Shown: in pieces, positions 1 through 64,000 of the stretch
How positions within the stretch are numbered: the stretch's first letter is position 1
Layout: every line of letters starts with the position of its first letter
From: an uncultured Caldithrix sp.
Lineage (GTDB): Bacteria; Electryoneota; AABM5-125-24; Hatepunaeales; Hatepunaeaceae
Length of the DNA stretch: 64,000 nt
Direction: 5' to 3'
Assembly: GCA_964355675.1 (NCBI GenBank)
Contig: CAYHEC010000006.1
Location: 1-64,000 of the forward strand
Made by a program: the position numbers and the translations under genes
Notes under the pieces: generated by a model
Told to the model about the DNA's origin: nothing
Databases searched by the model: none
The model's input: only the letters and a program-made list of their open reading frames with translations

Positions 1-112
1 GTTTACGAGCCCGTCCGTTTACGAGCCCGTCCGTTTACGAGCCCGTCCGTTTACGAGCCCGTCCGTTTACGTGCCACCTCGCGTAGGGGCCGTTTACGAG
101 CCCACTAAAGCG
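1..112. repeat. Tandem array of a 16-bp unit 'gtttacgagcccgtcc' (~4 copies) followed by 'gtttacgtgccacctcgcgtaggggccgtttacgagccc'; related to the array at 4095-4260
   Basis: Direct reading of the sequence; same motifs recur at 4095-4260. Confidence 0.9.
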
Positions 113-1744
113 CTACCTAACCAACACCATCCTCGTCGCCGCACTGTTTTCCCCCTGCTGGAGACGGAGCCAATAGGTCCCCGCCGCCAGACCACCGGCA
201 TCGACAGTAAGGCGAAACTCGCAGGGATGAGCGACCTCTTCAGTCCACTGGCGGAGTGACCTGCCACCAATGTCGGACAGCGAGAGGTTAACCAACCCGG
301 GACCGGGAACGGTGAAAGTGACGACTGCGCTCGAATTGAAGGGCGAAGGATAGGGGTGGTTAAGAGTCAGGGTTGAGGGAAGCAACGGGATCGGATCCAC
401 TACCTTTAGTTCCCCCGCTCCAGACAAAACAACGGTGTATTGATAATCTGGATTCCACATGGTGGATCTATTCCCCCAAGCCGTGATGAGTAATGTGTCT
501 TGAAAAACACCTCCCGAGTCCGGACGAAATGTCACGAAAAAGGTTTCCTCACGATCCTTGGCAAGAAGCGCATATTGCCGAAACCCGAAGCCCGTGAAGC
601 GACCATTTTGAACACAATAGAGGATAGTGTGACCCTCGCCTTGCGGAAGCACATCCGTTGAAATCGCTTCGATAACAGTAATGGGGTTGTCGATCAGCCC
701 AAAATTCCACCTCATCGCCACATCATCGCTGATAACCAGACCTGCCCTGTCCATCAGATCCTCAACGGACGTCGGTTCTTCGTGGAATCGCTCCCGATAG
801 AGATCGACATACCTTTGAATGTCAAGCATTGCATTTTGAACACCCTCAACGCCTAAATCGTTCATGCAGAATCGGCTGGGATCGTAGTCTGGATTGTATT
901 CGTACTTGAAATCGAGGTCAAGTTGAAGATAATCACCGCTGGTATTCGTGATCCGTAGCTCCCGTCTTCCTTTCAAACCGGAAGGCACAACTCCAAAGTC
1001 CAATTCATACTCAGATATTTCAATAAACTGATTGTAATATCCTCGTCCTTTCAATGCACATCTGGTCGTCCCATTATTCCCCCGGTTCAGATTTAAGAAT
1101 CCCCCAACCTGCCCAACCTCGTCAGGTATGAAGGTCACTACCAAATCAAGCCCCTCATCGCCCGCAGGAAGACTGAAGGCGGTCCTTGGTCCGTACTCTA
1201 AGTACTCCTCTTCTTCAGCATAGAATTGATTAGTCTGAAAATCGAAAAGTATTCGATGGCCTTCTCCGCCCGGCATTTCACGAGTCGAAACAGCTTCGAT
1301 TAGTGTTATTGGGTTGTCACCTATCACGATAAAATCCCATTGCCTGAAAACACTACCCCCCATATCAAGATAATCACGCTCTGCCAATTGCATGATTCCA
1401 TTAGCATCCTCCCCGAAATCCTGCCTGAACGCGCCTACCGCATCGACGATCTCGCGAATCGCGGCTCGGGCCGCGGCGGCCTCAGGAAGCAGTAACTCAA
1501 AGTGTTTATTTTTCAGTCCCATTTGATTTTCAAAATCGAACTCACAAGTAATATCGATATCCGAGTCGCTGTGATTAACGATTCGAATCAACCGATCATG
1601 GCTTGGACGTCCGATTTCGCCGATTGCAGTTCTACCGAAGTCGAGAGAATCGGGTTCGATCATAACCTCCTGAGCGTAGGAGGCCGAGAGGAAGAGGAAC
1701 TGCGAGATAAGATTGAAGGCGATAACGGTGGTGCGACGGTTCAT
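113..1744 (-). CDS. Secreted protein with internally duplicated domain and Por/T9SS-like C-terminal sorting domain
   Basis: N-terminal signal peptide (MNRRTTVIAFNLISQFLFLSASYAQE); two homologous internal segments (…IGDNPITLIEAVST…GEGH… / …IDNPITVIEAISTD…GEGH…); C-terminus …GTYWLRLQQGENSAATRMVLVR resembles T9SS CTD. Confidence 0.6.
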   Translation of the reverse strand: MNRRTTVIAFNLISQFLFLSASYAQEVMIEPDSLDFGRTAIGEIGRPSHDRLIRIVNHSDSDIDITCEFDFENQMGLKNKHFELLLPEAAAARAAIREIVDAVGAFRQDFGEDANGIMQLAERDYLDMGGSVFRQWDFIVIGDNPITLIEAVSTREMPGGEGHRILFDFQTNQFYAEEEEYLEYGPRTAFSLPAGDEGLDLVVTFIPDEVGQVGGFLNLNRGNNGTTRCALKGRGYYNQFIEISEYELDFGVVPSGLKGRRELRITNTSGDYLQLDLDFKYEYNPDYDPSRFCMNDLGVEGVQNAMLDIQRYVDLYRERFHEEPTSVEDLMDRAGLVISDDVAMRWNFGLIDNPITVIEAISTDVLPQGEGHTILYCVQNGRFTGFGFRQYALLAKDREETFFVTFRPDSGGVFQDTLLITAWGNRSTMWNPDYQYTVVLSGAGELKVVDPIPLLPSTLTLNHPYPSPFNSSAVVTFTVPGPGLVNLSLSDIGGRSLRQWTEEVAHPCEFRLTVDAGGLAAGTYWLRLQQGENSAATRMVLVR

Positions 1745-2141
1745 TGGTCAAGTTTCCAGAAAATTAGTGTTAATTGCACATTTTGCACGGTGCGGTGCGA
1801 AGTTCAAGCGTGACAGGACGTTTGGAGCGAAAATGTCGCAATTTATGTGCCGAAAGACAAATCTTGCCGTCGGGTGTCCTCACCCGACGGACATCAAACG
1901 CGACAGGATGGCGGCGTTACGCCCTTGCGTTCGGCAAATCCTTGCGCTAAATTGTACTAATCCTTTCTATAATCTCGCTGAGTGACGTAGGGCGGATTGC
2001 AATCCGCCCTACTTAACCGCTACGGATGCTCAGCGGCTACGCGCACATCAGAACCTAAACTCTTGGAGGGTGGACTTCAGTCCGCCCTTGAGGGCGGGTT
2101 ATAGCCCGCACTCCAAGACTTTCAAAACTAATGGGGTCATC

Positions 2142-4094
2142 ATGTTGCAACTCTCGCTTTATTATCTGCTTGGCGGAGCGTTCGCGTTGCTCCTCCTCAT
2201 CCTTATTGTCCCCTCCATCCATGTGATCGGGCCGACCCAGGTCGGTCTCGTCACCAAGCGCTTCTCGTTCAAGAAACTCGCCGAAGACAACCTGCTCGCC
2301 TTTCACGGCGAAGCCGGTTACCAGGCCGAACTGCTGATGCCGGGCTGGCGATGGCGGTTCTGGATCGTCTTTGCCGTCTCCAAGTTCCCTTGGGTGCAGG
2401 TTCCTGCCGGCGAAATCGGCGTCGTTATCGCCCAGATCGGCGCGCCACTGCCGATCGGCGCCAAGTCAGCTCGCTACACCCCGAAGTTAGTGAACTTCAC
2501 CAACATCGTCCAGTTTCTCGAAAACGGCGGTCAGAAAGGCGTCCAGCGCCCGGTACTGCCTCCGGGAACTCTCGCCCCGATCCACCCGGTCGGCTTCCTC
2601 GTCCTGACTAAAAATCAAATCTACGGGCTTCCGGTCGCCCCGGAACTGCAAAAGAAACTCGGCCGCGACGAGCGTCTCACTACCCTTGCCTTTGGCTTGA
2701 TGCCGGAAAGACTTGAAGTCGTGCGGATTGCACCCCAGCAGGAAAAGTCAGGCGCGATCATCGACATGGTCGGCATCGTCACCTGCTTCGAGGGCGACCC
2801 ACTACCTTCCGGCGATATCTCCAGCCGTTTGGGAGGTTTCGCAGATGTTTTGGAAGCAGAAAACTCCGGCAAAACCGATAGTGAAATCACCGAAATGATC
2901 CTCGGAAGTAAAAACTACCTTCACAACAACTATCAGGACTTCCAGAAATTCCTCGATGAAGGCGGCAAGATCGGACTCCAGCACGACGTCCTGCTCTACG
3001 GAATGTTCAACCTCAATCCGTTCCTCGTCGCTGTCGAGATGGTTCCGATGCTGGTCATCAAACAGGGCGAAGTCGGCGTTGTCAAGTCGTATGTCGGTCT
3101 GGTGACACAGGATACGTCGGGGACGATGTTCAAATACGGCTCTCTGGTCGTGCCCGGTCACCGGGGGATCTGGCGCGAACCACTGCGCACCGGCAAGTAC
3201 CCCATCAACCCGCGTTGCTATCAGGCTGAGTTAGTGCCGACGGCGATTTTGACGCTCAACTGGGCGGATACGGTCTCGGAAGCGCACAGCCTCGACCGGA
3301 TGCTCTCGCAGATCACGGCCAAGTCGTGCGAGGGGTTCGTCTTCCATATCGATCTACAGGTGCAGATTCACGTCCCCGACACCAAGGCTCCACGGGTGAT
3401 CTCGATGGTCGGGACGATGCAGGCGCTGGTGAACGAGGTCTTACAGGCGGCGGTAGGCAACCACTTCCGCGACCGTCTCCAGTCGATGCCGGCGGTGCAG
3501 TTCATCCAGACGCGGCAGTCGGTGCAGTTGGAAGCGCTCCACCACATCCGCGAACAGCTTGAGGACTACGACGTCGAGACGAAAGGCGTCTATATTCAGG
3601 ATGTTATCCTCCCCGACGCGCTGGTCAACGTATTGACCGAGCGGGAGATTGCCGCGCAGGAGGTTGCGACCTACAAACGTCAGCAGGAGGCTCAGGAACA
3701 GCGCATCCAGACCGAGCACTCGCGCGGAACGGCGGACATGCAACACGATCTGGCGCGGTCGGCGGTCAACGTTACTATCGAGACTAACAACGCCTCGGCG
3801 ATCAAAGCCAAAGCCGACGGCGAGGCGACCTACATCCGCCAGACAGGTGGCGCGAAGGGGGCTGAGGTGGAGGCGGTGGGACTTGCGCGGGCGACGGCTT
3901 ACAAGGCGCAGGTTGAGGCTCTGGGGAAGGAAGCCACCGCGGCGGTGAACATCGTGACGGCGCTTTCGGATGGCAAGGGGACGGGGAGGATTGTGCCGGA
4001 GGTGTTGGTGATGGGCGGTGAAGGCGGAGGAGCGATCAACGGCTTAGCGGCGTCTCTCATCAAGAAATTCAGCGGAAAGAAGGAGGAAGCGTAG
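2142..4094 (+). CDS. Flotillin/SPFH (band-7) family membrane protein, YqiK-like (ORF opens at 2070; MLQLSLYY... at 2142 is the likelier start)
   Basis: N-terminal TM helix, SPFH-like core, C-terminal Ala/Glu-rich coiled coil ending ...KAQVEALGKEATAAVNIVTALSDGKGTGRIVPEVLVMGGEGGG typical of flotillin C-termini. Confidence 0.55.
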   Translation: MLQLSLYYLLGGAFALLLLILIVPSIHVIGPTQVGLVTKRFSFKKLAEDNLLAFHGEAGYQAELLMPGWRWRFWIVFAVSKFPWVQVPAGEIGVVIAQIGAPLPIGAKSARYTPKLVNFTNIVQFLENGGQKGVQRPVLPPGTLAPIHPVGFLVLTKNQIYGLPVAPELQKKLGRDERLTTLAFGLMPERLEVVRIAPQQEKSGAIIDMVGIVTCFEGDPLPSGDISSRLGGFADVLEAENSGKTDSEITEMILGSKNYLHNNYQDFQKFLDEGGKIGLQHDVLLYGMFNLNPFLVAVEMVPMLVIKQGEVGVVKSYVGLVTQDTSGTMFKYGSLVVPGHRGIWREPLRTGKYPINPRCYQAELVPTAILTLNWADTVSEAHSLDRMLSQITAKSCEGFVFHIDLQVQIHVPDTKAPRVISMVGTMQALVNEVLQAAVGNHFRDRLQSMPAVQFIQTRQSVQLEALHHIREQLEDYDVETKGVYIQDVILPDALVNVLTEREIAAQEVATYKRQQEAQEQRIQTEHSRGTADMQHDLARSAVNVTIETNNASAIKAKADGEATYIRQTGGAKGAEVEAVGLARATAYKAQVEALGKEATAAVNIVTALSDGKGTGRIVPEVLVMGGEGGGAINGLAASLIKKFSGKKEEA

Positions 4095-4260
4095 GGGCCG
4101 TTTACGAGCCCGTCCGTTTACGAGCCCCGTCTGTCTGCAAGCCACCTCGCGTAGGGGCCGTTTACGAGCCCGTCCGTTTACGAGCCCCGTCTGTTTACGT
4201 GCCACCTCGCGTAGGGGCCGTTTACGAGCCCAAGCCAAATCGCGTAGGGGCGGATTTCCA
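4095..4260. repeat. Two-plus copies of a ~66-bp unit (gtaggggccgtttacgagcccgtccgtttacgagccccgtctgt..gccacctcgc) built from the same 16-mer as the array at 1-112
   Basis: Direct reading; the arrays bracket the 113-4094 two-gene block in direct orientation. Confidence 0.85.
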
Positions 4261-4357
4261 AATCCGACAGGAGTATGGGCGTCTCTGCCGGGTCGGTACG
4301 GTGGGGCTAAGCCTGCCCTCGTGAAAACGGGGGTACCCGCCCGCGCCGATAGGCGCG

Positions 4358-4579
4358 TCATTCCCGTGCAGACGGGAGCCGAAGGCCGCGTAGCAATCCA
4401 GTCCGGCGATTGAAATGTTCTTCAGCCTGCTCGATGGTGAAGGTGCAGTCTTCGCGGCTATCGCGGAGCCCTTCTTCGATCTTGGCTTGGTGGATGATTT
4501 CTTCGAGAATATCGTCCAGATTGGCCGTCTTGGGAAGGGACATGATTGCGTGTATGGCGAGTTCCTGCAAGTCGGACAT
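4358..4579 (-). CDS. Small hypothetical protein (73 aa), divergent from the MmeI-family gene; possibly antitoxin/controller-like
   Basis: ORF only; acidic helical small protein (…LDDILEEIIHQAKIEEGLRD…); no firm family assignment. Confidence 0.3.
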   Translation of the reverse strand: MSDLQELAIHAIMSLPKTANLDDILEEIIHQAKIEEGLRDSREDCTFTIEQAEEHFNRRTGLLRGLRLPSARE

Positions 4580-4833
4580 GGGTCTTGTTTCCGTTTGGTT
4601 TATCTACTTCAGAATAACACTCCTGCGACTGAAAATCAAGACGTGCCGGTAACGAACGCACCGGAAACCACGCAAGCAATTTTTTAGCCCGTCTTTGCGA
4701 TACCGAAGGTTCGGCAGAAGCAATCTCGGCTTGACTTTGGGGGGAAGGTTTTGCAGATTGGGAGAGGGCGCAGTTAATACCAATAACATCGCCGGTCTGT
4801 TGGTCTAAAAGTAACTTATAAGAGAAATTCACC

Positions 4834-7581
4834 ATGCCATTAAGTTGGAATGAAATCCGCGCGCGAGCGACAAAGTTCGCCAAGGACTGGGAAAATACTT
4901 CTTCGGAGAAAGCTGAAGCTCAAACCTTTTGGAATGAGTTTTTTGAAGTTTTTGGCGTATCGCGACGACGAGTAGCATCTTTTGAGCATCATGTCAGCCC
5001 TCGTCCTGAGAGTGGCGGTATCATTGACCTTCTTTGGAAAGGTATTGTTCTTATTGAGCACAAATCGCGCGGAAGGAACCTCGATCGGGCTTATGAGCAA
5101 GCTATCAGTTATTTTCCAGGAATAGAGAACCGTGACCTTCCACGTTACATCCTTGTCTCGGACTTTGCCCGACTTCGACTTTATGATTTGGAGACGTCTG
5201 AAGTACATGACATCCTGCTAATAGACTTTCCATTACATGTTGATATGTTTGGATTCATCGCTGGATATGAAACGCGCTCATTTGGGCAGGAAGACCCCGT
5301 TAACATAAAAGCTGCAATGAAGATGGGGGAGTTGCATGATGAACTCTCTGACGCTAAATACAAAGGTCACAGGTTAGAGGCACTTCTTATTCGTCTTTTG
5401 TTCTGCATGTTCGCAGATACTACTGGAATATTCCAGCGCGGTCAATTCAGAGAATACCTTGAACTCCGCACGTTAAAGGACGGGTCTGATTTAGGAAATC
5501 AACTTGGAATGGTGTTCCAAGTCTTGAACCAGCCCGAAAATGAACGCCAGTCAACCCTCGACGAGCAATTGGCTCTTTTCCCTTATGTGGATGGAAAATT
5601 ATTCGAAGAAGCGCTGCCAATTGCTGCTTTTAATAGCCAGATGCGCGAAATTCTGCTTGATTGCTGCAAACTCGATTGGGGGAAAATCAGCCCGGCGATC
5701 TTCGGGTCGATCTTTCAATCGGTCATGGATCAGGCAGAGCGACGTCGCACTGGAGGTCACTATACTTCAGAGACGAATATCTTAAAGGCTCTAAAGCCGC
5801 TCTTTCTTGATGACCTGGAGCGTGAATTTGAGCAAAAATATCATAATATAAGATCTCTCAAAGCACTTCATAAAAAAATCGCGAAGCTGAAAATACTCGA
5901 TCCCGCCTGCGGATGCGGTAATTTTCTTTCCATCGCCTATCGTGAGTTACGGTTCTTAGAGATCAAAATTCTCAGAGAGTTACACAAGAACTCGCCAGAA
6001 TTTTTCTCGCTTGAAACTTCTATCGTTCTAAACGTCAATCAATTCTATGGCATAGAGATCAATGAATTTCCTGCACAGATAGCCCAGGTATCGATGTGGC
6101 TCACCGATCACCAAATGAATATTTTCGCCTCTACTGAATTTGGACAGATGAAGGAGAGTATCCCACTTCGGTCATCCGCCAATATTATTCAGGGAAACGC
6201 CCTGCAGCTCGATTGGGCGAAACTGGTTAAGCCGAAAGACCTTTCTTATATCGTCGGTAATCCTCCGTTTATCGGGGCAAAACACCTTGATGCAGATCAG
6301 GTGAAGGAGCGGAACAGTATATTCACCGGAGTGCCGAATGCTGGAGTTCTCGACTATGTTTGTTGTTGGTACAAAAAGGCTGCCCAGATTATGAATGCGC
6401 ATCCACATGTTCGCGCTGCATTTGTATCTACGAACTCAATAACACAGGGAGAGCAGGTCGGTGTGCTCTGGAATGACCCGACGATGAGAACTGTGAACAT
6501 CAAGTTTGCCCACCGAACTTTTCAATGGATGAGCGAGTCGAGGGGGAAAGCCGCTGTTCATTGCGTGATTATCGGGCTTTCGAGCCAAAATACGAACGGC
6601 AAGATCATCTTCGAGTATGACAATGTTAAGGCTGAACCTAAGGCAATAAAGGCATCTCAGATTAATCCTTATTTGGTTGATGCGCCGACAATTCTATTGC
6701 CAAATCGGAGCACTCCTCTCTGCCAGGTCCCTTCGATTGGTATTGGGAATAAACCTATCGATGATGGAAACTATCTGTTCACGCCTGAAGAGAAGATTCG
6801 ATTTCTGTTGAAAGAACCAAATGCAGCAAAATGGTTCCGCAGGTGGATTGGAGCCGATGAATTTATCAACGGAATCGAACGCTGGTGCTTATATCTAAAG
6901 GACTGTTCCCCATCTGAATTGAAAGCAATGCCCGAGGTGCTCAAGCGGGTAGAAGCTGTAAGGCAATTCCGTTTGAAGAGCATTGCAAAAAGCACCCGTG
7001 ACTTAGCTTCAAAACCGACGCGCTTTCATGTTGAGAATACTCCTGTAGGAGTCTGCCTAATAATCCCAGAAACATCTTCCGAACACCGTGGTTATATTCC
7101 AATTGGTTTTATTACAGATGATTATATATGCAGCAATAGGGTTAAATTAATGCATGATCCAGCCATGTACCACTTTGGCGTATTAACATCTCACATGCAT
7201 ATGGCATGGGTTCGAGCTGTGACGGGCAGATTGGAAAGCCGATATAGTTATTCCATCGGAATTGTTTATAATAACTTTGTGTGGCCTGATCCAACCCCTG
7301 CACAACGTGCCGTAATCGAGAAGCTTGCAAAGGAAGTACTCAACGAGCGTGACCGTTGGCCCGCTGAGACTTTAGCCGACCTCTACAACCCAAACACAAT
7401 GCCGACGAATCTTGTGAAGGCACACAAGAAATTGGACAAAGCCGTTGATGCTGCGTATGGCAAGAAGGACTTTGCTTCTGAGGCGGAGCGAGTTGCTTTT
7501 CTCTTCCAAAAATACCAAGCATTGACAAATGGATTTCTTCCTGTCGAAAAACATGTTGGCAGACGGGTTAGTAAACGATAA
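4834..7581 (+). CDS. MmeI-family type IIL/IIG restriction-modification enzyme (fused endonuclease / N6-adenine methyltransferase / target-recognition domain)
   Basis: 915 aa, close in length to MmeI (919 aa); N-terminus MPLSWNEIRARATKFAKDWENTSSEKAEAQTFWNEFFEVFGV...FEHHV matches the conserved MmeI-family N-terminal nuclease region; amino-MTase motif IV NPPF at ~6259-6270 (IVGNPPFIG). Confidence 0.85.
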   Translation: MPLSWNEIRARATKFAKDWENTSSEKAEAQTFWNEFFEVFGVSRRRVASFEHHVSPRPESGGIIDLLWKGIVLIEHKSRGRNLDRAYEQAISYFPGIENRDLPRYILVSDFARLRLYDLETSEVHDILLIDFPLHVDMFGFIAGYETRSFGQEDPVNIKAAMKMGELHDELSDAKYKGHRLEALLIRLLFCMFADTTGIFQRGQFREYLELRTLKDGSDLGNQLGMVFQVLNQPENERQSTLDEQLALFPYVDGKLFEEALPIAAFNSQMREILLDCCKLDWGKISPAIFGSIFQSVMDQAERRRTGGHYTSETNILKALKPLFLDDLEREFEQKYHNIRSLKALHKKIAKLKILDPACGCGNFLSIAYRELRFLEIKILRELHKNSPEFFSLETSIVLNVNQFYGIEINEFPAQIAQVSMWLTDHQMNIFASTEFGQMKESIPLRSSANIIQGNALQLDWAKLVKPKDLSYIVGNPPFIGAKHLDADQVKERNSIFTGVPNAGVLDYVCCWYKKAAQIMNAHPHVRAAFVSTNSITQGEQVGVLWNDPTMRTVNIKFAHRTFQWMSESRGKAAVHCVIIGLSSQNTNGKIIFEYDNVKAEPKAIKASQINPYLVDAPTILLPNRSTPLCQVPSIGIGNKPIDDGNYLFTPEEKIRFLLKEPNAAKWFRRWIGADEFINGIERWCLYLKDCSPSELKAMPEVLKRVEAVRQFRLKSIAKSTRDLASKPTRFHVENTPVGVCLIIPETSSEHRGYIPIGFITDDYICSNRVKLMHDPAMYHFGVLTSHMHMAWVRAVTGRLESRYSYSIGIVYNNFVWPDPTPAQRAVIEKLAKEVLNERDRWPAETLADLYNPNTMPTNLVKAHKKLDKAVDAAYGKKDFASEAERVAFLFQKYQALTNGFLPVEKHVGRRVSKR

Positions 7582-7762
7582 GCAAAGATCGGCGCAGGCG
7601 GCTACCTGTCCGCCCCACTGTAACACAAATGCGTGATCGATTCCTCTTCAGTCACCAATCGATCACGCCGGATTCCACCGTCTGACAGCCATTCCCGGCA
7701 TTCGGTGACTCTGTGATCGATTTTTTACCCCCGCTGACTCATCGACTGTTATAAAATAATAT

Positions 7763-9061
7763 TTGGAACCTAACATGACCTCATCACACATCAGCCGCAT
7801 CTTCCTTGCGGCAACCTTGATTGCCTTCTCCCGCTTCGCCCCCGCCTGCCCCTCCGGCCATCCGGAAGCATGCCCGGACGACAACTGCGCCCCCATCCCA
7901 AAGGACAACCTCCACAGCACTCAGGAAGAAAACTGGCAGAAGTACGCCAACAACCCCGTCTTCCTCGGCGTCGAAGGCGAATGGGACGCCGGGCCGACCT
8001 GCTTCGTCGTCAGACACTTCCCCTGGGGCTACATGATGATCTACTCAGCCGGAGGAAACTTCGGCAGTGGCTTCGGGCTGGCAACCTCCGAAGACGGCAT
8101 CACTTGGGAGCGCCACCCCAACAACCCGATCATGGTTCCCGACTCAGGCGTCGTCGTCTGGGGACCAGAACTCCTCCACGACGGCGAACGCTACCACCTC
8201 TGGTACGTCTCCAGCGGCATGGACCAGTCCGGCATCTCGCACGCAACCTCGGACGACGCGGTTCACTGGACTCAATCCGAAAACAACCCCGTCATCGACC
8301 ACGGCGGTTGCCACGCAGTGATCTGGGACGGCGAGCAGTACCGCATCTTTATTCAGCACGCTTCCGGCAGACAGCACGGCTTCGAACTGCAAGTCTCGGC
8401 GGATGGAGAATCTTGGGAGACCCGCGGCTTCACCTTCCGCTCGGGATCGGTCGGTAATTGGGACGAGATCACCGCCGCGCCGTCGGTGGCGTATTACGAA
8501 AACCAGCTCCACCTCTGGTACACCGGAGCCGATACCGTTGGCAACCGACGCGGCGAGATTGCTATCGGTCATGCCGCCTCCGACAACTGGGGCGACTCCT
8601 TCAAAATCCCCGAAGTGCGCACCGACCTGCGAGCCCTCAGGCCTACTGAACAGTGGGAGGGGAGAGGGCTCTACTCATCAGGGATTGACTTCGACGGGGA
8701 TTCGGTGAAGGTCTGGTACGCGGCGACGGGAGCCAACGGCGGGTTCGGGTTTGCCTCGAGAGCAGTTAATGCAGTAGCTCCCCGGACTGATGACCGAGCT
8801 GTCGAGCGGGCTCTCTGGAGCATTTCTCCCAATCCAGCGGCGGGAGGCGCGGTGAAGATCAACTATCTGGGGCGTCTCTCTGCTCCGGCGATAGTCAGGC
8901 TGTACGACGCTGGCGGGCGGATGGCATACCAGAAGGTTTTCGGAGCTAACGAGCCGATGCGGGTTGATCCGGCGGCGCTGGGCTTGCCGGTGGGGGAGTA
9001 CATCGTGCAGATAGTGGTTGGGAGCAAGGTTGTGCATCAGCGGCTTGCGGTGGTGAAGTGA
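7763..9061 (+). CDS. Secreted five-bladed beta-propeller glycoside-hydrolase-like protein (GH43/GH130-like fold) with Por/T9SS-type C-terminal domain
   Basis: Signal peptide; repeated W/NNP motifs (ANNPVF…GEWD, HPNNPIM, ENNPVIDHGG) typical of beta-propeller GH families; C-terminus …VKINYLGRLSAPAIVRLYDAGGRMAY…GEYIVQIVVGSKVVHQRLAVVK. Confidence 0.4.
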   Translation: MEPNMTSSHISRIFLAATLIAFSRFAPACPSGHPEACPDDNCAPIPKDNLHSTQEENWQKYANNPVFLGVEGEWDAGPTCFVVRHFPWGYMMIYSAGGNFGSGFGLATSEDGITWERHPNNPIMVPDSGVVVWGPELLHDGERYHLWYVSSGMDQSGISHATSDDAVHWTQSENNPVIDHGGCHAVIWDGEQYRIFIQHASGRQHGFELQVSADGESWETRGFTFRSGSVGNWDEITAAPSVAYYENQLHLWYTGADTVGNRRGEIAIGHAASDNWGDSFKIPEVRTDLRALRPTEQWEGRGLYSSGIDFDGDSVKVWYAATGANGGFGFASRAVNAVAPRTDDRAVERALWSISPNPAAGGAVKINYLGRLSAPAIVRLYDAGGRMAYQKVFGANEPMRVDPAALGLPVGEYIVQIVVGSKVVHQRLAVVK

Positions 9062-9120
9062 GATTAGCGGTAGCGGGGTTGCGAAAGGTCGGTGCGGGGT
9101 TTATCTTAGGGTATCGGGGA

Positions 9121-9236
9121 GGATAGGCATTCCTGCCTGTCTGTCAGTACGATAGGCATTCCTGCCTGTCTGTCAGTACGATAGGCATTCCTGCCTGTCT
9201 GTCAGTACGATAGGCATTCTTGCCTGTCAATTCAGG
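9121..9236. repeat. Tandem repeat, 30-bp unit 'ataggcattcctgcctgtctgtcagtacg' x3 plus a degenerate 4th copy
   Basis: Direct reading. Confidence 0.9.
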
Positions 9237-9282
9237 AGGACGGATCTCCGCATCCGTCCACTTCGTCCACTTCGTCCACCTT

Positions 9283-9360
9283 GCGTCTTTGGGATGGCGT
9301 TCAGAGTTCACAACTTCAGTGTGTCTTGCGTTCAGAGTTCACAACTTCAGTGTGTCTGGC
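9283..9360. repeat. Direct repeat of ~33 bp 'gcgttcagagttcacaacttcagtgtgtct' x2, preceded by 'cgtccacttcgtccacttcgtccacc' triplet
   Basis: Direct reading. Confidence 0.85.
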
Positions 9361-9564
9361 GTTGATCTGGTCGCTGAACCCGACTCGCGTAGAGGCCGAT
9401 GCCGACGCTTCGGCATCGTGCCCAAATTCCCAGTACGACAGGCGTCCCTGCCTGTCACATTTGATACCGGTACGGGCGAATTTATTCGCCTGTCTTTGAA
9501 GTTTTTAATTTACCTGTAAATTCTGGAAAAGAAAGAAAAACAGCACAAGAAAGGGAATCGTACC

Positions 9565-11865
9565 ATGTCTGAGTACTTAGGCAAACTTTTGGTCGATAAG
9601 ACCGAAATAACCAAAACCTTGACCAACCGAAAGAAGAAGCATATCGAGAAGTCCGTCTCAGTCACTACGAAAATGAACAAGGCTGAAACGATGGAGCTAC
9701 TTAAACAGAAAGCAGTGCTTGAAGAAGCCGATGGCTGGGCAATTCTGACAACGAATATGAAATCATTAAGATTAAAAAAGGACAAGCCTAAGGACGAACA
9801 GCTCGAAGATGAGTTATGGGTTATCATGGCTCAGATGGGCTTTAATGAGCTAAGTGATGGGCGATCTTTTACAATCCGAGAGTATCACAGCCTGAGCCCA
9901 AGGCAAATCGACGTTTTTGGGAAAGATGGAGAGACAGCTATATTAATTGAGTGCACTCACTGTAGAGTTCCCCAAAAGAAAGACATGAGCGAGTTGATAA
10001 ATAAGATCGAGAAAATGAAGGGCAATATAGGAAATTCCATTCGAACCCATTATGGAATAGAGTCTCACCTAAAGGTGGGATGGGTAATTGCAACGAAAAA
10101 TATAGAATGGGGAATCGCAGATCTCGAAAAAGCCAAAACATGTAAAATAACAGTATTACGCGAAGAAGAGATAGAATACTACCACAAATTGATTGGCCTA
10201 TTGCGAGAGGCAGCAAAGTATCAATTTCTATCACATGTATTTTCACAAGAGGAAATTAGCGGCTTGGAATTGCCGGTTGCTGCCACTCGTGGGACTATGG
10301 GAGGAAAACCGTTTTACAATTTTTTAATAAGACCTTATCAGCTCTTAAGAATCGCTTATGTGAGCCATAAGGGGAGTCATAATTCGGAGGATATTGAATC
10401 TTATCAAAGAATGCTCAGTCAAAACAGATTAAAAGCAATTGCCGCTTTTATCGACGAAGGAGGGCAATTTCCAACGAATATAGTAATTAACTTAAGAGGC
10501 AAAATTAGATTCGAAAGAGGTATCCCGATTGGTGATTCTTTTGTCGGTACGTTGTACCTACCTCAGATATACGCGTCTTGTTTGATCATAGATGGACAAC
10601 ATAGATTATATGGCTACATGCATAGTCGGAGGGCAAAGGAAGAAAACGATAAGACCACCGTATCTGTGTTGGCATATGACAATATCTCCCCAATGGATGA
10701 AGCCAATTACTTTATAGATATCAACTCTAAGCAAGTCAAGGTTACCGGAAACTTAATTGCTGAATTATACGCAAATTTGCGATGGGATTCTCCGAGGTTT
10801 GACGACAGACTGATATCCCTTTGCACTCGCACCGTCATGGCAATGAATTCAAAATACAGCTCTCCAATATGCGATAGACTTGCCACTACAAATAAGACGA
10901 AATCAAGTATCAGATGTCTTACACTGAAATCGTTTAATGACGGACTGAAGGAGAATCTATTATTTGGCGTAGAGAATAAGCCCGGACCATTATCTGATTC
11001 AAATTCGAAGGATTTATCTAAGACGTTGTCAAAAGGTGTCGAATTGTTAAGTGCGTATCTAAATCTATTCGCAACAGAATTGCCAGATCACTGGAATTTA
11101 GGTAATGACAAAGGCGGATTTCTTGCCACAAATGAGGGAATTCGGTCCTTACTTAAAGTACTGAAAGGCATTCTCTGGTATATAGAATTCAAAGATCATG
11201 TGGTTGTTGACTGCGAACCGCCTGATATAATACTTCCATATGTCAAGATTTATGTTTGGCCAGTTGTCACATTCTTCAAGAATGCTTCTATTCATGAGAT
11301 TCAAAACTATAGAGACACTTCGGGCTCTTTGAAGAATGTGACAAAAAACGCCAATCGAATGATGCAATTGATAAACAGGGAATATAAGGACTTTACCCCT
11401 TCAGGTCTGAAGGATTTCCTTGAAAATATGGACCAAGAGGGTACCCACGAAGCTCATCATTTAATAGATGACTTAGAGAGAAGATTCTATGCTTATGTAA
11501 TTGCTGTATTAAAATCGAATTATGGCGATCTGTATGAGCAGTGGTGGATGGAGGGAATACCCCTTAAAATTAGAAAAGATTGCAATGACCGATATGAGGA
11601 TGAAAAGGGGGTAAAGGCAAGAGAACAATATCTTTCGCTTGGGAATTTCAGGTCAATAGTGACTGATAAATGGGAATTATTTAATAACGAGTTTGATATT
11701 GGCGAAAAAGGTGGGAAGGATAAAAAAACAGATTGGATGTATCGGTTGAACGAAATTCGTAATATCACGCATCATTCAACAAAATGGCCAGCAACTAAAG
11801 ATCAAGTGAATTTTGTTAGGGAAATTCACTCGAAGTTGGAAGGCAGATTCATTGTTCCAAAATAA
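9565..11865 (+). CDS. DGQHR-domain (DndB-like, ParB-nuclease-superfamily) protein with extra N-terminal and C-terminal domains, 766 aa
   Basis: Literal DGQHR motif (…SCLIIDGQHRLYGYMHS…, DNA ~10591-10605) in a context resembling the DndB/DGQHR family; N-terminal ~230 aa has a possible nuclease-like core (…QIDVFGKDGETAILIECTHCR…); AT-rich relative to flanks. Confidence 0.65.
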   Translation: MSEYLGKLLVDKTEITKTLTNRKKKHIEKSVSVTTKMNKAETMELLKQKAVLEEADGWAILTTNMKSLRLKKDKPKDEQLEDELWVIMAQMGFNELSDGRSFTIREYHSLSPRQIDVFGKDGETAILIECTHCRVPQKKDMSELINKIEKMKGNIGNSIRTHYGIESHLKVGWVIATKNIEWGIADLEKAKTCKITVLREEEIEYYHKLIGLLREAAKYQFLSHVFSQEEISGLELPVAATRGTMGGKPFYNFLIRPYQLLRIAYVSHKGSHNSEDIESYQRMLSQNRLKAIAAFIDEGGQFPTNIVINLRGKIRFERGIPIGDSFVGTLYLPQIYASCLIIDGQHRLYGYMHSRRAKEENDKTTVSVLAYDNISPMDEANYFIDINSKQVKVTGNLIAELYANLRWDSPRFDDRLISLCTRTVMAMNSKYSSPICDRLATTNKTKSSIRCLTLKSFNDGLKENLLFGVENKPGPLSDSNSKDLSKTLSKGVELLSAYLNLFATELPDHWNLGNDKGGFLATNEGIRSLLKVLKGILWYIEFKDHVVVDCEPPDIILPYVKIYVWPVVTFFKNASIHEIQNYRDTSGSLKNVTKNANRMMQLINREYKDFTPSGLKDFLENMDQEGTHEAHHLIDDLERRFYAYVIAVLKSNYGDLYEQWWMEGIPLKIRKDCNDRYEDEKGVKAREQYLSLGNFRSIVTDKWELFNNEFDIGEKGGKDKKTDWMYRLNEIRNITHHSTKWPATKDQVNFVREIHSKLEGRFIVPK

Positions 11866-11877
11866 TAGGCGTCTTTA

Positions 11878-13317
11878 ATGGCAAATATCCTACTTATCGA
11901 ACCCGACTATCGTTCCAAATTTCCACCTCTCGGTCTACTAAAACTCAGCACATACCACAAAGACAAAGGTGATGAAGTCAAGTTCTGGAGGGGTCACAGC
12001 GAAGAATATCGAACTCAGAAGTGGGATCGCGTTTATATTGCTACATTATTCACTTGGGAGTTGCCTCGTGCGATTAAGACGATCAAGTATTATTCCGGAT
12101 CAGTCGTTAATCCTGAACGAGACATATTTGTAGGTGGTGTTGCCGCAACATTATACCCACAGTATATCAAAGATAATGCTGTATGCAACCTTATCGAAGG
12201 AACTCTCGATAAGCCTGATAGACTTGAACCTGGCGCTCCAGCAATCGCTGAACTTGTACCGGATTATGACCTCCTGAAACAGGTTGACTATCCCTATTTC
12301 CCGAATGACGCCTATTTTGTCAGAATTACAAAAGGCTGCATCCGATCATGCAAATTTTGTGCTGTCCCAAGGCTGGAAACTGAATATGGCTATCTAAATT
12401 CCGTAGGCAACCAAGTTGTAAGCGTGAAAGCACTTTATGGTGAGCGTAAAAATCTCGTGGTAATGGACAATAACATTCTCGGCATTGAGGATATTGATTA
12501 TCACATCAATGGCATTGCAGAGATTGGTTTTGAACGTGGCGCAACTTTTAAGGGGAAGCGTCGGTATGTAGATTTCAATCAAGGGTTAGATGCTCGGATT
12601 ATTGCCGAGAAACCAGAACTTGCCAAATTACTCGCGAAGATCTGCCTGTCGCCAGTTCGATTGGCATTCGATTTTAATAGCCGTCTCATGGGACGGGCTT
12701 ATAAAGAGGCCATCCATCTTTTAGCTGCGGAAGGTTTCAGGGAATTTACGAATTATCTTTTATTCAACTTCAATGATGCGCCCGAAGATTTATATAGTCG
12801 TCTAATGGTGAATTATGAGCTGAATGACAAATTAAAATTACAAATTACAGGATTCCCGATGCGGTTCATTCCGATGGATGATGTGAAAAGAAATCACATA
12901 TCACAGTTCTGGAAATGGCGTTTTTTACGTAGTATGCAGTGCGTGTTATTGGCTACGAGGGGCTTGGTAAGTCCAAATCCGAGTTTTCTATTCCGGTCGT
13001 TTGGTCAAACCTATGATGAGTTTCTTGAGATATTATCGATGCCTGATAGGTACATAATCTTCAGAAAAGATTATGAAGATAATGATGCAAGTGAGTGGCG
13101 CGATAGTTTTCGCAAGTTGTCTCCTACAGACAGAAATGAATTTTTGGATCTGTTAGGAGTTCTAAATCGTGACCGCGGTCGAGCCAAGACAATCCCAACA
13201 ATTCGAAGAGATTTTCAAAAGCTATTGTTGCATTATTACCCAGATGGTAAAAATGCTCCTCAGACTCCAAGACGAGATATTTTGGTACGACAAGGAGTAT
13301 CTGTTGGATATGATTGA
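11878..13317 (+). CDS. Radical SAM enzyme with N-terminal B12-binding-like (Rossmann) domain
   Basis: CxxxCxxC cluster GCIRSCKFCAVP (Cys codons at 12337, 12349, 12358); N-terminus MANILLIEPDYRSKFPPLGLLKLSTYHKDKGDEV… matches the B12-binding-domain layout of class-B radical SAM proteins; 13-bp gap from upstream DGQHR gene. Confidence 0.7.
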   Translation: MANILLIEPDYRSKFPPLGLLKLSTYHKDKGDEVKFWRGHSEEYRTQKWDRVYIATLFTWELPRAIKTIKYYSGSVVNPERDIFVGGVAATLYPQYIKDNAVCNLIEGTLDKPDRLEPGAPAIAELVPDYDLLKQVDYPYFPNDAYFVRITKGCIRSCKFCAVPRLETEYGYLNSVGNQVVSVKALYGERKNLVVMDNNILGIEDIDYHINGIAEIGFERGATFKGKRRYVDFNQGLDARIIAEKPELAKLLAKICLSPVRLAFDFNSRLMGRAYKEAIHLLAAEGFREFTNYLLFNFNDAPEDLYSRLMVNYELNDKLKLQITGFPMRFIPMDDVKRNHISQFWKWRFLRSMQCVLLATRGLVSPNPSFLFRSFGQTYDEFLEILSMPDRYIIFRKDYEDNDASEWRDSFRKLSPTDRNEFLDLLGVLNRDRGRAKTIPTIRRDFQKLLLHYYPDGKNAPQTPRRDILVRQGVSVGYD

Positions 13318-13527
13318 CAACGCCTCCTCGATGCGCTAACCCCGCCCTCCGGCGCAAACTGTCAAGCGACTAATTGTTCATTAGTGATACCTATGAGTGG
13401 CGCCTCCGAATGCCCCATATTTAACTATTTCTAATTTTGCAATTTACAATTTACACTTTACACTTTCCCACTTCCCTTATTGAACATTTAACAGTCGTAC
13501 ACCTTCTAATTAAAAGACTTAAAAGGT

Positions 13528-15015
13528 ATGGATACCTTATCCCTCACCGTATTCCTCCCCGTTTTAGGGGTGTTAGTCATTGCGTTTCTGAAAGATGAAC
13601 GGGCAATCAGGACGACCGCCCTCTCATTCAGTCTCTTAGTCTTTCTCGCGTCGCTCCCCCTCTGGTTTGGCTTCGATCCAAGTCAAGGCTTATCAGCGGC
13701 TTCCCTGAAAGAACTGATCCAGTTCGAGACTAATCTCCCCTGGGTCGCCAGCCCTAACATCAACTATCACATAGGCTTGGATGGCATCAGCCTGCTCCTC
13801 GTCATGCTGACGACCTTCCTCACTCCCTTATGTATTTGGGGTTCCTGGACTTCTATCAAGTCAAGACCCAAAGGCTATTACATCTCATTCCTCCTCCTTG
13901 AGACAGGTATGCTCGGTGTATTCAGTGCCTTGGACTTGATACTGTTCTACGTTTTCTGGGAAGCCATGCTGATCCCGATGTACCTCCTGATCGGCGTCTG
14001 GGGCGGCCAAAACCGCGTCTATGCCGCTGTTAAGTTCATACTTTACACGATGGTAGGATCGCTCTTGATGCTTGTCGGCATCATCTGGATGTACTTCAAC
14101 GCTGTCCCCGGTACTAACACCTTCGATTTGCTGACGATAAGCTCCTCCGCCGCGATCCCTCATCAAGCTCAGCTTTGGCTGTTTGCCGCCTTTGCATTGG
14201 CTTTCGCCATCAAAGTCCCGATGTTCCCGTTCCATACCTGGCTTCCCGATGCCCATACCGAAGCCCCCACCGCCGGATCGGTCATCCTTGCCGGGGTGTT
14301 GCTCAAGATGGGAACTTACGGTTTCATAAGGTTTTGCATCCCGCTGTTCCCGGAGGCGGCGAATGAATTCGCCGGTACAATTAGTGTGCTGGCGCTGATC
14401 GGCATCGTCTATGGAGCGTTAGTCACGTTATTACAACCGGATATGAAGCGTCTGATTGCCTACTCGTCGGTTAGTCACTTGGGTTTTGTGATGTTAGGAT
14501 TGTTCGCTTTCAACATGCAGGGCATGCAGGGCGGAATGTTGCAAATGATCAATCACGGGCTGTCAACCGGCGCGCTATTCTTTTTAATTGGCGTGATTTA
14601 CGAGCGACGCCACACGCGGCTGATCGCCGATTACGGCGGTCTGGCGAAAGTCATGCCGAAGTATGCCACCGTGTTTCTGATCGTTGCTCTTTCGAGCATT
14701 GGCTTGCCGGGACTAAACGGCTTTGTTGGGGAATTTCTGATACTTACGGGGGCGTTTAAAGCCAACGCCGCGTTCGGGGTGATCGGAGCGACGGGGGTAA
14801 TTCTGGCGGCGGTGTACTTGCTTTGGATGTATCAGCGGGTGTTCTTCGGCGAGGTAACCAATGACAAAAACAAGGGACTGGCAGACCTGACCCGGACGGA
14901 AATGACGATTTTGGCGGCGATGCTGGTGTTAATTGTCTGGATCGGGGTGCATCCATCGACCTTTACGTCGGTCAGCGAGAACGCCGTGAAGTTCGTGATG
15001 AGCCGGGTCTCGTAA
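13528..15015 (+). CDS. NuoM/NuoL-family proton-translocating antiporter-like subunit (complex I subunit M / Mrp-DabB-like), orphan
   Basis: 495 aa, ~14 TM helices, diagnostic NuoM-like segments (…[21 protein letters not shown]…, …[28 protein letters not shown]…). Confidence 0.8.
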
Positions 15016-15322
15016 AAGATCAGTAGGGCAGGGCGTCACGACCTGTCACATTAGGCTTTTCTTTTGTGACAGACGCGAACGTCTGTCGGGAGGACGGATC
15101 TCCGCATCCGTCCGTTGGGGCATGAAGGCATTGCGCCCGCAGTCAATGGCGCGTCATTCCAGCGCAGGCGGGAATCCAGAAGAGTTAAAACAAAATAGTT
15201 ATTGCAAGTAGTTAATAATGTAGTGCTAACAACTCGTCGGACGGCGATAGTTAGTGCGCAATCTCGGAACTAAATTGCTGAGATCACACTCAATTCCAGT
15301 TAGGGATTTGGAAATTATGAAC

Positions 15323-15619
15323 TCACGACCTCGATTTCAATGCTGCCTGAATGGCGGAATCGCCCTTAATGTACGCTTCGATGGAGTAGATGCGAATTGC
15401 GCATGTTTTTGTGAGAAAGTTTGGTGAAGTTTCTAACACATCAAGCCATTGTCCATACCGTTCATTTTCAGGCACATCATTCACAAGGATAAAGACGTTA
15501 ATACCCTTCTTCACTCTCGCGAGGAGTCTTATCCGAAGTGATTCATTCATTCCGTGACCAGTATAAGGTGGAGGAGTGAACTTTCCTTCAGGCTTATTCA
15601 AACGTTCAACTACTAACAT
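15323..15619 (-). CDS. Hypothetical protein (98 aa) downstream of the HigB/HigA-peptidase pair
   Basis: ORF only. Confidence 0.3.
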   Translation of the reverse strand: MLVVERLNKPEGKFTPPPYTGHGMNESLRIRLLARVKKGINVFILVNDVPENERYGQWLDVLETSPNFLTKTCAIRIYSIEAYIKGDSAIQAALKSRS

Positions 15620-15689
15620 TTGTTCTCCTGAAATTATAAACGAACATTCTCATTGAGTTCTGGCTATACCAATATCTTAATATATCTCG

Positions 15690-16799
15690 CTATTCTTCCT
15701 CCCAGTTTAATGATTGGTGCAAATGATAGTACCAACTTTTTGGCAGAACATTCTTGCGCTGAAGTCTGCCAAGAATTATTCCTGGAGTTATGCCAATCTC
15801 TCGTGCCCAGTTTTCAATTTGAGTATCAGTGATCACTTGAGTCGCCGCTATTCGTTCAATTCTGTTATAAATTTCTGACGGAATAAGCGTGTCGGCAGCA
15901 AACGCGTCTGCCTCTGCCTCAAACGGATTCTCCTTGCTCTGGTGATCCACATCTATGAAGAGGTCACGAGGCTCGTGCAGGAGCACATGGCCAATCTCGT
16001 GGAACAGCGTGAACCAGAAAATGTCAGCGCGCTTCCCGCGCAAGGTGATCTGTACAGATGGATTATTATTCAGCCATCGCGTCACTCCGGAAACCGGAAA
16101 ACTCTCGAATTCCTTCACCATCAGGAACGCAACGCCGCATTCACGACCGATTTTCTCAAGTTTCGGTTGCCACTCTGCACGCAAATGAAGGAGCGTCAGA
16201 CTTCGAATCTCGGGAAGTCGAGCACGTAAAGCATCGGGATTGAACGGTTCGAGTACGCAAGAGTTGTGCGCCTCTTCGCCTATCCTCAACCAAGCCGCAA
16301 GCTTAATCAACGGCAGATCAAACTTCGGGCTTTTGCGGTAGGCGAAAATGCTTTGGTCGAAATAGTTTTCGAGTGCTTCATAACTCGCGACGCGAAGCCA
16401 GTTCAGTGTAGCTCGTAATCGATCAATTGGTTGCTTAAAGTCTTGCAGATAACCGCGCTTAATTAATTCCCGGTACGGGGTGTCTTTAAACTTTTCCATT
16501 TGACGAGTGAGTTGTGCAACCTCTTGGTCACGAGCGAGGGTGTCCTGATAATTCCGCTCGATATTTAGCCAAAAGTATGCTGGCAAGCCGAGAACCCGTT
16601 CAAGCTGAATCGCCGTTTCCTTGGTAATGGCTTTCTTGGCGTTGATGATCTCGCTGATCGCTTGTGGTGGTTTGCCCATTCTGCGCGATAATTCCAACTG
16701 GCTCATATCGCGAGCTTCAAGGACTTCCTTGATGGTCTCGCCGGGAGGAATTGGAATCGGGGGCAAGTATGGTTTGGGTAGCTGATGTTGCTCAGCCAT
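15690..16799 (-). CDS. HigA-like XRE-family HTH antitoxin fused to ImmA/IrrE-family zinc metallopeptidase domain
   Basis: N-terminal HTH (…HPGETIKEVLEARDMSQLELSRRMGKPPQAISEIINAKKAITKETAIQLERVLGLPAYFWLNIERNYQ…) typical of HigA/VapI; C-terminal HEXXH (FHEIGHVLLHE) of COG2856 peptidases; overlaps upstream toxin gene by 8 nt. Confidence 0.75.
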   Translation of the reverse strand: MAEQHQLPKPYLPPIPIPPGETIKEVLEARDMSQLELSRRMGKPPQAISEIINAKKAITKETAIQLERVLGLPAYFWLNIERNYQDTLARDQEVAQLTRQMEKFKDTPYRELIKRGYLQDFKQPIDRLRATLNWLRVASYEALENYFDQSIFAYRKSPKFDLPLIKLAAWLRIGEEAHNSCVLEPFNPDALRARLPEIRSLTLLHLRAEWQPKLEKIGRECGVAFLMVKEFESFPVSGVTRWLNNNPSVQITLRGKRADIFWFTLFHEIGHVLLHEPRDLFIDVDHQSKENPFEAEADAFAADTLIPSEIYNRIERIAATQVITDTQIENWAREIGITPGIILGRLQRKNVLPKSWYYHLHQSLNWEEE

Positions 16800-17160
16800 G
16801 GTAGTCCCTAATATCGGTTATGCGGATGCGGTGAATTTTGCCTAAATCGTATTCCATAGAAGGAACGCCGTCCTCTGATAATGCTGAGAAGCATATTCGC
16901 CAACCGTCCTTCAGTACAACCGCCCACTCTTCTTGACGCGATCCTTGAAGTTTATGTCTTCTTAGCGGGGGCGTGACTGGAACATCTTTCAGACTGTCAA
17001 AAGATTGAAGTTCGACGATTCGCTGAAAGAGCCTTCTCATGTACAACTCGTTACGCAGCTTGCGCCTTGCAGCAGCTTCTGTGGTGCAGATTTTTTCTAA
17101 ACTGCCATTCTTGTAGCTAATATACATGAGCTTTTCCGGAAATGCAATACGCCCGTTCAC
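16792..17160 (-). CDS. higB: HigB-like toxin (RelE/ParE superfamily, 'plasmid maintenance killer protein')
   Basis: …LRRHKLQGSRQEEWAVVLKDGWRICFSALSEDG…IRITDIRDYH matches the HigB/COG3549 signature (…NRLEKLxGDRKGxWSIRINDQWRICFRWEDG…DYH). Confidence 0.7.
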   Translation of the reverse strand: MNGRIAFPEKLMYISYKNGSLEKICTTEAAARRKLRNELYMRRLFQRIVELQSFDSLKDVPVTPPLRRHKLQGSRQEEWAVVLKDGWRICFSALSEDGVPSMEYDLGKIHRIRITDIRDYHG

Positions 17161-17277
17161 CCTATGGGCGAATTATTAAATCGAATAAATTGTTTTCGTT
17201 TCTAGTATGCAAGCCAGCCGAGGCAACAGAGGCTTTGTTTTAGTGACAACACGGACGGTTATCCTAAGCGACGAAAG

Positions 17278-17550
17278 TTAATTTTCAATGGGCTCCCGTC
17301 CCTCTACCAACGGCCCCACCGCGAGGTCTTCGTCGATCAGCGGCCAATGAATGCCGTAGCCGGAGGGGGACATTCTTAACCCCTGTCGCTCCAAGTCCGA
17401 AGCCATGGAGAGAGACAGAGAACATTCCTCCCACTTCAGAAAGTACCGCCCAGCGCCGGTCACAATAGTCAAGCCTTCTTTGGTCGCGCTGACCTCCTTG
17501 GCAAGGATGACCTGTCTCCGGTATTCTACCGGTTGTGCAATTTCTGCCAT
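17278..17550 (-). CDS. DUF2442-family protein (partner of DUF4160)
   Basis: Small protein overlapping the upstream DUF4160 gene by 25 nt; characteristic tail …GYGIHWPLIDEDLAV…. Confidence 0.55.
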   Translation of the reverse strand: MAEIAQPVEYRRQVILAKEVSATKEGLTIVTGAGRYFLKWEECSLSLSMASDLERQGLRMSPSGYGIHWPLIDEDLAVGPLVEGREPIEN

Positions 17551-17777
17551 GCCAGGGTAACCTCCTCTAAATTCTCAAAAATGATTTGACGCACCTCGCG
17601 TCTCAGCGCTGGCGTCATTCGCCAAGCCCAAGCTTCCTCTATCTCGAAGTCATCCACCCGAACCCAATACTTGCATTCCGCGTCGCCCTTTTCAGCGTGG
17701 ACATGCATCGGTTCGATTCCCTCGTTCGGGTAGATGATGATATGCCAGCCATGCTGATAAACGATTGTCGGGCTCAT
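17526..17777 (-). CDS. DUF4160-family protein
   Basis: MSPTIVYQHGWHIIIYPNEGIEPMHVHAEKGDAECKYWV matches the DUF4160 N-terminal signature (…PPHFHA…). Confidence 0.6.
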   Translation of the reverse strand: MSPTIVYQHGWHIIIYPNEGIEPMHVHAEKGDAECKYWVRVDDFEIEEAWAWRMTPALRREVRQIIFENLEEVTLAWQKLHNR

Positions 17778-18086
17778 TGCGCTACTCCCCTTTTGCTGTT
17801 GATATCAAATATACCTAACGAGCAGGATTATTCCAATAGGTACTTGTTCCCTTGCTCCTTCGTAGTTAGCCATGACAGGCGGAAACTGCCAAGCCTTAAA
17901 GCCTTCACTGCGCAATGAGTTGAAGCAAGTTAATATTGCGGCACAACCTACTTGCTTGCAAGTCAGGTATCAATCGTCTAAAGTGACAAACTAAAGTCTG
18001 TCGTACCCATCCCATTCGGGCTGGAAGCCCGACCTACAAGCGACAACCGGGACGGTCATCCTACGCGACAGATTTGGAAATCTGTC

Positions 18087-18311
18087 CTACCCAATCCCCT
18101 TGAATATCCCCTTCAGGAACAGCGCCACCCCCGTCAGGCAGAAAAGCGCCGAGAGTCCCATCAGCGCGTAATAGACCGGTTCCTCGAGATGGCGGCCACT
18201 CTTCAGCGCCATCGTTATCGTTTCGCCCAACCCCTCCGGCGGCCGCATCGAATAAACGATGCTCCCGCCCACTATACCAATCGCTAAAAGAATGATCCCT
18301 TTGATGGTCAT
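18087..18311 (-). CDS. Small two-TM membrane protein (start at MTIKG..., RBS ggag upstream)
   Basis: Hydrophobic 74-aa ORF directly downstream of hflC; longer ORF start (18407) lacks an RBS. Confidence 0.35.
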   Translation of the reverse strand: MTIKGIILLAIGIVGGSIVYSMRPPEGLGETITMALKSGRHLEEPVYYALMGLSALFCLTGVALFLKGIFKGIG

Positions 18312-18561
18312 GGTTTCTCCAATTTTATTTGTCCGACTTGCCAAGGAGCCTGTAATGTCGAACGGATTTGGACAGGCCGAAATGACGCGTCTTTGATTGG
18401 CACGCAACCGACAGCGACGCCGGTGCTACCAATCCTACAATCTATCCCAAATTCTTTACTAAGTCAATAACAAAACAAAAGCGGCGTCGCACGAGACATG
18501 CGACGCCACTTTCAAGACATGCCTTACTGCCGACTACGGGGAGTCGGCAGAAGAACCAGTG

Positions 18562-19398
18562 TTACTTCAACCACTTCAGCCACTCCGTCTCGGGCGGCAA
18601 GACCAGCACCGTCGTCGAGTCGATGATCTTCTTGTACGCCTCCATGCTCCTGAAAAAGTCGTAAAATTCCGGGTCCTTGCCAAACGACTTCGCGTAGATG
18701 TCGATCGCCTTCGCCTCAGCCGCCCCGCGGACAGTTTGTGACTCACGGTACGCCTCCGCCATCAGCACCACCTTCAGCGAATCCGCCGCCGCCCGAATCT
18801 TCAACGCCTCTTCCTCGCCCTCCGAACGGTACTGGTTGGCAATCCGCTTCCGCTCAGCACGCATCCGCTCAAAGACCGACTTCTCATTCTGAGGCGGAAG
18901 ATCTGCCCGCTTGATCCGCACATCGACGACCTCGATACCGTAAGCCTTCGCCGCTTCGTTGGTTCTCGCGGTCACCTTCAGCATCAGCTCCTCCCGGTTG
19001 GTCGTCACAACTTCCTCGACGTCGTGCTTGCCAAGCTCGACCCTGAGCTCCGAATAAATGATGTCGTCGAGGCGCGCCTGAGCCCCGTTTTCATCGTGTA
19101 CACTGATGAAAAACTTCAGCGGATCGACGATGCGCCACTTGGCATAGTTGTCGAGAAGCAAGTTCTTCTTGTCCTGCGTCAGGATTTCCGTCGGGCTGGA
19201 GTCGTAGTCCAGTAGCCGTTTGTCAAAATAAGTCACCGCCTGGAACGGCCAGGGCAGTTTCAGGTGCAAGCCCGGTGTGGTGACCGTAGCAACCGGAGCG
19301 CCAAACTGCAACACAATCGCCTGATTGATCTCATCGACCTGGTAAATCGATGATAAGACAAGAATTATGGCTACCGCAATAAGAATCAGCTTATTCAT
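18562..19398 (-). CDS. hflC: Protease modulator HflC (SPFH/band-7)
   Basis: N-terminal TM + SPFH; …LHLKLPWPFQAVTYFDKRLLDYDS…; overlaps hflK by 4 nt. Confidence 0.85.
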   Translation of the reverse strand: MNKLILIAVAIILVLSSIYQVDEINQAIVLQFGAPVATVTTPGLHLKLPWPFQAVTYFDKRLLDYDSSPTEILTQDKKNLLLDNYAKWRIVDPLKFFISVHDENGAQARLDDIIYSELRVELGKHDVEEVVTTNREELMLKVTARTNEAAKAYGIEVVDVRIKRADLPPQNEKSVFERMRAERKRIANQYRSEGEEEALKIRAAADSLKVVLMAEAYRESQTVRGAAEAKAIDIYAKSFGKDPEFYDFFRSMEAYKKIIDSTTVLVLPPETEWLKWLK

Positions 19399-20381
19399 TT
19401 CCCACCTCCCTGCAGATTAAGCAGGTTGATCAGCCCGCCGTTCTTGTCACCCTTCACGATGTATTTCTTCAGCCCCGGTAGCACTTCCTCAAGCGTTTCC
19501 AAAAGCATCCGTTTGCGAGTCACTTCCTTCGCCTGACGGTATTCGTTCAAAACCTGATTGAAATTTGATGCGTCGCCTTCTGCCTTGGACACACGCTCCG
19601 AAGCGTAAGCTTCCGCACCCTTGACAAGCTGAGCCGCCTTACCGCGCACTCTTGGGATGATGTCCGAGCGGTAGGCTTCCGCTTCGTTAATCAGCTTCTC
19701 ACGGTCTTCGCGCGCCGAGGCGACGTCCTTGAACGCATCGACTACCGCATCGGGTGGGTGGACATCCTGAAGTTGCACGGCGACGATTTTAAGACCCGCG
19801 TCGTAGCTGTCCAGAATTCGTTGTAGCAGGATCATCGTCTCCTCCTGAATCTGTCCCTTGCCGCTGGTGAGGATTTCATCGATCTCGTGCTTGCCAACGA
19901 CCTGCCTCAGCGCCGCTTCGATAGGACGCGACGTGGCTTCGATGTCGCGCACCTTGAAGAGGAACTTCACCGGATCGATGATGCGATACTGGATGATGAG
20001 GTCAACCTTGACGATGTTCAGGTTGCCGGTCAGCATCTGCGACTCTTCCGGTTTATCGAGGTAGCGTGCCGGCGGACCCGGATCGACGGTGCGGAAGCCA
20101 ATCTCGGCGCGCCTGACCGACGAGACAGCGACTTTATCGACGCGCTCGACGGGCCACGGCAAGCGGTAGTGGATGCCGGGCGAAGTGACGCGGACGAAGG
20201 CTCCGAAGCGCCGGATGACGCCTTGCTGATCGGCGGCAACGACATAAACGCCAGTCGCCAGCCATACGGCGATGACGATGTAAAACAGCATTTTTTTGCC
20301 TGTCCCGAATATGGAGCTGACGTCGGGCACTTCGATGACTTCACCGTTAGGCAAAGTTACGTTTCGTGTTGGAATTTTCAT
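19395..20381 (-). CDS. hflK: Protease modulator HflK (SPFH/band-7)
   Basis: …IRRFGAFVRVTSPGIHYRLPWPVERVDKV… and C-terminal charged coiled coil; hflK-hflC order. Confidence 0.85.
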   Translation of the reverse strand: MKIPTRNVTLPNGEVIEVPDVSSIFGTGKKMLFYIVIAVWLATGVYVVAADQQGVIRRFGAFVRVTSPGIHYRLPWPVERVDKVAVSSVRRAEIGFRTVDPGPPARYLDKPEESQMLTGNLNIVKVDLIIQYRIIDPVKFLFKVRDIEATSRPIEAALRQVVGKHEIDEILTSGKGQIQEETMILLQRILDSYDAGLKIVAVQLQDVHPPDAVVDAFKDVASAREDREKLINEAEAYRSDIIPRVRGKAAQLVKGAEAYASERVSKAEGDASNFNQVLNEYRQAKEVTRKRMLLETLEEVLPGLKKYIVKGDKNGGLINLLNLQGGGK

Positions 20382-20674
20382 TTGGTTTCCTTTTAGTACG
20401 ACAGGCGTCCCTGCCTGTCACCTCATCATTCCGGCGAAAGCCGGAATCTATTCGATTCCCCCCTCCTGCTATTTGCAGGGGGGTGCAGGGGCGTGTCTTT
20501 GCGAGGAATGTAGTGACGAGGCAATCTTAGCACGATGGGTCTCTGTACCCGTCACCATATTTTACCACCCGATAGAACGACAATGTTTCATTCCGTTGTC
20601 AACTTGTTTTCCAATAATTGCAGTAACTTACTAAACATTCCCGCCAGACTGATGATGAGTATTAGGAAATCCAA

Positions 20675-21349
20675 CTAAGGCGCTTTGTAATATACTGCGG
20701 TAGGCCCCATATACTTAATACCCTCTTTTTGCTCTAAAAGTAGTCGAGCAATTTCCAGCTTGTGAGTTTCTCTTTTATGTTGCCTAACATAATCTACGGC
20801 ACTTCGCAAAAGATATAATTTCAAGTAGTCGGCGGTACTCTCGAGGCTTAACCTGCCCTGAATGAATTTGCTAAAAGTGGCAATTAAGGATTTAGTAATT
20901 ATCGCTTTTGTATTCACAGTGACAGTTCTGTTTGTACCATCAATTGGCTCAAATCCAATTTTATCAAATCCAACAAAGGCTTTTGCTCCGATCTCCATTG
21001 CTTTCATACCTAAGCTTTCGGAACCACAACTGAAACAAAACACCGCTTTATTCTTGAACAAACTTAAGTTATCTTTATTAATGATTTCGGTAGATTCTCT
21101 TGTTTCTACAGCAATGCGATCTCTGTATTCACCTCCGTAAACACAATCATCACGGCCATGTGCCATTATGATTACAAATTCTACGCTTGCTTTTTCAAGT
21201 TCGACTAAGGCTAAGTTCTGATCACACTTATCGCTGAGTCTAAAAGATTTAAATGCATGTTTTTCCAACATAGTCACAACTGGTCCTAAATATTTTGTAT
21301 CTTCTGCAACAGAGTGAATACAAATACTACGATTTGTAGATTCGGTCAT
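20675..21349 (-). CDS. Predicted caspase-like / CHAT-like cysteine protease-fold protein (His...Cys dyad), last gene of the Dcm operon
   Basis: …EFVIIMAHGRDD… then ~40 aa later …AVFCFSCGSESLG…: spacing and hydrophobic strand context of the caspase-fold catalytic His-Gly and Cys; 4-nt ATGA overlap with upstream gene. Confidence 0.4.
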   Translation of the reverse strand: MTESTNRSICIHSVAEDTKYLGPVVTMLEKHAFKSFRLSDKCDQNLALVELEKASVEFVIIMAHGRDDCVYGGEYRDRIAVETRESTEIINKDNLSLFKNKAVFCFSCGSESLGMKAMEIGAKAFVGFDKIGFEPIDGTNRTVTVNTKAIITKSLIATFSKFIQGRLSLESTADYLKLYLLRSAVDYVRQHKRETHKLEIARLLLEQKEGIKYMGPTAVYYKAP

Positions 21350-22014
21350 TTATTTAAGTCAACTAAACATGCCACACCGAACTCAACAATTTCATGAGCA
21401 AGTCGCTTACCAATTTCATTTTGTTGTCTTACCGATTCTGCAAGCTCACGGAAACTTTTTCCATCTAAACCGGAGTTGGTTGTCTTCGCAAACAATCGCT
21501 CGTGTTTCATCAGAAATCTATCTGCCAACAAACACAGTGGCGGTGTCCCTAATGCCGTATAAACTTCATTCGGGAGATCGTCGCGCGAAATGAACCGATC
21601 AATCTCAGCGTCAAGTAGCTTTCTTAATAACTCTTCGGAAGTTTTCAATTTACTTGTCTTATCGTTTTCAATGACTTTTAGAAGCGTTTTACTCAGGGTT
21701 CCAGAATATAGCATCAGAATTGCTGCCCGATTCATAGCCCTAATAATTGCGATTATTTGGAGCGATAAATGAATTGCTGACGAAGGCTCGCTATTCGCAT
21801 CCAAGTTGATGTCAACTAAAACAACATCCCAGAATTCACTCGCGCGTTCTTGCACTTCCTTCAGAAAATTATCCCTGCTATGGCCTGACGAAAAGTCGAT
21901 TGGATTTATTTGATGGATATAAACCTCACCATATTCTCCCTCAATAGCACGTTTTGTCTCAGTAAATGCATTTGCATTTCTTATATCATCAATTGCGAGA
22001 ATACGGATTTTCAT
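21346..22014 (-). CDS. Receiver (REC/CheY-like) domain protein with uncharacterised C-terminal helical domain
   Basis: MKIRILAIDD… (β1 acidic pair), …WDVVLVDINLD… (putative phospho-acceptor Asp), …ILMLYSGT… (β4 Ser/Thr); 4-nt overlap with GHKL gene. Confidence 0.45.
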   Translation of the reverse strand: MKIRILAIDDIRNANAFTETKRAIEGEYGEVYIHQINPIDFSSGHSRDNFLKEVQERASEFWDVVLVDINLDANSEPSSAIHLSLQIIAIIRAMNRAAILMLYSGTLSKTLLKVIENDKTSKLKTSEELLRKLLDAEIDRFISRDDLPNEVYTALGTPPLCLLADRFLMKHERLFAKTTNSGLDGKSFRELAESVRQQNEIGKRLAHEIVEFGVACLVDLNK

Positions 22015-24290
22015 GCTATAAACTCCAATACGAATTTTGCACCCCCGAGGATCGGATCATTACCTTCGAGAGAAATTTTCCCATTCATGTCTTTCATAAT
22101 ATCCCTGCACGTATATAACCCAATTCCGGATCCTCCCCGTCCACTAATTCCAAGTTCGAAAAGTGAATCAACGAGACCTTTCTTAACTGCCTCTCCATCA
22201 TTGGATATTGTGACAAGCATCCTCCCATTAGACGATGTGATACTAACAAGGAGATTTCTTGCATGTGCCTTAATAGCATTATCCACTAAGTTATCAAATA
22301 ATATTGTAATCGCCATCGGTCTGAATAGCCTTACAAATTCATTATTGTCATAAGTAATAGAGACTTTCGGTGTTGGTCTTGGTAAATCATCACCCTTTAG
22401 GTATTCGTATATAAATCGCCCTAAATCGTTCCGAATTTGTTCGACCTTTAGATTGAAATCGGCCTTAGTAACAATGCTACTTACTTTTACAGTCTCATCA
22501 ATCCATAGCTTAATTTTACTCAGAGAATCAAGTAAGCTATCTCTATCGTATTTATCGCGTTTAATATCGCTAATGAGAGAGCTTATTGTTCCACGCATTT
22601 TTTGTGCGGATAACTTGATCCAATGATCCAAATTATCACGAATCTCTTCTGGATTTCTCGCATTTGCTAACAGGAAAATATTCTTCCGTCGCTCAGTCTC
22701 ATACCTTCGTTCTGCCTGTTTACGCGACTGTTTGGCTTCTACAGCTTCCTTTTCGGCTTCTTCGCGAGCGGCTGTCAAGTCTGCATAGCGTTTTTCAATC
22801 AAGGCTATCTCTTTAAGAAGCGATTCATTGCCTGTATTCATTGCAATTCGCTTTAGATTCGATAGTGTGGACACGACACTTGCGGATTGTCGGTCGCTTA
22901 AGATATCAAGGAGTTTTTGATCGTACTCAATATCCAAAATATCTTTGGAGTCAGTCAATTTCTTGATGATCTCAAGTATATCGACTTTAACATCAATCGG
23001 TAGCAGTTCTTCATCTGTTCCTTTTGGCGGAGTACCCCATTTAATGGTTTCTATAGTATATTTTTCCAAGCGTTTCAAGGCGTAATCCCAAAAAAATTCT
23101 TGCAAATCACGCCATTCAGGTGAATCTATAAAGCCAGCATTCCTGCTTGAGGTTTCCCTGAAATGTGAGTCATCACCATACACCTCTATACGACCCGAAA
23201 GCTCTCTTGTCCCAAGATTTCGATAGTATCCTTGCTGTTTTCTTCGATCGATACCAAGCCCATCATCACCTTCATCACCAAATGGGTGTAAACGAAAGCC
23301 ATTTTTATACACAAATACAGAACCATAGGCAACATTATGCATACCTACAGCCCTATGGAAATGTAATTTTGCAGATCTATTGAGAGCAAACAGATAGATA
23401 CGGACATTGGCTAAAGAATCATACGGACATTTTTCAGTGATGCGATATATCAATGAACCGCGATCAGTTAGAGTTGTAGATACAGTTTCACATTTACTAT
23501 CTACGACACATTGTATCTGCGTAGTCCTAAGTCTCAAATCTTCAAAAAGAAAGTTTCGTATTGTACCATTTATACAATTTCTCTCGTCTTCTTCAAGCTC
23601 ATCTGAAAATTGCTCTTCCGGAACAATCAGTTCAATAGTAAATCCCTCCGCATCATTCTCCTGATTAGGGTTTATCAATTTGCGCAATGCATCGCGTAGC
23701 TTTTTAATTTTTAAACGATCCCATGTCTCGCGTAGGCCAGAAATCTCTAAAATGGTTCCTACATTGAGATTGTAAGGATTTCTTTCACTGGAGGAAATAC
23801 TCACATGAATATCGACGAATTCTTTCTTACTGTCTTCCTCAAATTCCTGCCAATCAACATCCACTCTTTCAATAAGTTCATTTGCATTAGCACGCGTGTA
23901 AAGGCTCAGAAGATTGCCTAACCTATCACATGAAAAACGCCCTATCCCCTTCGCTCCGGCAAATGTGCGCTTACCGACAATTTTATTGCGATAATCTCTT
24001 GATTGGTCAAATAGGTCGTCTTCGACTCCTTCGTGTTTTGCAGAATATGCAACAAATAGCCATTTATTTACAACATCATCAGGAGTCATGCCTTTACCAT
24101 CGTCCGCAATGATAAGTCGAGGAGCAGACGTGCGAAGTCCTTCGAATCGTATTTGTACACTACGCGCATGGGCATCGAATGAGTTCTTTACTAATTCAAA
24201 TACAGCAACAAAATCATCGGTGATTAGTTCACGCCCGATGATCTTCTTTAATGCCGAGCTGATCCGGAATGTGGCCGGGCGTTTAGGCAT
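22011..24290 (-). CDS. Two-ATPase-domain protein: N-terminal MORC/MutL-like GHKL ATPase (HATPase_c_3-like), coiled coil, then C-terminal histidine-kinase-like ATPase with degenerate H-box
   Basis: N-term …FVAVFELVKNSFDAHARSVQIRF…LIIADDGKGMT… (Bergerat N/G1 boxes); C-term …FDNLVDNAIKAH…ISNDGEAV…GGSGIGLYTCRDI… (HK N/G1/G2 boxes); region before it (…NIFLLANARNPEEIRDNLD…) resembles a DHp H-box but lacks His; start ATG at 24290 overlaps Dcm stop (gATGccTAA). Confidence 0.6.
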   Translation of the reverse strand: MPKRPATFRISSALKKIIGRELITDDFVAVFELVKNSFDAHARSVQIRFEGLRTSAPRLIIADDGKGMTPDDVVNKWLFVAYSAKHEGVEDDLFDQSRDYRNKIVGKRTFAGAKGIGRFSCDRLGNLLSLYTRANANELIERVDVDWQEFEEDSKKEFVDIHVSISSSERNPYNLNVGTILEISGLRETWDRLKIKKLRDALRKLINPNQENDAEGFTIELIVPEEQFSDELEEDERNCINGTIRNFLFEDLRLRTTQIQCVVDSKCETVSTTLTDRGSLIYRITEKCPYDSLANVRIYLFALNRSAKLHFHRAVGMHNVAYGSVFVYKNGFRLHPFGDEGDDGLGIDRRKQQGYYRNLGTRELSGRIEVYGDDSHFRETSSRNAGFIDSPEWRDLQEFFWDYALKRLEKYTIETIKWGTPPKGTDEELLPIDVKVDILEIIKKLTDSKDILDIEYDQKLLDILSDRQSASVVSTLSNLKRIAMNTGNESLLKEIALIEKRYADLTAAREEAEKEAVEAKQSRKQAERRYETERRKNIFLLANARNPEEIRDNLDHWIKLSAQKMRGTISSLISDIKRDKYDRDSLLDSLSKIKLWIDETVKVSSIVTKADFNLKVEQIRNDLGRFIYEYLKGDDLPRPTPKVSITYDNNEFVRLFRPMAITILFDNLVDNAIKAHARNLLVSITSSNGRMLVTISNDGEAVKKGLVDSLFELGISGRGGSGIGLYTCRDIMKDMNGKISLEGNDPILGGAKFVLEFIA

Positions 24291-25584
24291 CTGACAACAC
24301 CTTCTTAATCGACATTCCAATCAATCGAGCGAATAGCGGTGGTATCGCATTCCCGACCTGTGTGTAGCGAGGAGTCTCTAACGCACGCCGATGTCCGCCA
24401 GTAGTATAAGGTCCTTTGAACTCAAACCAATCGGGAAAGGTCTGTAGTCGGGCGCACTCTCGGACGGTTAGTACTCGGGCTTCTGAGTAATGGATATTAT
24501 CGTCCGGTATCGTTGTTATAGTAGGAGCGGTTTGATCAGCGTTAAGCACCACAACGCTCCGCTTCATTAAGCCAAATTGTTCTCGATCTGTCCCCTCTAT
24601 CCTTTTATCTCTGACAGCATGAGACAGGAGTTTTTCAAATACACCTCTGTTCGCAACGGTATGGTTCACAAAACGATGACTATCGGGGATGTGTTGTTCT
24701 TGAATGTTTCTCATGTACTTCTGAACAGGAGTGCATGAATCCGCCGTTATGCCGGATTTGAACCCTCTTGAATCAGGGCATTGTGTGGATCCGTGTTGCT
24801 GTTCCAGGTCGGAGATCGCCGATTGAACGCTATTGAGGCTTGGTAACCCAAGTGTTGACAGTCGTTCAAACCTTGTTGCTTTTAAGTCATCAAAGATGGC
24901 GTTTGCGAGGTTCTCGCGTGTTGCTACTGCAATAAAGCGAACTCTGCGTTGTGGAACACCGTATTGCGACATGTCTATGAGTTCGCCTTGCGCGTCGCTA
25001 TAGCCCAATTCCTTCAGTCTATCAATGACCACTTTAGAATATGCTACGCCAGATTCAGCATTGGCCTTAAAACGCTTTGTGAAGCCGCGAACGTTCTCAA
25101 AAATGATGCAGCGAGGTTGGACTAACTCAACGAATTCCAAGTATGAATGTACAAGACGATTGCGACTGTCGCCTTCTCGTCTTCGCCCAGCAGTTGAGAA
25201 TCCTTGACAGGGTGGTCCGCCAGCTACAAGATCGACTTGCCCACAAAGCCCCTTTAGTTCATCAACCTTCTCGATGAGCAAATCCTGTATATCCCAATTT
25301 GTGACGGATAACCAATCTGGCCACTCGTAATGAGTGTGCTTATCGATCAGGTTTGTTCGAAGCGTCAAAAACGCCGATTGGCTGCGTTCAACAGCAAAAA
25401 GCCCTCTCCACCCAGATTGGTGAAGACCGGTACTCAAGCCGCCACAGCCAGCAAACAAATCGATTACTGTGAGTTCGCTATGTTCGTTCTCTTTTATCAA
25501 AATTCCTTTATTATTTGAAGGGCGAGCAAAGACGGGCTCGGTAAACCGGCCCCTACGCGACAGGGTGCGGACACCCTGTCGCAC
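24283..25584 (-). CDS. dcm: DNA (cytosine-5)-methyltransferase
   Basis: Motif I DLFAGCGG, motif IV GGPPCQGFS, motif VI ENV (IIFENVRGF), motif X (YTQVGNAIPPL). Confidence 0.9.
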   Translation of the reverse strand: MRQGVRTLSRRGRFTEPVFARPSNNKGILIKENEHSELTVIDLFAGCGGLSTGLHQSGWRGLFAVERSQSAFLTLRTNLIDKHTHYEWPDWLSVTNWDIQDLLIEKVDELKGLCGQVDLVAGGPPCQGFSTAGRRREGDSRNRLVHSYLEFVELVQPRCIIFENVRGFTKRFKANAESGVAYSKVVIDRLKELGYSDAQGELIDMSQYGVPQRRVRFIAVATRENLANAIFDDLKATRFERLSTLGLPSLNSVQSAISDLEQQHGSTQCPDSRGFKSGITADSCTPVQKYMRNIQEQHIPDSHRFVNHTVANRGVFEKLLSHAVRDKRIEGTDREQFGLMKRSVVVLNADQTAPTITTIPDDNIHYSEARVLTVRECARLQTFPDWFEFKGPYTTGGHRRALETPRYTQVGNAIPPLFARLIGMSIKKVLSDA

Positions 25585-25673
25585 AAGAAAATCACAGATC
25601 GATCACGCCCGTAGCCCCTATCCGATAAGTCTTTTCAGCCTTCTGTGACTCAGTGATCGATTTTTGACCCCTC

Positions 25674-26450
25674 CTACCTCGCAAACTTCTTCACCCAGCC
25701 GAAGTACTGCGTAAAGAACGTCATAGTATCATAAACAATCCGCGAATTGTAGATGTAGAACCACAAACCCGACGTTGTGACCAACTTATAGAACAAAATC
25801 CCGCAGAGGAAGATCGTTCCAATGAAAATCGCGCCGATCCTGTTGAAATACTTGACTCTACCGATCCGCATCTCTTCCATGTAGTAGCGGATTCGTTTAT
25901 CGTTCAGGTGATCTTCGGTCAAAAATATCCCCATAATCGACCACGCCAAACCAACCATCACCCCCACGATAATCGTCAGTGACGGCATCCACTCGATTAT
26001 ATTCGGGTAGCTTATTTGCCAATAAACAGTCAACCCCATCCCCAAGAAGACCATTATGTTAGTGAATTTACGGAAGTTGCGCAAGTAGGCCGGCAATTTG
26101 AAGATGAATTTATTGCGCGCGGCTGTAGCTTCGACGTTTGCCTTGGCGATGTACTCGATTATCTGCCCGCCGAACCAGGAAAAAAACAAGAAACGAAATT
26201 GATGATCACCGATGTAGTCGAACAGCCGCCCGGTGCCGAAAATCTGTTCGAAAAATGCTACAATCACAACGGTTAGCATATATACCAACGACCAGAAAAT
26301 GTAGCCCTTGTCTTCGGCGAACAAGATCGTCGTGTCGCGGACCTGATCCCAAGTCGGCACTTTTTTAAGCGCCTCTCCGCAAGCGGGGCAGGTTTTCTCG
26401 CGGAAGAAGTTATAGGCGGAAATCGATCCCTTACAGTTCGGACAATGCAT
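25674..26450 (-). CDS. Membrane protein with N-terminal zinc-ribbon (CPNC…CPAC) and ~6 TM helices
   Basis: MHCPNCKGSI…CPACGE; multiple hydrophobic helices. Confidence 0.45.
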   Translation of the reverse strand: MHCPNCKGSISAYNFFREKTCPACGEALKKVPTWDQVRDTTILFAEDKGYIFWSLVYMLTVVIVAFFEQIFGTGRLFDYIGDHQFRFLFFSWFGGQIIEYIAKANVEATAARNKFIFKLPAYLRNFRKFTNIMVFLGMGLTVYWQISYPNIIEWMPSLTIIVGVMVGLAWSIMGIFLTEDHLNDKRIRYYMEEMRIGRVKYFNRIGAIFIGTIFLCGILFYKLVTTSGLWFYIYNSRIVYDTMTFFTQYFGWVKKFAR

Positions 26451-26816
26451 GGCGTGGCTCGTGGTTGAAGAGGAGAATTAATTCCAAACGGCGAGATTCG
26501 CCGTGAATAATGTATGTAAACAAAAATACCGCGTAAATCAAGCGATTTGAGGAAGTATTTGTGACTTTGGTCACTGAGGAGATGTCGGAAGGGCTGAAAC
26601 CGGAGCGCGCATGCTTACTCGCGTATGGTGGCAGACGTCTTCTCTGTCGCCAAATATTTTTATTTCGCCCCAAAATAAACTCCCGATTCGACCAAAAAGA
26701 CTTGACAAGTGATTTTTTTTTTTGCACATATTAGAGTCGGCTCGTCTGAAGCCGACCGTCTTCCATTGGAGCGCGTTGGTTTGCGGAGCCAAGATGTTAG
26801 CAATTGGGAGAACGAA

Positions 26817-27218
26817 ATGTCAAACAAATTACGTTTCAGAGCCCTAATCGGGCTGATTGCGGTTATTATGATTGTGGATGGAACGCTACTACCATCAGGA
26901 GAAGCCGTAGCTCAAATCACCCACACAGTCGTCGTAAAGGACCTTATTGACCCTTATCCGGTTGAGGGTCTTGATCAAACTATTCACTTCCACTTTTACT
27001 TCAATAATCAGGAAGTAGATGATGTGGTGCCTGTAGAAACCGATCCAGGAGTCTATGAGGGCGAAACATTCCTTGATGCGCCAGAATATGATTCGTGGAC
27101 GGTCGAAATTGATCCGGACGATGATTTTGATTTTCCATATTTGGATCCAAACCCAACGGCTCACAAGTCATCACTGACTTACCTGTTTAATTGGATAATT
27201 GATGACAATCGCCCTTGA
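26817..27218 (+). CDS. Small secreted hypothetical protein
   Basis: Signal peptide MSNKLRFRALIGLIAVIMIVDG…; ORF opens at 26709. Confidence 0.35.
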   Translation: MSNKLRFRALIGLIAVIMIVDGTLLPSGEAVAQITHTVVVKDLIDPYPVEGLDQTIHFHFYFNNQEVDDVVPVETDPGVYEGETFLDAPEYDSWTVEIDPDDDFDFPYLDPNPTAHKSSLTYLFNWIIDDNRP

Positions 27219-29523
27219 CCAAGGCGGATTAAAGAAAGTTTGGCGGGGAGGCGCAAGTTTCCCCGCCATTATTCTTAACAGCCTCATTTCGACATTCAAT
27301 TTCTTGAGATTTAAAATTATTATTTTACTCTTTTTGCCATTCGTTTTCTTTGAGCCTTCCTTTGCTCAACCAAGAATCGAGTGGCTTCGCACCTACAATG
27401 GCCCCCTCGACAGAGGTGGCGTTCTGTATGATGTATTTGCCACAGAAGAGGGAGGTTTTGCAATGACCGGCTCGGTCAGCGGAGATGAGCGCTATTGCTG
27501 GCTACTGGTGACAAATCGCGACGGTGGGGTGATTCATCAGAGCTCACATCCTCGGGCTTTCGAAAATCCGATTTGTGAAGGTAAAACTATAATACAGGAT
27601 GTCGCGGGAGGATATCTTATCGGTGGAAGTTTGAGGAGCCGCGACCTAACTCCGGCACGATTTGGTCTAATTCGAACTGACGAGGAGGGGGAGCTGATAT
27701 GGTGGCGAGAATATGCTATAGGAATGTGTTATGCAGTGATTGAAGAGAAAGCGGGTAATTTCATCGCTTGCGGAATCGGTCGAATCGGCCAAGCCTCAGG
27801 AGCATTCGTGGTCAAGTGCGACGTCGATGGAGATACGATATGGACTAAACTGTTTGAGAATGAGACCTATTTTAAAGGCTTACGCGAGACTGAAGATGGA
27901 ATTATTCTGGTGGGATTGGGGCAGGCTCAGACACTTATCTGTCGTCTTGATGAGGATGGGGGGCTTATTGATATGCAACGCCATGGACAGGGAGTTCTCT
28001 ACTCGTTAGTGTCCTGTCCTGCTGGTTTTTTAGCCTCAGGATCTGACGCTGGCAATGTTTTGGCAATGAGGCTTGCTGAAAATGGGAATCTGAGATGGAG
28101 ACGAGTGTACGATATTTCTGGTATTGCCTACGGCGTTGCTCGGATGCCCGATGAAGGCTTCATTCTCTGTATTGCCTCCTCTGGACACCGATTGCTCCGC
28201 ATCGACCGTGGAGGGAATGAAATGTGGAGGCGCTATGATGATGATATCAGGGGTAACGGCTGGCAGTCTATAGTGACGAATGTTGATGGTGCTGCTTATG
28301 TAGTTGGCGATTTTAATGGCAGTCAAGGATGCTTAATGAAAGTCCAGCCCGATGTCAGCCCTCCGGTCATTATTGATTGGACTCCTTCCCAATCTGAATT
28401 GAAAGTACTTCTCGGTGACTCAATAGATTTTGCAATTGTCGCTGAAGATATTCAGGATGATTCATTATGGTTTCGTTGGAGCCATAATCGTGATGATCTT
28501 GGGGTCGAAAATGATCACACTACTCTCGATTTTGATGAGTTGGGGTTGGATACGGTCAAATGCTCTGTGTTTGATAGTTCCGGCTCCGATCTGGCGGAAT
28601 GGCACGTCACCGTCACTGACCTCTACATCCAATCCTTCACCCCCGACACGCTCAACCTCACCATCCGCCGTGGCAACTCCGTTGACTTTGCCATCGATTC
28701 CGTTGCCGCCGTCGGCGGTAACGACGACATGCAGTACCTCTGGACAAAGACCAATCTTGATAATCAGGGAGAACCGGAGCGCTCGGGCGAGGACGCCCAA
28801 GCTACCATCCCCTTCCTCCAATCGGGGAACTTCGCTGTCGAGGGACTGGCTTACCGCGAGCAATCGAGCGACGCGGTCGTCTGGAATGTAGCAGTGAGTG
28901 GAGCAATCTGGAGCTTTGCACCGGAAGACATTACGCTTGAAGTCTTGCCCGACAGCCTCGTGAGGTTTGAGGTTTTTCCAAATGATCCCGATTCAGTCGG
29001 GTGGTCGATTGCGTGGCTTGTCGATGGGGAGGTTGCGCGGGAGGGTGAGACGACGCTGGAGTGGCGGTTCTTCGGTGAGGCGGACAGCTGTCCGCCTCAC
29101 CTCGTGCAGGTCGTTGTGGCTGATTCGGTTGAGGCGGATACCGTGACGTGGGAGGTGGTGGCAAGAGAGTTAGGGGTTGGGGATGAAGAGGCTGGCAGGC
29201 CGGGACGTCCTGCCCTACTGGATGTTTCGCCGAATCCGTTCAATTCAATGCTGACGATAAAGTACACGACGGGCTCGGCGGCCCGTCCTACGCGGCTTGC
29301 CATCTACGACGTCTCCGGGCGGGAGGTTGTCAGGCTGGTGGATGGTGGTTCTTCCGTCAACCCCCCGTGGTTGACGGGAAGGAACTCTGCCGACCGCAGG
29401 GGGTCGGCAGAAGAAACGAGTAGCGCCACCTGGAACGCCTCTCCTTTCCCTGCTGGAGTCTATCTCGTTCGTCTCCAAACCGGACAAGAGGTTTCGACCA
29501 AGAAGGTTGTTTTGATCCGGTAG
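27199..29523 (+). CDS. Large secreted protein with beta-propeller-like region, repeated Ig-like modules and Por/T9SS C-terminal sorting domain
   Basis: Signal peptide (…IIILLFLPFVFFEPSFAQ); internal repeats (…SIDFAIVAEDIQDDSLWFRW… / …SVDFAIDSVAAVGGNDDMQYLW… / …LVRFEVFPNDPDSVGWSIAWL…); C-term LLDVSPNPFNSMLTIKY…AIYDVSGREVVRL…AGVYLVRLQTGQEVSTKKVVLIR = classic T9SS CTD. Confidence 0.65.
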   Translation: MMTIALDQGGLKKVWRGGASFPAIILNSLISTFNFLRFKIIILLFLPFVFFEPSFAQPRIEWLRTYNGPLDRGGVLYDVFATEEGGFAMTGSVSGDERYCWLLVTNRDGGVIHQSSHPRAFENPICEGKTIIQDVAGGYLIGGSLRSRDLTPARFGLIRTDEEGELIWWREYAIGMCYAVIEEKAGNFIACGIGRIGQASGAFVVKCDVDGDTIWTKLFENETYFKGLRETEDGIILVGLGQAQTLICRLDEDGGLIDMQRHGQGVLYSLVSCPAGFLASGSDAGNVLAMRLAENGNLRWRRVYDISGIAYGVARMPDEGFILCIASSGHRLLRIDRGGNEMWRRYDDDIRGNGWQSIVTNVDGAAYVVGDFNGSQGCLMKVQPDVSPPVIIDWTPSQSELKVLLGDSIDFAIVAEDIQDDSLWFRWSHNRDDLGVENDHTTLDFDELGLDTVKCSVFDSSGSDLAEWHVTVTDLYIQSFTPDTLNLTIRRGNSVDFAIDSVAAVGGNDDMQYLWTKTNLDNQGEPERSGEDAQATIPFLQSGNFAVEGLAYREQSSDAVVWNVAVSGAIWSFAPEDITLEVLPDSLVRFEVFPNDPDSVGWSIAWLVDGEVAREGETTLEWRFFGEADSCPPHLVQVVVADSVEADTVTWEVVARELGVGDEEAGRPGRPALLDVSPNPFNSMLTIKYTTGSAARPTRLAIYDVSGREVVRLVDGGSSVNPPWLTGRNSADRRGSAEETSSATWNASPFPAGVYLVRLQTGQEVSTKKVVLIR

Positions 29524-29700
29524 GGGCGCAAGGCCTTGCGCCCCTACATTGCCGCAGGGTGCGGACACCCTGCGGCAAAATGGACACCCTGCGACACCGA
29601 AAGGGCGGGGTTTTAACCCGCCCTCCAAGAGAAAAAGAGCCGCCCCGTCTTGGAGCGGCTCTGTCTCTCTCTTCTCTCAACTCTCTCACTCTCAACCTGC

Positions 29701-32031
29701 CTAAGCTTCCGCCCAAACGCCCTCGGTCAAATACTTGTGCATCGAACCAGCTGATTTTTTCCCGTCGCCCATCGCCAGAATGACCGTCGCCGCACCGCGA
29801 GTTATGTCACCTCCTGCCCAGACGCCTTTAATGGAAGTTCTTCCAAAATCATCAGCTACGATGTTCCCCCACTTGTTCAGCTTCAAATCAGGGCAAGTCG
29901 AAGTGAGTAGCGGGTTGGCGCGCGTTCCGACTGCAACGATTAATATATCGCAAGGGACGATAAAATCTGAACCCTCTATTGGAACCGGTCTCCGGCGACC
30001 CGAAGCATCAGGCTCACCCAACGCCATCCTCTGACATTTCATGCCACTCACCCAACCCTTGTCGTCACTTAGCACCTCAATCGGAGCGACCAGCATCTCG
30101 AAGAGAATTCCTTCTTCGGCGGCGTGATCGACCTCTTCAACTCTTGCTGGCATCTCTGCTCGTGAACGTCGATAGACAATGGTTGAGTTCTCTGCCCCGA
30201 GCCTTTTTGCAGTCCGCACCGCATCCATAGCAACATTCCCCCCACCGACAACGGCGACGTTATTAGCCTTCAAGACCGGTGTATCGGTTACAGGGAAGCT
30301 GAACGCCGTCATAAGATTAACACGGGTCAGGTATTCGTTGGCAGAGTAAACGCCTTTGAGATTTTCACCAGCAACTCCCATGAAAACCGGCAAACCGGCT
30401 CCGTTTGCAACAAAAACCGCGTCAAATTTCTCGATGAGTTCGTTCAGTGTATAGGTCTTGCCGATAACAGCATTGAATTCTATTTTTACGCCCTGCCTGA
30501 TTAGCCGATCAACTTCGTCCTGAACGATGGCTTTCGGGAGCCTGAATTCTGGAATGCCATATACTAAAACGCCTCCCGGTTTGTGGAACGCTTCGTAGAT
30601 GGTAATGTCGTGCCCAAGCTTGACGAGTTCACCAGCCGCTGTTAATCCTGCGGGACCTGAGCCAACAATAGCGACCTTCTTACCTGTCGAAACAGGGGTA
30701 TTAGGGACAAGCAACTCTTCATGACTTCTCGCCCAGTCGGCTATATAACGTTCCAGGTAACCGATGGCTACGGGGGCTCCCTTGATCCCGCGAATACAGA
30801 GCGCTTCACATTGCGTCTCCTGAGGGCAGACCCGGCCAGTGACAGCGGGCAGTGAATTATCACGCATGAGCACTTTGGCGGCAGATTCAAGATCGCCTTC
30901 AGTGATGTGCTTGATGAACAATGGAATATCAATAAAAACGGGACAGCCGGGAATGCACTGTTTCTCTTTGCATTGAATGCAACGTTGTGCTTCGAGAAGA
31001 GCAAGTCTGGCGTCAAAACCAAGATTAACTTCAGTAAAGTTCGCTCGACGCAACTCCGATTCCTGTTCGGGCATCTTTTGACGAACAATCTTCATCTTTT
31101 CTTTGTTCGAGACAGGGGTTCCGTAGGTTAAAACATCATCGGAAACCCAATTAGAAAACAACGCATGTTCTGTGAAATCAGTAGTGACAAGTTCAGCGCC
31201 AAGTCCGACGAGACAACCTTTTTCAAAGTGTTGTAACGCCTCACGTTCATAGGTTTGATAGGAAGTGAGTCGTTCTGATAATTCATTAAAATCGACCTTA
31301 TGTCCATCAAATTCCGGTCCATCGACGCAGGCGAACATGGTTTTACCACCTACTGACACCCGGCACCCTCCACACATACCGGTTCCGTCGATCATAACCG
31401 GATTCAGTGAAACAATTGTGTGAACCTTCATGGGTTCTGTCAACTTCGCCACGTTCATCATCATAGGGACAGGTCCTACTGCATATACGGCGTCGATTTT
31501 CGCATTGTCAAGAACCTCCCTAAGCGCTGTTGTAACAAAACCTTTGACTCCGTAACTTCCGTCATCGGTACATACGAAAGTCTTGCCGAGGTTCTTTAGC
31601 TCTTCCTCGAAGATGACCCACTCTTTTGAGCGACCACCGATGATGTTGATGACTTCCACGCCCTTGGCACACAGACCCTGAGCGATAGGGTGGACAACTG
31701 CTGTTCCAACGCCACCACCGACGCAGACGGCGCAACCCGACTCAATCAATTCGGTTGGTTTTCCGAGAGGACCAGCAACATCCTGAATCGATTCACCGAC
31801 ATTAAGTGAGGTGAGCTCAATCGTAGATTTTCCAACAGCCTGAATGACCAGTGTAATCGTGCCATTGGCCTTATCACCATCGGCGATAGTTAGGGGAATT
31901 CTCTCAGAGATAGGACCTTTGCGGACAATTACGAACTGTCCGGGCTGACGGATATCTGCAATGCGCGGCGCGAAAACGTCAAGGCGATAAACGTTAGGCG
32001 CAAGTTGCTGTTTATTAGTAATAATATTCAT
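29701..32031 (-). CDS. Fused NfnA/NfnB-like (sulfide dehydrogenase SudB+SudA / GltD-family) NAD(P)H:ferredoxin oxidoreductase
   Basis: N-terminal PyrK/SudB-like FAD-NAD + 2Fe-2S part (MNIITNKQQLAPNVYRLDVFAPRIA…CGGCRV); C-terminal GltD-like part with 4Fe-4S Cys motifs and VAIVGSGPAGLTAAGELVKLGHDITIYE dinucleotide fold; ORF opens at 32082. Confidence 0.8.
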   Translation of the reverse strand: MNIITNKQQLAPNVYRLDVFAPRIADIRQPGQFVIVRKGPISERIPLTIADGDKANGTITLVIQAVGKSTIELTSLNVGESIQDVAGPLGKPTELIESGCAVCVGGGVGTAVVHPIAQGLCAKGVEVINIIGGRSKEWVIFEEELKNLGKTFVCTDDGSYGVKGFVTTALREVLDNAKIDAVYAVGPVPMMMNVAKLTEPMKVHTIVSLNPVMIDGTGMCGGCRVSVGGKTMFACVDGPEFDGHKVDFNELSERLTSYQTYEREALQHFEKGCLVGLGAELVTTDFTEHALFSNWVSDDVLTYGTPVSNKEKMKIVRQKMPEQESELRRANFTEVNLGFDARLALLEAQRCIQCKEKQCIPGCPVFIDIPLFIKHITEGDLESAAKVLMRDNSLPAVTGRVCPQETQCEALCIRGIKGAPVAIGYLERYIADWARSHEELLVPNTPVSTGKKVAIVGSGPAGLTAAGELVKLGHDITIYEAFHKPGGVLVYGIPEFRLPKAIVQDEVDRLIRQGVKIEFNAVIGKTYTLNELIEKFDAVFVANGAGLPVFMGVAGENLKGVYSANEYLTRVNLMTAFSFPVTDTPVLKANNVAVVGGGNVAMDAVRTAKRLGAENSTIVYRRSRAEMPARVEEVDHAAEEGILFEMLVAPIEVLSDDKGWVSGMKCQRMALGEPDASGRRRPVPIEGSDFIVPCDILIVAVGTRANPLLTSTCPDLKLNKWGNIVADDFGRTSIKGVWAGGDITRGAATVILAMGDGKKSAGSMHKYLTEGVWAEA

Positions 32032-32258
32032 AGTGATAGGTTTGGAACTTTTGATAGAGGACAATTGTTGATAATGATACAATTACTGCGAAGATAGACT
32101 CAGTTGGAACCCTCTCTCAGCAGTTTGCGAGTACGGAACGCGCTCAGACTCGCGGAATGGAGCAATTATTACGCCAAATCAGATTAATTTGACCGAATTG
32201 TGGTTAGCTGTTTTACAATTTGTGAATTCTCTTACAGTCTTGCGAATGGTTACTTGCC

Positions 32259-33137
32259 TCAGCGTTTAAAAATCAATGCCGTTCCAACAACTGCGACGCA
32301 TGTCCCGATCCAGACTCGCGCCGAGATTTTCTCCTTAAAAATCAAATGCGCCCATGGAATTACGATGAGAGGCGTCAATCCCATCAATGTCGCCGCGACG
32401 CCGGTCTCGGTGTAACGGACGGAGACAAGCGACAACCAGACTCCTAGAAAAGGTCCGACAATAGTCCCGGCTCCGGTTAAGGCGATCGCTTTTCCATCGT
32501 CGAATGCACCAATCAAATTCTTCCATTCCCGTTTTACTGTTACCAATAGTGCAATTCCAATCCAACCAGAGACCATTCGCAATAGTGTTGCCGCTATTGG
32601 AGTTACTGTATCACCCATTCCGGATTTGGCAAGAATAAGGCCGACCGCCTGGCAAAACGCGGCCAGAAGACCGAGCAGGATTCCCTTTCGGATTTCTTCC
32701 CGTCGTTCTGATCCGGTTGAGGTGTCGTTCGCAGATCGCTCAAGGACAACCCAGCCAACGCCCGTTACGGTGATAATGATGCCTACCCAAGCGATAAAGG
32801 CAAGACGTTCTCCCAATATCAGAAAGGCCAAAAAAGAAGTGATGATTGGAACACAAGCCATTATCAGCGTTGCCCGACGAGGTCCAAAACGAATCATCGC
32901 GGCAAATAGCGCATTATCCCCCACTGCGAGTCCTATCACGCCGGAAAGTACAATGAAAATGATGTTTCCGCCTTCATACCAACTTGCGACAGGCCCTGAC
33001 AATATAAACCGCGCCGCGGAAAACAACAGGAGAACAGCGCCTGATAGCCTTAGCAGATTTACGTTGTTTAATCCTATTCTCTTGCCGGCAAGCGTGAAAA
33101 AAACGGCCGTCCATGACCAGCATAAAGCTGTCAACAA
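32259..33137 (-). CDS. EamA/DMT-superfamily transporter
   Basis: 10 TM helices, two EamA-like halves. Confidence 0.65.
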   Translation of the reverse strand: MLTALCWSWTAVFFTLAGKRIGLNNVNLLRLSGAVLLLFSAARFILSGPVASWYEGGNIIFIVLSGVIGLAVGDNALFAAMIRFGPRRATLIMACVPIITSFLAFLILGERLAFIAWVGIIITVTGVGWVVLERSANDTSTGSERREEIRKGILLGLLAAFCQAVGLILAKSGMGDTVTPIAATLLRMVSGWIGIALLVTVKREWKNLIGAFDDGKAIALTGAGTIVGPFLGVWLSLVSVRYTETGVAATLMGLTPLIVIPWAHLIFKEKISARVWIGTCVAVVGTALIFKR

Positions 33138-33393
33138 CGCGGCAATCTCGCCTTGATAGGGTATTAAAGTTGCGGATCCGATGCTTTATCATCCTTGAAA
33201 ATGAGTGAAAAATTCGATCTTGTAATCGAACGAAATCAATAAGCGCTCTTAATGAAGCGATTGTCAATTATATATTCCAGAATCTCCCTGCACGTTGTAA
33301 TTCGTCAAAGAAATACTTTTGGTTGAATTATATCAAGCAGACCTGACTAAAGTCGATTGACTTAGAGGACATTTTCGTATTACCTTTTGAGTT

Positions 33394-34497
33394 ATGAGTT
33401 ATTCACCTCAATTTCAGACATCATCGGCAAAGAACAAAAAGCCTCGACCGAAGGCGACAGACCGCATCCATCGGACATTATTTACTGCCGTGATTGCTGG
33501 CGCGTTATTGGGACTTCTTCTTCTTGTTATTTCCTGGGTATTGAATTCCCCGGCCCCGGATGTCGGAGGCGGAGAAGAAATTATTACCATCGAGCAGGGA
33601 ATGACCCTTGGGCAAGTCGCAAGTCTGTTAAATGAAAGAAGTTTGATCAACCACCCGATGGCCTTCAAATTAGCCGCACGGATAATGGGTGTTGACCGAA
33701 AGCTACAGCCCGGCACTTTTCTGATTGAGCGAGGCACGACCAATACCCGTGTTCTTCGACTGCTTTTGACTCCGATGATTAGAACCATGAATATTACTAT
33801 CCCAGAAGGATTGCAGGTCAGAGATATAGCTAAAATATATCACAAGGAGTTAGGGATCGATCCGGCGGAGTTTGTTGCTTTATGTGAGGATCCAGATTTT
33901 GCGATTTCACTTGGCGCTCCAGCAGACCGGTTGGAGGGATATCTTTTCCCCGACACCTACAATTTCTACCTGAACACTCCGGCTAACTCAGCTATCGAGA
34001 AAATGGTGGAACGTTTTTTTGATGTAGTAGATGACTCGCTTTTGTTAAGAATGCGTTCGAAAGGGATGGCTTTACACGAAGTTGTCACCTTGGCGTCGAT
34101 TATCGAAGGTGAAGTGCAGGTTCCATCTGAAGCCCCTCTTGTTTCTGCCGTTTATCATAACCGTTTACGAAAAAGAATGGCTTTAGAAGCCGATCCCACG
34201 ATCCAATACATCCTAAAAGACGGTCCACGCCGACTCAGGCGAAGCGACCTTTTGCGGGATAGTCCATATAATACTTATCGTCACCTAGGATTACCTCCCG
34301 GACCGATAAACAATCCAGGTATTCGAGCTATTCGAGCGGCAATTAATCCCGCTGACGTTGACTATCTTTACTTTGTCGCCCAAGGGGACGGGTATCATGC
34401 CTTCAACAAAGAATACTCAGGCCACCTCGCTTCGAAGCAGAAATTAGACAAGCTTCGTCGAGAGCTTGACCGCGAGAAGCAACAAGTTGAAGGGTAG
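33394..34497 (+). CDS. mltG: Endolytic murein transglycosylase MltG (YceG family)
   Basis: N-terminal TM; conserved MltG core (…QPGTFLIERGTTNTRVLRLL…YLFPDTYNF…PYNTYRHLGLPPGPINNPG…). Confidence 0.85.
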   Translation: MSYSPQFQTSSAKNKKPRPKATDRIHRTLFTAVIAGALLGLLLLVISWVLNSPAPDVGGGEEIITIEQGMTLGQVASLLNERSLINHPMAFKLAARIMGVDRKLQPGTFLIERGTTNTRVLRLLLTPMIRTMNITIPEGLQVRDIAKIYHKELGIDPAEFVALCEDPDFAISLGAPADRLEGYLFPDTYNFYLNTPANSAIEKMVERFFDVVDDSLLLRMRSKGMALHEVVTLASIIEGEVQVPSEAPLVSAVYHNRLRKRMALEADPTIQYILKDGPRRLRRSDLLRDSPYNTYRHLGLPPGPINNPGIRAIRAAINPADVDYLYFVAQGDGYHAFNKEYSGHLASKQKLDKLRRELDREKQQVEG

Positions 34498-34499
34498 CG

Positions 34500-34640
34500 A
34501 AATTGAACCGCTATGCTACTGGAGGACGGATACGGAGATCCGTCCTCCTAAATCAAATAGACGGATTCGGAGATCCGTCCTCCTATTTCAAATAGACGGA
34601 TTCGGAGATCCGTCCTCCTATTTCAAATTTTCTCACCACG
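34500..34640. repeat. Tandem repeat of ~37 bp 'ggattcggagatccgtcctcctatttcaaatagac' x3, each containing the hairpin ggacggatc…gatccgtcc
   Basis: Direct reading. Confidence 0.9.
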
Positions 34641-34742
34641 GAAACTCAACAACTGACCTCAAATAATTCTATTCCTCAACGCTTCGAAGCCGAATTAAAT
34701 AGCCCGCAACGAGAAGCTGTACTCCACACTGATGGACCGCTG

Positions 34743-36869
34743 TTGATCATTGCCGGAGCTGGTTCCGGTAAAACAAGAGTGCTTGCTTATCGGGCGGCGT
34801 ACCTTGTCGAAAAAGGACTTGCCAAACCCTATCAAATCCTTGCTCTTACCTTTACAAATAAATCGGCGGGCGAGTTACGTGGGCGTGCCAGCGAAATGAT
34901 CGGACAAGGCGGTGACCTTCTTCAGGCGGGTACCTTTCATTCAATCTTTTCCCGGATCATGCGCCAAGAGGGATTGAATATAGGCGTCGATCCTCGATTT
35001 ACAATCGTGGACGCTGATGATCGACGCAAAATGATCAAAGCTATTCTGAAGGAGATGGGATCGGGTGTTGATTCAGCTCGCGAAATCACCTGGCTCATCG
35101 AACGTGCAAAAAACGAAGCGCTTTCTCCCGACCAATTCTCTGCAATTGCCCAACGACCTCTCGAACTGATCGCCGCCGACGCCTATCGACACTACGAAAA
35201 TCGTCTGCGAAAAATGTCCGGTCTCGATTTTGATGATCTTCTGATAAGGCCTCTTGAAGCTTTTCGAAAGTACCCGGAGTTTCTCACACGGCTTCAACAT
35301 CGATTTCGTTATGTGATGGTGGATGAGTTTCAGGACACCAACCCGGCTCAATATAATCTTATCAAGGCAATCGCCGCTGTTCATCGTAATCTCTGTGTAG
35401 TAGGGGATGATGATCAGGCGATCTACGCTTTTCGCGGGGCTACCGTCGCGAACATACTCGAATTTAAACGCGACTGGAACGAGAGCAAGATCATCAGATT
35501 GGAACAGAACTACAGATCACACAAATATATCCTTGACCTCGCCTGGGCAGTCATCAAGAATAATCCACAACGCCATGAGAAAAAGCTATGGACAGCCAGA
35601 AAAGATGGGGAACCGGCGTTGCTGATCGAAGCACGCTCCGATGATGAAGAAGCGCTAAGATTTATTGCATATATTCAGCACGAGGTAGCCTCCAAGGGGC
35701 GATCCTTGAAAGACTTTGCGATTTTGTACAGGACGAACGCACAGAGTCTGCCTTTTGAGCGAGCCCTGCGTGGAGCGGTTCTTCCCTATCAAGTCGTGGG
35801 CGGTTTGCGCTTTTACGAACGGAAAGAAATAAAAGACATCCTCGCCTATTTGCGAGTCCTTGTCAATCCCGCTGATGATGTTAGTCTTGAAAGAATAATA
35901 AATTATCCTCCGCGTGGAATCGGAGATACTCTTCTGGCAGAGATGCATGTCCGAGCTCGTCACGAGGATAGTTCACTGCTATCAATCGTCGAGAAAACCG
36001 CCCTGAACGAAAAATTGACGCCCCGGTCAAAGAAAGCGCTTCAGCAATTTCTCGATATGTGGAATGGATTCCTTCAAGCCATGACGTCAATTCCTTTCCC
36101 AGAACTGGTCAAGCTCATCATCGTCACGACAGGTCTCCGCGAGAGGCTTCGCGAGGAGGAGAAAGACGATCCCTCAAGGGCTGACTCAAAGGTGGAGAAT
36201 GTAGAGAACTTTGTCGCGGACGTATCGAGATTCACTGAAAATCACACCGATAAAGGAATCGCTGATTTTCTTGAAGAAGTGTCACTGGTTACCGATGTCG
36301 ATAAGTACGATGAATCTCAGGATCGGGTCAACTTGATGACGATCCACACTTCAAAAGGACTGGAGTTCCCCGTAGTACTTCTTGGAGGTCTTGAGGAGGG
36401 TTTGCTTCCATTTTTTTCACCCGATGGTTCACCAACAGAGGTGGAAGAAGAACGGAGGCTTTTTTTCGTGGCAGTCACTCGAGCCAAAGATCGACTTGTT
36501 GTCGGATATGCCGTTGAGCGAGTTCGATATGGAACTCGCGTCTGGATGGGTCCATCGCGATTCCTGCGTGAGATACCACCGGAACTGCTTACTGGAGTAA
36601 AGCGTACCACCAGTGCTGTTTCACCGGTCAGGAGTATTCGTCCATTGGGGCAGGTTCCATCGATTTCCACACCATCAAGCGGTACTGGATCCGGACTTGA
36701 CGCTGATGAAATTCACAAGGGACTTCTGGTTAGACACCCAACCTTTGGTCTGGGAGTTATCTTCGATTTTCGCCGTCAGGGTCCTGACAGCCGCCTCGAC
36801 GTCGATTTTGATGATGTTGGAAAAAAGACGCTGGTACTACGATATGCAAGGTTAGAAAAGGCGGGATGA
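34743..36869 (+). CDS. uvrD: UvrD/PcrA-family ATP-dependent DNA helicase (true start probably upstream of the annotated TTG, frame open from 34668)
   Basis: Walker A AGAGSGKTRVL immediately at ORF start; helicase motifs; C-terminal Tudor-like tail; upstream in-frame residues …NSPQREAVLHTDGPLL match the canonical UvrD N-terminus but contain no ATG/GTG. Confidence 0.85.
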   Translation: MIIAGAGSGKTRVLAYRAAYLVEKGLAKPYQILALTFTNKSAGELRGRASEMIGQGGDLLQAGTFHSIFSRIMRQEGLNIGVDPRFTIVDADDRRKMIKAILKEMGSGVDSAREITWLIERAKNEALSPDQFSAIAQRPLELIAADAYRHYENRLRKMSGLDFDDLLIRPLEAFRKYPEFLTRLQHRFRYVMVDEFQDTNPAQYNLIKAIAAVHRNLCVVGDDDQAIYAFRGATVANILEFKRDWNESKIIRLEQNYRSHKYILDLAWAVIKNNPQRHEKKLWTARKDGEPALLIEARSDDEEALRFIAYIQHEVASKGRSLKDFAILYRTNAQSLPFERALRGAVLPYQVVGGLRFYERKEIKDILAYLRVLVNPADDVSLERIINYPPRGIGDTLLAEMHVRARHEDSSLLSIVEKTALNEKLTPRSKKALQQFLDMWNGFLQAMTSIPFPELVKLIIVTTGLRERLREEEKDDPSRADSKVENVENFVADVSRFTENHTDKGIADFLEEVSLVTDVDKYDESQDRVNLMTIHTSKGLEFPVVLLGGLEEGLLPFFSPDGSPTEVEEERRLFFVAVTRAKDRLVVGYAVERVRYGTRVWMGPSRFLREIPPELLTGVKRTTSAVSPVRSIRPLGQVPSISTPSSGTGSGLDADEIHKGLLVRHPTFGLGVIFDFRRQGPDSRLDVDFDDVGKKTLVLRYARLEKAG

Positions 36870-37229
36870 TTTGGGGGTGCTGAAAAAGTCCGAATGTGCC
36901 CAGTACGGGCGATTTAAATCGCCCGATCAAAATAATTACGCCGGTGAATAAATAGATCAAACACAGTGAATGGGCGGACGAGGGCGTCCGCCTGGACTTT
37001 GCAGGACTTTCTGTTTCCGCCAAGTTACACAGTCCATCGGATGGTTTGAATCTTGGCTCAAACAGGGACTTTTTCAGTAAACCCTAATTGGTCAACTGCC
37101 GTAATTCGCCATTTCCATAATCAGATTTGAGTCGAAACAATTTTATTTCAGTCATAACCTATTGTAAAGTGATTGTAAATTTCTTAACTTACGATTCGCT
37201 GATCATCTTAATATTATAAATCTACTTCA

Positions 37230-40200
37230 TTGAATATCAAAATCGCACGACATAGCGTACCGATGCTTTCTTCAGTGTTATTACTCCTTGTATGTCAAGG
37301 ACTTATAGCTTCTGAAAACCCCGGCACGGACGACTATCTATACGCGCGAAAACTTTTCGAAGAACGTTACTACGACTTAGCGGCAGATCAACTGGAACGT
37401 TGTCTGCGCGACTTCCCTTCTCTCACTGACGCAGACGAAGCACAGTTTATGCTGGGTGAAGCCTATCTCAGATCGGGCGACCCGGATCGAGCTCGCGCCG
37501 CTTTTCTGCGCACTGTTATCGTTTATCCAGAATCCCCTCACGCCCCGGAAGCACTTTTTAAAGTTGGCGAATCACTTGAATCTGCGGGCCGTAACCGCGA
37601 AGCCGCTCAAGCATTCGAGCGTGTACAGGGATTTTACTCCGGGTCAAACCTCGCGCCGCGTGCGATGGGCAAAGCCGCATCACTTTTTACTCTTGCCGGC
37701 GACACACTTCACGCTGATGATTTAACTAACCAACTTATTGAGAAGTATCCCGATTCTCCTTTTTCGTCTATATCCCGATTGGAACTTGCCAACAGGCTCA
37801 TCGAACAGGGTGACTATCGTGCCGCTATTCAATATCTGAACTGGGTTGCAACACGCGCCGGAATGGACAGCCTTGCGGCAGAAGCTTGGGTTAACCTCGG
37901 ACGGCTTTACAAGCGCCGTTTCGATTTATCCTCTGCGATGGAAGCCTATCAAACCTGCATTGACCGATTTCCATCTTTAATTCCTGCGGCAAAGGCAAGA
38001 CTCGAATTGGCGGGGATCGAGAATCTTCGCGGTTCCCAAGATGAAGCCCGGCGAATTGTCGCCCCGCTTCTCGCCTCAAGCATATCCGAATTCCGACTAA
38101 AAGCTTTAGTTGTTTGCGGCGATGCTGAATATTTACGCACCAATTACGAAGACGCGCTTGCTTTTTACGATACTGCGGCGGCGGGTTCTCATGAAGCTAT
38201 GCTCAAGGCCGCGTGGACTACTGAGTTGCTTGGCCGACGCAAAAGCGCCCTTGACCGCTACATTAAACTTGCCGGAGCGCCCGGTTCGATTGGAGTCAGC
38301 GCCAAAATTCGTGCGGCGATAATATCGTATGATCTTGGCCAACCGGACCGCGCCGCGGCACTTTGGGTAAGGTTGATCGAAGATCCCAATTTCAATGATT
38401 CTACTGGAAGAGCGTTTCTCGAACTCGCTCGTGCCCGTGCAGAAGCGAGATTGGATGGAGTCTCGTCAGCCGCTGACTCGATACTTCGTGAAAATCCCAC
38501 CAGTCCCTTTCTTGACGACGCTCTGTTTCTGGCGGCTCGTGCGGCGGTAAGAAAAGGCGATCATCAGGGAGCATTAAATCGGTACGAAGTTCTCCTCAAG
38601 GGATGCCCTGCTTCATTGTATTGCGATTCTGCTGAGTCAGGTATAGAGTTTATCCGGAATTTCCATATACGCGGTGAAAGATTAATCGAAAGAATGGCTG
38701 AACTTTCCAGTCTGCCACAAAACAGGACCAATCCAGTTCGCTGGGCGCTTGACTGGGGCGATTTTTACTTCGATGAATTTAAAGATCCGGTAAAGGCGGC
38801 GGATCAATACGACCGTGTGCTCGATGACATTCTTGCAACCACCGAGGACAGGCTCTACGCACTGAGACGAAGCGGAGTTGCGTACCAACTTCTTGCCGAG
38901 GCCGCTCGCCGAGAGAAAGACTCCTTCAGTTGGACGATGTACTCGGATTCCGCTCATAATCGTCTAACGGCTTTGAAAAGGCTGGACCCCTATGGTCGCC
39001 AGACACTTGAGCTATCAATCCGATTGATTGAGTTCGACGCCTCGCTGGCACGGTCGGGTCAGGCATCTCCCCCGATTATCGCCAATCGTTGTGAAGAAAT
39101 CATTTCAAAATTTGGTGAAGACTCACTTCCTGCCGCAACCACAGCAATTTATTTAGAATCAACGCTCGCTTCGGGAAGGATCGAGTCGAAAAACATCGTT
39201 TCGTTTATTGCAATTGCCGAACGTGGCTTGAAACGAGCAACTAATCCTAAGACACAAGCTCGACTTAAGTCTTGGGAAGTCGAAGCATTAAGCTCAATCG
39301 GAGATGAATATTCCGCCCTTGACACTGCTGAAAGTGTGGTAATAAACTATCCACTAACAGGTGATGGGGCGAAATTGTCGTTGTTACTCGCTTCTTCAAA
39401 GAAAGTCGCAACCGCAAAACGACTGGAATATTTGGCTCGATATCGTGAACTGTACCCTTATCGTGTCGATGAGAGTAAAATCAGTCTTCTTGAAGCTGAT
39501 CTTCTCGATGCGTTAAATCGTCCGATAGACGCGCTAACCGCTCGACAGAAGGCAGATGCCGCTTCCGGTTGGGGGCGACCCGAGTTAGATGTGCTGGAGT
39601 TGCCACCAATTGAAATTCGAATGGAGAGAGCCATTGCCTTCAGGCGAGCCAGCCAGTTTACTCAGGCCGCTGAAGAACTTGCCATAGTGCTGAATAGTGC
39701 TCCAGAAGGCGAAAATGCACCGACGGCGTTGTTAGAACTTGCTATGGTCGAAGCAGGTAGGCAAAATCCGCAGGGCGCTTTGTTATTGTTGGACAGCCTC
39801 AATCTCAGGCATGGGGATTCACCTGCAACACTAAAAAGTACATGGTTTAAACCTACATTATTGATGGAATTGGGAGACTATCGTGAAGCTGAGAATGCTT
39901 ATGCAACTCTGGCTACGCAATCTGATAATGCCGATAGTCTTTATACGTATGCCGTCAACCAGATACTCTGCCAATACCGACTCGATCTAATTGAAAATGC
40001 AAAAAAATCAGCTAATGAATTATATAAACGGTACAAGGATCGCCCCGATCTCGATCAAGCCAAAGCCCTTTTCTATCTTGAGAAAGGTTTCTCACTCGAC
40101 CGTTCCAAGAAGTTTGCCGAAGCGCGCGAGAACTATGATCTTATTCGAGATAAATTTTCGCGGACGAAATGGGCTGATGATGCGTCTTACGCCAACGGTC

Positions 40201-40910
40201 AATCACTTATTAAGGAAGGCAAGTACGAAGAAGCGGTCAAGGCGCTCGATCGGTTCATCACTGACTATGCCGACAGTTCGCTCGCGCTGGACGGCTGTTT
40301 AAGCCTTGGCTTGGCGCAATATCAGCTCGAAAGATACTCAGAAGCAGTTGTATCTTTGAAAAAAGTCTGGGACTCACGTAATGAAGCGAGACTTTGGCAG
40401 TCTTCGTTCGAAGCGCTCTCTTCCGTTTATAGAAACCTCCGCTTTTTTGACGCCGCAATCAGACTCAACAGGGATTATCTGCTTCGCTTCCCGGAAGCCC
40501 CAGATGCACTTGACCGAAAGATGGATATAGCGCAGTACTATATTGAGCTGAAAGAATGGGATGAAGCCATCCGCCAATACCGCCCGCTCCTTCCCTTCAG
40601 TGATGCCGAGCGAGAAGCCGAAATACAATATTACCTTGGTGAAGCAAGCCTTGGCAAAGGCGACTACCGTACGGCGATTCTTGAATTCTTGAAGGTGAAA
40701 GTACTTGGTCGCAAGACTAAACTTGATTGGGGAGTAACGGCAATTTATCAGGCAGGATTCTGTTACGAAAAACTTGGGGATATCGAAGGTTCTTCCAGAA
40801 TGTATCAAAAGATTATCGAGGAGACCGGCGAAACATCCAATTATGGTCGCGCCGCCCGGCAGAAACTTGATTCGCTACCCACTGCCCAAGTTCCACCAGG
40901 AACTCGCTGA
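37230..40910 (+). CDS. Very large (1226 aa) secreted tetratricopeptide-repeat protein
   Basis: Signal peptide; pervasive TPR-like A/L/Y-rich helical repeats. Confidence 0.6.
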   Translation: MNIKIARHSVPMLSSVLLLLVCQGLIASENPGTDDYLYARKLFEERYYDLAADQLERCLRDFPSLTDADEAQFMLGEAYLRSGDPDRARAAFLRTVIVYPESPHAPEALFKVGESLESAGRNREAAQAFERVQGFYSGSNLAPRAMGKAASLFTLAGDTLHADDLTNQLIEKYPDSPFSSISRLELANRLIEQGDYRAAIQYLNWVATRAGMDSLAAEAWVNLGRLYKRRFDLSSAMEAYQTCIDRFPSLIPAAKARLELAGIENLRGSQDEARRIVAPLLASSISEFRLKALVVCGDAEYLRTNYEDALAFYDTAAAGSHEAMLKAAWTTELLGRRKSALDRYIKLAGAPGSIGVSAKIRAAIISYDLGQPDRAAALWVRLIEDPNFNDSTGRAFLELARARAEARLDGVSSAADSILRENPTSPFLDDALFLAARAAVRKGDHQGALNRYEVLLKGCPASLYCDSAESGIEFIRNFHIRGERLIERMAELSSLPQNRTNPVRWALDWGDFYFDEFKDPVKAADQYDRVLDDILATTEDRLYALRRSGVAYQLLAEAARREKDSFSWTMYSDSAHNRLTALKRLDPYGRQTLELSIRLIEFDASLARSGQASPPIIANRCEEIISKFGEDSLPAATTAIYLESTLASGRIESKNIVSFIAIAERGLKRATNPKTQARLKSWEVEALSSIGDEYSALDTAESVVINYPLTGDGAKLSLLLASSKKVATAKRLEYLARYRELYPYRVDESKISLLEADLLDALNRPIDALTARQKADAASGWGRPELDVLELPPIEIRMERAIAFRRASQFTQAAEELAIVLNSAPEGENAPTALLELAMVEAGRQNPQGALLLLDSLNLRHGDSPATLKSTWFKPTLLMELGDYREAENAYATLATQSDNADSLYTYAVNQILCQYRLDLIENAKKSANELYKRYKDRPDLDQAKALFYLEKGFSLDRSKKFAEARENYDLIRDKFSRTKWADDASYANGQSLIKEGKYEEAVKALDRFITDYADSSLALDGCLSLGLAQYQLERYSEAVVSLKKVWDSRNEARLWQSSFEALSSVYRNLRFFDAAIRLNRDYLLRFPEAPDALDRKMDIAQYYIELKEWDEAIRQYRPLLPFSDAEREAEIQYYLGEASLGKGDYRTAILEFLKVKVLGRKTKLDWGVTAIYQAGFCYEKLGDIEGSSRMYQKIIEETGETSNYGRAARQKLDSLPTAQVPPGTR

Positions 40911-40912
40911 GA

Positions 40913-41854
40913 TTGTTTTCTTTGGCCAAATCAGCGGCGCTGTTAGTTGATAAATTTTCAACTACCCGCCTGAGCTTCGTTTTGGTTTCGATTATCTTAT
41001 TCTTCAATTCAAGCGCCTACCCTCAAGCGCCTTCTTTCGATTCCGACCGTGCTTATTCCTTACTTCGAGCTCAATGCGCCTTCGGCCCTCGTAATCCAGG
41101 TAGCGAAGGTCATACTATGTGTGGAAAATGGTTGAGCGAGCAGTTGAAGTCGAAGGGTGGGGAAATAATCTTACAGACATTTATCGGTTATGATCCACAT
41201 GCCGGGCAGAAGCGACAGCTTACCAATATCGTAGCCCGTTTTGGAGATCAAGAAAAACAACCACTGATGCTCTGCGCCCATTGGGATAGTCGGCCCGTCG
41301 CCGATCGTGACCCTGACCCGCTAAAAACCAACCAACCTATTCCCGGCGCAAATGACGGAGCCTCCGGCGTCGCTGTTCTGCTGGAGATCGCTCGAGTCGT
41401 ATCTGAAAATCCGCCTGACAAAGCAATTTTAATCGTTCTCTTCGATGGGGAAGATCTCGGACGAGAAACTCACCCGGAGGAGTATGCCCAGGGCGCACGC
41501 TATTGGGCGCTACACCCCGTACCTGAACTGCCGAGCGAAGCAATTCTCCTCGACATGGTTGGCGACGCCGATCTCGAATTGCCCATCGAATGGTATTCTG
41601 GTAAACGAGCGCCTACCTTGCAACGAGCGCTTTGGGAAATCGCGTCAGAAATCGGGGCAACAACTTTTGTCGATCGGCAAGGTCCAGCCATAGAAGACGA
41701 CCATGTCCCGTTGCTAAAAGCTGGTATCTCTTCAGTTGACATTATCGATTTCGATTACCCATATTGGCACACTTTGGATGATACGCCGGATAAGTGCTCA
41801 GCGGCAAGCCTTGGCCAAGTAGGAAAAGTGCTCATCGAATATATTTATCGGTAA
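40913..41854 (+). CDS. M28-family metallopeptidase / glutaminyl-cyclase-like protein
   Basis: …HWDSRPVADRDPDP…IPGANDGASGVAVLLEIARV…LIVLFDGEDLG… metal-binding signature of M28/QC family. Confidence 0.7.
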   Translation: MFSLAKSAALLVDKFSTTRLSFVLVSIILFFNSSAYPQAPSFDSDRAYSLLRAQCAFGPRNPGSEGHTMCGKWLSEQLKSKGGEIILQTFIGYDPHAGQKRQLTNIVARFGDQEKQPLMLCAHWDSRPVADRDPDPLKTNQPIPGANDGASGVAVLLEIARVVSENPPDKAILIVLFDGEDLGRETHPEEYAQGARYWALHPVPELPSEAILLDMVGDADLELPIEWYSGKRAPTLQRALWEIASEIGATTFVDRQGPAIEDDHVPLLKAGISSVDIIDFDYPYWHTLDDTPDKCSAASLGQVGKVLIEYIYR

Positions 41855-41939
41855 ATCGAGTTTTAGGAAATTAGAGTAATTAAACCCACTCTAATTCCTG
41901 CTCATTCCGAAGTTCTACAAATTGAATACTTTTCCGATA

Positions 41940-42785
41940 TCAGAGCACGGTCGTTTTATGTCTCGCGGAGTGGCATTGAATGTTCACAGCGCAAGGTAAG
42001 GATGCGATATGACAGGGATGCGTCTCGATAAAGACCTCAAGCGCTGTTGTCGTTCCACCCAACCCCTGCGGCCCAATGCCGAGCTTGTTTACCTTTTCCA
42101 GCAACTCTACTTCCATCGCGGCGTAAAAAGGATCAGGATTACGTTGTCCGATCTCACGAAGAAGCGCTCGTTTAGAAATCTGTGCGCACTTGTCGTATGT
42201 CCCTCCGATTCCAACCCCAACAATCATCGGCGGACAGGGATTTGACCCGGAACGCCTTACCCTGTCCACTACAAAGTCAACCACCCCCTGCCTTCCGTCG
42301 GAAGGCTTCAACATCTTTATCTCCGACATGTTCTCCGATCCGCCACCCTTCGGCTCGAAGTGCAGAGTCAGCTTGTCGCCCGGCACGATGTCGATCCAGA
42401 CCACAGGCGGAGTATTGTCGCCGGTATTGTCACGTTTCAAAGGATCGCGCACGATCGACTTGCGCATGTAACCTTCATTATAACCCTGCCTCACACCCTC
42501 GGTAATTGCTTCCTTCAAATTGCCATCAACGACAACCCTATCGCCGACGTCGGCAAAAATGATCGAAAAGCCACAATCTTGACAGAGCGGAACCTGATCC
42601 GTGGCGGAGATTTCAGCATTCAAGATTATTTGATCGAGAAGCGCTTGACCAGTCGGCGAGGCTTCGACGAGGCGGGCTTTTTTGAAGGATTCGAGAACGT
42701 CCTGGCCGAGGTAGTAATTAGCATCGATAGCCATTTTGCGTACGGCGTCGGTGATAGCAGAGGAAGGGATAATTTTGTTATTCAT
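41940..42785 (-). CDS. Fe-S hydro-lyase alpha subunit (class I fumarate hydratase alpha / L(+)-tartrate dehydratase alpha)
   Basis: Conserved alpha-subunit segments (…CQDCGFSIIFADVG…, …IVGVGIGGTYDKCAQISKRALLR…); no beta subunit adjacent. Confidence 0.8.
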   Translation of the reverse strand: MNNKIIPSSAITDAVRKMAIDANYYLGQDVLESFKKARLVEASPTGQALLDQIILNAEISATDQVPLCQDCGFSIIFADVGDRVVVDGNLKEAITEGVRQGYNEGYMRKSIVRDPLKRDNTGDNTPPVVWIDIVPGDKLTLHFEPKGGGSENMSEIKMLKPSDGRQGVVDFVVDRVRRSGSNPCPPMIVGVGIGGTYDKCAQISKRALLREIGQRNPDPFYAAMEVELLEKVNKLGIGPQGLGGTTTALEVFIETHPCHIASLPCAVNIQCHSARHKTTVL

Positions 42786-42866
42786 TTAGATGTCCTGATA
42801 GGATGGCAATTCAGTGGATGGTATATCCCATCGAAATAATGAAACAGAGATGGGTAATCAATCGAA

Positions 42867-43106
42867 TTAAGTAATTTTTTCTGATTCTTCATAAAGTGTA
42901 TCGGGGCAGAAATCTTGTTCGTTTGGCCAAACGATAGTTCCGTTAAAAACACGTACCCTCCTGAAGTAATTCACATCGCGCAATTCCTTAAAAACACCAA
43001 TATTCAAATAAACAGAGCAATCAAAACGACCGGTTTCACCGTTAGTAAACCTTAAATGCAGGATATACTCCTCCATTGGAGTAACAGATTTTATTCGTGG
43101 ATTCAT
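42867..43106 (-). CDS. DUF2442-family small protein (orphan)
   Basis: …LHLRFTNGETGRFDCSVYLNIGVFKELRDVNYFRRVRVFNGTIVWPNEQDFCPDTLY… typical DUF2442. Confidence 0.55.
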   Translation of the reverse strand: MNPRIKSVTPMEEYILHLRFTNGETGRFDCSVYLNIGVFKELRDVNYFRRVRVFNGTIVWPNEQDFCPDTLYEESEKIT

Positions 43107-43189
43107 GGATTACCTCAATGGTTCGATAGTACTGACCTGTCACGATTCTCACCCATAGCGGGCGGACACTTCTGTCCGCTGGTGTTGAT

Positions 43190-43390
43190 GCTTGAATCTG
43201 GTAGAGGGCGGACTGAAAGAGTTCATTGAAATATTCTCAATTTGTATCGACTTGTCCACGCGGACGCCCTCGTCCGCGCTTGTTTTGTGCTTGAATGCTC
43301 GGCGGACGAGGGCGTCCGCCTGGACACTCTCGGCATTCTATCGAATACTTCAACGAACTCTGAAAGTCCGCCCTCCAAGAGCGGCACCCT
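43190..43390. mobile_element. MITE-like non-coding element (~175 bp) bounded by imperfect inverted repeats (agagggcggactgaaagag … ctctgaaagtccgccctc) with two internal GC-rich palindromes
   Basis: Direct reading; internal 25-mer ggcggacgagggcgtccgcctggac recurs at 36957-36981. Confidence 0.55.
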
Positions 43391-43397
43391 AATAGTA

Positions 43398-44375
<978 letters not shown>

Positions 44376-44737
44376 CTATATTCTGATGTGTTGAGTGCTT
44401 AAGACATACCTTTTCAGGGTTGCCTCTTTTCCACTCATATTGACATTAGAAGATAAGACCAGATAGAGTATGTTCCAATACTTTGTGGAAAAAAGAGCAA
44501 GAGAGTTTACTCTTTGTGAAGAAAAATGCAGACAAAAAGAAGACGGGATCGAATGTAATTCGATCCCGTCCTTGGTAGAGGCGTATTTGGCAGAGAATGC
44601 GGATTCCCTGCCGCAGGGTGTCCTCACCCTGCGGAAAAGTTGCTATTTCACAATTAATTGTCGCAGGGTGAGACACCTTGCGACATCGAATATCGTATCA
44701 TCGTGCAGACTCTGCGGCTTGAGCCTATTGCACTCAC

Positions 44738-45559
44738 CTACTTTAAATAAACCGCTGGTAAGGCTGAACTCTTGCCATCGGCGTTCAGCATGATCTGATA
44801 ACGTCCCGCAGGAAGAGAACTCCCAGCAATCTGGTTCCACGAAACCTGCCCAGAAGACGCAACAGGAAGGACTCCCACCAACCGACCCATCGGATCGATC
44901 AACGATAGTCTCGCATTGCGGCTGTTGGTGTCGAAGCGGATGGTAGCATTCCCATTAAACGGATTGGGGTAGATCGAGACTAATGAATGGGATAGGGGCA
45001 ATATCTCATCAGAAGACTCAACCGATAACGGGGTTAAACCCGAAGTGGCGAAATTGTCGAGGAGCACTGATTTTGCGCTTGGTTGAGCTGATGTGTCTGA
45101 TAAAATGATTGTGACAACAAGAGAATCAAACTCGTGGACTTGGGGACTCCAATGGTTCGAATACTGCATCCAGGCATTTCCCATCGGTTCAAGCGACCCT
45201 TCGGTTCCATCAACCGCTTGGTCTTCGACATATCCGACAACCGCGATCCCGCCAAGTCCTCCAGCGGAAAGGGCTGAATAATAAAATGAAACTGCAACTT
45301 GATCTTCAGCGCGCATAGCTCCTAAATTCTGCATCAAAATACTGCCCGGAACCTGAGGAGTTGTCAACATGCGAGCAGAGAAATTTCCCTCATAATGCGA
45401 ATTAGATCGTTCAACCAACGTGAGGAATCCCGGGATATTGTACGTCAACCAGCCATCCGGATTTCCGTCAGTCCATTCTTCAAATCCGCCGTTTTGAACC
45501 TGCCCGTAAGATGCACCTGTCATCAATAGAACAATGAAAAGAACCGCGAAATGTTTCAT
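44738..45559 (-). CDS. Secreted protein with Por/T9SS C-terminal sorting domain
   Basis: Signal peptide MKHFAVLFIVLLMTGASYGQ; C-term …SIYPNPFNGNATIRFD…LSLIDPMGRLV…AGRYQIMLNADGKSSALPAVYLK. Confidence 0.6.
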   Translation of the reverse strand: MKHFAVLFIVLLMTGASYGQVQNGGFEEWTDGNPDGWLTYNIPGFLTLVERSNSHYEGNFSARMLTTPQVPGSILMQNLGAMRAEDQVAVSFYYSALSAGGLGGIAVVGYVEDQAVDGTEGSLEPMGNAWMQYSNHWSPQVHEFDSLVVTIILSDTSAQPSAKSVLLDNFATSGLTPLSVESSDEILPLSHSLVSIYPNPFNGNATIRFDTNSRNARLSLIDPMGRLVGVLPVASSGQVSWNQIAGSSLPAGRYQIMLNADGKSSALPAVYLK

Positions 45560-45704
45560 TTCTGCTCCTTGAATTTTATTTTTAAATTATAACACCTTTC
45601 CCACAAAGGCGGGATCGGTTAGATAACAACAGAAGCGGGCGTCAAACACCCGAGTTCGACGCCCACTGCTAAACGATAAATGGCAAAGCGAATTCGAAAG
45701 GTAT

Positions 45705-45968
45705 TTAAATACCTTCTGACTCGGCTACGACATTGACAGCTTTACGTCCACGGAAAGATTTGAATAAAACTTTACCGTTCATTTTGGCAAAGATGGTATC
45801 ATCCTTGCCGATCCCGACGCCAAGTCCCGGGTGGAAATGAGTGCCACGTTGACGAAGGATAATTTCACCGGTCTTTACTCGCTGGCCGCCAGCGCGTTTG
45901 ACGCCAAGCATCTGCGGATTAGAGTCCCTGCCGTTGCGGGACGAACCGCCGCCTTTCTTATGAGCCAT
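45705..45968 (-). CDS. rpmA: 50S ribosomal protein L27
   Basis: [24 protein letters not shown]… canonical L27. Confidence 0.95.
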
Positions 45969-45970
45969 CT

Positions 45971-46285
45971 CTAAGCTCCCTTCTCAATTGAGGTCACACG
46001 CACCATCGAGAAATGATGCCGCCAGCCATGCTTGACGCGATGGCCGCCACGACGTGTAATTTTGTAGGTGATCCCTTTACGTCCACGACCTTGAGATAGA
46101 AGCTCAAGTGTTACGGAATACGGGAGATTCGGTCTGCCAATCTCGAAGTTTGTGCCGTCTGCGATCATCATTACGTCTTTTATAACGACAGTGCCGCCGG
46201 GTTCGGCATTGAGCCGATCAACCTTCAGCGTCTGGTTAGGAGTAATGCGATATTGTCGTCCGGCTATTTTTACAAAGGCGTACAT
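45971..46285 (-). CDS. rplU: 50S ribosomal protein L21
   Basis: [14 protein letters not shown]… canonical L21; immediately upstream of rpmA. Confidence 0.95.
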
Positions 46286-46340
46286 TGGAAATGTTCCTGT
46301 TCGGGTATCTAATAATTCTCAAGACAATGAATATAACTTC

Positions 46341-47930
46341 TTATTGTCCCTGAGTCAAGCTTTCTTTGCGCTCGTCTGCTGTTTTCAGTGAGCTTCCAAC
46401 TAAATGTTCGGCGGAAACATCTTTTTTGGATTTATAGGACCAGGCGCGAATTTCATCGATCTTATAGTATTCTTCGCTATTAACGGTGATGAATATTCTG
46501 TTCGCCCACATTATCTTCGCTAAGCGACTTGTCAATCCACCAGTAATGTAAGCTTTAACTCTTGGATGAACAGAAAGTTGCAGGCGATGTTCATGCGTCT
46601 GGGATGTGAATCGCTTGATCCAGCGTTCGAGAGCCGTCACCACAGTTTCAATCGATGGAACAAGCCCTGATCCGTCACATGTCGGACATGACTCACGAAG
46701 CGAGAGCATTAGCGACGGTCTGATTCGTTGCCGGGTCATTTCCAAAAGTCCAAAAGGAGTAATAGGAGCAATATCCCATTTGGATCTATCCATTTTCATA
46801 GCCCGGCGCATCTCGTCGAAGACTTTCCAGCGATTGCGCTCGTCGGACATATCGATAAAGTCGATGACGATGATCCCGCCTACGTCGCGCAGACGGAGCT
46901 GGCGGGCAATCTCACGAGCGGCTTTAAGATTGACTTTCAGTGAGTTATCTTCATGGTCTCGTTTCCCCACGAACTTGCCGCTGTTCACGTCGATGGCAAT
47001 CAACGCTTCAGTGGGATCAAAGTATAGATATCCGCCGCCACCAAGCCAAATTTTGCGGGAGAGACTGCGCTCAATCTCTGCTTCTATGCCGTATTTGTCA
47101 AAAATTGGTTGACGATCGGAATAGAGCGTAAGCTGTCCAACTAAGTTCGGAGCGACGTCCAGAAGGTACGTTTGAAGTTCTTTGAAAAGTTTTCGAGAAT
47201 CGACTACAAGACTATTCACACCGGGAGTGAATAGATCGCGAATAATCGATGAGGCCATAGTCAAGTCACGATAAGCAAGCCCCGGTCCCTTAAGATTTAG
47301 AACAGATTGCTCAATCTTCTTCCAAGTACTCGTCATCCTTTCAAGATCTTGGCGCAATTCTTCGTCAGTTTTGGATTCGGCAAGAGTTCTAATAATCAAG
47401 CCGAAGCCCTTCGGTCTCATCCGTCCACCAATCTGGCGTAGTCTCTTCTTCTCTTTAAAAGTCGAGACTTTGCGGGAAACACCGATAAACGATTCATTCG
47501 GAACGAGAACCAGAAATCTCCCGGGAAGCGAAATCTGTGTGCTTACACGGGGTCCTTTGCGACCAATAGATTCTTTAACAACCTGAACCAGTATCTCTTG
47601 ACCTACTTTTAGATCGGATCCTTCCCAGCGACGGCGGTGACCTTCCATATCATCCTCCGACTGCTCGACGCCGGTTTCCGATTGAAGTTTAATCAAGTCG
47701 TTACCGCTACCAATATCTGAAAAGTGCAGGAAGGCATCCTGAGAAAAACCTATGTCAACGAACGCGGCCGACATACCTACCAGAACCTTGCGCACGACCC
47801 CCTTGTGCAGGCTCCCAACCATTCTCTCGTTCTCTGGCCGTTCAACGAATAACTCTACCAGTTGATCGTCTTCAAGCAACGCAGTTCGAGTCTCCTCGGT
47901 GGTAGCATTGATAATGATATCTTGTTTCAT
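46341..47930 (-). CDS. rng: Ribonuclease E/G family (RNase G-like)
   Basis: S1 domain N-term, DNase-I-like catalytic core, conserved …CPTCDGSG… Zn-link region; 529 aa. Confidence 0.85.
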   Translation of the reverse strand: MKQDIIINATTEETRTALLEDDQLVELFVERPENERMVGSLHKGVVRKVLVGMSAAFVDIGFSQDAFLHFSDIGSGNDLIKLQSETGVEQSEDDMEGHRRRWEGSDLKVGQEILVQVVKESIGRKGPRVSTQISLPGRFLVLVPNESFIGVSRKVSTFKEKKRLRQIGGRMRPKGFGLIIRTLAESKTDEELRQDLERMTSTWKKIEQSVLNLKGPGLAYRDLTMASSIIRDLFTPGVNSLVVDSRKLFKELQTYLLDVAPNLVGQLTLYSDRQPIFDKYGIEAEIERSLSRKIWLGGGGYLYFDPTEALIAIDVNSGKFVGKRDHEDNSLKVNLKAAREIARQLRLRDVGGIIVIDFIDMSDERNRWKVFDEMRRAMKMDRSKWDIAPITPFGLLEMTRQRIRPSLMLSLRESCPTCDGSGLVPSIETVVTALERWIKRFTSQTHEHRLQLSVHPRVKAYITGGLTSRLAKIMWANRIFITVNSEEYYKIDEIRAWSYKSKKDVSAEHLVGSSLKTADERKESLTQGQ

Positions 47931-48248
47931 TAAGCCTCAAAACAGAGCATATAGCTCCGCAAAGTATTTGAAGAACATCTCCTGTCACGACATAATCGTT
48001 AACAAAAGAAACAATATCTGTTGAGTCAGTGGAAAATTGCTCAAATCATCGGGTATCGGCGATTTAAATCGCCGACTCAAGCAAAAACCAGACGTTTGTG
48101 CAAGTTCAGCGACTAAAGTCGCCGGTACCGATTGAGTTTTTCAGCAGACTCATCTGCTTTTGAACGATATTGGGCGATCCCCCCGATTGTAGCCCATTCA
48201 TCGTTCGGACACGATAAAAACGCGCCCAAATCCCCCCACACTACCCCC

Positions 48249-48821
48249 CTAACCGATATAGCGTGCCAAAACACGATAACGGTCTATCCCTAATCTGTCT
48301 GATCGTGGTGATACTTGAAAATTATAAACTTGATCACCATCCGGACCAGAAAATCCTACTCGTAACGGCGCTTTGGTAGCGAGGCAGAAATATGCCGCAA
48401 GAGGTTCAAATTTCGGCGACAGATCTACTACAACATCGAACCCCTTTTCGTTAAATGTCCGACAGAAATTTTTCCTTGGGATACCGAAAAAGGATAAGTC
48501 ATCGCGACGTACGTTTATCAATTCCGCTTCGATTTCAGCGGGAGCTGACGCCCCAACACCGGGAAGTGCAAGAAGCGTCAGTGAAGCGTGAGGGAATCGT
48601 TCTCGAACCCGGTTGAGTACGACTCGCGCCGCAAGTAGATCCAATCCTTCGCCCGGCCAGCAGATTAAAACCTTGTGAACTCGATCCCAGATTTCAGCGA
48701 CATCAATCTCTTGTCGAGCAAGTTCTTTTGATAGCTTACGAAGTGCCAGGCGGGTAAAGCTTTTTTGCAGAGAATACCAAATTCCCTCAAACATTGTTGA
48801 AAAATACCTCCGATTTCTCAA
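48249..48821 (-). CDS. Hypothetical protein (190 aa)
   Basis: ORF only; weak resemblance to GT9 N-terminal fold, not assertable. Confidence 0.3.
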   Translation of the reverse strand: MRNRRYFSTMFEGIWYSLQKSFTRLALRKLSKELARQEIDVAEIWDRVHKVLICWPGEGLDLLAARVVLNRVRERFPHASLTLLALPGVGASAPAEIEAELINVRRDDLSFFGIPRKNFCRTFNEKGFDVVVDLSPKFEPLAAYFCLATKAPLRVGFSGPDGDQVYNFQVSPRSDRLGIDRYRVLARYIG

Positions 48822-50076
48822 CCCTGATCCGCGAGATTCTCCGTCCGATCAATTCTTCTACTTTGAAATTATATCCATTAAATTCGAATTCTTCGCCTCG
48901 TCGTGGGACAACTCCAAGCTGGCTATAGACAAACCCGCCGACAGTATCGTAGGCGTCCGATTCTTCGACAAGTTCATGTCCGATAACCTGATTCAGGTCA
49001 TAAATGGAAAGTCTTCCACTCGCGGTAACCGTTCGTTCGTCGATTCGCATCGATAAAGGCTGTTCTTTATCATATTCATCCTGAATTTCACCGACGATCT
49101 CCTCGATGATATCTTCAAGCGTCACAAGCCCGGCAGTTCCACCATACTCATCAAGGACGATCGCCATGTGAACCTGCTCTTTCTGGAATTCGCGCAACAG
49201 GTCGTCAACTTTCTTTTCCTCTGGAACGACATAGACTTTGCGGACCGATTTCGCAAGATTAAAAGTGTCGGGATCCTGGGCCGCTAACAACAGATCTTTA
49301 ACGTGAACAATACCAATAATATTGTCGATATTTTTATCATAAACAGGGATTCGAGAGTGACCGTATTGAGTCACTATTGTGAGTATTTCCTGCAATGATG
49401 CTTCGGAGGAAACGGAAGCCATATCGATTCGCGGCACCATCACTTCGCGAACTATAGTATCACCAAGCTCAAAGATGGAGTGAATCATCTGCCGTTCTTC
49501 CTGTTCCAGTACTCCATGCTCATGGCCAACCTCGACGAGAGCGCGAATTTCCTCCTCAGACATGCTCATGACTCGATGTTGCTCGACGCCGAAAAAGTGA
49601 CTGAGTGTTGTCGCAATTTTGGCGAGAGGCCAAGCTATTGGGAAGGTGATCCAGATTATCCCACCGACTAACCAGGCAGTATGGAGAGCCCAGGATTCCG
49701 CGTTTCTTATCGCTTGAAGTTTCGGGATCAATTCACCAAAATATAGAATCATCAATGTGATCAGAACAACTTCAACTCCCACCGCTAAACCAGAACTTAT
49801 CCCAAATGTGTCTGCCATCTGAATTACCCAAAGCGCTGATATTGCGGCAATGGTAGTATTAACGATGGTATTCCCGGTCAATATCGAAGATAATAGCAGA
49901 CGGGGATTCCGCATGAGCCGAGTAATCCGGCGAGCTCGAGGATCGGAGGATTGGGCGAGGCGATTGAGAACGCTTCTGCTGAGCGAAAAATAGGCGGATT
50001 CAATACTTGAGAAAAAGGCGGAAGCAACCAGAAGCGCCAGTAGAACCACCAGCTGTATCCATGAATCTGTATCCAA
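48787..50076 (-). CDS. CorC/HlyC (CNNM) family transporter: DUF21 + CBS pair + CorC_HlyC domain
   Basis: N-terminal DUF21 TM domain, two CBS domains, C-terminal transporter-associated domain. Confidence 0.85.
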   Translation of the reverse strand: MDTDSWIQLVVLLALLVASAFFSSIESAYFSLSRSVLNRLAQSSDPRARRITRLMRNPRLLLSSILTGNTIVNTTIAAISALWVIQMADTFGISSGLAVGVEVVLITLMILYFGELIPKLQAIRNAESWALHTAWLVGGIIWITFPIAWPLAKIATTLSHFFGVEQHRVMSMSEEEIRALVEVGHEHGVLEQEERQMIHSIFELGDTIVREVMVPRIDMASVSSEASLQEILTIVTQYGHSRIPVYDKNIDNIIGIVHVKDLLLAAQDPDTFNLAKSVRKVYVVPEEKKVDDLLREFQKEQVHMAIVLDEYGGTAGLVTLEDIIEEIVGEIQDEYDKEQPLSMRIDERTVTASGRLSIYDLNQVIGHELVEESDAYDTVGGFVYSQLGVVPRRGEEFEFNGYNFKVEELIGRRISRIRVEKSEVFFNNV

Positions 50077-50568
50077 TTAACCCTCTTCCTGCAGATCGAC
50101 GATATACTTCTCACCACATTCGACCATATTCTTCAATGAGACCTCGTCATCATGATCCCATCCGCACAAGTGAAGAAAACCATGAACTGCGAGTCGAACC
50201 GTTTCTTTTGAAGTTTTCTCCCCAAATTGGGCCGCTTGAAATTCAGCGCGGTCAAGACTGATGTAAATATCGCCTTCGACCGCCGATGGATCATCGCTAA
50301 GATCGAACGCCAGAACGTCAGTAGGTTCATCGTAACCGCGAAAATCTTTGTTAAGTTGTTTAAGTAAATCATCATCGCCAAGAACTATATTCAAATTTGA
50401 CACTTTACACTTTTCACCGAGACTCGTGGCGTTCAATGATTTTTGTATTGAGTTTGCCAGCAACGGCTGAGAAATTCCTGTAACGAATTCGATGTGCAAC
50501 GCAATTTCATCGTTGTTCACAGGTTTATTATTTAGTACGCTCAACTTATAACCGACCAATTTTTGCAT
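50077..50568 (-). CDS. ybeY: rRNA maturation endoribonuclease YbeY
   Basis: HGFLHLCGWDHDDE metal-binding motif. Confidence 0.85.
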   Translation of the reverse strand: MQKLVGYKLSVLNNKPVNNDEIALHIEFVTGISQPLLANSIQKSLNATSLGEKCKVSNLNIVLGDDDLLKQLNKDFRGYDEPTDVLAFDLSDDPSAVEGDIYISLDRAEFQAAQFGEKTSKETVRLAVHGFLHLCGWDHDDEVSLKNMVECGEKYIVDLQEEG

Positions 50569-52894
50569 TTTTAGTCTCTGGCGTATTTTCTACACCTTGA
50601 GAAGAGTCTGGATATTGAATTCGCTGATGATGCATGCCGAGCAGAACCTTCAAGAAAGCCTCTTTAATGTGGGTTATTTCTTTAAGAGTGAGAGGACATT
50701 CATCAAGATCTCCTTCCGCCAACCGTAATGAGACAAATTTGTCAACCATTTCCCTTAAATCCTGTTGAGAGGGATGATCAAGGGAACGAGTTGCCGCTTC
50801 TATCCCGTCTGCAAGCATCAGAATAGCTGTCTCGCGCGTTTGTGGTTTAGGACCGGCGTAGCGGAAACGGCTTTCATCGACTTTCTTACCTTGTTCTCGC
50901 TGAGCCTTGGAGTAGAAATACGCAAGTTTCGTTTTGCCATGATGTTCAGTTATGAACATCTTGATTTCAGGCGGCAATTTATGTTGCGAGGCGAGCTCCA
51001 TACCTCGATTCACATGTTCGATCACAATCCTCGCAGATTCGCTTGGAGCCAGCCGGTCGTGAATATTCTCGCTACCTGTCTCTTGATTTTCTATAAAATA
51101 CTCACGAATATCGATTTTTCCGATATCGTGATAATAAGCTCCGGCGCGTGTGAGCAATGAATTTGCGCCGATTACACGAGCGGCTGATTCTGCTAAACTT
51201 CCCACCATCAAGCTATGGTGGTATGTTCCCGGCGATTTCAGCGCCAGCTGTCTGAGTAGCGGTCGATTGAGATCCACCAACTCAAGCAAGGTCAGATCGG
51301 TTGTAATACCGAAAAGACTCTCAATCAGCGGAACAATACCCAAGACCAACATCGGAGATACAAACGCCATCCCCAATGCCAACCCGGTCTCCGCCCAAAA
51401 TGACCCATCACCTTCATACGTAACCAGATAAAATCCAGCAACCATTACCAATGAGACGCCGGCAAGATATATTCCGGTCTTAATGAGATCTTTGCGCGCT
51501 TGCAAAGATCGTAACGCCATGATAGCAACTCCACCATTGGCAAGAGCATAGGTCGTTGTTTGAAAATCATTGCCTTGAAGAAATCCACCCGCAAGCGCAA
51601 GTGTTACCAGACCAAGGGCGGCTATTGTCCTCCCCAACAAAATTGTGAGCAACAGTGCAGTAAATGCTGCTGGAAACAACTGTCGTGACAAACCGAAACC
51701 GATTGGAACAACTCTGAAAAATAATAATACTGAAGCTAAAACCAACAATAATAGCAACATTTTCTGCCAATTGCTCCAAACTTCAGGTTTGGATACAGAC
51801 ACGCCAAACATCATGAAAGCGGTAAGCAATGCAATTATAACTAACTGCCCGATGATGGGCAGGAGCGACGCAACTCCGCCCCGATCGACGGATAATTCTG
51901 CGCGCTTTACTGCGAGTGAATTAAGTTTGTCAAGATGATCTTCAGTTACCTTTATATGGCTGTCGATGATCAACTCATCTTGTATAACAAATCCTTTTGC
52001 AAGCGGCACACTATTTACGGCTGACTCACGCCTTCGTTCGGTTTCCTCTGGGTTATAGACCAAATTGGGAATTAAAAATTGGGAGAGGATTGCCGTTTCA
52101 ATTTTGACTGACACACTGTCGATTCCATATCTGTTCATTGAGTCAAATATATACTCATGAATTAGTAATGCATTTCTATTTGGTTTATTCAATGAGTCAA
52201 GCAGTATGACCGTTTCTACGTTGCCGTTCAAAACTGCTACAAGTTTGACGCCGTGGGGAAGATCATCATTTTGAGACGCGCACACTCCGGACCGATACAA
52301 ATGAGTCATAACATCGGGTCCGGTCTTGGAGAATAATATATTATATTTATTATGATTTGGAGCAGATAAATAGAGTTTAAAAAGAAAACTCCACTGCTCC
52401 CAGTTTAAATGTAGCCCATATTTATCACTGATATTTCGTGAGCCTTTTAAGAATGCCTCTCCACCTTTTTCATTCCACGAGTCGGTTGAATCGCTTTCAA
52501 TCTTCAACCAGCCATCCGGAAGCGATTCTATAAGACTCGCTACTTCCGAGCCAAATTCTGCAAATTTCTTTAAGGCAATTGCTTTGGTAGTATCATTTTT
52601 TATAAATAGCGGCAGAACCTCCGAAGCGGCATAATCGCGCTCTGTTTCTAACTCCTCAGAATTTTTGAGAATTTCAAAATCGAATGGGGCTATGATTTTG
52701 GCAGGTGAAATACTTCCGATTGACAAGTGAGCGAATTCAGGTGATTTTCCTCGAGGCGCGATAAGTGTCAGAAGAATGATAAAACAGATCGCAAGTGAAT
52801 AATGCCACCAGGTTACGAATTTTTCATTCTTTGGTCTCGATTCACTTTCTATTTCTGGTCCATCATCCATGCTGAATTTCACCGTTCCCATTTT
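50546..52894 (-). CDS. 7TM-receptor with intracellular HD-hydrolase domain (7TMR-HD/PgpH-like)
   Basis: N-terminal extracytoplasmic domain, 7 TM helices, C-terminal HD domain (…YHHSLMVGSLAE…YYHDIGK…HHG…); ORF opens at 53002 overlapping phoH. Confidence 0.8.
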   Translation of the reverse strand, partial: KMGTVKFSMDDGPEIESESRPKNEKFVTWWHYSLAICFIILLTLIAPRGKSPEFAHLSIGSISPAKIIAPFDFEILKNSEELETERDYAASEVLPLFIKNDTTKAIALKKFAEFGSEVASLIESLPDGWLKIESDSTDSWNEKGGEAFLKGSRNISDKYGLHLNWEQWSFLFKLYLSAPNHNKYNILFSKTGPDVMTHLYRSGVCASQNDDLPHGVKLVAVLNGNVETVILLDSLNKPNRNALLIHEYIFDSMNRYGIDSVSVKIETAILSQFLIPNLVYNPEETERRRESAVNSVPLAKGFVIQDELIIDSHIKVTEDHLDKLNSLAVKRAELSVDRGGVASLLPIIGQLVIIALLTAFMMFGVSVSKPEVWSNWQKMLLLLLVLASVLLFFRVVPIGFGLSRQLFPAAFTALLLTILLGRTIAALGLVTLALAGGFLQGNDFQTTTYALANGGVAIMALRSLQARKDLIKTGIYLAGVSLVMVAGFYLVTYEGDGSFWAETGLALGMAFVSPMLVLGIVPLIESLFGITTDLTLLELVDLNRPLLRQLALKSPGTYHHSLMVGSLAESAARVIGANSLLTRAGAYYHDIGKIDIREYFIENQETGSENIHDRLAPSESARIVIEHVNRGMELASQHKLPPEIKMFITEHHGKTKLAYFYSKAQREQGKKVDESRFRYAGPKPQTRETAILMLADGIEAATRSLDHPSQQDLREMVDKFVSLRLAEGDLDECPLTLKEITHIKEAFLKVLLGMHHQRIQYPDSSQGVENTPETKNAKIGRL

Positions 52895-53870
52895 GGTAGG
52901 CTCGCAGAATTTCTGCGACCAAAGGATGCCTGACAACGTCGGTATCGTTAAATTCAACGAACCCGATTCCTTCGACATTCGATAAAATCTGCTTAGCTTC
53001 AAGCAATCCCGATTTGGATGGATCGCTTAAATCAATTTGCGTCAAATCTCCGGTCAGGACTGCCCGCGATGAAATCCCTAATCGTGTCAGGAACATCTTC
53101 ATTTGGCCCGATGTGGTGTTCTGTGCTTCATCAAGAATAACAAAAGCATGATTAAGTGTTCGACCCCGCATGTAAGCCAGCGGAGCAACCTCAATTGCGC
53201 CACGTTCGATGAATCGTCTCACTCGATCCCGTGTAAGCATTTCGTCAAGGGCGTCATACAGGGGTCTGAAATAGGGATCAACCTTTTCAAGAATGTCGCC
53301 AGGGAGAAATCCAAGCGTTTCACCCGTCTCGACTACCGGCCTGACCAGTATAATCTTATCTACCAGACGACGGTGATACCAATCGACGGCCTTGGCGACT
53401 GCCAGATAGGTTTTTCCCGTCCCAGCCGGCCCAATTCCGAACACGATAGCTTTCTGTTCCATCACGGCAACGTAGCGTTCCTGATTGCTTCCTCTAGCCC
53501 TGACTGGTCCGCGAGATGAATCAAAAACGACTGCGCCTTGATCGACAGGGACAACCGAACCCGAAGCGCCCCCGTTAAATCCAGCCAAACGTAAAATCGT
53601 CCTGATATCTTTGACGGAAACATCATTGCGGCGCAAGTAGAGTGATTCAAGATCAGCAAACACTCGTCGAATGCGTTCACCTTCTTCAGATGGACCCTTG
53701 ACGATTATTCTGCTTCCGCGGGCTGTTAATTGAGAATCGAAATGTCCTTCGAGGTAACGAAGATTGGCGTCTCCTTCCCCTAATAAAATGGGGAAAATAA
53801 CATCGTTGATTTCAATATCGAACTGAATTGGTTCTGTTTTCATATCTATGACAAAAAGCAATGCCCCCAC
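52863..53870 (-). CDS. phoH: PhoH-family ATPase (YbeZ-like)
   Basis: Walker A GPAGTGKTYLAVA and PhoH core; conserved phoH-ybeY-corC neighbourhood. Confidence 0.9.
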   Translation of the reverse strand: MGALLFVIDMKTEPIQFDIEINDVIFPILLGEGDANLRYLEGHFDSQLTARGSRIIVKGPSEEGERIRRVFADLESLYLRRNDVSVKDIRTILRLAGFNGGASGSVVPVDQGAVVFDSSRGPVRARGSNQERYVAVMEQKAIVFGIGPAGTGKTYLAVAKAVDWYHRRLVDKIILVRPVVETGETLGFLPGDILEKVDPYFRPLYDALDEMLTRDRVRRFIERGAIEVAPLAYMRGRTLNHAFVILDEAQNTTSGQMKMFLTRLGISSRAVLTGDLTQIDLSDPSKSGLLEAKQILSNVEGIGFVEFNDTDVVRHPLVAEILRAYQNGNGEIQHG

Positions 53871-53971
53871 CCGCCCGAAAGGGCGGGTAAGGGCAAAGCG
53901 AGCTTGATCAAGCGCAATGCCTGACTAATTATCTCCACCGGCATCCCGGCATTCACGCTGAACTAAGTGCC

Positions 53972-54823
53972 TCAATTACGTGGAATGGTTAGTATCTGCT
54001 CTGGGTAGAGGTGAGTTGGTTCGCTTAAAAATTGTCCAGACTTATTCGCCTGATACAACTTTGTCCATTGGAAGGGATCACCGAAAACTTCCGGTCTGCC
54101 AGCGATCTTCTTCAAATTGTCGCCCTTTACAACTAAATACTCATCCTTGGAAAGTTGCCTCGGAACAGTAAACTGCTGAGCGGGGTAGATCAAATCTGGA
54201 TCCTTGATCATAGATTTGTTATAGCTCCAGATTCGCAGCCACTTCCACGGATCGCCGTAAACGTCTTTCTTCCCGGCAATCCTCCATAGACAATCTCCCC
54301 TGATGACCGCATAAAGATCGTGCTTCGGCTTCGGAAGACTCGCCTTGAGCGCTCCAACCTTTGCCGCCATTTCCACAAGACGATCATGTTGAACGGACAG
54401 TTTGGCGATGGGATCATTTTGCATTCCAGCGATAAGCCCGGCGATCTCGTCGAGCTCCCCGGCGCGGGCAAGCAATTGTTCCGGAGTCAATCTGCCTAAC
54501 TCATTCAACCTCTTCTCGAGGTCGTCAAGTTGTTTGTTAAAGGCTTCGATCTGTTCGCGGGTAACGTTCAGGAAAGCGTAAATTTCATCCCAGACCACTG
54601 ATATTTGTGCATCAAGATCAGCAAGTTGAGCCTTCAGATCAGCAATAGCAACATTTTCAGTTTCTAATGCTGTCTTTGCGGCTGTTTCACGTGCTTGAAA
54701 TGACTCAAGCTTCTTCTGGTACTCTTCGTATGTCATCCGCTCTGTAGCATGTGCTGACATTGCGGTGAACATTAAACCGGTCGCGAGCACCAATGCAACC
54801 AATATAGAAATTTGTTTGGTCAT
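53972..54823 (-). CDS. Secreted coiled-coil protein with two C-terminal LysM peptidoglycan-binding domains
   Basis: Signal peptide; two LysM-like segments (…YAVIRGDCLWRIAGK… / …YLVVKGDNLKKIAGR…). Confidence 0.6.
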   Translation of the reverse strand: MTKQISILVALVLATGLMFTAMSAHATERMTYEEYQKKLESFQARETAAKTALETENVAIADLKAQLADLDAQISVVWDEIYAFLNVTREQIEAFNKQLDDLEKRLNELGRLTPEQLLARAGELDEIAGLIAGMQNDPIAKLSVQHDRLVEMAAKVGALKASLPKPKHDLYAVIRGDCLWRIAGKKDVYGDPWKWLRIWSYNKSMIKDPDLIYPAQQFTVPRQLSKDEYLVVKGDNLKKIAGRPEVFGDPFQWTKLYQANKSGQFLSEPTHLYPEQILTIPRN

Positions 54824-54835
54824 GATTGGCTCTCT

Positions 54836-55096
54836 CTAACGGTTTTTAACAAGTTCAAGTTCAGCTTTTGCAGCGTCAAGTTCTGCTTTCTTATTATTGA
54901 CCTGCTTCTCCAGACCGCGACGCTCTGACTTGGCTTTTTCCACGTCGCGCTCAGCCGAAACGGCTGCTTTATCTGCCGCATCGAGCTTCTTCAAGTCGTC
55001 AGGACTCGCGTACTTAGTACATCCGCCAAAGGCGAGAGTACCAGCTATAAAAGCGCACAGAACTGTGGTACGAATGGTCCTGCCGGTGCTATCCAT
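54836..55096 (-). CDS. Small coiled-coil lipoprotein
   Basis: Lipobox …LAFGGC; Lys/Glu/Ala-rich coiled coil. Confidence 0.45.
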   Translation of the reverse strand: MDSTGRTIRTTVLCAFIAGTLAFGGCTKYASPDDLKKLDAADKAAVSAERDVEKAKSERRGLEKQVNNKKAELDAAKAELELVKNR

Positions 55097-55175
55097 AGAT
55101 ACTCCTCAATTGATACAGTCCCCCAGATACTTAATTATACGTAACAATTCACCTTCTGTCAAGTGTTTGACAGAT

Positions 55176-56933
55176 TTATTTCGTTAAGTGAAGCCCGAGT
55201 TCAGCAAGTTGCTCATTATCTACCCTTGATGGAGCCCCGTCCATCAGTGATGTAGCATTATTGGTTTTAGGAAATGCAATCACATCGCGAATAGAATTTT
55301 CGCCAGCAAGCATCATCACGAGACGGTCAAATCCGAGGGCAATCCCGCCGTGTGGGGGAGCGCCGAAGGAAAGAGCCTCTAAAATGAAACCAAATCGCTG
55401 GTGCGCTTGTTCCCGGTCCAGACCAATAACTCTAAATACCCGCTCTTGTAGTGATGGGTGGTGAATTCGGATCGATCCACTACCCATTTCGACTCCGTTA
55501 AGAACAAGATCATAGGCACGAGCTGTTACGCCCATCGGATCCGACTCAAGTTTTTCCTCATGTTCGGGAATCGGTGATGTAAAGGCGTGATGACAGGGTG
55601 TCAAACCCGAGCCATCCGGCAATTTCTCGAAAAGTGGCGGATCGGGAACCCAACAGAACTTAAAATCGCCAGACTTGATCAAATTCCATTGTTCTGCGAG
55701 CTTACGCCTGACCTTTCCGAGCGCTAAAAGTACCTTTTCAGCGTCTCCAGCGGCAAGCAAAAGCATGTCGCCCGTTTCGGCATCTAATTTGGCAATTAGA
55801 TCAGCTTGCGATTCAGAGTTAAGAGTTTTTCCCAATACACCACCAAGTCGAAATCCATCCTCAACCGACGCAGAGAGCAAGCCGGTCAAACCTTCTGCTC
55901 GTGCGATAATTTCAAGATCGTCGCGTTGTTTCCGAGAAAGGTTACCCTTCCCTTCTGCACGAATTGCGAAAACGCCGCCACCAGCGTTGATGACGTCATC
56001 AAACGCCTTGAACCCCTCATGGTGAAAGACCGAATCCATTCGTGCAATCCTCAATCCGTAGCGAAGATCGGGAGCATCGGATCCGTATTTGGAAATCGAT
56101 TCATCAAAAGGTATGCGGGGAAAGTTCGGCTCGATTTCCAGACCTAAGACATCCTTTACCAGACGAACCATCATTTTTTCGACATGCTGAATGACGTCCT
56201 CTTCCTCGACGAACGACATCTCAAGGTCTATCTGGGTGAACTCGGGCTGGCGATCCTTGCGCAAGTCTTCATCACGGAAGCAACGGGCAATCTGGCAGTA
56301 TTTATCGAGTCCACCGATCATCAGCGATTGTTTATAAAGTTGCGGGGACTGCGGCAGAGCATAGCAATGGCCATGGTGGATCCGGCTCGGTACCAGATAG
56401 TCACGTGCACCTTCCGGAGTGCTTCTAATCAGAAAGGGGGTTTCGATTTCCACGAATCCCTCTTCGCTGTGAAAGGTACGTACAGAGTTCAATGCTTTGT
56501 GGCGAAGCTCGAGGTTTCGTTGCATTCGCGGACGTCGTAAATCGAGGTAGCGATAACGCAGACGAAGCTCTTCGTTCGGTTCCTCTTCTTCTTCGACGCC
56601 AAGTGGAAGCGGAATACATGGTGAAAGTACCATCACCGATTCGGCCACTACTTCAATTTCACCAGTTGCCATCTTTTTGTTGACCATGCCTTCACGGCGA
56701 TGCCTGACAACGCCCTTCACCTGAACGACGAACTCGTTGCCAATTTCACGTAATTGCTCGGTAGCGACAGAGTCCTTGTCGGCAACGACTTGTGTCTTGC
56801 CATACTTGTCACGTAGATCGAGGAAGATCACTCCGCCGAGGTCGCGCACTCGTGCCGCCCAGCCTGCAAGTGTGACAGCGGCGCCAACGTTTTGCCCGTT
56901 CAGTTCACCGCATGTGTGTGTTCGATAGCTCAT
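55176..56933 (-). CDS. aspS: Aspartate--tRNA ligase
   Basis: 585 aa; N-terminal OB anticodon-binding domain, class II aaRS motifs, GAD insertion. Confidence 0.9.
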   Translation of the reverse strand: MSYRTHTCGELNGQNVGAAVTLAGWAARVRDLGGVIFLDLRDKYGKTQVVADKDSVATEQLREIGNEFVVQVKGVVRHRREGMVNKKMATGEIEVVAESVMVLSPCIPLPLGVEEEEEPNEELRLRYRYLDLRRPRMQRNLELRHKALNSVRTFHSEEGFVEIETPFLIRSTPEGARDYLVPSRIHHGHCYALPQSPQLYKQSLMIGGLDKYCQIARCFRDEDLRKDRQPEFTQIDLEMSFVEEEDVIQHVEKMMVRLVKDVLGLEIEPNFPRIPFDESISKYGSDAPDLRYGLRIARMDSVFHHEGFKAFDDVINAGGGVFAIRAEGKGNLSRKQRDDLEIIARAEGLTGLLSASVEDGFRLGGVLGKTLNSESQADLIAKLDAETGDMLLLAAGDAEKVLLALGKVRRKLAEQWNLIKSGDFKFCWVPDPPLFEKLPDGSGLTPCHHAFTSPIPEHEEKLESDPMGVTARAYDLVLNGVEMGSGSIRIHHPSLQERVFRVIGLDREQAHQRFGFILEALSFGAPPHGGIALGFDRLVMMLAGENSIRDVIAFPKTNNATSLMDGAPSRVDNEQLAELGLHLTK

Positions 56934-57490
56934 GAGTTAAGTTCTGCTCGTTTCTTTTCTTTAATAATTCGATACATTTTCGATCTTTGGGATAGTGTCT
57001 CGGCATTGCGACGCATCTCGCCTGAGATAACCCAGTCAAACAGAAAGAGCGCTCCAATTGCTGTCAACGCCAAAGCCTCCAGGGTAACAGAATGACCGAG
57101 TCTTCCCTCGTATTCAATAAAAGCTCCGTAACCGGGATAAGTCCTCGTGATTAGAAACGCTCCGAATATTTCTCTGCAGGTTAGCGCTATTGTCATGAAG
57201 ATCAACCCGCCGATCATCTTTCGAAACCAAGAAACCAACAGGACTCCAACGAGCATGACTGCGGGAATTGACCTGTAAATGATCCCAGTCCAATCCGGAT
57301 GCCTGTCGTATTCGCCTCCAAATCCAGACAAGGAAAGGCGAAGGATATACGCGATGAAGATTACCGCGGCAATTCTTGGCAACCACTTCATGATTGGATC
57401 CGAAATACCAAAGACGTTTCGTTTCAATACAAAACGGGGCTGCAACCGCAGCCCCGTTATCTTAGCCGCTGGTGCGGCAATCCTTAACAC
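56930..57490 (-). CDS. Hypothetical integral membrane protein
   Basis: Hydrophobic ORF overlapping aspS start by 4 nt. Confidence 0.35.
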   Translation of the reverse strand: MLRIAAPAAKITGLRLQPRFVLKRNVFGISDPIMKWLPRIAAVIFIAYILRLSLSGFGGEYDRHPDWTGIIYRSIPAVMLVGVLLVSWFRKMIGGLIFMTIALTCREIFGAFLITRTYPGYGAFIEYEGRLGHSVTLEALALTAIGALFLFDWVISGEMRRNAETLSQRSKMYRIIKEKKRAELNS

Positions 57491-57500
57491 GGTTTCCCGC

Positions 57501-58604
57501 CTATTCGAAGATGTAAGTAGCTCCGGCAGTTACATTTCCTTCGCTATCGCCGATTTTATCAAATCGCCAAGAACTGATTACATTGTTAATGCAATTCTCA
57601 CAATCGGCTCCTAAGGCATTTCCGCCCCAGTTGCTCTCGCGGAAGCGGACTCGAATGACTTCGCCCGAGGTGGCAATGGTGAATTCAACCACGACCTTGC
57701 CTTTGAGACCTGAGTCCTTCCGCTTAAGCGTCCAATAGCAATATTGAACCTGATTTTTATTTTGAAGAACGATGTCGGAAATAGCGCTCTGACTGCGTTG
57801 CTTGGCTTTTGTTCCAGAACCTTTGGCAGTAATCGCACTACGACTTAATTGGATAGGGGCTTCATTAAGCATGAGATCGATATCTGAAGATGACATTGCC
57901 TTAAGCTCGGAGATATTAATGCCTCCACCGCCAGGACCTTCGCCAACTCCAGCGCCCACAACGCCACCACTGCGAAGTTTCTTAACTTTCTCAGCGGTTC
58001 CGGCTTCTCCAATCATGCCAGTCAGTTGCTTGATGTCTAACGAAGCGCTCCCGCCACCGACTCCCTGATCTGTACCAGACAAGCCGATTACATCTCTTGC
58101 GGCGGCGGCTCCGCCACGACGACGACCACCTTTAGCGGTTGGTCCTCCGAGAATCTTGACTCGTTCTGAAATGCCAGCTCTTCTGGCTTCTTGTCGTTCT
58201 GCTCTCTCAGCTCTGGCGCTTGCAGTTTTCTCGGCACGACCGCCTACGACTGCACCTCCACCGCCTCCACCGCCACCACCGCTACTTGATTCGAGCTCTT
58301 GACGGCGAGCTTCACGCTTGGCTTGACGCTCATCTTCCTTAGGAGCTTCAGACTGAACGATTTGTTTTGCTTCGGTTTTCTGAACGACCTTCTGTGCTGG
58401 TGCGGCAGCTTTTACGCGATAGATGGTTTCGGTATATTTCTTAGCTTCCTCAAGAGTGATCACTCTTACAGGTTGGCTAGCGCCCCACAATACACAGATA
58501 AGCGCGAATAGAGCTGTACCAAGAACAATACCGGCAAATTCGCGATCAAGATCCCGCCAAAAGTTTTTTTCAAACTCACGAGGAAATGCCATTACTTGAG
58601 CCAA
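57501..58604 (-). CDS. TonB-like energy transducer with AgmX/PglI-type C-terminal domain and Gly/Ala-rich low-complexity linker
   Basis: N-terminal TM anchor, poly-Gly (GGGGGGGGG) linker, C-terminal …VQYCYWTLKRKDSGLKGKVVVEFTIATSGEV… TonB-C/AgmX-like; follows exbB-exbD-exbD. Confidence 0.6.
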   Translation of the reverse strand: MAQVMAFPREFEKNFWRDLDREFAGIVLGTALFALICVLWGASQPVRVITLEEAKKYTETIYRVKAAAPAQKVVQKTEAKQIVQSEAPKEDERQAKREARRQELESSSGGGGGGGGGAVVGGRAEKTASARAERAERQEARRAGISERVKILGGPTAKGGRRRGGAAAARDVIGLSGTDQGVGGGSASLDIKQLTGMIGEAGTAEKVKKLRSGGVVGAGVGEGPGGGGINISELKAMSSSDIDLMLNEAPIQLSRSAITAKGSGTKAKQRSQSAISDIVLQNKNQVQYCYWTLKRKDSGLKGKVVVEFTIATSGEVIRVRFRESNWGGNALGADCENCINNVISSWRFDKIGDSEGNVTAGATYIFE

Positions 58605-58616
58605 GTTTTCATCTCC

Positions 58617-59108
58617 TTATGCAGTTTTTTTCTTGACGACGAAATCAAGCGTTCCATATTCGGCCTGTCCACAAGTGTTGATCACCTTAAGAAGTTGATC
58701 ATAAGGTATAGACTGGTCGCATTGAATGGTAATCGACCCCTTGAAGTCTTTCCCCAAGTGTTTGTCGAACTCACGCTTTTCGGTAAGAAACGTTTCCAAA
58801 CCGTCAAGGATAACCGAATTGGGATCAAAAAGATCTTCTTTGGTCGCGAGCATTCTGGGGTTCTTCTCAATATCCTCGTAAACGCCTTCCGGATTGATCA
58901 GAATCGAAATCGATTTTGATGGTTGCATTAAACGGTCGGCGGTTGGCAACTGGACGAATGGTGATGGTTTCATCATACCACCGGTTGCGCTCGATAACTT
59001 AAGCAAAAAGAGAAGAATTACGGTCAACATGTCGAGCATCGAGCCGAGGATCAAACCCTCTTTATCTTTGCGTCGATGTTTCGCCCCTTTTGAGGGTGCA
59101 AATGCCAT
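58617..59108 (-). CDS. exbD: Biopolymer transport protein ExbD/TolR
   Basis: Single N-terminal TM (…MLDMLTVILLFLL…) and ExbD periplasmic domain. Confidence 0.75.
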   Translation of the reverse strand: MAFAPSKGAKHRRKDKEGLILGSMLDMLTVILLFLLKLSSATGGMMKPSPFVQLPTADRLMQPSKSISILINPEGVYEDIEKNPRMLATKEDLFDPNSVILDGLETFLTEKREFDKHLGKDFKGSITIQCDQSIPYDQLLKVINTCGQAEYGTLDFVVKKKTA

Positions 59109-59148
59109 TTATACAAATCCTCCGGATTGCGGATGTAGAAATTCCATT

Positions 59149-59754
59149 TTATTGGAATTGCTTTAGCATAGCTACAGGGAAAAGTTCCTTGGAAAGGGTG
59201 TCGATTTTAACCTGACGACACGCATCCATCGTAGCAACAACTACTTGAAAAGGAGTCTGGCCAAGCGCAGTAATCGATACTTCACGTCCGTCTCGATACC
59301 TAAATACTTCGAAGACGTCCATCCTGCCAGTGTTCTCATTCAGGACAGAATCGATGCCGAGTGGAGCTCCGACTTCTTGCTCCTTTACTTGGGCCAATCT
59401 GTTTGAGAGGGTTTGGTAATCCGGACTTCCGGGAAGATTTGGAACTTCAAAGAAGTATGGGCCAGGTTCAGTCTTCCCGAAAAGCGATACCTGAAAACCA
59501 GTCGCTGAGATATTGACTAGCAGATCAATCGTCGCGTCGTTGTTCCATTTTGGGGCTTCAGATGGTGGCCCACCGGAGTCTTCGACTCCTGCGGCCTCAG
59601 CCGGAGGCAGATACTCGAGCATCGAGATCTCTGTCATCTGAGCAGTCCCCATCAATAAGGCAATCAAACTGCAGACGATGTTCATCATCGGCATCAGATT
59701 GACGTCGGCTTCCTCTTCCTCCCTCGTATGCTTCTGGGAAGGTTTGAACGCCAC
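59149..59754 (-). CDS. exbD: Biopolymer transport protein ExbD/TolR (second copy)
   Basis: …NLMPMMNIVCSLIALLMG… TM + ExbD-like domain. Confidence 0.65.
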   Translation of the reverse strand: MAFKPSQKHTREEEEADVNLMPMMNIVCSLIALLMGTAQMTEISMLEYLPPAEAAGVEDSGGPPSEAPKWNNDATIDLLVNISATGFQVSLFGKTEPGPYFFEVPNLPGSPDYQTLSNRLAQVKEQEVGAPLGIDSVLNENTGRMDVFEVFRYRDGREVSITALGQTPFQVVVATMDACRQVKIDTLSKELFPVAMLKQFQ

Positions 59755-60395
59755 TATTTGCCCCCGGTCAGCAGGTGGATCAGCTTGACGGAGTGTTCGT
59801 CGATGTCATCGACGATTTCGTTGGCTTTGGTATTGAGAACTGTATATCCGAGAATATTGGGCAGTGCTACCATCAATCCGAAGAGGGTGGTGAACATTGC
59901 AACACCGATACCAGCAGAAAGAGATTCAGCACCACCGCCAGTAGCGCCAGCGGCTTCGAATGAAAGAATCAGTCCGAAGACCGTTCCAGTCAATCCGGTA
60001 AGGGTAGCAAGGTTACCTAACTGCGCCAGATAGGCGATTCGCTTCGTAAGTCTTGGCATAATTTCCAAGGTAGCCTCATCGACCGCATTCTGGACGGCTC
60101 GATAATCAACAAACTCTTTCTTGTCGGCTTCCACAAGCGCGGCAAGAACCACCGTTGGAAGTGCTTTTCCATCGGCAGCTTTACAGAGTGCAATGGCTTT
60201 CTTGAAATCGCCTGCCGAAACCAATTTGCGAATTTCTGCCATAAAAAGTCCAGCATTGACATTCGACCGGGCCCATAGAAATACGACTCGTTCGATTATG
60301 ATTGCCATACCGGCAACAAGAAAGAATAACATCACCCACATGAAAATCCAGGCTTCGAATCCCGGCATGAATGAGTGAAATAACTTTGAAAGCAC
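59754..60395 (-). CDS. exbB: MotA/TolQ/ExbB proton-channel protein
   Basis: 3 TM helices with …LGNLATLTGLTGTVFGLILSF… signature. Confidence 0.8.
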   Translation of the reverse strand: MLSKLFHSFMPGFEAWIFMWVMLFFLVAGMAIIIERVVFLWARSNVNAGLFMAEIRKLVSAGDFKKAIALCKAADGKALPTVVLAALVEADKKEFVDYRAVQNAVDEATLEIMPRLTKRIAYLAQLGNLATLTGLTGTVFGLILSFEAAGATGGGAESLSAGIGVAMFTTLFGLMVALPNILGYTVLNTKANEIVDDIDEHSVKLIHLLTGGK

Positions 60396-60496
60396 AGCGT
60401 TCCTCCCTTTGGGTTGTGGAAAGAATTGAATGATCGACCATTTGAATAATCTAAATTGTGATTAGAACGTATCTAATCAACTCAGCGCTTAATATA

Positions 60497-60817
60497 CTAC
60501 TGCGACCGTTTCTTTGCAAGCATTTTTTGTGGTTCTTCAAGCTTAGTAATTACCAAGTCTGAAAGCCTGGGCTTGATCGAAGTTGTATTAACTGTGATCA
60601 GGTCTTCTGGCTTCTTCTGAAGAACAACTGGGGAAATATCTGGTCGCTGACGAGGGATAGTAACCACAATGGTTGGCAACTCGGGAGCGACCTCAATTCG
60701 TATTTCTTCCAGCATCAATACTTCACCACCGGTATTATCCCTGCCCTGCTGACCGAACGAAAGCAAAGGCATGAATAGAACCAGATAGATCACAAAAACT
60801 ACCGGGAGTTTTCGCAT
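60497..60817 (-). CDS. Small secreted hypothetical protein
   Basis: Signal peptide MRKLPVVFVIYLVLFMPLLSFGQ. Confidence 0.35.
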   Translation of the reverse strand: MRKLPVVFVIYLVLFMPLLSFGQQGRDNTGGEVLMLEEIRIEVAPELPTIVVTIPRQRPDISPVVLQKKPEDLITVNTTSIKPRLSDLVITKLEEPQKMLAKKRSQ

Positions 60818-60825
60818 ATTTGTAC

Positions 60826-63800
60826 TCAGCGTAATTTGTTCTTCTCAATTATACGCATGTCGCGTAATTGTGATGGTGTTGGACCTACTATTTTCTCGGG
60901 TTCAGCAATCATTTCATTATCTTCGACGACAGTTTCAGTCAACTCTTGCGGTTCCGGCTGTTTCTCAGGCGGTAGGTTCGTTCCAAGATTTATCTGTTCC
61001 TCATCAGAGCGAAGTTTAGAGACAGCCTGAGCTTTGAGAGATTTATCTCGTTCAAGTTCTCGTTCACTCAAGGAAGCAAGTTGTTTATTCATATCGGGAA
61101 CGAACTCATAGATTAAGCCCGCTCGCAATCCCTGGCGCGTATTATTCATGTCTGATGCTTCGATAGCAACGACGTTGTTACCAACCTTCAGGAATTCAAG
61201 AACAGGAAATTCTTTTACTAGCATCCAATCAAGATTGTCATCTTTACTGTCCTCCCCAACAAATGCTCCATTAAGATAAAGACTGAAATTGTCGTCTGCA
61301 GTAAGCCAGAATTTTCCTCCACTGGGAGGTTGATAGATCGTAAATGATTTTCTGAACCAATAGGTTTTGACGCCGTTGCTGTCGGGATTCATCCAGATCC
61401 GCCAGAGTGAGTCGGCTTCTGTATCAACTAACTCAACCGGAGTAGAAGGAGTTGCAGGCGGTTCCTCAGCAAGCACTTCAGGATTTTCTTCATTAATCAG
61501 GGTCGAATCCGTTGTGACTAACGAATCTGCTGACGAGGATGTATCCTCCACTAAAGGTTCTTCGGATTGCGCCGGAATTTCGACTTGTGGGGCTACCTCT
61601 TGAATGACGGGAGCAGGCTTTTCACGGAAGTACCAAATAGCTTCTGCGCCGATACTGTCAAGAATTCCCATATTAACATCGGTGGAGAACCCAGCTTTTA
61701 AGGCGCGTTCCCATCCGCTATCGTCGAAGTCGTTGTTTTGAAACCCTTCCGTCGCCTGTGCCCATACAAGCCATTCAGTATTCGTCTCAACTGACGTTTT
61801 ATCGGATGATAATCCGACTTGACTTCCGTATTTTTCAGGATTTAACGAAACGAGTTTTGTTGTTAGTTCAATCCCGGCCATTCCTGAAAGGTTATAAGTC
61901 TGTCGCAACGAGAGCCCGCTCTCGAGCAATATCAGTGTATAGTCACGGAAGTTGTTTCCAATGTCTTCGAAAGCTACTTGCGCGTCGTCATATTGAAGCT
62001 CGCTGGTTTCATCGTACTTCGCGGAAAACTCGATTTTCTTTGCTTGAGCGTCTTCAGAATATTTCGAGAACAGTTCGGACTGTTTTAAGACAAACTGGAG
62101 TAGTTGATCATTGGCAGATTCTCCGAATCCGTAGGGAATTTGATAAACGGCGGCAGTGTCTAAAATTCCTCGATAACCTTCGAGCATATCCAAAGTAAAG
62201 TTATTTAGATAATCAACTTGATCGAGTATGATGCCGCCCATTTCATCAGAGTAGAATCCCTGGGGCGTTTTGCCATCTTCACCCTTGGGTAGAATGTTGA
62301 CAAAATCTTTTACATTCTTATCCACGCGAGCTTGAGCGAGATTTGTTTGTTCAACATATTTGCTGATGAGGGTATCGACCGTCTCCTTGTATCCCAATTC
62401 AACTGCGTCTCGCCATTTAGAGCCCAAACCTACCGATTTTGCCTCATTCCACGCCTGAAGATAAAGCCCACAAATTTCGGGTGCCATCGGAGCGATGATA
62501 TTCTTGATGACTTCCTGCCTGAAAAGCATTCTTACTTCTTCGTCTTTATCAGTCGAGCGCAGTTCAAAATTAGCATACCAAAGTTTGGCGAGATACTTTC
62601 CATTCAGAAATGCAACATAAGGCATTTTATATCGACAAGAATCTGCCCAATTTGATGCTTCTATGACAGCGGAATCAAGCTCAGTAAGCCCACGCTGCAA
62701 TGCGGACAACTTGGAGAGTGAATCAGCAAGTCCAACGGCTGTTGAGTCTTTTTGTAATTGAGCAACAACTCCTGCAAATGCGTCGTAGTCACTCTGACGA
62801 CGGGCATGTTCATCTTTAAGAGGCGTCGAGATGGCTCGCAGGTTTTCGAATCCTGATTTATACGATTGGGCGGAAACATAATTCAGAATAATGGCTTCAT
62901 CGACCACTCTGGCCAGTGTGTCGATCTTGCCTTGAAGATTTTTTACCTGCGGGACGCTCTGTTCGTAGGTAGCTAATGCGAAATCTTCGTCGAGTTTACC
63001 AATTGCATAGAAGGAACGATATGCTTCCTTCTGACCAAACCGAATTAACTGATGGTATTTCTCAACGAGTGCGTTTCGCCAGTCCTTTTTCCGCTGTTTG
63101 GCGAGTTTGATCGCCGCATCGTTCCCCGTGATGCGTAGTTTATTGTACTCTTCCTGTTCCCATTGGAGCAGGTAATTGAGTGACTGTGAAGCATAGCGAG
63201 GCGAACCGGATAATCCTCTTCCAACCAGTTTCTGATGGGCGTCAAGAGTCGAAGTGAATTCCCGTGATGCACCGGTTCGGTCACCTTTATCGAGCGAGTA
63301 TTTACCACGCTCAAAAAACGCCTGAACAGTCCGAGGGTCGTCAGGATAGCGTTGAGCAAATTGGCGATAAATCTCATTTGCTTTATCAACTTCTTCGAGC
63401 TTCATATAATGCGATGCATTCTCAAAGAGATAGACGCTCGCATCCTCAGCTTGGGGGAATATCTGCACATAAAGTTGATTGACGCGAATGGCGGATCTAT
63501 CGTCACCGATCTGATTATAATTCTGGCTAGCATTTGCGAGAGCGCCTTGACTCAGCTCCGACTTAGGATAAGCCTTGACGAGCCTCTCATAAGCTTCGGC
63601 AGATCTCTTAGGATCTTTTAATTGGCTCTGAAGATTAAATCCTAAGTTATAAAGAGCTTTATCTCCATATTCTGATTGTGGATAGCGATCCGCCAGTATA
63701 GTGAATACTTCATTTGCTTCAGAAAACGCGTTCGCCTGCATATATTCGATACCGGATTGGAAGAGCGAACGGTCAGCATATTGGTACTCTGGATTTTCGA

Positions 63801-63912
63801 GACCAACGCGTTTAAATTGATCAGCCGCCGCTTTGTGGTCGTTCCCTTCCTTCAAATTGGAGGCGGTCAAAAAGACCGATTCGGCTTTTCTGCGCTTGGA
63901 AGCGTCCTTCAA
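60826..63912 (-). CDS. Large (1028 aa) tetratricopeptide-repeat protein with C-terminal beta-sandwich-like domain
   Basis: N-terminal two-thirds TPR-like; genomic association with exbB-exbD-tonB cluster. Confidence 0.55.
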   Translation of the reverse strand: MKDASKRRKAESVFLTASNLKEGNDHKAAADQFKRVGLENPEYQYADRSLFQSGIEYMQANAFSEANEVFTILADRYPQSEYGDKALYNLGFNLQSQLKDPKRSAEAYERLVKAYPKSELSQGALANASQNYNQIGDDRSAIRVNQLYVQIFPQAEDASVYLFENASHYMKLEEVDKANEIYRQFAQRYPDDPRTVQAFFERGKYSLDKGDRTGASREFTSTLDAHQKLVGRGLSGSPRYASQSLNYLLQWEQEEYNKLRITGNDAAIKLAKQRKKDWRNALVEKYHQLIRFGQKEAYRSFYAIGKLDEDFALATYEQSVPQVKNLQGKIDTLARVVDEAIILNYVSAQSYKSGFENLRAISTPLKDEHARRQSDYDAFAGVVAQLQKDSTAVGLADSLSKLSALQRGLTELDSAVIEASNWADSCRYKMPYVAFLNGKYLAKLWYANFELRSTDKDEEVRMLFRQEVIKNIIAPMAPEICGLYLQAWNEAKSVGLGSKWRDAVELGYKETVDTLISKYVEQTNLAQARVDKNVKDFVNILPKGEDGKTPQGFYSDEMGGIILDQVDYLNNFTLDMLEGYRGILDTAAVYQIPYGFGESANDQLLQFVLKQSELFSKYSEDAQAKKIEFSAKYDETSELQYDDAQVAFEDIGNNFRDYTLILLESGLSLRQTYNLSGMAGIELTTKLVSLNPEKYGSQVGLSSDKTSVETNTEWLVWAQATEGFQNNDFDDSGWERALKAGFSTDVNMGILDSIGAEAIWYFREKPAPVIQEVAPQVEIPAQSEEPLVEDTSSSADSLVTTDSTLINEENPEVLAEEPPATPSTPVELVDTEADSLWRIWMNPDSNGVKTYWFRKSFTIYQPPSGGKFWLTADDNFSLYLNGAFVGEDSKDDNLDWMLVKEFPVLEFLKVGNNVVAIEASDMNNTRQGLRAGLIYEFVPDMNKQLASLSERELERDKSLKAQAVSKLRSDEEQINLGTNLPPEKQPEPQELTETVVEDNEMIAEPEKIVGPTPSQLRDMRIIEKNKLR

Positions 63913-64000
63913 ATCCTTTGAAACATGCGAATTGTTGGCAATCCTACCAGAAACAGTCTCAACCGCGGCATAATCTTTAACTTTGAAGTAACCCTCGAGA

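What the first reader, a model, noticed from the sequence alone, without database searches (positions are those of the whole stretch)
9565..13317. Tightly linked DndB-like DGQHR-domain protein and B12-binding radical-SAM enzyme in an AT-rich island next to an MmeI-family RM enzyme
The two genes are co-directional with a 13-bp gap, so they are likely co-transcribed. Both are visibly AT-richer than the flanking GC-rich housekeeping genes, and repeat arrays (9100-9360) lie just upstream. Gene 1 (766 aa) carries the literal DGQHR motif of the DndB/DpdB ParB-nuclease-like family, which is the DNA-modification-sensing or regulating partner in phosphorothioation (Dnd) and 7-deazaguanine (Dpd) systems. 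Here it is embedded in a much larger protein, with a possible nuclease-like N-terminal domain and a ~360-aa uncharacterised C-terminal domain. Gene 2 has a canonical CxxxCxxC radical-SAM cluster preceded by a B12-binding-type Rossmann domain. That is the architecture of class-B radical-SAM methyltransferases that act on unactivated carbons. I am not aware of a described defence or DNA-modification system that pairs a DGQHR protein with a cobalamin-type radical-SAM enzyme. QueE of the Dpd pathway is a small, unrelated radical-SAM. The MmeI-family RM enzyme sits 2 kb upstream. Together this suggests a DNA-directed modification or restriction function, possibly radical-based methylation or an unusual base modification read by the DGQHR protein.
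Basis: partly seen in the sequence, partly recalled or inferred. Interest (0 to 1): 0.85.

Follow-up and report, generated by a model that had tools for sequence, protein, structure and literature searches.

The report
Radical-SAM enzyme paired with DGQHR nuclease-like protein
A two-gene island pairs a three-domain nuclease-like DGQHR protein with a member of a widespread, uncharacterised radical-SAM family that sits at the end of many different defence-type operons and, in relatives, takes the place of a DNA adenine methylase, so it probably marks DNA by an unknown radical chemistry.

Summary
Two co-directional genes, 12 nt apart, lie in a 39-42% GC island. Gene 1 (766 aa) passes the DGQHR model (165 bits, cut-off 58.85). 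Gene 2 (479 aa) has CxxxCxxC and a confident radical-SAM fold.

Gene 1 has three domains: a restriction-endonuclease fold with motif D..E-C-T, a ParB/DGQHR domain, and a Swt1/AbiF-like HEPN domain with invariant Rx4H.

Gene 2 belongs to a strongly conserved family (363 clusters at E<=1e-30; at least 491 species genomes). It is a hub gene:
- In 71 of 77 species-level loci it sits in the same co-directional gene run as a recognisable DNA-targeting module.
- These modules are a GHKL/MORC-like ATPase, PbeA/PbeC, DrmA/B-like genes, ParB-SNF2, short DGQHR proteins, or gene-1 homologues.

Gene-1 homologues pair either with this enzyme or, overlapping, with a Dam-type DNA methylase. On an unsupported tree the partner changed at least four times.

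I therefore read the enzyme as the self-marking (modifying) partner and gene 1 as helper, sensor and effector. This is inferred, not shown.

The class-B/cobalamin assignment is unproven, and the MmeI neighbour is co-location only. I found no description in the literature I could search. Cultured hosts exist: Novosphingobium aromaticivorans pNL1 and Rhizobium leguminosarum WSM1325.

The parts
9565..11865 (+). Gene 1 (766 aa): three-domain protein with a restriction-endonuclease fold, a ParB/DGQHR domain and a HEPN domain
9727..10164 (+). N-terminal restriction-endonuclease-fold domain (about aa 55-200). Motif D116...E129-C130-T131 at 9910-9957.
10282..11172 (+). DGQHR (ParB-superfamily, DndB/DpdB-like) domain, aa 240-536. 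DGQHR motif at 10591-10605.
   Evidence: TIGR03187 165 bits (cut-off 58.85); Pfam DndB 40.7 (cut-off 29.1); PADLOC DpdB 52.9 bits. Far below the equivalog cut-offs for DpdB (54.8 vs 300) and DndB (25.5 vs 328).
11437..11844 (+). C-terminal HEPN domain (about aa 625-760). RNITHH (R732-x4-H737) at 11758-11775.
11866..11877 (+). 12-nt intergenic spacer between the two genes (likely co-transcription)
   Evidence: Sequence. No terminator-like site between the genes. In homologues the pair overlaps or abuts (L176 overlap 4 nt, L177 gap 0).
11878..13317 (+). Gene 2 (479 aa): radical-SAM enzyme of a conserved, unnamed family
   Evidence: Translation. More than 4000 homologues, 54-71% identical across phyla among the best 120 listed. 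Mean column identity 68% in 29 sequences. 363 clusters at 50% identity with E<=1e-30. Model pLDDT 89. No PADLOC hit.
11878..12252 (+). N-terminal flavodoxin/Rossmann-like domain (about aa 1-125), B12-binding-like, with no conserved cysteines
   Evidence: PF02310 E 0.002, 18.4 bits, below threshold. Fold matches span the N-domains of CysS and MiaB, plus the B12-binding protein AerR. No conserved Cys outside the cluster.
12310..12882 (+). Radical-SAM core (about aa 145-335). CxxxCxxC (C154, C158, C161) at 12337-12360.
   Evidence: The three Cys are invariant in 98 sequences. Also conserved: D197-N-N199, D232-F-N-Q-G-x-D238, R261, D265, Y293, D300, R308 and P327-M328. Foldseek to MiaB, RimO, MtaB and CysS at E 1e-9 to 1e-5.
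12910..13242 (+). C-terminal all-helical domain (about aa 345-455), family-specific, with conserved W345, R351, Q354, G362, G376 and R396
   Evidence: Secondary structure of the model and conservation. No Pfam match. It is not a TRAM domain.

Best explanation
The two genes form a minimal, horizontally acquired member of a large, undescribed group of restriction-modification-like systems built around one conserved radical-SAM enzyme.

Proposed mechanism (steps 1-3 are inferred, not shown):
1. The radical-SAM enzyme carries one [4Fe-4S] cluster and has an N-terminal flavodoxin/B12-like domain and a C-terminal helical domain. It places a covalent mark on the host's own nucleic acid, most likely DNA. 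It thereby plays the role that a Dam-type methylase plays for related gene-1 proteins.
2. The DGQHR (ParB/DpdB-like) domain of gene 1 works on DNA with the enzyme, helping it reach its target and/or reading whether the mark is present. The precedent is DpdB, an ATPase needed for DpdA to insert preQ0 into DNA.
3. When unmarked foreign DNA is met, gene 1 acts through its effector domains. These are the HEPN RNase (Rx4H intact), possibly the ParB-type domain, and the restriction-endonuclease-fold domain, whose canonical lysine is replaced by threonine.

Shown here: the domain make-up, the conservation, the recurrent synteny, the hub behaviour of the enzyme, and the Dam/radical-SAM alternation.
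Inferred: the substrate, the chemistry (C-methylation is only one option) and the direction of control.
For: Linkage:
- All three close gene-1 homologues that were looked up lie next to a family member: P0128 convergent, P0129 overlapping, P0125 abutting.
- 23 of the 80 metagenome loci fetched with gene 1 carry one.
- Three cultured alphaproteobacterial plasmids carry a DGQHR / radical-SAM / GHKL triad. N. aromaticivorans pNL1 also has a 769-aa gene-1 homologue (40% identity, full length) next to it.

Hub behaviour:
- 71 of 77 species-level loci place the enzyme in the same co-directional gene run as a recognisable DNA-targeting module.
- These include PbeA (726 bits) / PbeC (557 bits), a DrmB-family protein (96 bits, below its family cut-off of 240) with a large helicase, SNF2 with ParB-like proteins, and GHKL ATPases.

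Displacement:
- 38 gene-1 relatives are paired, overlapping by up to 76 nt, with a D12-class N6-adenine DNA methylase (PF02086; E 1e-47 to 1e-59 for the four representatives scanned) instead of the radical-SAM enzyme.
- In an NJ tree of gene-1 proteins, the radical-SAM-linked members fall in at least 4 separate places among Dam-linked ones.
- In the enzyme's own tree, gene-1-linked members fall in at least 5 clades.

No other marker:
- Among 92 otherwise unclassified co-directional neighbours of the enzyme, no DNA methylase family matched more than one protein.
- Pbe/CxC-ABC systems are known to recruit different modification enzymes (PMC10853773).

Precedent: DpdB, a DGQHR protein, is an ATPase required for DNA modification by DpdA (PMC10164549). 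DpdB is also the best named match of the gene-1 DGQHR domain.

Defence setting: the pair is in an AT-rich island between an MmeI enzyme and further defence-type genes.
Against: - No direct evidence of any DNA modification exists, and no radical-SAM enzyme is known to serve as the modification subunit of an R-M system.
- The enzyme is unusually conserved (68% mean column identity) and has no obvious target-recognition domain. That is unlike most DNA methylases.
- Its nearest solved folds act on tRNA, ribosomal protein or small molecules.
- Gene 1 carries a HEPN RNase domain, so an RNA-centred reading is possible.
- The restriction-endonuclease lysine is lost in the window's clade, so 'restriction' in the classical sense may not occur.
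- The window lacks the GHKL ATPase that accompanies the enzyme in 44% of loci.
- My gene calls in the loci are crude (longest ORFs), and the trees are NJ without support values.
Confidence: 0.5

Rival explanations
1. The radical-SAM enzyme is an effector or helper rather than a self-marker. On infection it damages or modifies the invader's nucleic acid or nucleotide pool by radical chemistry, in the way viperins make chain terminators. Gene 1 and the other modules act as sensors or co-effectors.
For: Radical-SAM enzymes are known defence effectors: viperins, and Ophion's OpnA (bioRxiv 10.1101/2025.09.30.679545). The enzyme is very conserved and has no target-recognition domain, as expected for a universal substrate. 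It is usually the last or next-to-last gene of the operon, like many effectors.
Against: There is no sequence or fold affinity to viperin; the best folds are MiaB, RimO and CysS. It substitutes for a Dam methylase next to the same protein at least four times, and a methylase is not an effector. Its partner modules already carry several nucleases. No nucleotide-handling genes accompany it.
Confidence: 0.2
2. The enzyme modifies RNA (tRNA or rRNA) or a protein. The HEPN RNase of gene 1 reads or is controlled by that modification. The system would then be an RNA-centred abortive-infection or addiction module.
For: The closest solved structures are the tRNA and ribosomal-protein methylthiotransferases MiaB, MtaB and RimO. 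Gene 1 has an invariant HEPN Rx4H motif. A PIN-like protein accompanies the triad on two plasmids.
Against: The methylthiotransferase hallmarks are absent: no auxiliary-cluster cysteines and no TRAM domain. Most partner modules have no RNase but do have DNA helicases, ABC/SMC-type DNA scanners and ParB-type proteins. The alternative partner of gene 1 is a DNA methylase.
Confidence: 0.13
3. The pair serves the mobile element that carries it (plasmid or island maintenance, exclusion of competing elements) rather than defence against phages. The biochemistry may be as in the best explanation, but the biological role differs.
For: The cultured examples are all on large, mostly conjugative plasmids. 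Loci are flanked by integrases, toxin-antitoxin genes and transposases. The window copy is in an AT-rich island bordered by dispersed hairpin repeats.
Against: Many copies are chromosomal and embedded in housekeeping contexts. Partner modules (Pbe, DISARM-like) are established or candidate anti-phage systems. The two roles are not exclusive.
Confidence: 0.1
4. The two genes are unrelated neighbours. Gene 2 would be a metabolic class-B radical-SAM enzyme (lipid, cofactor or natural product).
For: Weak B12-domain similarity. Faint hits to lipid-type B12/radical-SAM families for this protein and a homologue.
Against: Synteny with gene-1 homologues recurs across phyla and in several orientations. 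92% of loci are in defence-type modules. No biosynthetic neighbours were seen. All curated-family scores are far below their cut-offs.
Confidence: 0.02

Closest known systems
Dpd 7-deazaguanine DNA modification-restriction system (DpdA/DpdB/DpdC plus DpdD-K)
   Same: A DGQHR protein is encoded beside a DNA-modifying enzyme and is needed for its action: DpdB is an ATPase required by DpdA (PMC10164549). DpdB is the best named match of gene 1's DGQHR domain. Larger relatives of the window system add SNF2 helicases that match DpdE (146 bits).
   Different: There is no DpdA (TGT) or DpdC and no preQ0 pathway genes. The DGQHR domain scores 54.8 against the DpdB cut-off of 300. The candidate modifying enzyme is an unrelated radical-SAM protein. 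Gene 1 additionally carries restriction-endonuclease-fold and HEPN domains.
Dnd phosphorothioation (DndB with DndACDE) and PbeABCD / CxC-ABC-DndE systems
   Same: DndB is a DGQHR/ParB protein fused to a HEPN domain (PMC3632139), like the core of gene 1. In 12 of 77 loci the enzyme is encoded just downstream of PbeA, PbeC and a small protein. In that position such systems carry varying modification enzymes (PMC10853773).
   Different: DndB scores 25.5 against a cut-off of 328. No DndD/PbeC-like or PbeA-like ORF was found in the window; DndA, DndC and DndE were not searched for. No sulfur-transfer genes lie next to the pair. The enzyme is not related to DndC.
Gene-1-like protein plus Dam-type (D12) methylase pairs (predicted type II-like R-M; sister systems found here)
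   Same: Same three-domain protein family (about 30% identity) with conserved D116/E129, DGQHR and Rx4H motifs. The two genes are tightly coupled.
   Different: The partner is a classical SAM-dependent N6-adenine DNA methylase, and the nuclease motif is the canonical D..E-x-K. In the window the partner is the radical-SAM enzyme and the motif is D..E-C-T.
MiaB/MtaB/RimO methylthiotransferases and class-B cobalamin radical-SAM methylases such as CysS
   Same: Overall layout of an N-terminal flavodoxin/Rossmann-like domain followed by a radical-SAM core. These are the best structural matches (E 1e-9 to 1e-5, TM 0.43-0.51).
   Different: Sequence identity is 10-15%. There are no auxiliary-cluster cysteines and no TRAM domain, and the C-terminal domain is a different, all-helical one. 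Cobalamin binding is unproven.
Prokaryotic MORC/paraMORC GHKL ATPases in R-M operons (Iyer et al. 2008, PMC2292703)
   Same: A HATPase_c_3 GHKL ATPase of about 450-590 aa is the commonest neighbour of the enzyme (34 of 77 loci). It sits among helicases and nucleases, as described for MORC-type R-M systems.
   Different: That paper mentions no radical-SAM partner. The window pair has no such ATPase; the only GHKL protein in the window belongs to a separate Dcm-linked island at 20.7-25.6 kb.
Radical-SAM enzymes already known in defence (prokaryotic viperins; Ophion OpnA)
   Same: Radical-SAM chemistry used in anti-phage systems.
   Different: Those are single-domain, viperin-type enzymes acting on free nucleotides, with other partners (PHP, PRTase). 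There is no specific similarity to the family here.

Membership tests
DGQHR domain family (TIGR03187 / Pfam DndB PF14072; ParB superfamily) | Score above the curated cut-off of the domain model | tested here: met
   TIGR03187 165 bits vs 58.85; PF14072 40.7 vs 29.1
DGQHR domain family (TIGR03187 / Pfam DndB PF14072; ParB superfamily) | Literal DGQHR motif | tested here: met
   D343-G-Q-H-R347 at 10591-10605, invariant in 28 close and about 70 wider homologues
DndB of the Dnd phosphorothioation system | Equivalog-level similarity (TIGR03233, cut-off 328) | tested here: not met
   25.5 bits
DndB of the Dnd phosphorothioation system | Neighbouring dndACDE genes | tested here: not met
   The flanking genes are a GC-rich gene with weak glycosyl-hydrolase similarity and a T9SS sorting signal, and a nuoM-like gene. 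No DndD/PbeC-like ORF is in the window by local profile search. dndA, dndC and dndE were not searched for beyond the adjacent genes.
DpdB of the Dpd system | Equivalog-level similarity (NF041060, cut-off 300) | tested here: not met
   54.8 bits. It is the best named match but far below the cut-off.
DpdB of the Dpd system | Adjacent dpdA (TGT-like) gene | tested here: not met
   The adjacent gene is the radical-SAM enzyme. No TGT-like hit among the neighbours scanned.
Radical SAM superfamily | CxxxCxxC cluster motif | tested here: met
   C154, C158 and C161 are invariant in 98 sequences
Radical SAM superfamily | Pfam PF04055 above the gathering score | tested here: not met
   20.3 bits vs 29.5 for the window protein. 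Several homologues carry a precomputed PF04055 hit.
Radical SAM superfamily | Partial TIM-barrel fold like solved members | tested here: met
   pLDDT 89 model. Foldseek probability 1.0 to MiaB, RimO, MtaB and CysS, and also to MoaA, HydG and NosL.
Class-B (cobalamin-dependent) radical-SAM methyltransferases | N-terminal B12-binding domain recognised by PF02310 | tested here: inconclusive
   18.4 bits vs 32.1, on the isolated N-terminus only. One homologue has a precomputed PF02310 hit, and two are named 'cobalamin-binding' by NCBI. The fold matches CysS and AerR, but equally the MiaB N-domain.
Class-B (cobalamin-dependent) radical-SAM methyltransferases | Bound cobalamin and methyl transfer | not testable with these tools
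   Needs a purified protein
MiaB/RimO methylthiotransferases | Three N-terminal cysteines for the auxiliary [4Fe-4S] cluster | tested here: not met
   No conserved Cys outside C154/158/161; C355 is conserved in only 67%
MiaB/RimO methylthiotransferases | C-terminal TRAM domain and family-level HMM score | tested here: not met
   The C-terminus is all-helical. TIGR00089 scores 16.6 vs 251.
HEPN superfamily (Swt1/Abi2-like) | Rx4-6H motif | tested here: met
   R732-NITH-H737, invariant in all groups
HEPN superfamily (Swt1/Abi2-like) | Family HMM above threshold, or matching fold | tested here: inconclusive
PD-(D/E)xK restriction-endonuclease fold | Fold | tested here: met
PD-(D/E)xK restriction-endonuclease fold | Catalytic D...(D/E)-x-K | tested here: not met
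   D116 and E129 are present, but position 131 is Thr. It is Lys in 36 of 39 Dam-linked relatives.
Classical restriction-modification system | Cognate SAM-dependent DNA methyltransferase next to the nuclease | tested here: not met
   The partner is the radical-SAM enzyme. Relatives do have a D12 methylase.

The most novel reading that the evidence does not exclude
This radical-SAM family is a DNA-modifying enzyme that writes a hitherto unknown, radical-derived mark on DNA. That mark serves as the 'self' label for at least six different restriction-like modules: gene-1 type, short DGQHR with GHKL, Pbe, DISARM-like, ParB-SNF2, and the two GHKL-containing modules of unknown proteins. It would be the first radical-SAM 'M' subunit and a new kind of epigenetic DNA chemistry, spread across bacteria and archaea.
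Probability: 0.4. Interest if true: 0.92.

Novelty: new variant of a known kind. Interest (0 to 1): 0.78.

Why it matters
All known self-marking DNA modifications in defence (methylation, phosphorothioation, 7-deazaguanine) use non-radical transfer onto DNA. A conserved radical-SAM enzyme that replaces a Dam methylase, and that plugs into Pbe-, DISARM- and SNF2/ParB-type modules, would point to a new DNA (or nucleic-acid) modification. It would also explain how several 'methylase-less' defence modules tell self from foreign.

The family is large: 363 clusters at 50% identity and at least 491 species genomes. It is absent from PADLOC v2. It is present on plasmids of cultured, tractable bacteria, so the question can be tested directly by nucleoside mass spectrometry and genetics.

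It also gives a function-oriented handle on a widespread REase-fold / DGQHR / HEPN protein family, and on a GHKL ATPase family that so far has no known role.

Tried and rejected
- PADLOC gave no hit for the radical-SAM protein. NCBIfam gave only sub-threshold hits at the cluster motif.
- A profile search against PDB sequences found only RimO weakly, and nothing for gene 1.
- The AFDB fold library was unavailable. The viral fold library gave only remote COG1032-type matches.
- Seven of the nine literature searches targeted the pairing, with combinations of radical SAM with DGQHR, DndB/HEPN, MORC, PbeABCD, GHKL/defence and DNA modification/anti-phage, and DGQHR alone. None found a description of this family. 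Ophion is a different, viperin-like enzyme.
- I considered the upstream tandem repeats (9122-9363) as part of the system. Their hairpin units recur at other intergenic borders (15.03-15.11 kb, 20.39-20.55 kb), so I treat them as dispersed genome repeats.
- I considered a functional link to the MmeI enzyme. It recurs only in this organism's own contigs, not in any other context I read.
- I considered a methylthiotransferase or RlmN/Cfr-type mechanism and rejected both, because no cysteines are conserved beyond the cluster.
- I considered the 769-aa protein at 22011-24320 as a second gene-1 copy or as the missing GHKL partner. It is a double-GHKL protein linked to a C5 methylase and only faintly similar to the enzyme's GHKL partners.

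Full report
**Observation**

The two ORFs are as stated: 9565-11865 (766 aa) and 11878-13317 (479 aa), both on the + strand and separated by 12 nt.
- Their GC content is 0.391 and 0.417. The gene upstream is at 0.616 and the gene downstream at 0.529.
- The DGQHR motif (10591-10605) and the CIRSCKFC motif (12337-12360) are literal.
- The tandem repeats upstream are real: 29 bp x3.7, 9 bp x2.8 and 31 bp x2.2.
- The MmeI-family type IIG enzyme at 4834-7581 is unambiguous (five MmeI Pfam domains; PADLOC 1174 bits) and ends 1984 bp upstream. A GC-rich gene (7763-9061; weak, sub-threshold glycosyl-hydrolase similarity and a C-terminal T9SS sorting signal just under its cut-off) lies in between.

**Gene 1**

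The central region (aa 240-536) passes the curated DGQHR model (TIGR03187 165 bits vs 58.85; Pfam DndB 40.7 vs 29.1). It is far below the equivalog cut-offs for DpdB (54.8 vs 300) and DndB (25.5 vs 328). It is therefore a DGQHR protein, but neither DndB nor DpdB.

The C-terminal part gives a sub-threshold HEPN_Swt1 hit (E 3.8e-4) and a PADLOC PDC-M34B hit. R732 and H737 (RNITHH, an Rx4H motif) are invariant in every family member examined.

- HEPN proteins: AbiF, AF0298, the Swt1 C-terminal domain, sacsin.
- ParB-like proteins: PadC, KorB.

The N-terminal motif is D116...E129-C130-T131. In relatives paired with a Dam methylase, position 131 is Lys in 36 of 39, giving a canonical D..ExK. In the window's clade it is Thr: 28 of 28 close homologues and 13 of 20 radical-SAM-linked proteins.

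ParB-HEPN fusions, and the ParB+HEPN make-up of DndB, have been noted before (PMC3710099; PMC3632139). I did not find the full three-domain protein with its partners described.

**Gene 2**

The Pfam Radical_SAM score is below the gathering score (20.3 vs 29.5). The B12-binding model matches only weakly, and only on the isolated N-terminus (18.4 vs 32.1).

A pLDDT 89 model matches MtaB, MiaB, RimO and the class-B enzyme CysS at probability 1.0 (E 1e-9 to 1e-5, TM 0.43-0.51, 10-15% identity).

In 98 family members only C154, C158 and C161 are invariant cysteines; C355 reaches 67%. This points to one cluster, no methylthiotransferase auxiliary cluster and no RlmN/Cfr-type cysteine pair. The C-terminal domain is all-helical, not a TRAM domain. 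Cobalamin use is possible but untested.

The family is remarkably conserved and large:
- The best 120 hits are 54-71% identical across Verrucomicrobiota, Methylomirabilota, Desulfobacterota, Chloroflexota and Bacillota.
- Mean column identity is 68% in 29 sequences.
- The 1.84-billion-representative library holds 363 clusters at E<=1e-30 and 1212 at E<=1e-10.
- At least 491 species-level genomes encode a relative.
- PADLOC v2 has no model for it, and sources call it 'hypothetical', 'radical SAM protein' or 'cobalamin-binding domain-containing protein'.

**The enzyme is a hub gene**

I fetched 80 species-level loci, called ORFs crudely and classified the neighbours with local profiles. Representatives were then checked with Pfam, PADLOC and NCBIfam. 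In 71 of 77 loci the enzyme lies in a co-directional run with one of these recurring modules:
- A: two unknown proteins (about 365 and 555 aa) plus a HATPase_c_3 GHKL ATPase (13 loci).
- B: GHKL plus a protein of about 290 aa with weak, sub-threshold PP_RS20740-family similarity (4 loci).
- C: ParB-like, 135-aa protein, SNF2 helicase, ParB-like, with or without a short DGQHR protein (26 loci).
- D: PbeA (726 bits), PbeC (557 bits) and a 148-aa protein (12 loci).
- E: a large helicase, a DrmB-family protein (96 bits, below its family cut-off of 240) and a NERD/UvrD helicase, followed by a long form of the enzyme and a GHKL (7 loci, gut Firmicutes).
- F: the gene-1 type (2 loci plus the window).

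A GHKL ATPase is nearby in 34 of 77 loci, and a DGQHR protein in 9 of 77.

Among 92 otherwise unclassified co-directional neighbours, no DNA methylase family matched more than one protein.

**Cultured examples confirm the DGQHR link**

- N. aromaticivorans pNL1 encodes DGQHR (335 aa), radical SAM (537 aa) and a GHKL 'ATP-binding protein' (507 aa). A convergent 769-aa gene-1 homologue (40% identical over the full length) lies next to them.
- R. leguminosarum WSM1325 pR132505 and Roseomonas mucosa p2-AD3 encode the same triad beside module C.
- The short DGQHR proteins pass TIGR03187 (152-191 bits) but not the DpdB or DndB cut-offs.

**Reverse test from gene 1**

Gene-1 homologues of full architecture are abundant.
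- The three close ones that I looked up all sit beside a family member: P0128 convergent, with a GHKL; P0129 overlapping by 4 nt in a housekeeping context; P0125 abutting.
- Of 80 metagenome loci fetched with the gene-1 alignment, 23 carry the enzyme, in several orientations.
- 38 of the remainder carry a protein of about 240-315 aa within a few dozen nt of gene 1 (from a 76-nt overlap to a 67-nt gap). The four representatives scanned are D12-class N6-adenine DNA methylases (PF02086, E 1e-47 to 1e-59).
- In an NJ tree of gene-1 proteins, radical-SAM-linked members occur in at least four separate places among Dam-linked ones. One Dam-linked protein (L107) already has the E-C-T motif.
- In the enzyme's own tree, gene-1-linked members occur in at least five clades.

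These trees have no support values, so the counts of switches are approximate.

**Interpretation**

A protein that keeps the same three domains and catalytic-type motifs is coupled either to a DNA adenine methylase or to the radical-SAM enzyme. The same enzyme is appended to Pbe-type and DrmA/B-like modules. Pbe-type (CxC-ABC/DndE) systems are reported to recruit different modification enzymes (PMC10853773). The rSAM-linked operons examined here otherwise lack a recognisable methylase.

The simplest reading is that the enzyme supplies the self-mark, most likely on DNA. DpdB gives a precedent for a DGQHR protein as an obligatory ATP-dependent helper of a DNA-modifying enzyme (PMC10164549).

For the window pair I therefore propose:
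- The radical-SAM enzyme marks host DNA.
- The DGQHR domain of gene 1 assists and/or reads the mark.
- The HEPN domain, and perhaps the ParB-type or degenerate REase domain, executes the response to unmarked DNA.

None of these steps is shown; they rest on context. The nature of the mark is open. C-methylation through a cobalamin is one option; the conserved polar residues and the helical C-domain do not decide.

**Rivals**

- Effector-type enzyme: it fits the high conservation and the lack of a recognition domain, but not the exchange with a methylase.
- RNA- or protein-directed enzyme: it fits the nearest solved folds and the HEPN domain, but not the DNA-centred partners.
- Mobile-element maintenance role: compatible with the same biochemistry.
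- Chance adjacency to a metabolic enzyme: contradicted by the synteny.

**Surroundings**

The window is a patchwork of islands:
- MmeI (GC 0.45).
- The pair studied here.
- An HTH plus M78-peptidase gene (PD-Lambda-2_B-like, 117 bits) and small toxin-antitoxin-like ORFs at 15.3-17.8 kb.
- A second AT-rich island at 20.7-25.6 kb, with a C5 methylase, a double-GHKL protein and two unknown proteins.

Dispersed hairpin repeats mark three of the island borders. MmeI recurs next to the pair only in this organism's own contigs.

**Novelty and verdict**

With seven of the nine literature searches directed at it, I found no description of this enzyme family, of its pairing with DGQHR proteins or GHKL ATPases, or of a radical-SAM modification subunit. 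The libraries are incomplete, so prior description cannot be excluded.

I class it as a new variant of a known kind (modification/restriction-like defence). There is a substantial chance (about 0.4) that the chemistry is new in kind. Interest 0.78.

Noticed in passing
window 20675-25584 (- strand): A second AT-rich island (GC 0.39-0.48). It holds a C5 cytosine DNA methylase (24283-25584), a 769-aa protein with two GHKL domains (22011-24320), and two unknown proteins of about 222 aa. It looks like a MORC/paraMORC-type R-M-like system. Its GHKL is only faintly similar (19 bits) to the GHKL partners of the radical-SAM family.
   Followed up: partly
window 9122-9461, 15032-15113, 20393-20554: Dispersed hairpin repeats at island borders. 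AGTACGACAGGCGTCCCTGCCTGTCAC occurs at 9430 and 20393, with a variant at 15032. GGAGGACGGATCTCCGCATCCGTCC occurs at 9232 and 15086 (96% identical). The 29-bp tandem array at 9122-9228 is built from a related unit. They may be REP-like elements or insertion scars.
   Followed up: partly
window 15323-17777 (- strand): An HTH_3 plus M78-peptidase protein (15690-16799; PADLOC PD-Lambda-2_B 117 bits; a HigA-type N-terminus), with an overlapping 122-aa ORF (16792-17160). A DUF2442/DUF4160 small-gene pair lies at 17278-17777. These are likely further defence or toxin-antitoxin genes.
   Followed up: no
window 13528-15015 (+): A lone NuoM/Mrp-antiporter-type membrane subunit gene (Proton_antipo_M, 281 bits) lies between two islands, with no other complex I or Mrp genes beside it.
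   Followed up: no
L107-L169 (metagenome loci), e.g. L123 316-3466: Distant gene-1 relatives (about 30% identity) form tightly coupled pairs with D12 Dam-type methylases and keep a canonical D..E-C-K nuclease motif. This appears to be an unnamed family of REase / DGQHR / HEPN restriction-modification systems.
   Followed up: partly
L171 3078-6631 and L172 11218-14734: In both N. aromaticivorans pNL1 and R. leguminosarum pR132505, a PIN-like protein (about 640-650 aa) plus a second GHKL 'ATP-binding' protein (about 530 aa) lie next to the DGQHR / radical-SAM / GHKL triad. This may be another linked module.
   Followed up: no
L076, L079, L085, L086, L088, L090: Gut Firmicutes carry a long form of the enzyme (670-690 aa, with about 200 extra C-terminal residues). 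It sits between a DrmA/DrmB-like plus NERD-UvrD helicase set and a GHKL ATPase: a DISARM-like array with no recognised methylase.
   Followed up: partly
L173 6001-7083 (Marinitoga camini virus 1): A temperate virus of Marinitoga encodes a shorter, solitary relative of the enzyme (33% identity over aa 1-353) next to HerA/NurA-type genes. It could be an orphan copy used by the virus.
   Followed up: no
window 2070-4094, 18562-19398, 19395-20381: Three SPFH/Band-7 domain genes lie in the GC-rich stretches that flank the islands.
   Followed up: no

Follow-up and report, generated by a model that had tools for sequence, protein, structure and literature searches.

The operon at positions 20,675–25,584 of the window (the whole 64,000-nucleotide stretch of DNA from an uncultured Caldithrix sp. 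that was analyzed here) raises the question of which process is served by a cytosine DNA methyltransferase that is encoded together with a GHKL-type ATPase, a receiver-like protein and a putative His/Cys enzyme, and with no classical restriction nuclease. In eukaryotes, foreign DNA is silenced by MORC ATPases, and cell death in immunity is carried out by caspases; in this locus one four-gene cassette unites a sensor of the MORC type with a bacterial phosphorelay and a candidate caspase-like enzyme, beside a DNA methylase. Our analysis suggests that the operon probably represents a widespread class of methylase-linked two-component modules, putatively of phage defense, and differs from the known forms in its effector.

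Operon organization and genomic context

The four genes follow one another in the order Dcm, dual-GHKL kinase, P3 and P4:

24283–25584, minus strand: Dcm gene, start GTG at 25584 or in-frame TTG at 25500
22011–24290, minus strand: dual-GHKL kinase gene, 759 aa counted from the ATG
21346–22014, minus strand: P3 (receiver) gene, 222 aa
20675–21349, minus strand: P4 (His/Cys protein) gene, 224 aa

Direct reading of the junctions reveals overlaps of 8, 4 and 4 nt: at the Dcm/kinase junction (cagATGccTAA) the kinase ATG lies inside the Dcm stop, and the kinase/P3 and P3/P4 junctions are both ATGA overlaps, just as an earlier sequence-only reading of this DNA had described for four reading frames overlapping by 4–8 nt. 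That reading gave the kinase 760 aa, one more than is counted from the ATG. At the level of sequence, the view that the four genes form a co-expressed module, Dcm included, is supported. The same gene order was seen again in Opitutaceae, Luteolibacter, Spartobacteria, Akkermansia, Dyadobacter, Chitinophaga, Lewinellaceae and metagenomes, at protein identities down to about 20–40%, and its recurrence across these taxa at such low identity shows that the arrangement is not due to chance.

The operon lies in a low-GC island that adjoins hflKC. The GC content is 0.37–0.40 over 20.5–24 kb and 0.47 over Dcm, versus 0.52–0.59 in hflKC, which agrees with the AT-richness pointed out earlier, and one distant copy of the module is the cargo of a Tn7-like element. 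Based on the GC profile and on this cargo copy, we conclude that the operon is horizontally acquired. At the island boundaries we found no flanking direct repeats, tRNA gene, convincing promoter or terminator.

The first gene encodes a C5 cytosine DNA methyltransferase, as had been proposed (PF00145 2.3e-54, TIGR00675 2.6e-42), with the motifs DLFAGCGG, PPCQGFS, ENV, QRR and GNAIPP. Its start is uncertain, the TTG codon suiting the lengths of homologs better than the GTG codon. Gene co-occurrence, a check suggested together with the first reading, was examined in 80 related loci: Dcm lies directly upstream of the kinase gene in 76 of them, and the gene immediately after the kinase encodes a receiver in 75, the other five including contig-end truncations. 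Over about 400 aa, the orthologous Dcm proteins of most of these loci share 41–66% identity, and the identity falls to 31–35% in a few loci from Bacillota and Planctomycetota.

The dual-GHKL histidine kinase

From the N to the C terminus, the soluble 759-aa protein comprises a paraMORC-type GHKL+S5 ATPase, a coiled coil, a DHp domain with His556 and a CA domain:

23829–24209, minus strand: N-terminal Bergerat ATPase domain (HATPase_c_3, PF13589 2.4e-19)
23181–23636, minus strand: S5/transducer-like beta-rich domain, about residues 219–370, directly after the GHKL domain
22623–22625, minus strand: His556 codon, predicted phospho-acceptor in the DHp helix (NLDHWIK)
22023–22313, minus strand: CA domain (PF02518 1.1e-19)

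The PF13589 match and the S5 domain that follows it confirm the MORC/MutL-type N-terminus called by the earlier reading. Bergerat motifs I–III are intact, with E32, N36, D63, G65, G67, G112, K114, G115 and G117 invariant in 79 sequences, and the domain also matches weakly MutL and the NCBIfam ATPase domain of BbrUII/HgiDII restriction enzymes (1.2e-16, far below the cut-off). The C-terminal half had been regarded as a degenerate histidine kinase; its ATPase is indeed of the histidine-kinase type, but it is not degenerate, as the residues of the N box (N671), the G1 box (D698, G699) and the G2 box (G720, G722, G724) are, like His556, invariant in the 79 sequences. The CA domain aligns with those of ThkA and PhoQ, PDB profile matches of the protein cover the DHp and CA domains of real kinases, and both ATP sites retain their catalytic motifs.

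His556 is conserved in 100% of the 79 sequences, with 1–85% conservation in the neighboring columns. In the alignment to 9m08_C it falls on the H-box His (SHELKTP), while the HMMER placement differs for 3a0r and 4i5s. Since no Pfam HisKA-type model matches the kinase and the H box is aligned in one of the three PDB alignments, the assignment of the phospho-acceptor rests mainly on this absolute conservation.

Across the 79 distinct sequences, 100 positions of the kinase are at least 97% identical. The family comprises thousands of proteins (7,495 of 8,000 scored candidates at E<=0.001, nearly all of the 120 matches listed being full-length), with relatives in at least 591 species genomes, and its distribution over at least nine phyla is patchy and mobile. 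Searches of plasmid and phage collections returned no full-length homolog, only similarity to the N-terminal ATPase.

The receiver protein P3

Two domains can be distinguished in P3:

21574–22014, minus strand: REC domain with the acidic pair D9/D10, phospho-acceptor D68 (codon 21811–21813), S104 and R144
21346–21573, minus strand: C-terminal helical domain of about 75 aa with the pattern G-x-SF-x-ELA ... G ... E-x-G-I/V-A

On its own, P3 of the window has no Pfam match. The profile of its family matches the receiver TrrA (E=0.003) with ILiiDD and DvvliD aligned, and hhalign relates it at 97% to a family of REC-HEPN proteins, whose members match Pfam Response_reg in 25 of 26 cases. D9, D10, D68 and S104 are invariant, and the position that corresponds to CheY K109 holds Arg or Lys (R144 in the window). 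Judged by these profiles and residues, P3 is a true receiver, which bears out its description as receiver-like. The C-terminal domain could serve to couple P3 to P4, or it could be an HTH; its similarity to the SinR HTH is weak and not significant (E=0.39). A degenerate HEPN domain was also considered for this region and rejected, as hhalign to REC-HEPN proteins aligns the REC part alone. Word-indexed homolog searches with P3 and P4 yielded one relative each; both families were built from the fetched loci and an exhaustive HMMER search.

The His/Cys protein P4

P4 is an alpha/beta protein with two residues of particular interest:

21158–21160, minus strand: His64 codon
21026–21028, minus strand: Cys108 codon

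In an alignment of 60 sequences H64 and C108 are the sole invariant residues, G65, G72, S110, G127 and F128 are conserved in at least 90%, the patterns HG-x6-G and C-x-S are conserved, and there are no invariant acidic or metal-binding residues. Both His64 and Cys108 are placed at the ends of predicted beta strands in an AlphaFold model that was built from a two-sequence alignment and is of low confidence (pLDDT 42). In PDB profile searches the best match is the caspase-1 p20 subunit (E about 0.15); here the caspase motifs SHG...G and QACRG (caspase-1 His237 and Cys285) align with HG-x6-G and the Cys of P4. Single members of the family match weakly NCBIfam Csx29 CHAT (0.0043), Pfam Peptidase_C25 (0.061) and Peptidase_C50 (0.097). 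These database similarities are all weak and confined to clan-CD peptidases; no match of P4 to a clan-CD family profile is significant, every score being below the cut-offs and each Pfam or NCBIfam match coming from one member. The invariant His/Cys pair and the weak clan-CD leaning fit the earlier proposal of a caspase-like protein. We regard P4 as a candidate clan-CD (caspase/CHAT-like) effector, toward which the sequence evidence points weakly. A REC-like domain was considered for P4 and rejected (hhalign probability 0.3%).

The P4 family adjoins the module wherever the flanking DNA is readable, which applies to 12 loci that were fetched and, among about 100 cluster representatives, to 3; two other representatives that were looked up sit on contigs under 2 kb. 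In a single protein, P0176, the C-terminal domain of P3 is joined via about 10 residues to a P4-like domain; its contig is short and the only source of the fusion, which could have arisen by a frameshift in the assembly.

Effectors and neighbors in related loci

Classification of the 80 species-level loci by effector revealed 59 with a REC-HEPN fusion, 8 with REC alone and 8 with REC plus the His/Cys protein P4. The REC-HEPN proteins share a near-invariant RNxLAH motif (59 loci), and the weak Pfam matches of their family concentrate in HEPN_Swt1, Abi_2 and HEPN_Apea. The REC-alone loci have MvaI/BcnI or HNH nucleases nearby in the four loci checked, and the relative L055 has the layout REC plus HNH. 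Both this swapping of effectors and the association of a His/Cys family with the module appear to be new.

The neighbors of the related loci include genes for type I restriction-modification (R-M), ParE, DarT-NADAR and AbiJ. Two relatives (L001 and L002) possess an XRE/C-protein-like gene upstream, and Vsr genes occur near some others.

Proposed mechanism and alternative explanations

The explanation that we prefer, and to which our analysis gives an even chance, is that the operon encodes a mobile methyltransferase-linked two-component immune module whose relay activates P4. The MORC-like clamp, probably with Dcm as its DNA-reading partner, would detect a DNA state associated with infection, and this state would turn on autophosphorylation of the kinase at His556. 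The phosphoryl group would move to Asp68 of P3, the phosphorylated REC domain would dimerize, and the 75-aa C-terminal domain of P3 would draw two P4 protomers together. Paired P4 may then be active as a caspase-like cysteine protease that cuts host or phage proteins, so that growth stops, following the logic of abortive infection. In the majority variant, dimerization of this kind would let the HEPN effector form its composite Rx4H RNase site. Both the sensing of unmethylated DNA and the direct activation of the effector are uncertain, since phage DNA was not protected by the methylase of the Ambrosia system, whose authors favor transcriptional control via a REC-wHTH protein (doi 10.1101/2025.09.30.679545). 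A wider claim, that a His-Asp phosphorelay is the direct on-switch of dimerization-activated death effectors, with the MORC-like clamp-kinase and Dcm sensing foreign DNA and the phosphorylated receiver activating a 224-aa caspase-like protease here and, in roughly 75% of the relatives sampled, the HEPN RNase fused to it, is tentative and in our opinion rather doubtful.

Control could instead be transcriptional, with phosphorylated P3 as a DNA-binding regulator that induces the operon, and with P4 and Dcm acting by being expressed, without direct activation of P4. Such an arrangement would have a precedent in Ambrosia, whose AbrC is a REC-wHTH protein and whose cluster is induced on infection (doi 10.1101/2025.09.30.679545), and regulation of R-M genes was also proposed in the 2021 description of a related triad (PMC8011034); the G-x-S-F-x-E-L-A pattern and SinR similarity of P3 and the XRE/C-protein-like genes of L001 and L002 are compatible with it. 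However, the domain fused to the receiver in 59 of 80 loci is a HEPN enzyme and not a DNA-binding domain, which argues for post-translational control in this clade. In addition, P4 is translationally coupled to P3 in one transcript and therefore cannot be regulated apart from it, a P3-P4 fusion exists (P0176), and the HTH similarity of P3 is not significant. We consider transcriptional control of this kind unlikely.

An unconventional ATP-dependent R-M system, in which Dcm protects the host DNA while the GHKL protein, P3 and P4 make up the restriction part and P4 is a novel nuclease, would account for the strong conservation of the adjacent Dcm lineage, for the MvaI/BcnI or HNH nucleases in the cassettes of some relatives and for the resemblance of the ATPase to the BbrUII/HgiDII family, and paraMORCs are typical partners of R-M systems. 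Yet assignment to the HgiDII/BbrUII type was rejected, as the NF050001 match reaches 60 bits against a cut-off of 550 and covers only profile positions 25–183 of 659, i.e. the ATPase domain; the middle region of the kinase has no nuclease fold or motif; P4 offers a His and a Cys as its only invariant residues; the HEPN fold of the majority effector is known for RNases and not for DNases; and classical restriction has no use for an intact His-Asp phosphorelay. All this makes such a system improbable.

A role outside defense, as a selfish addiction module or as an epigenetic or DNA-repair regulator whose MutL-like ATPase-kinase monitors Dcm methylation or damage by 5mC deamination, is highly improbable, since the MutL/MORC similarity, the Vsr genes near some relatives and the first notice of Pectobacterium homologs as genes induced during plant infection are opposed by the patchy and mobile spread of the family, the low-GC island and Tn7-like cargo, the swapping of toxic-type effectors (HEPN, HNH, His/Cys enzyme) among loci, the R-M, ParE, DarT-NADAR and AbiJ neighbors and the fact that the closest tested analog, Ambrosia, is a defense system.

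If the immune module with its relay to P4 is real, it would show a GHKL clamp turning a DNA signal into a phosphoryl signal, and phosphorylation-controlled proteolysis and RNA cleavage would join the known outputs of bacterial immunity. It would also give a function to a module that is present in hundreds of species and has so far been missed by defense-finding tools; the "two-component system near R-M" of 2021 would become a sensor-effector immune system and not a regulator. Should the wider claim of a direct on-switch hold, the module would be a widespread family, in at least 591 species, that had gone unrecognized and that controls a caspase-type enzyme in a new way. Tests of the majority form (REC-HEPN) and of the His/Cys form should be simple, and both forms are compact.

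Comparison with known systems

The suggestion that the operon is an undescribed defense system does not hold for its core: a triad of Dcm, HATPase_c_3-DHp-HATPase_c kinase and response-regulator-like protein associated with R-M was reported in 2021, in silico and without experiments (Bellieny-Rabelo et al. 2021, PMC8011034), and the analogous Ambrosia was validated in 2025; what remains apparently new is the effector swapping and the P4 partner. Shared with the 2021 system are the C5 methylase upstream, the kinase with HATPase_c_3, a conserved DHp-like His and HATPase_c, the adjacent receiver-like gene with conserved Asp residues and the wide, patchy spread that includes Bacteroidota, Verrucomicrobiota and Proteobacteria. 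In the window, however, the kinase His precedes Trp (HWI) and not an acidic residue, and the receiver in that paper was given without an output domain, HEPN or His/Cys partner. HEF_HK (PF19191) has no match in the window proteins or in five related kinases, and Response_reg_2 (PF19192) has none in the window and matches 1 of 26 related receivers (E=0.026); an Enterobacter plasmid homolog taken as a positive control gave no match to either model, and that PF19192 was among the models searched follows indirectly from its match to the one receiver. Because of this near-absence of matches, we place the clade of the window as a sister clade outside the two models.

Ambrosia, described in a 2025 preprint, combines a methylase, a HATPase, a REC protein and an HNH protein and defends against phage, for which every gene and the REC phospho-site D60 are needed (doi 10.1101/2025.09.30.679545). 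Compared by its parts, it resembles our operon in that genes for a methyltransferase, for a sensor kinase of the HATPase type, for a REC protein and for an effector enzyme lie in one cluster. Its own features are an N6-adenine methylase, an XRE regulator, the REC-wHTH protein, the HNH nuclease and a distribution mostly in Pseudomonadales, whereas the window has a C5 methylase, REC with a 75-aa domain and a His/Cys protein, and neither an upstream XRE gene nor an HNH nuclease.

With MORC and paraMORC proteins (Iyer et al. 2008, PMC2292703), including the GHKL-Shedu protein VcSduA (PMC12137116), the kinase shares a Bergerat ATPase followed by an S5/transducer domain, the link to cytosine methylases and lateral mobility. 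Unlike known paraMORCs, which carry or neighbor nucleases, TIR domains or helicases, it ends in a histidine-kinase core as its output, and the receiver is the target of this core. Detocs (DtcABC) likewise uses a His-Asp phosphorelay as a signaling layer of defense, and its receiver protein carries an enzymatic effector, but it consists of a HisKA sensor kinase (DtcA), a separate Hpt-type buffer protein (DtcB) and a REC-PNP protein (DtcC), with no methylase or MORC module. In agreement with the sequence-only reading, membership in Detocs was rejected, as the PADLOC Detocs models have no match and the operon has no third phosphotransfer protein or PNP domain, and membership in MZA was rejected by PADLOC and profile searches; for the three non-Dcm proteins, PADLOC gave no match to any of its models.

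Finally, P4 recalls the clan-CD immune effectors, such as SAVED-CHAT, Csx29 (TPR-CHAT) of type III-E CRISPR and the gasdermin-activating caspase-like proteases, in the His-then-Cys dyad after hydrophobic strands (HG-x6-G and C-x-S), in its weak matches to caspase-1, Csx29, gingipain and separase models and in its presumed place as the terminal effector of a chain. In contrast to these proteins, which are far larger than its 224 aa, it lacks a sensor or TPR domain and stays below every family threshold, and its control would come from a phosphorylated receiver and not from a nucleotide signal or a CRISPR complex.

Organization of the operon and its neighbourhood

Our reading of the ORFs and of their junctions bears out the four-gene operon described in the sequence-only reading of this DNA, and places it on the minus strand. 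The features of the module and its surroundings are:

20675-25584, minus strand: operon of four ORFs (ORF reading)
24283-25584, minus strand: Dcm methyltransferase (ORF reading)
22011-24290, minus strand: 759-aa dual-ATPase kinase, ATG at 24290 (ORF reading)
21346-22014, minus strand: P3, receiver protein of 222 aa (ORF reading)
20675-21349, minus strand: P4, His/Cys protein of 224 aa (ORF reading)
17278-17777, minus strand: DUF2442 (90 aa) and DUF4160 (83 aa), small overlapping genes just past hflKC
16792-17160: 122-aa ORF without assigned function, just past hflKC
25674-26450, minus strand: 258-aa protein; CxxC...CxxC zinc ribbon at the N-terminus, plus several hydrophobic segments
27199-29523, plus strand: 774-aa protein with a C-terminal type IX secretion sorting domain (Por_Secre_tail, 1.6e-08), suggestive of a Bacteroidota/FCB-group host

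At the nucleotide level, the ATG of the kinase indeed lies within the 3' end of Dcm (cagATGccTAA, an overlap of 8 nt), and both the kinase/P3 and the P3/P4 junctions consist of ATGA; judging from these junctions, the four genes share a transcript and their translation is coupled. The module is AT-rich as had been noted, with a GC content of 0.37-0.40 in the genes for P4, P3 and the kinase and 0.47 in Dcm, against 0.52-0.59 in the adjoining hflK/hflC, a profile consistent with horizontal acquisition. The ends of the island show neither a tRNA gene nor flanking repeats, and no clear terminator. The 258-aa zinc-ribbon protein, for which we found no family match, is encoded on the same strand with its 3' end 89 nt upstream of Dcm, a position taken in two related loci (L001 and L002) by an XRE-type HTH gene. 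The closest relative of the module (L088, from another metagenome, P4 76% identical) has a Band_7/SPFH gene beside it (L088:6004-7065), which parallels hflKC (18562-20381) in the window; this shared neighbourhood may mean merely that the organisms are related, or may reflect a preferred insertion site.

Methylase, kinase and receiver

The first gene encodes a Dcm methyltransferase (PF00145 at 2.3e-54), which also matches models of C5 methylases of the type II and Druantia kinds. Its start is uncertain, as alignments of homologues begin at residue 36-41 and there is an in-frame TTG at 25500.

The 759-aa protein combines, as proposed earlier, a MORC-like GHKL ATPase with a second, kinase-type ATPase (Pfam HATPase_c_3 in the N-terminal part, HATPase_c in the C-terminal part). 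An AlphaFold model of the intervening residues 165-545 (pLDDT 81, alignment of 46 sequences) revealed no nuclease fold. The C-terminal 215 residues match the DHp+CA cores of solved histidine kinases (ThkA at 5e-15, VicK, HK853 and others). All of 79 distinct homologues (37-100% identical) retain His556, amid neighbouring residues that vary; N671, G699, G720, G722 and G724 of the kinase core are invariant across this set, and so are E32, N36, D63, G65 and G67 in the ATP site of the N-terminal half. The protein thus has a MORC-type and a kinase-type ATP site, both intact, together with a conserved predicted phospho-acceptor His. The sequence-only reading had called the kinase half degenerate; given the invariance of His556 and of the core residues, it is instead intact, with the one caveat that of the three printed HMMER alignments a single one sets His556 against the canonical H-box His.

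P3 alone has no match in Pfam, and its identification as a CheY-like receiver comes from family-level comparisons. D9, D10, D63, D68 and S104 are invariant in the family, whose profile matches the receiver TrrA (E=0.003) with the DD pair and the phospho-Asp aligned; residues 2-147 correspond to the receiver of a sister REC-HEPN family (hhalign probability 97%), 25 of 26 members of which match Pfam Response_reg. By these comparisons, P3 contains a complete receiver. The final 75 residues make up a second, helical domain, whose resemblance to XRE-type HTH is non-significant; we rejected this domain as a HEPN candidate, the hhalign match to the REC-HEPN family being confined to residues 2-147. 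The best matches by sequence, among solved structures, of the kinase core and of P3, ThkA and TrrA, are a cognate pair from Thermotoga (3a0r chains A and B).

The His/Cys protein P4

Pfam, NCBIfam and PADLOC gave no match for P4. Exhaustive HMMER searching of 1.84 billion representatives yielded 103 relatives, nearly all of 210-250 aa. When 60 sequences are aligned, His64 and Cys108 are the sole invariant residues, and G65, G72, S110, G127 and F128 are conserved in at least 90%. When two profiles of the family were compared with PDB sequences, the caspase-1 p20 subunit ranked first with both (E about 0.15), the H-G-x6-G of P4 being aligned to the caspase SHG...G motif and its Cys to QACRG. Single members gave sub-threshold matches to the Csx29 TPR-CHAT protein, gingipain (C25) and separase (C50), all of which belong to clan CD. 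The AlphaFold model of P4 is poor (pLDDT 42, alignment of two sequences), with a beta-alpha order and with the His and Cys at strand ends, compatible with a caspase-like core. The invariant His/Cys pair and the clan-CD matches, which are weak and all below family thresholds, speak for the earlier caspase-like call. On balance we lean towards a clan-CD-like fold, and P4 is a candidate protease.

Wherever there is enough flanking DNA to read, relatives of P4 are seen solely beside this module. This includes a very distant one (E=4e-4) inside a Tn7-like element; two further representatives lie on contigs of <2 kb that show just the adjoining upstream gene. In one relative (P0176, 464 aa; Logan ERR5029655, 2988-nt contig), preceded by a truncated gene with a 4-nt overlap, a P3-like receiver with its C-terminal domain is fused to a P4-like His/Cys domain; either a genuine Rosetta-stone fusion or a frameshift, the assembly being short, may account for it. 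The four-gene module also exists in a very divergent form (L091:1-10683), with a kinase of only 676 aa and a P4 relative of 314 aa; this copy is flanked by TniQ/TnsD- and TnsE-like genes on one side and by a Mu-type transposase and an IstB-like ATPase on the other, and is probably cargo of a Tn7-like transposon.

Distribution and interchangeable outputs

The kinase belongs to a large family: among 8,000 scored candidates, 7,495 reached E<=0.001. Relatives are encoded in at least 591 GTDB species genomes, and the family is represented in Verrucomicrobiota, Bacteroidota, Planctomycetota, Bacillota, Patescibacteria, Chloroflexota, Pseudomonadota, Nitrospinota and Acidobacteriota. We checked the co-occurrence of the module genes across genomes in the best 80 kinase loci and found it to hold: Dcm lies directly upstream of the kinase in 76 of 80, and a receiver gene directly after it in 75 of 80, the other five including contig-end truncations. 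Over about 400 aa, the identity of Dcm is 41-66% in most loci, in many cases above the conservation of the kinase, with values down to 31-35% in a few loci from Bacillota and Planctomycetota. The outputs are distributed as follows:

59 of 80 loci: REC with a C-terminal HEPN fusion, 280-350 aa, near-invariant R-N-x-L-A-H motif (L030:9303-10217, L040:9311-10231, L003:10289-11257 and 56 other loci)
8 of 80 loci: stand-alone REC
8 of 80 loci: REC-X with P4, the form of the window (Verrucomicrobiota, Bacteroidota and one proteobacterium)
5 of 80 loci: one with a long REC protein that lacks the Rx4H motif, and four truncated by contig ends

Rx4H is the signature of HEPN domains, and the R-N-x-L-A-H motif fits it; weak Pfam matches of the REC-HEPN family are concentrated on HEPN_Swt1 (6), Abi_2 (3) and HEPN_Apea (3). 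Among the loci with a stand-alone REC that we checked, three (L042, L043 and L051) carry between Dcm and the kinase a gene for 391-394 aa, identified by domain scan in L042 (L042:3538-9663) as an MvaI/BcnI endonuclease, with the same layout and sizes in the other two; the L042 methylase also bears an N-terminal Arm-type DNA-binding domain. In another (L055:9265-10538) an HNH nuclease follows the receiver, an order like that of the Ambrosia defence system. As far as domain assignments show, the position after the receiver is filled by interchangeable enzymes. Type I R-M, Vsr, ParE, DarT-NADAR, integrase and AbiJ genes are among the neighbours of the module in related loci. On an Enterobacter mori plasmid (L094; NZ_CP119171.1, 205844-209066), the gene for a 718-aa dual-HATPase protein precedes one for a 357-aa REC-containing protein; no methylase adjoins them and an AbiJ-NTD4 gene lies nearby, and hence the kinase-receiver pair also exists without Dcm.

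Proposed mechanism

We propose that a DNA state linked to infection is sensed by the MORC-like clamp, with the conserved Dcm possibly serving as its DNA-reading subunit, upon which the kinase would autophosphorylate and pass the phosphoryl group to Asp68 of P3, and phospho-REC would dimerise. HEPN RNases and caspases are both activated by dimerisation, and therefore dimerisation of the receiver would explain how one relay could drive either effector. In the window module, the 75-aa C-terminal domain of P3 would recruit P4, with proteolytic growth arrest or cell death as the outcome. P3 may act in this way, directly on the effector, or instead through transcription, the mode of control favoured by the authors of the Ambrosia study, in which methylation gave phage no protection (10.1101/2025.09.30.679545). 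These latter data argue against simple protection by methylation.

Relationship to known systems

The paraMORC ATPases were defined as partners of R-M systems by Iyer et al. 2008 (PMC2292703). In 644 regions, Bellieny-Rabelo et al. 2021 (PMC8011034) described, in silico only, a triad of a C5 methylase, a HATPase_c_3-DHp-HATPase_c protein and an RR-like protein, for which they proposed a role in regulating R-M systems. An output domain was not seen in that work, and its Pfam models do not cover the clade of the window module. Ambrosia (XRE, N6 methylase, HATPase kinase, REC-wHTH and HNH) has been validated as anti-phage in a 2025 preprint, every gene and the REC phospho-Asp being needed (10.1101/2025.09.30.679545). 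A HATPase+REC system is among the unvalidated predictions of DefensePredictor, and the GHKL-nuclease Shedu (paraMORC3) has been validated (PMC12137116).

The sequence-only interpretation is thus upheld for Dcm and the receiver but not for a degenerate kinase, and its suggestion of an undescribed system has to be divided: the core triad was published in 2021, whereas our literature search turned up no earlier account of this module with REC-HEPN or with REC plus His/Cys as its output. The effector arrangement is accordingly undescribed, in a clade missed by current Pfam and PADLOC models, and the REC-HEPN majority form is possibly the more important experimental target. In function, the module groups with the paraMORC-kinase/receiver systems that are linked to a methylase; this class has been described before, and one analogue has been validated.
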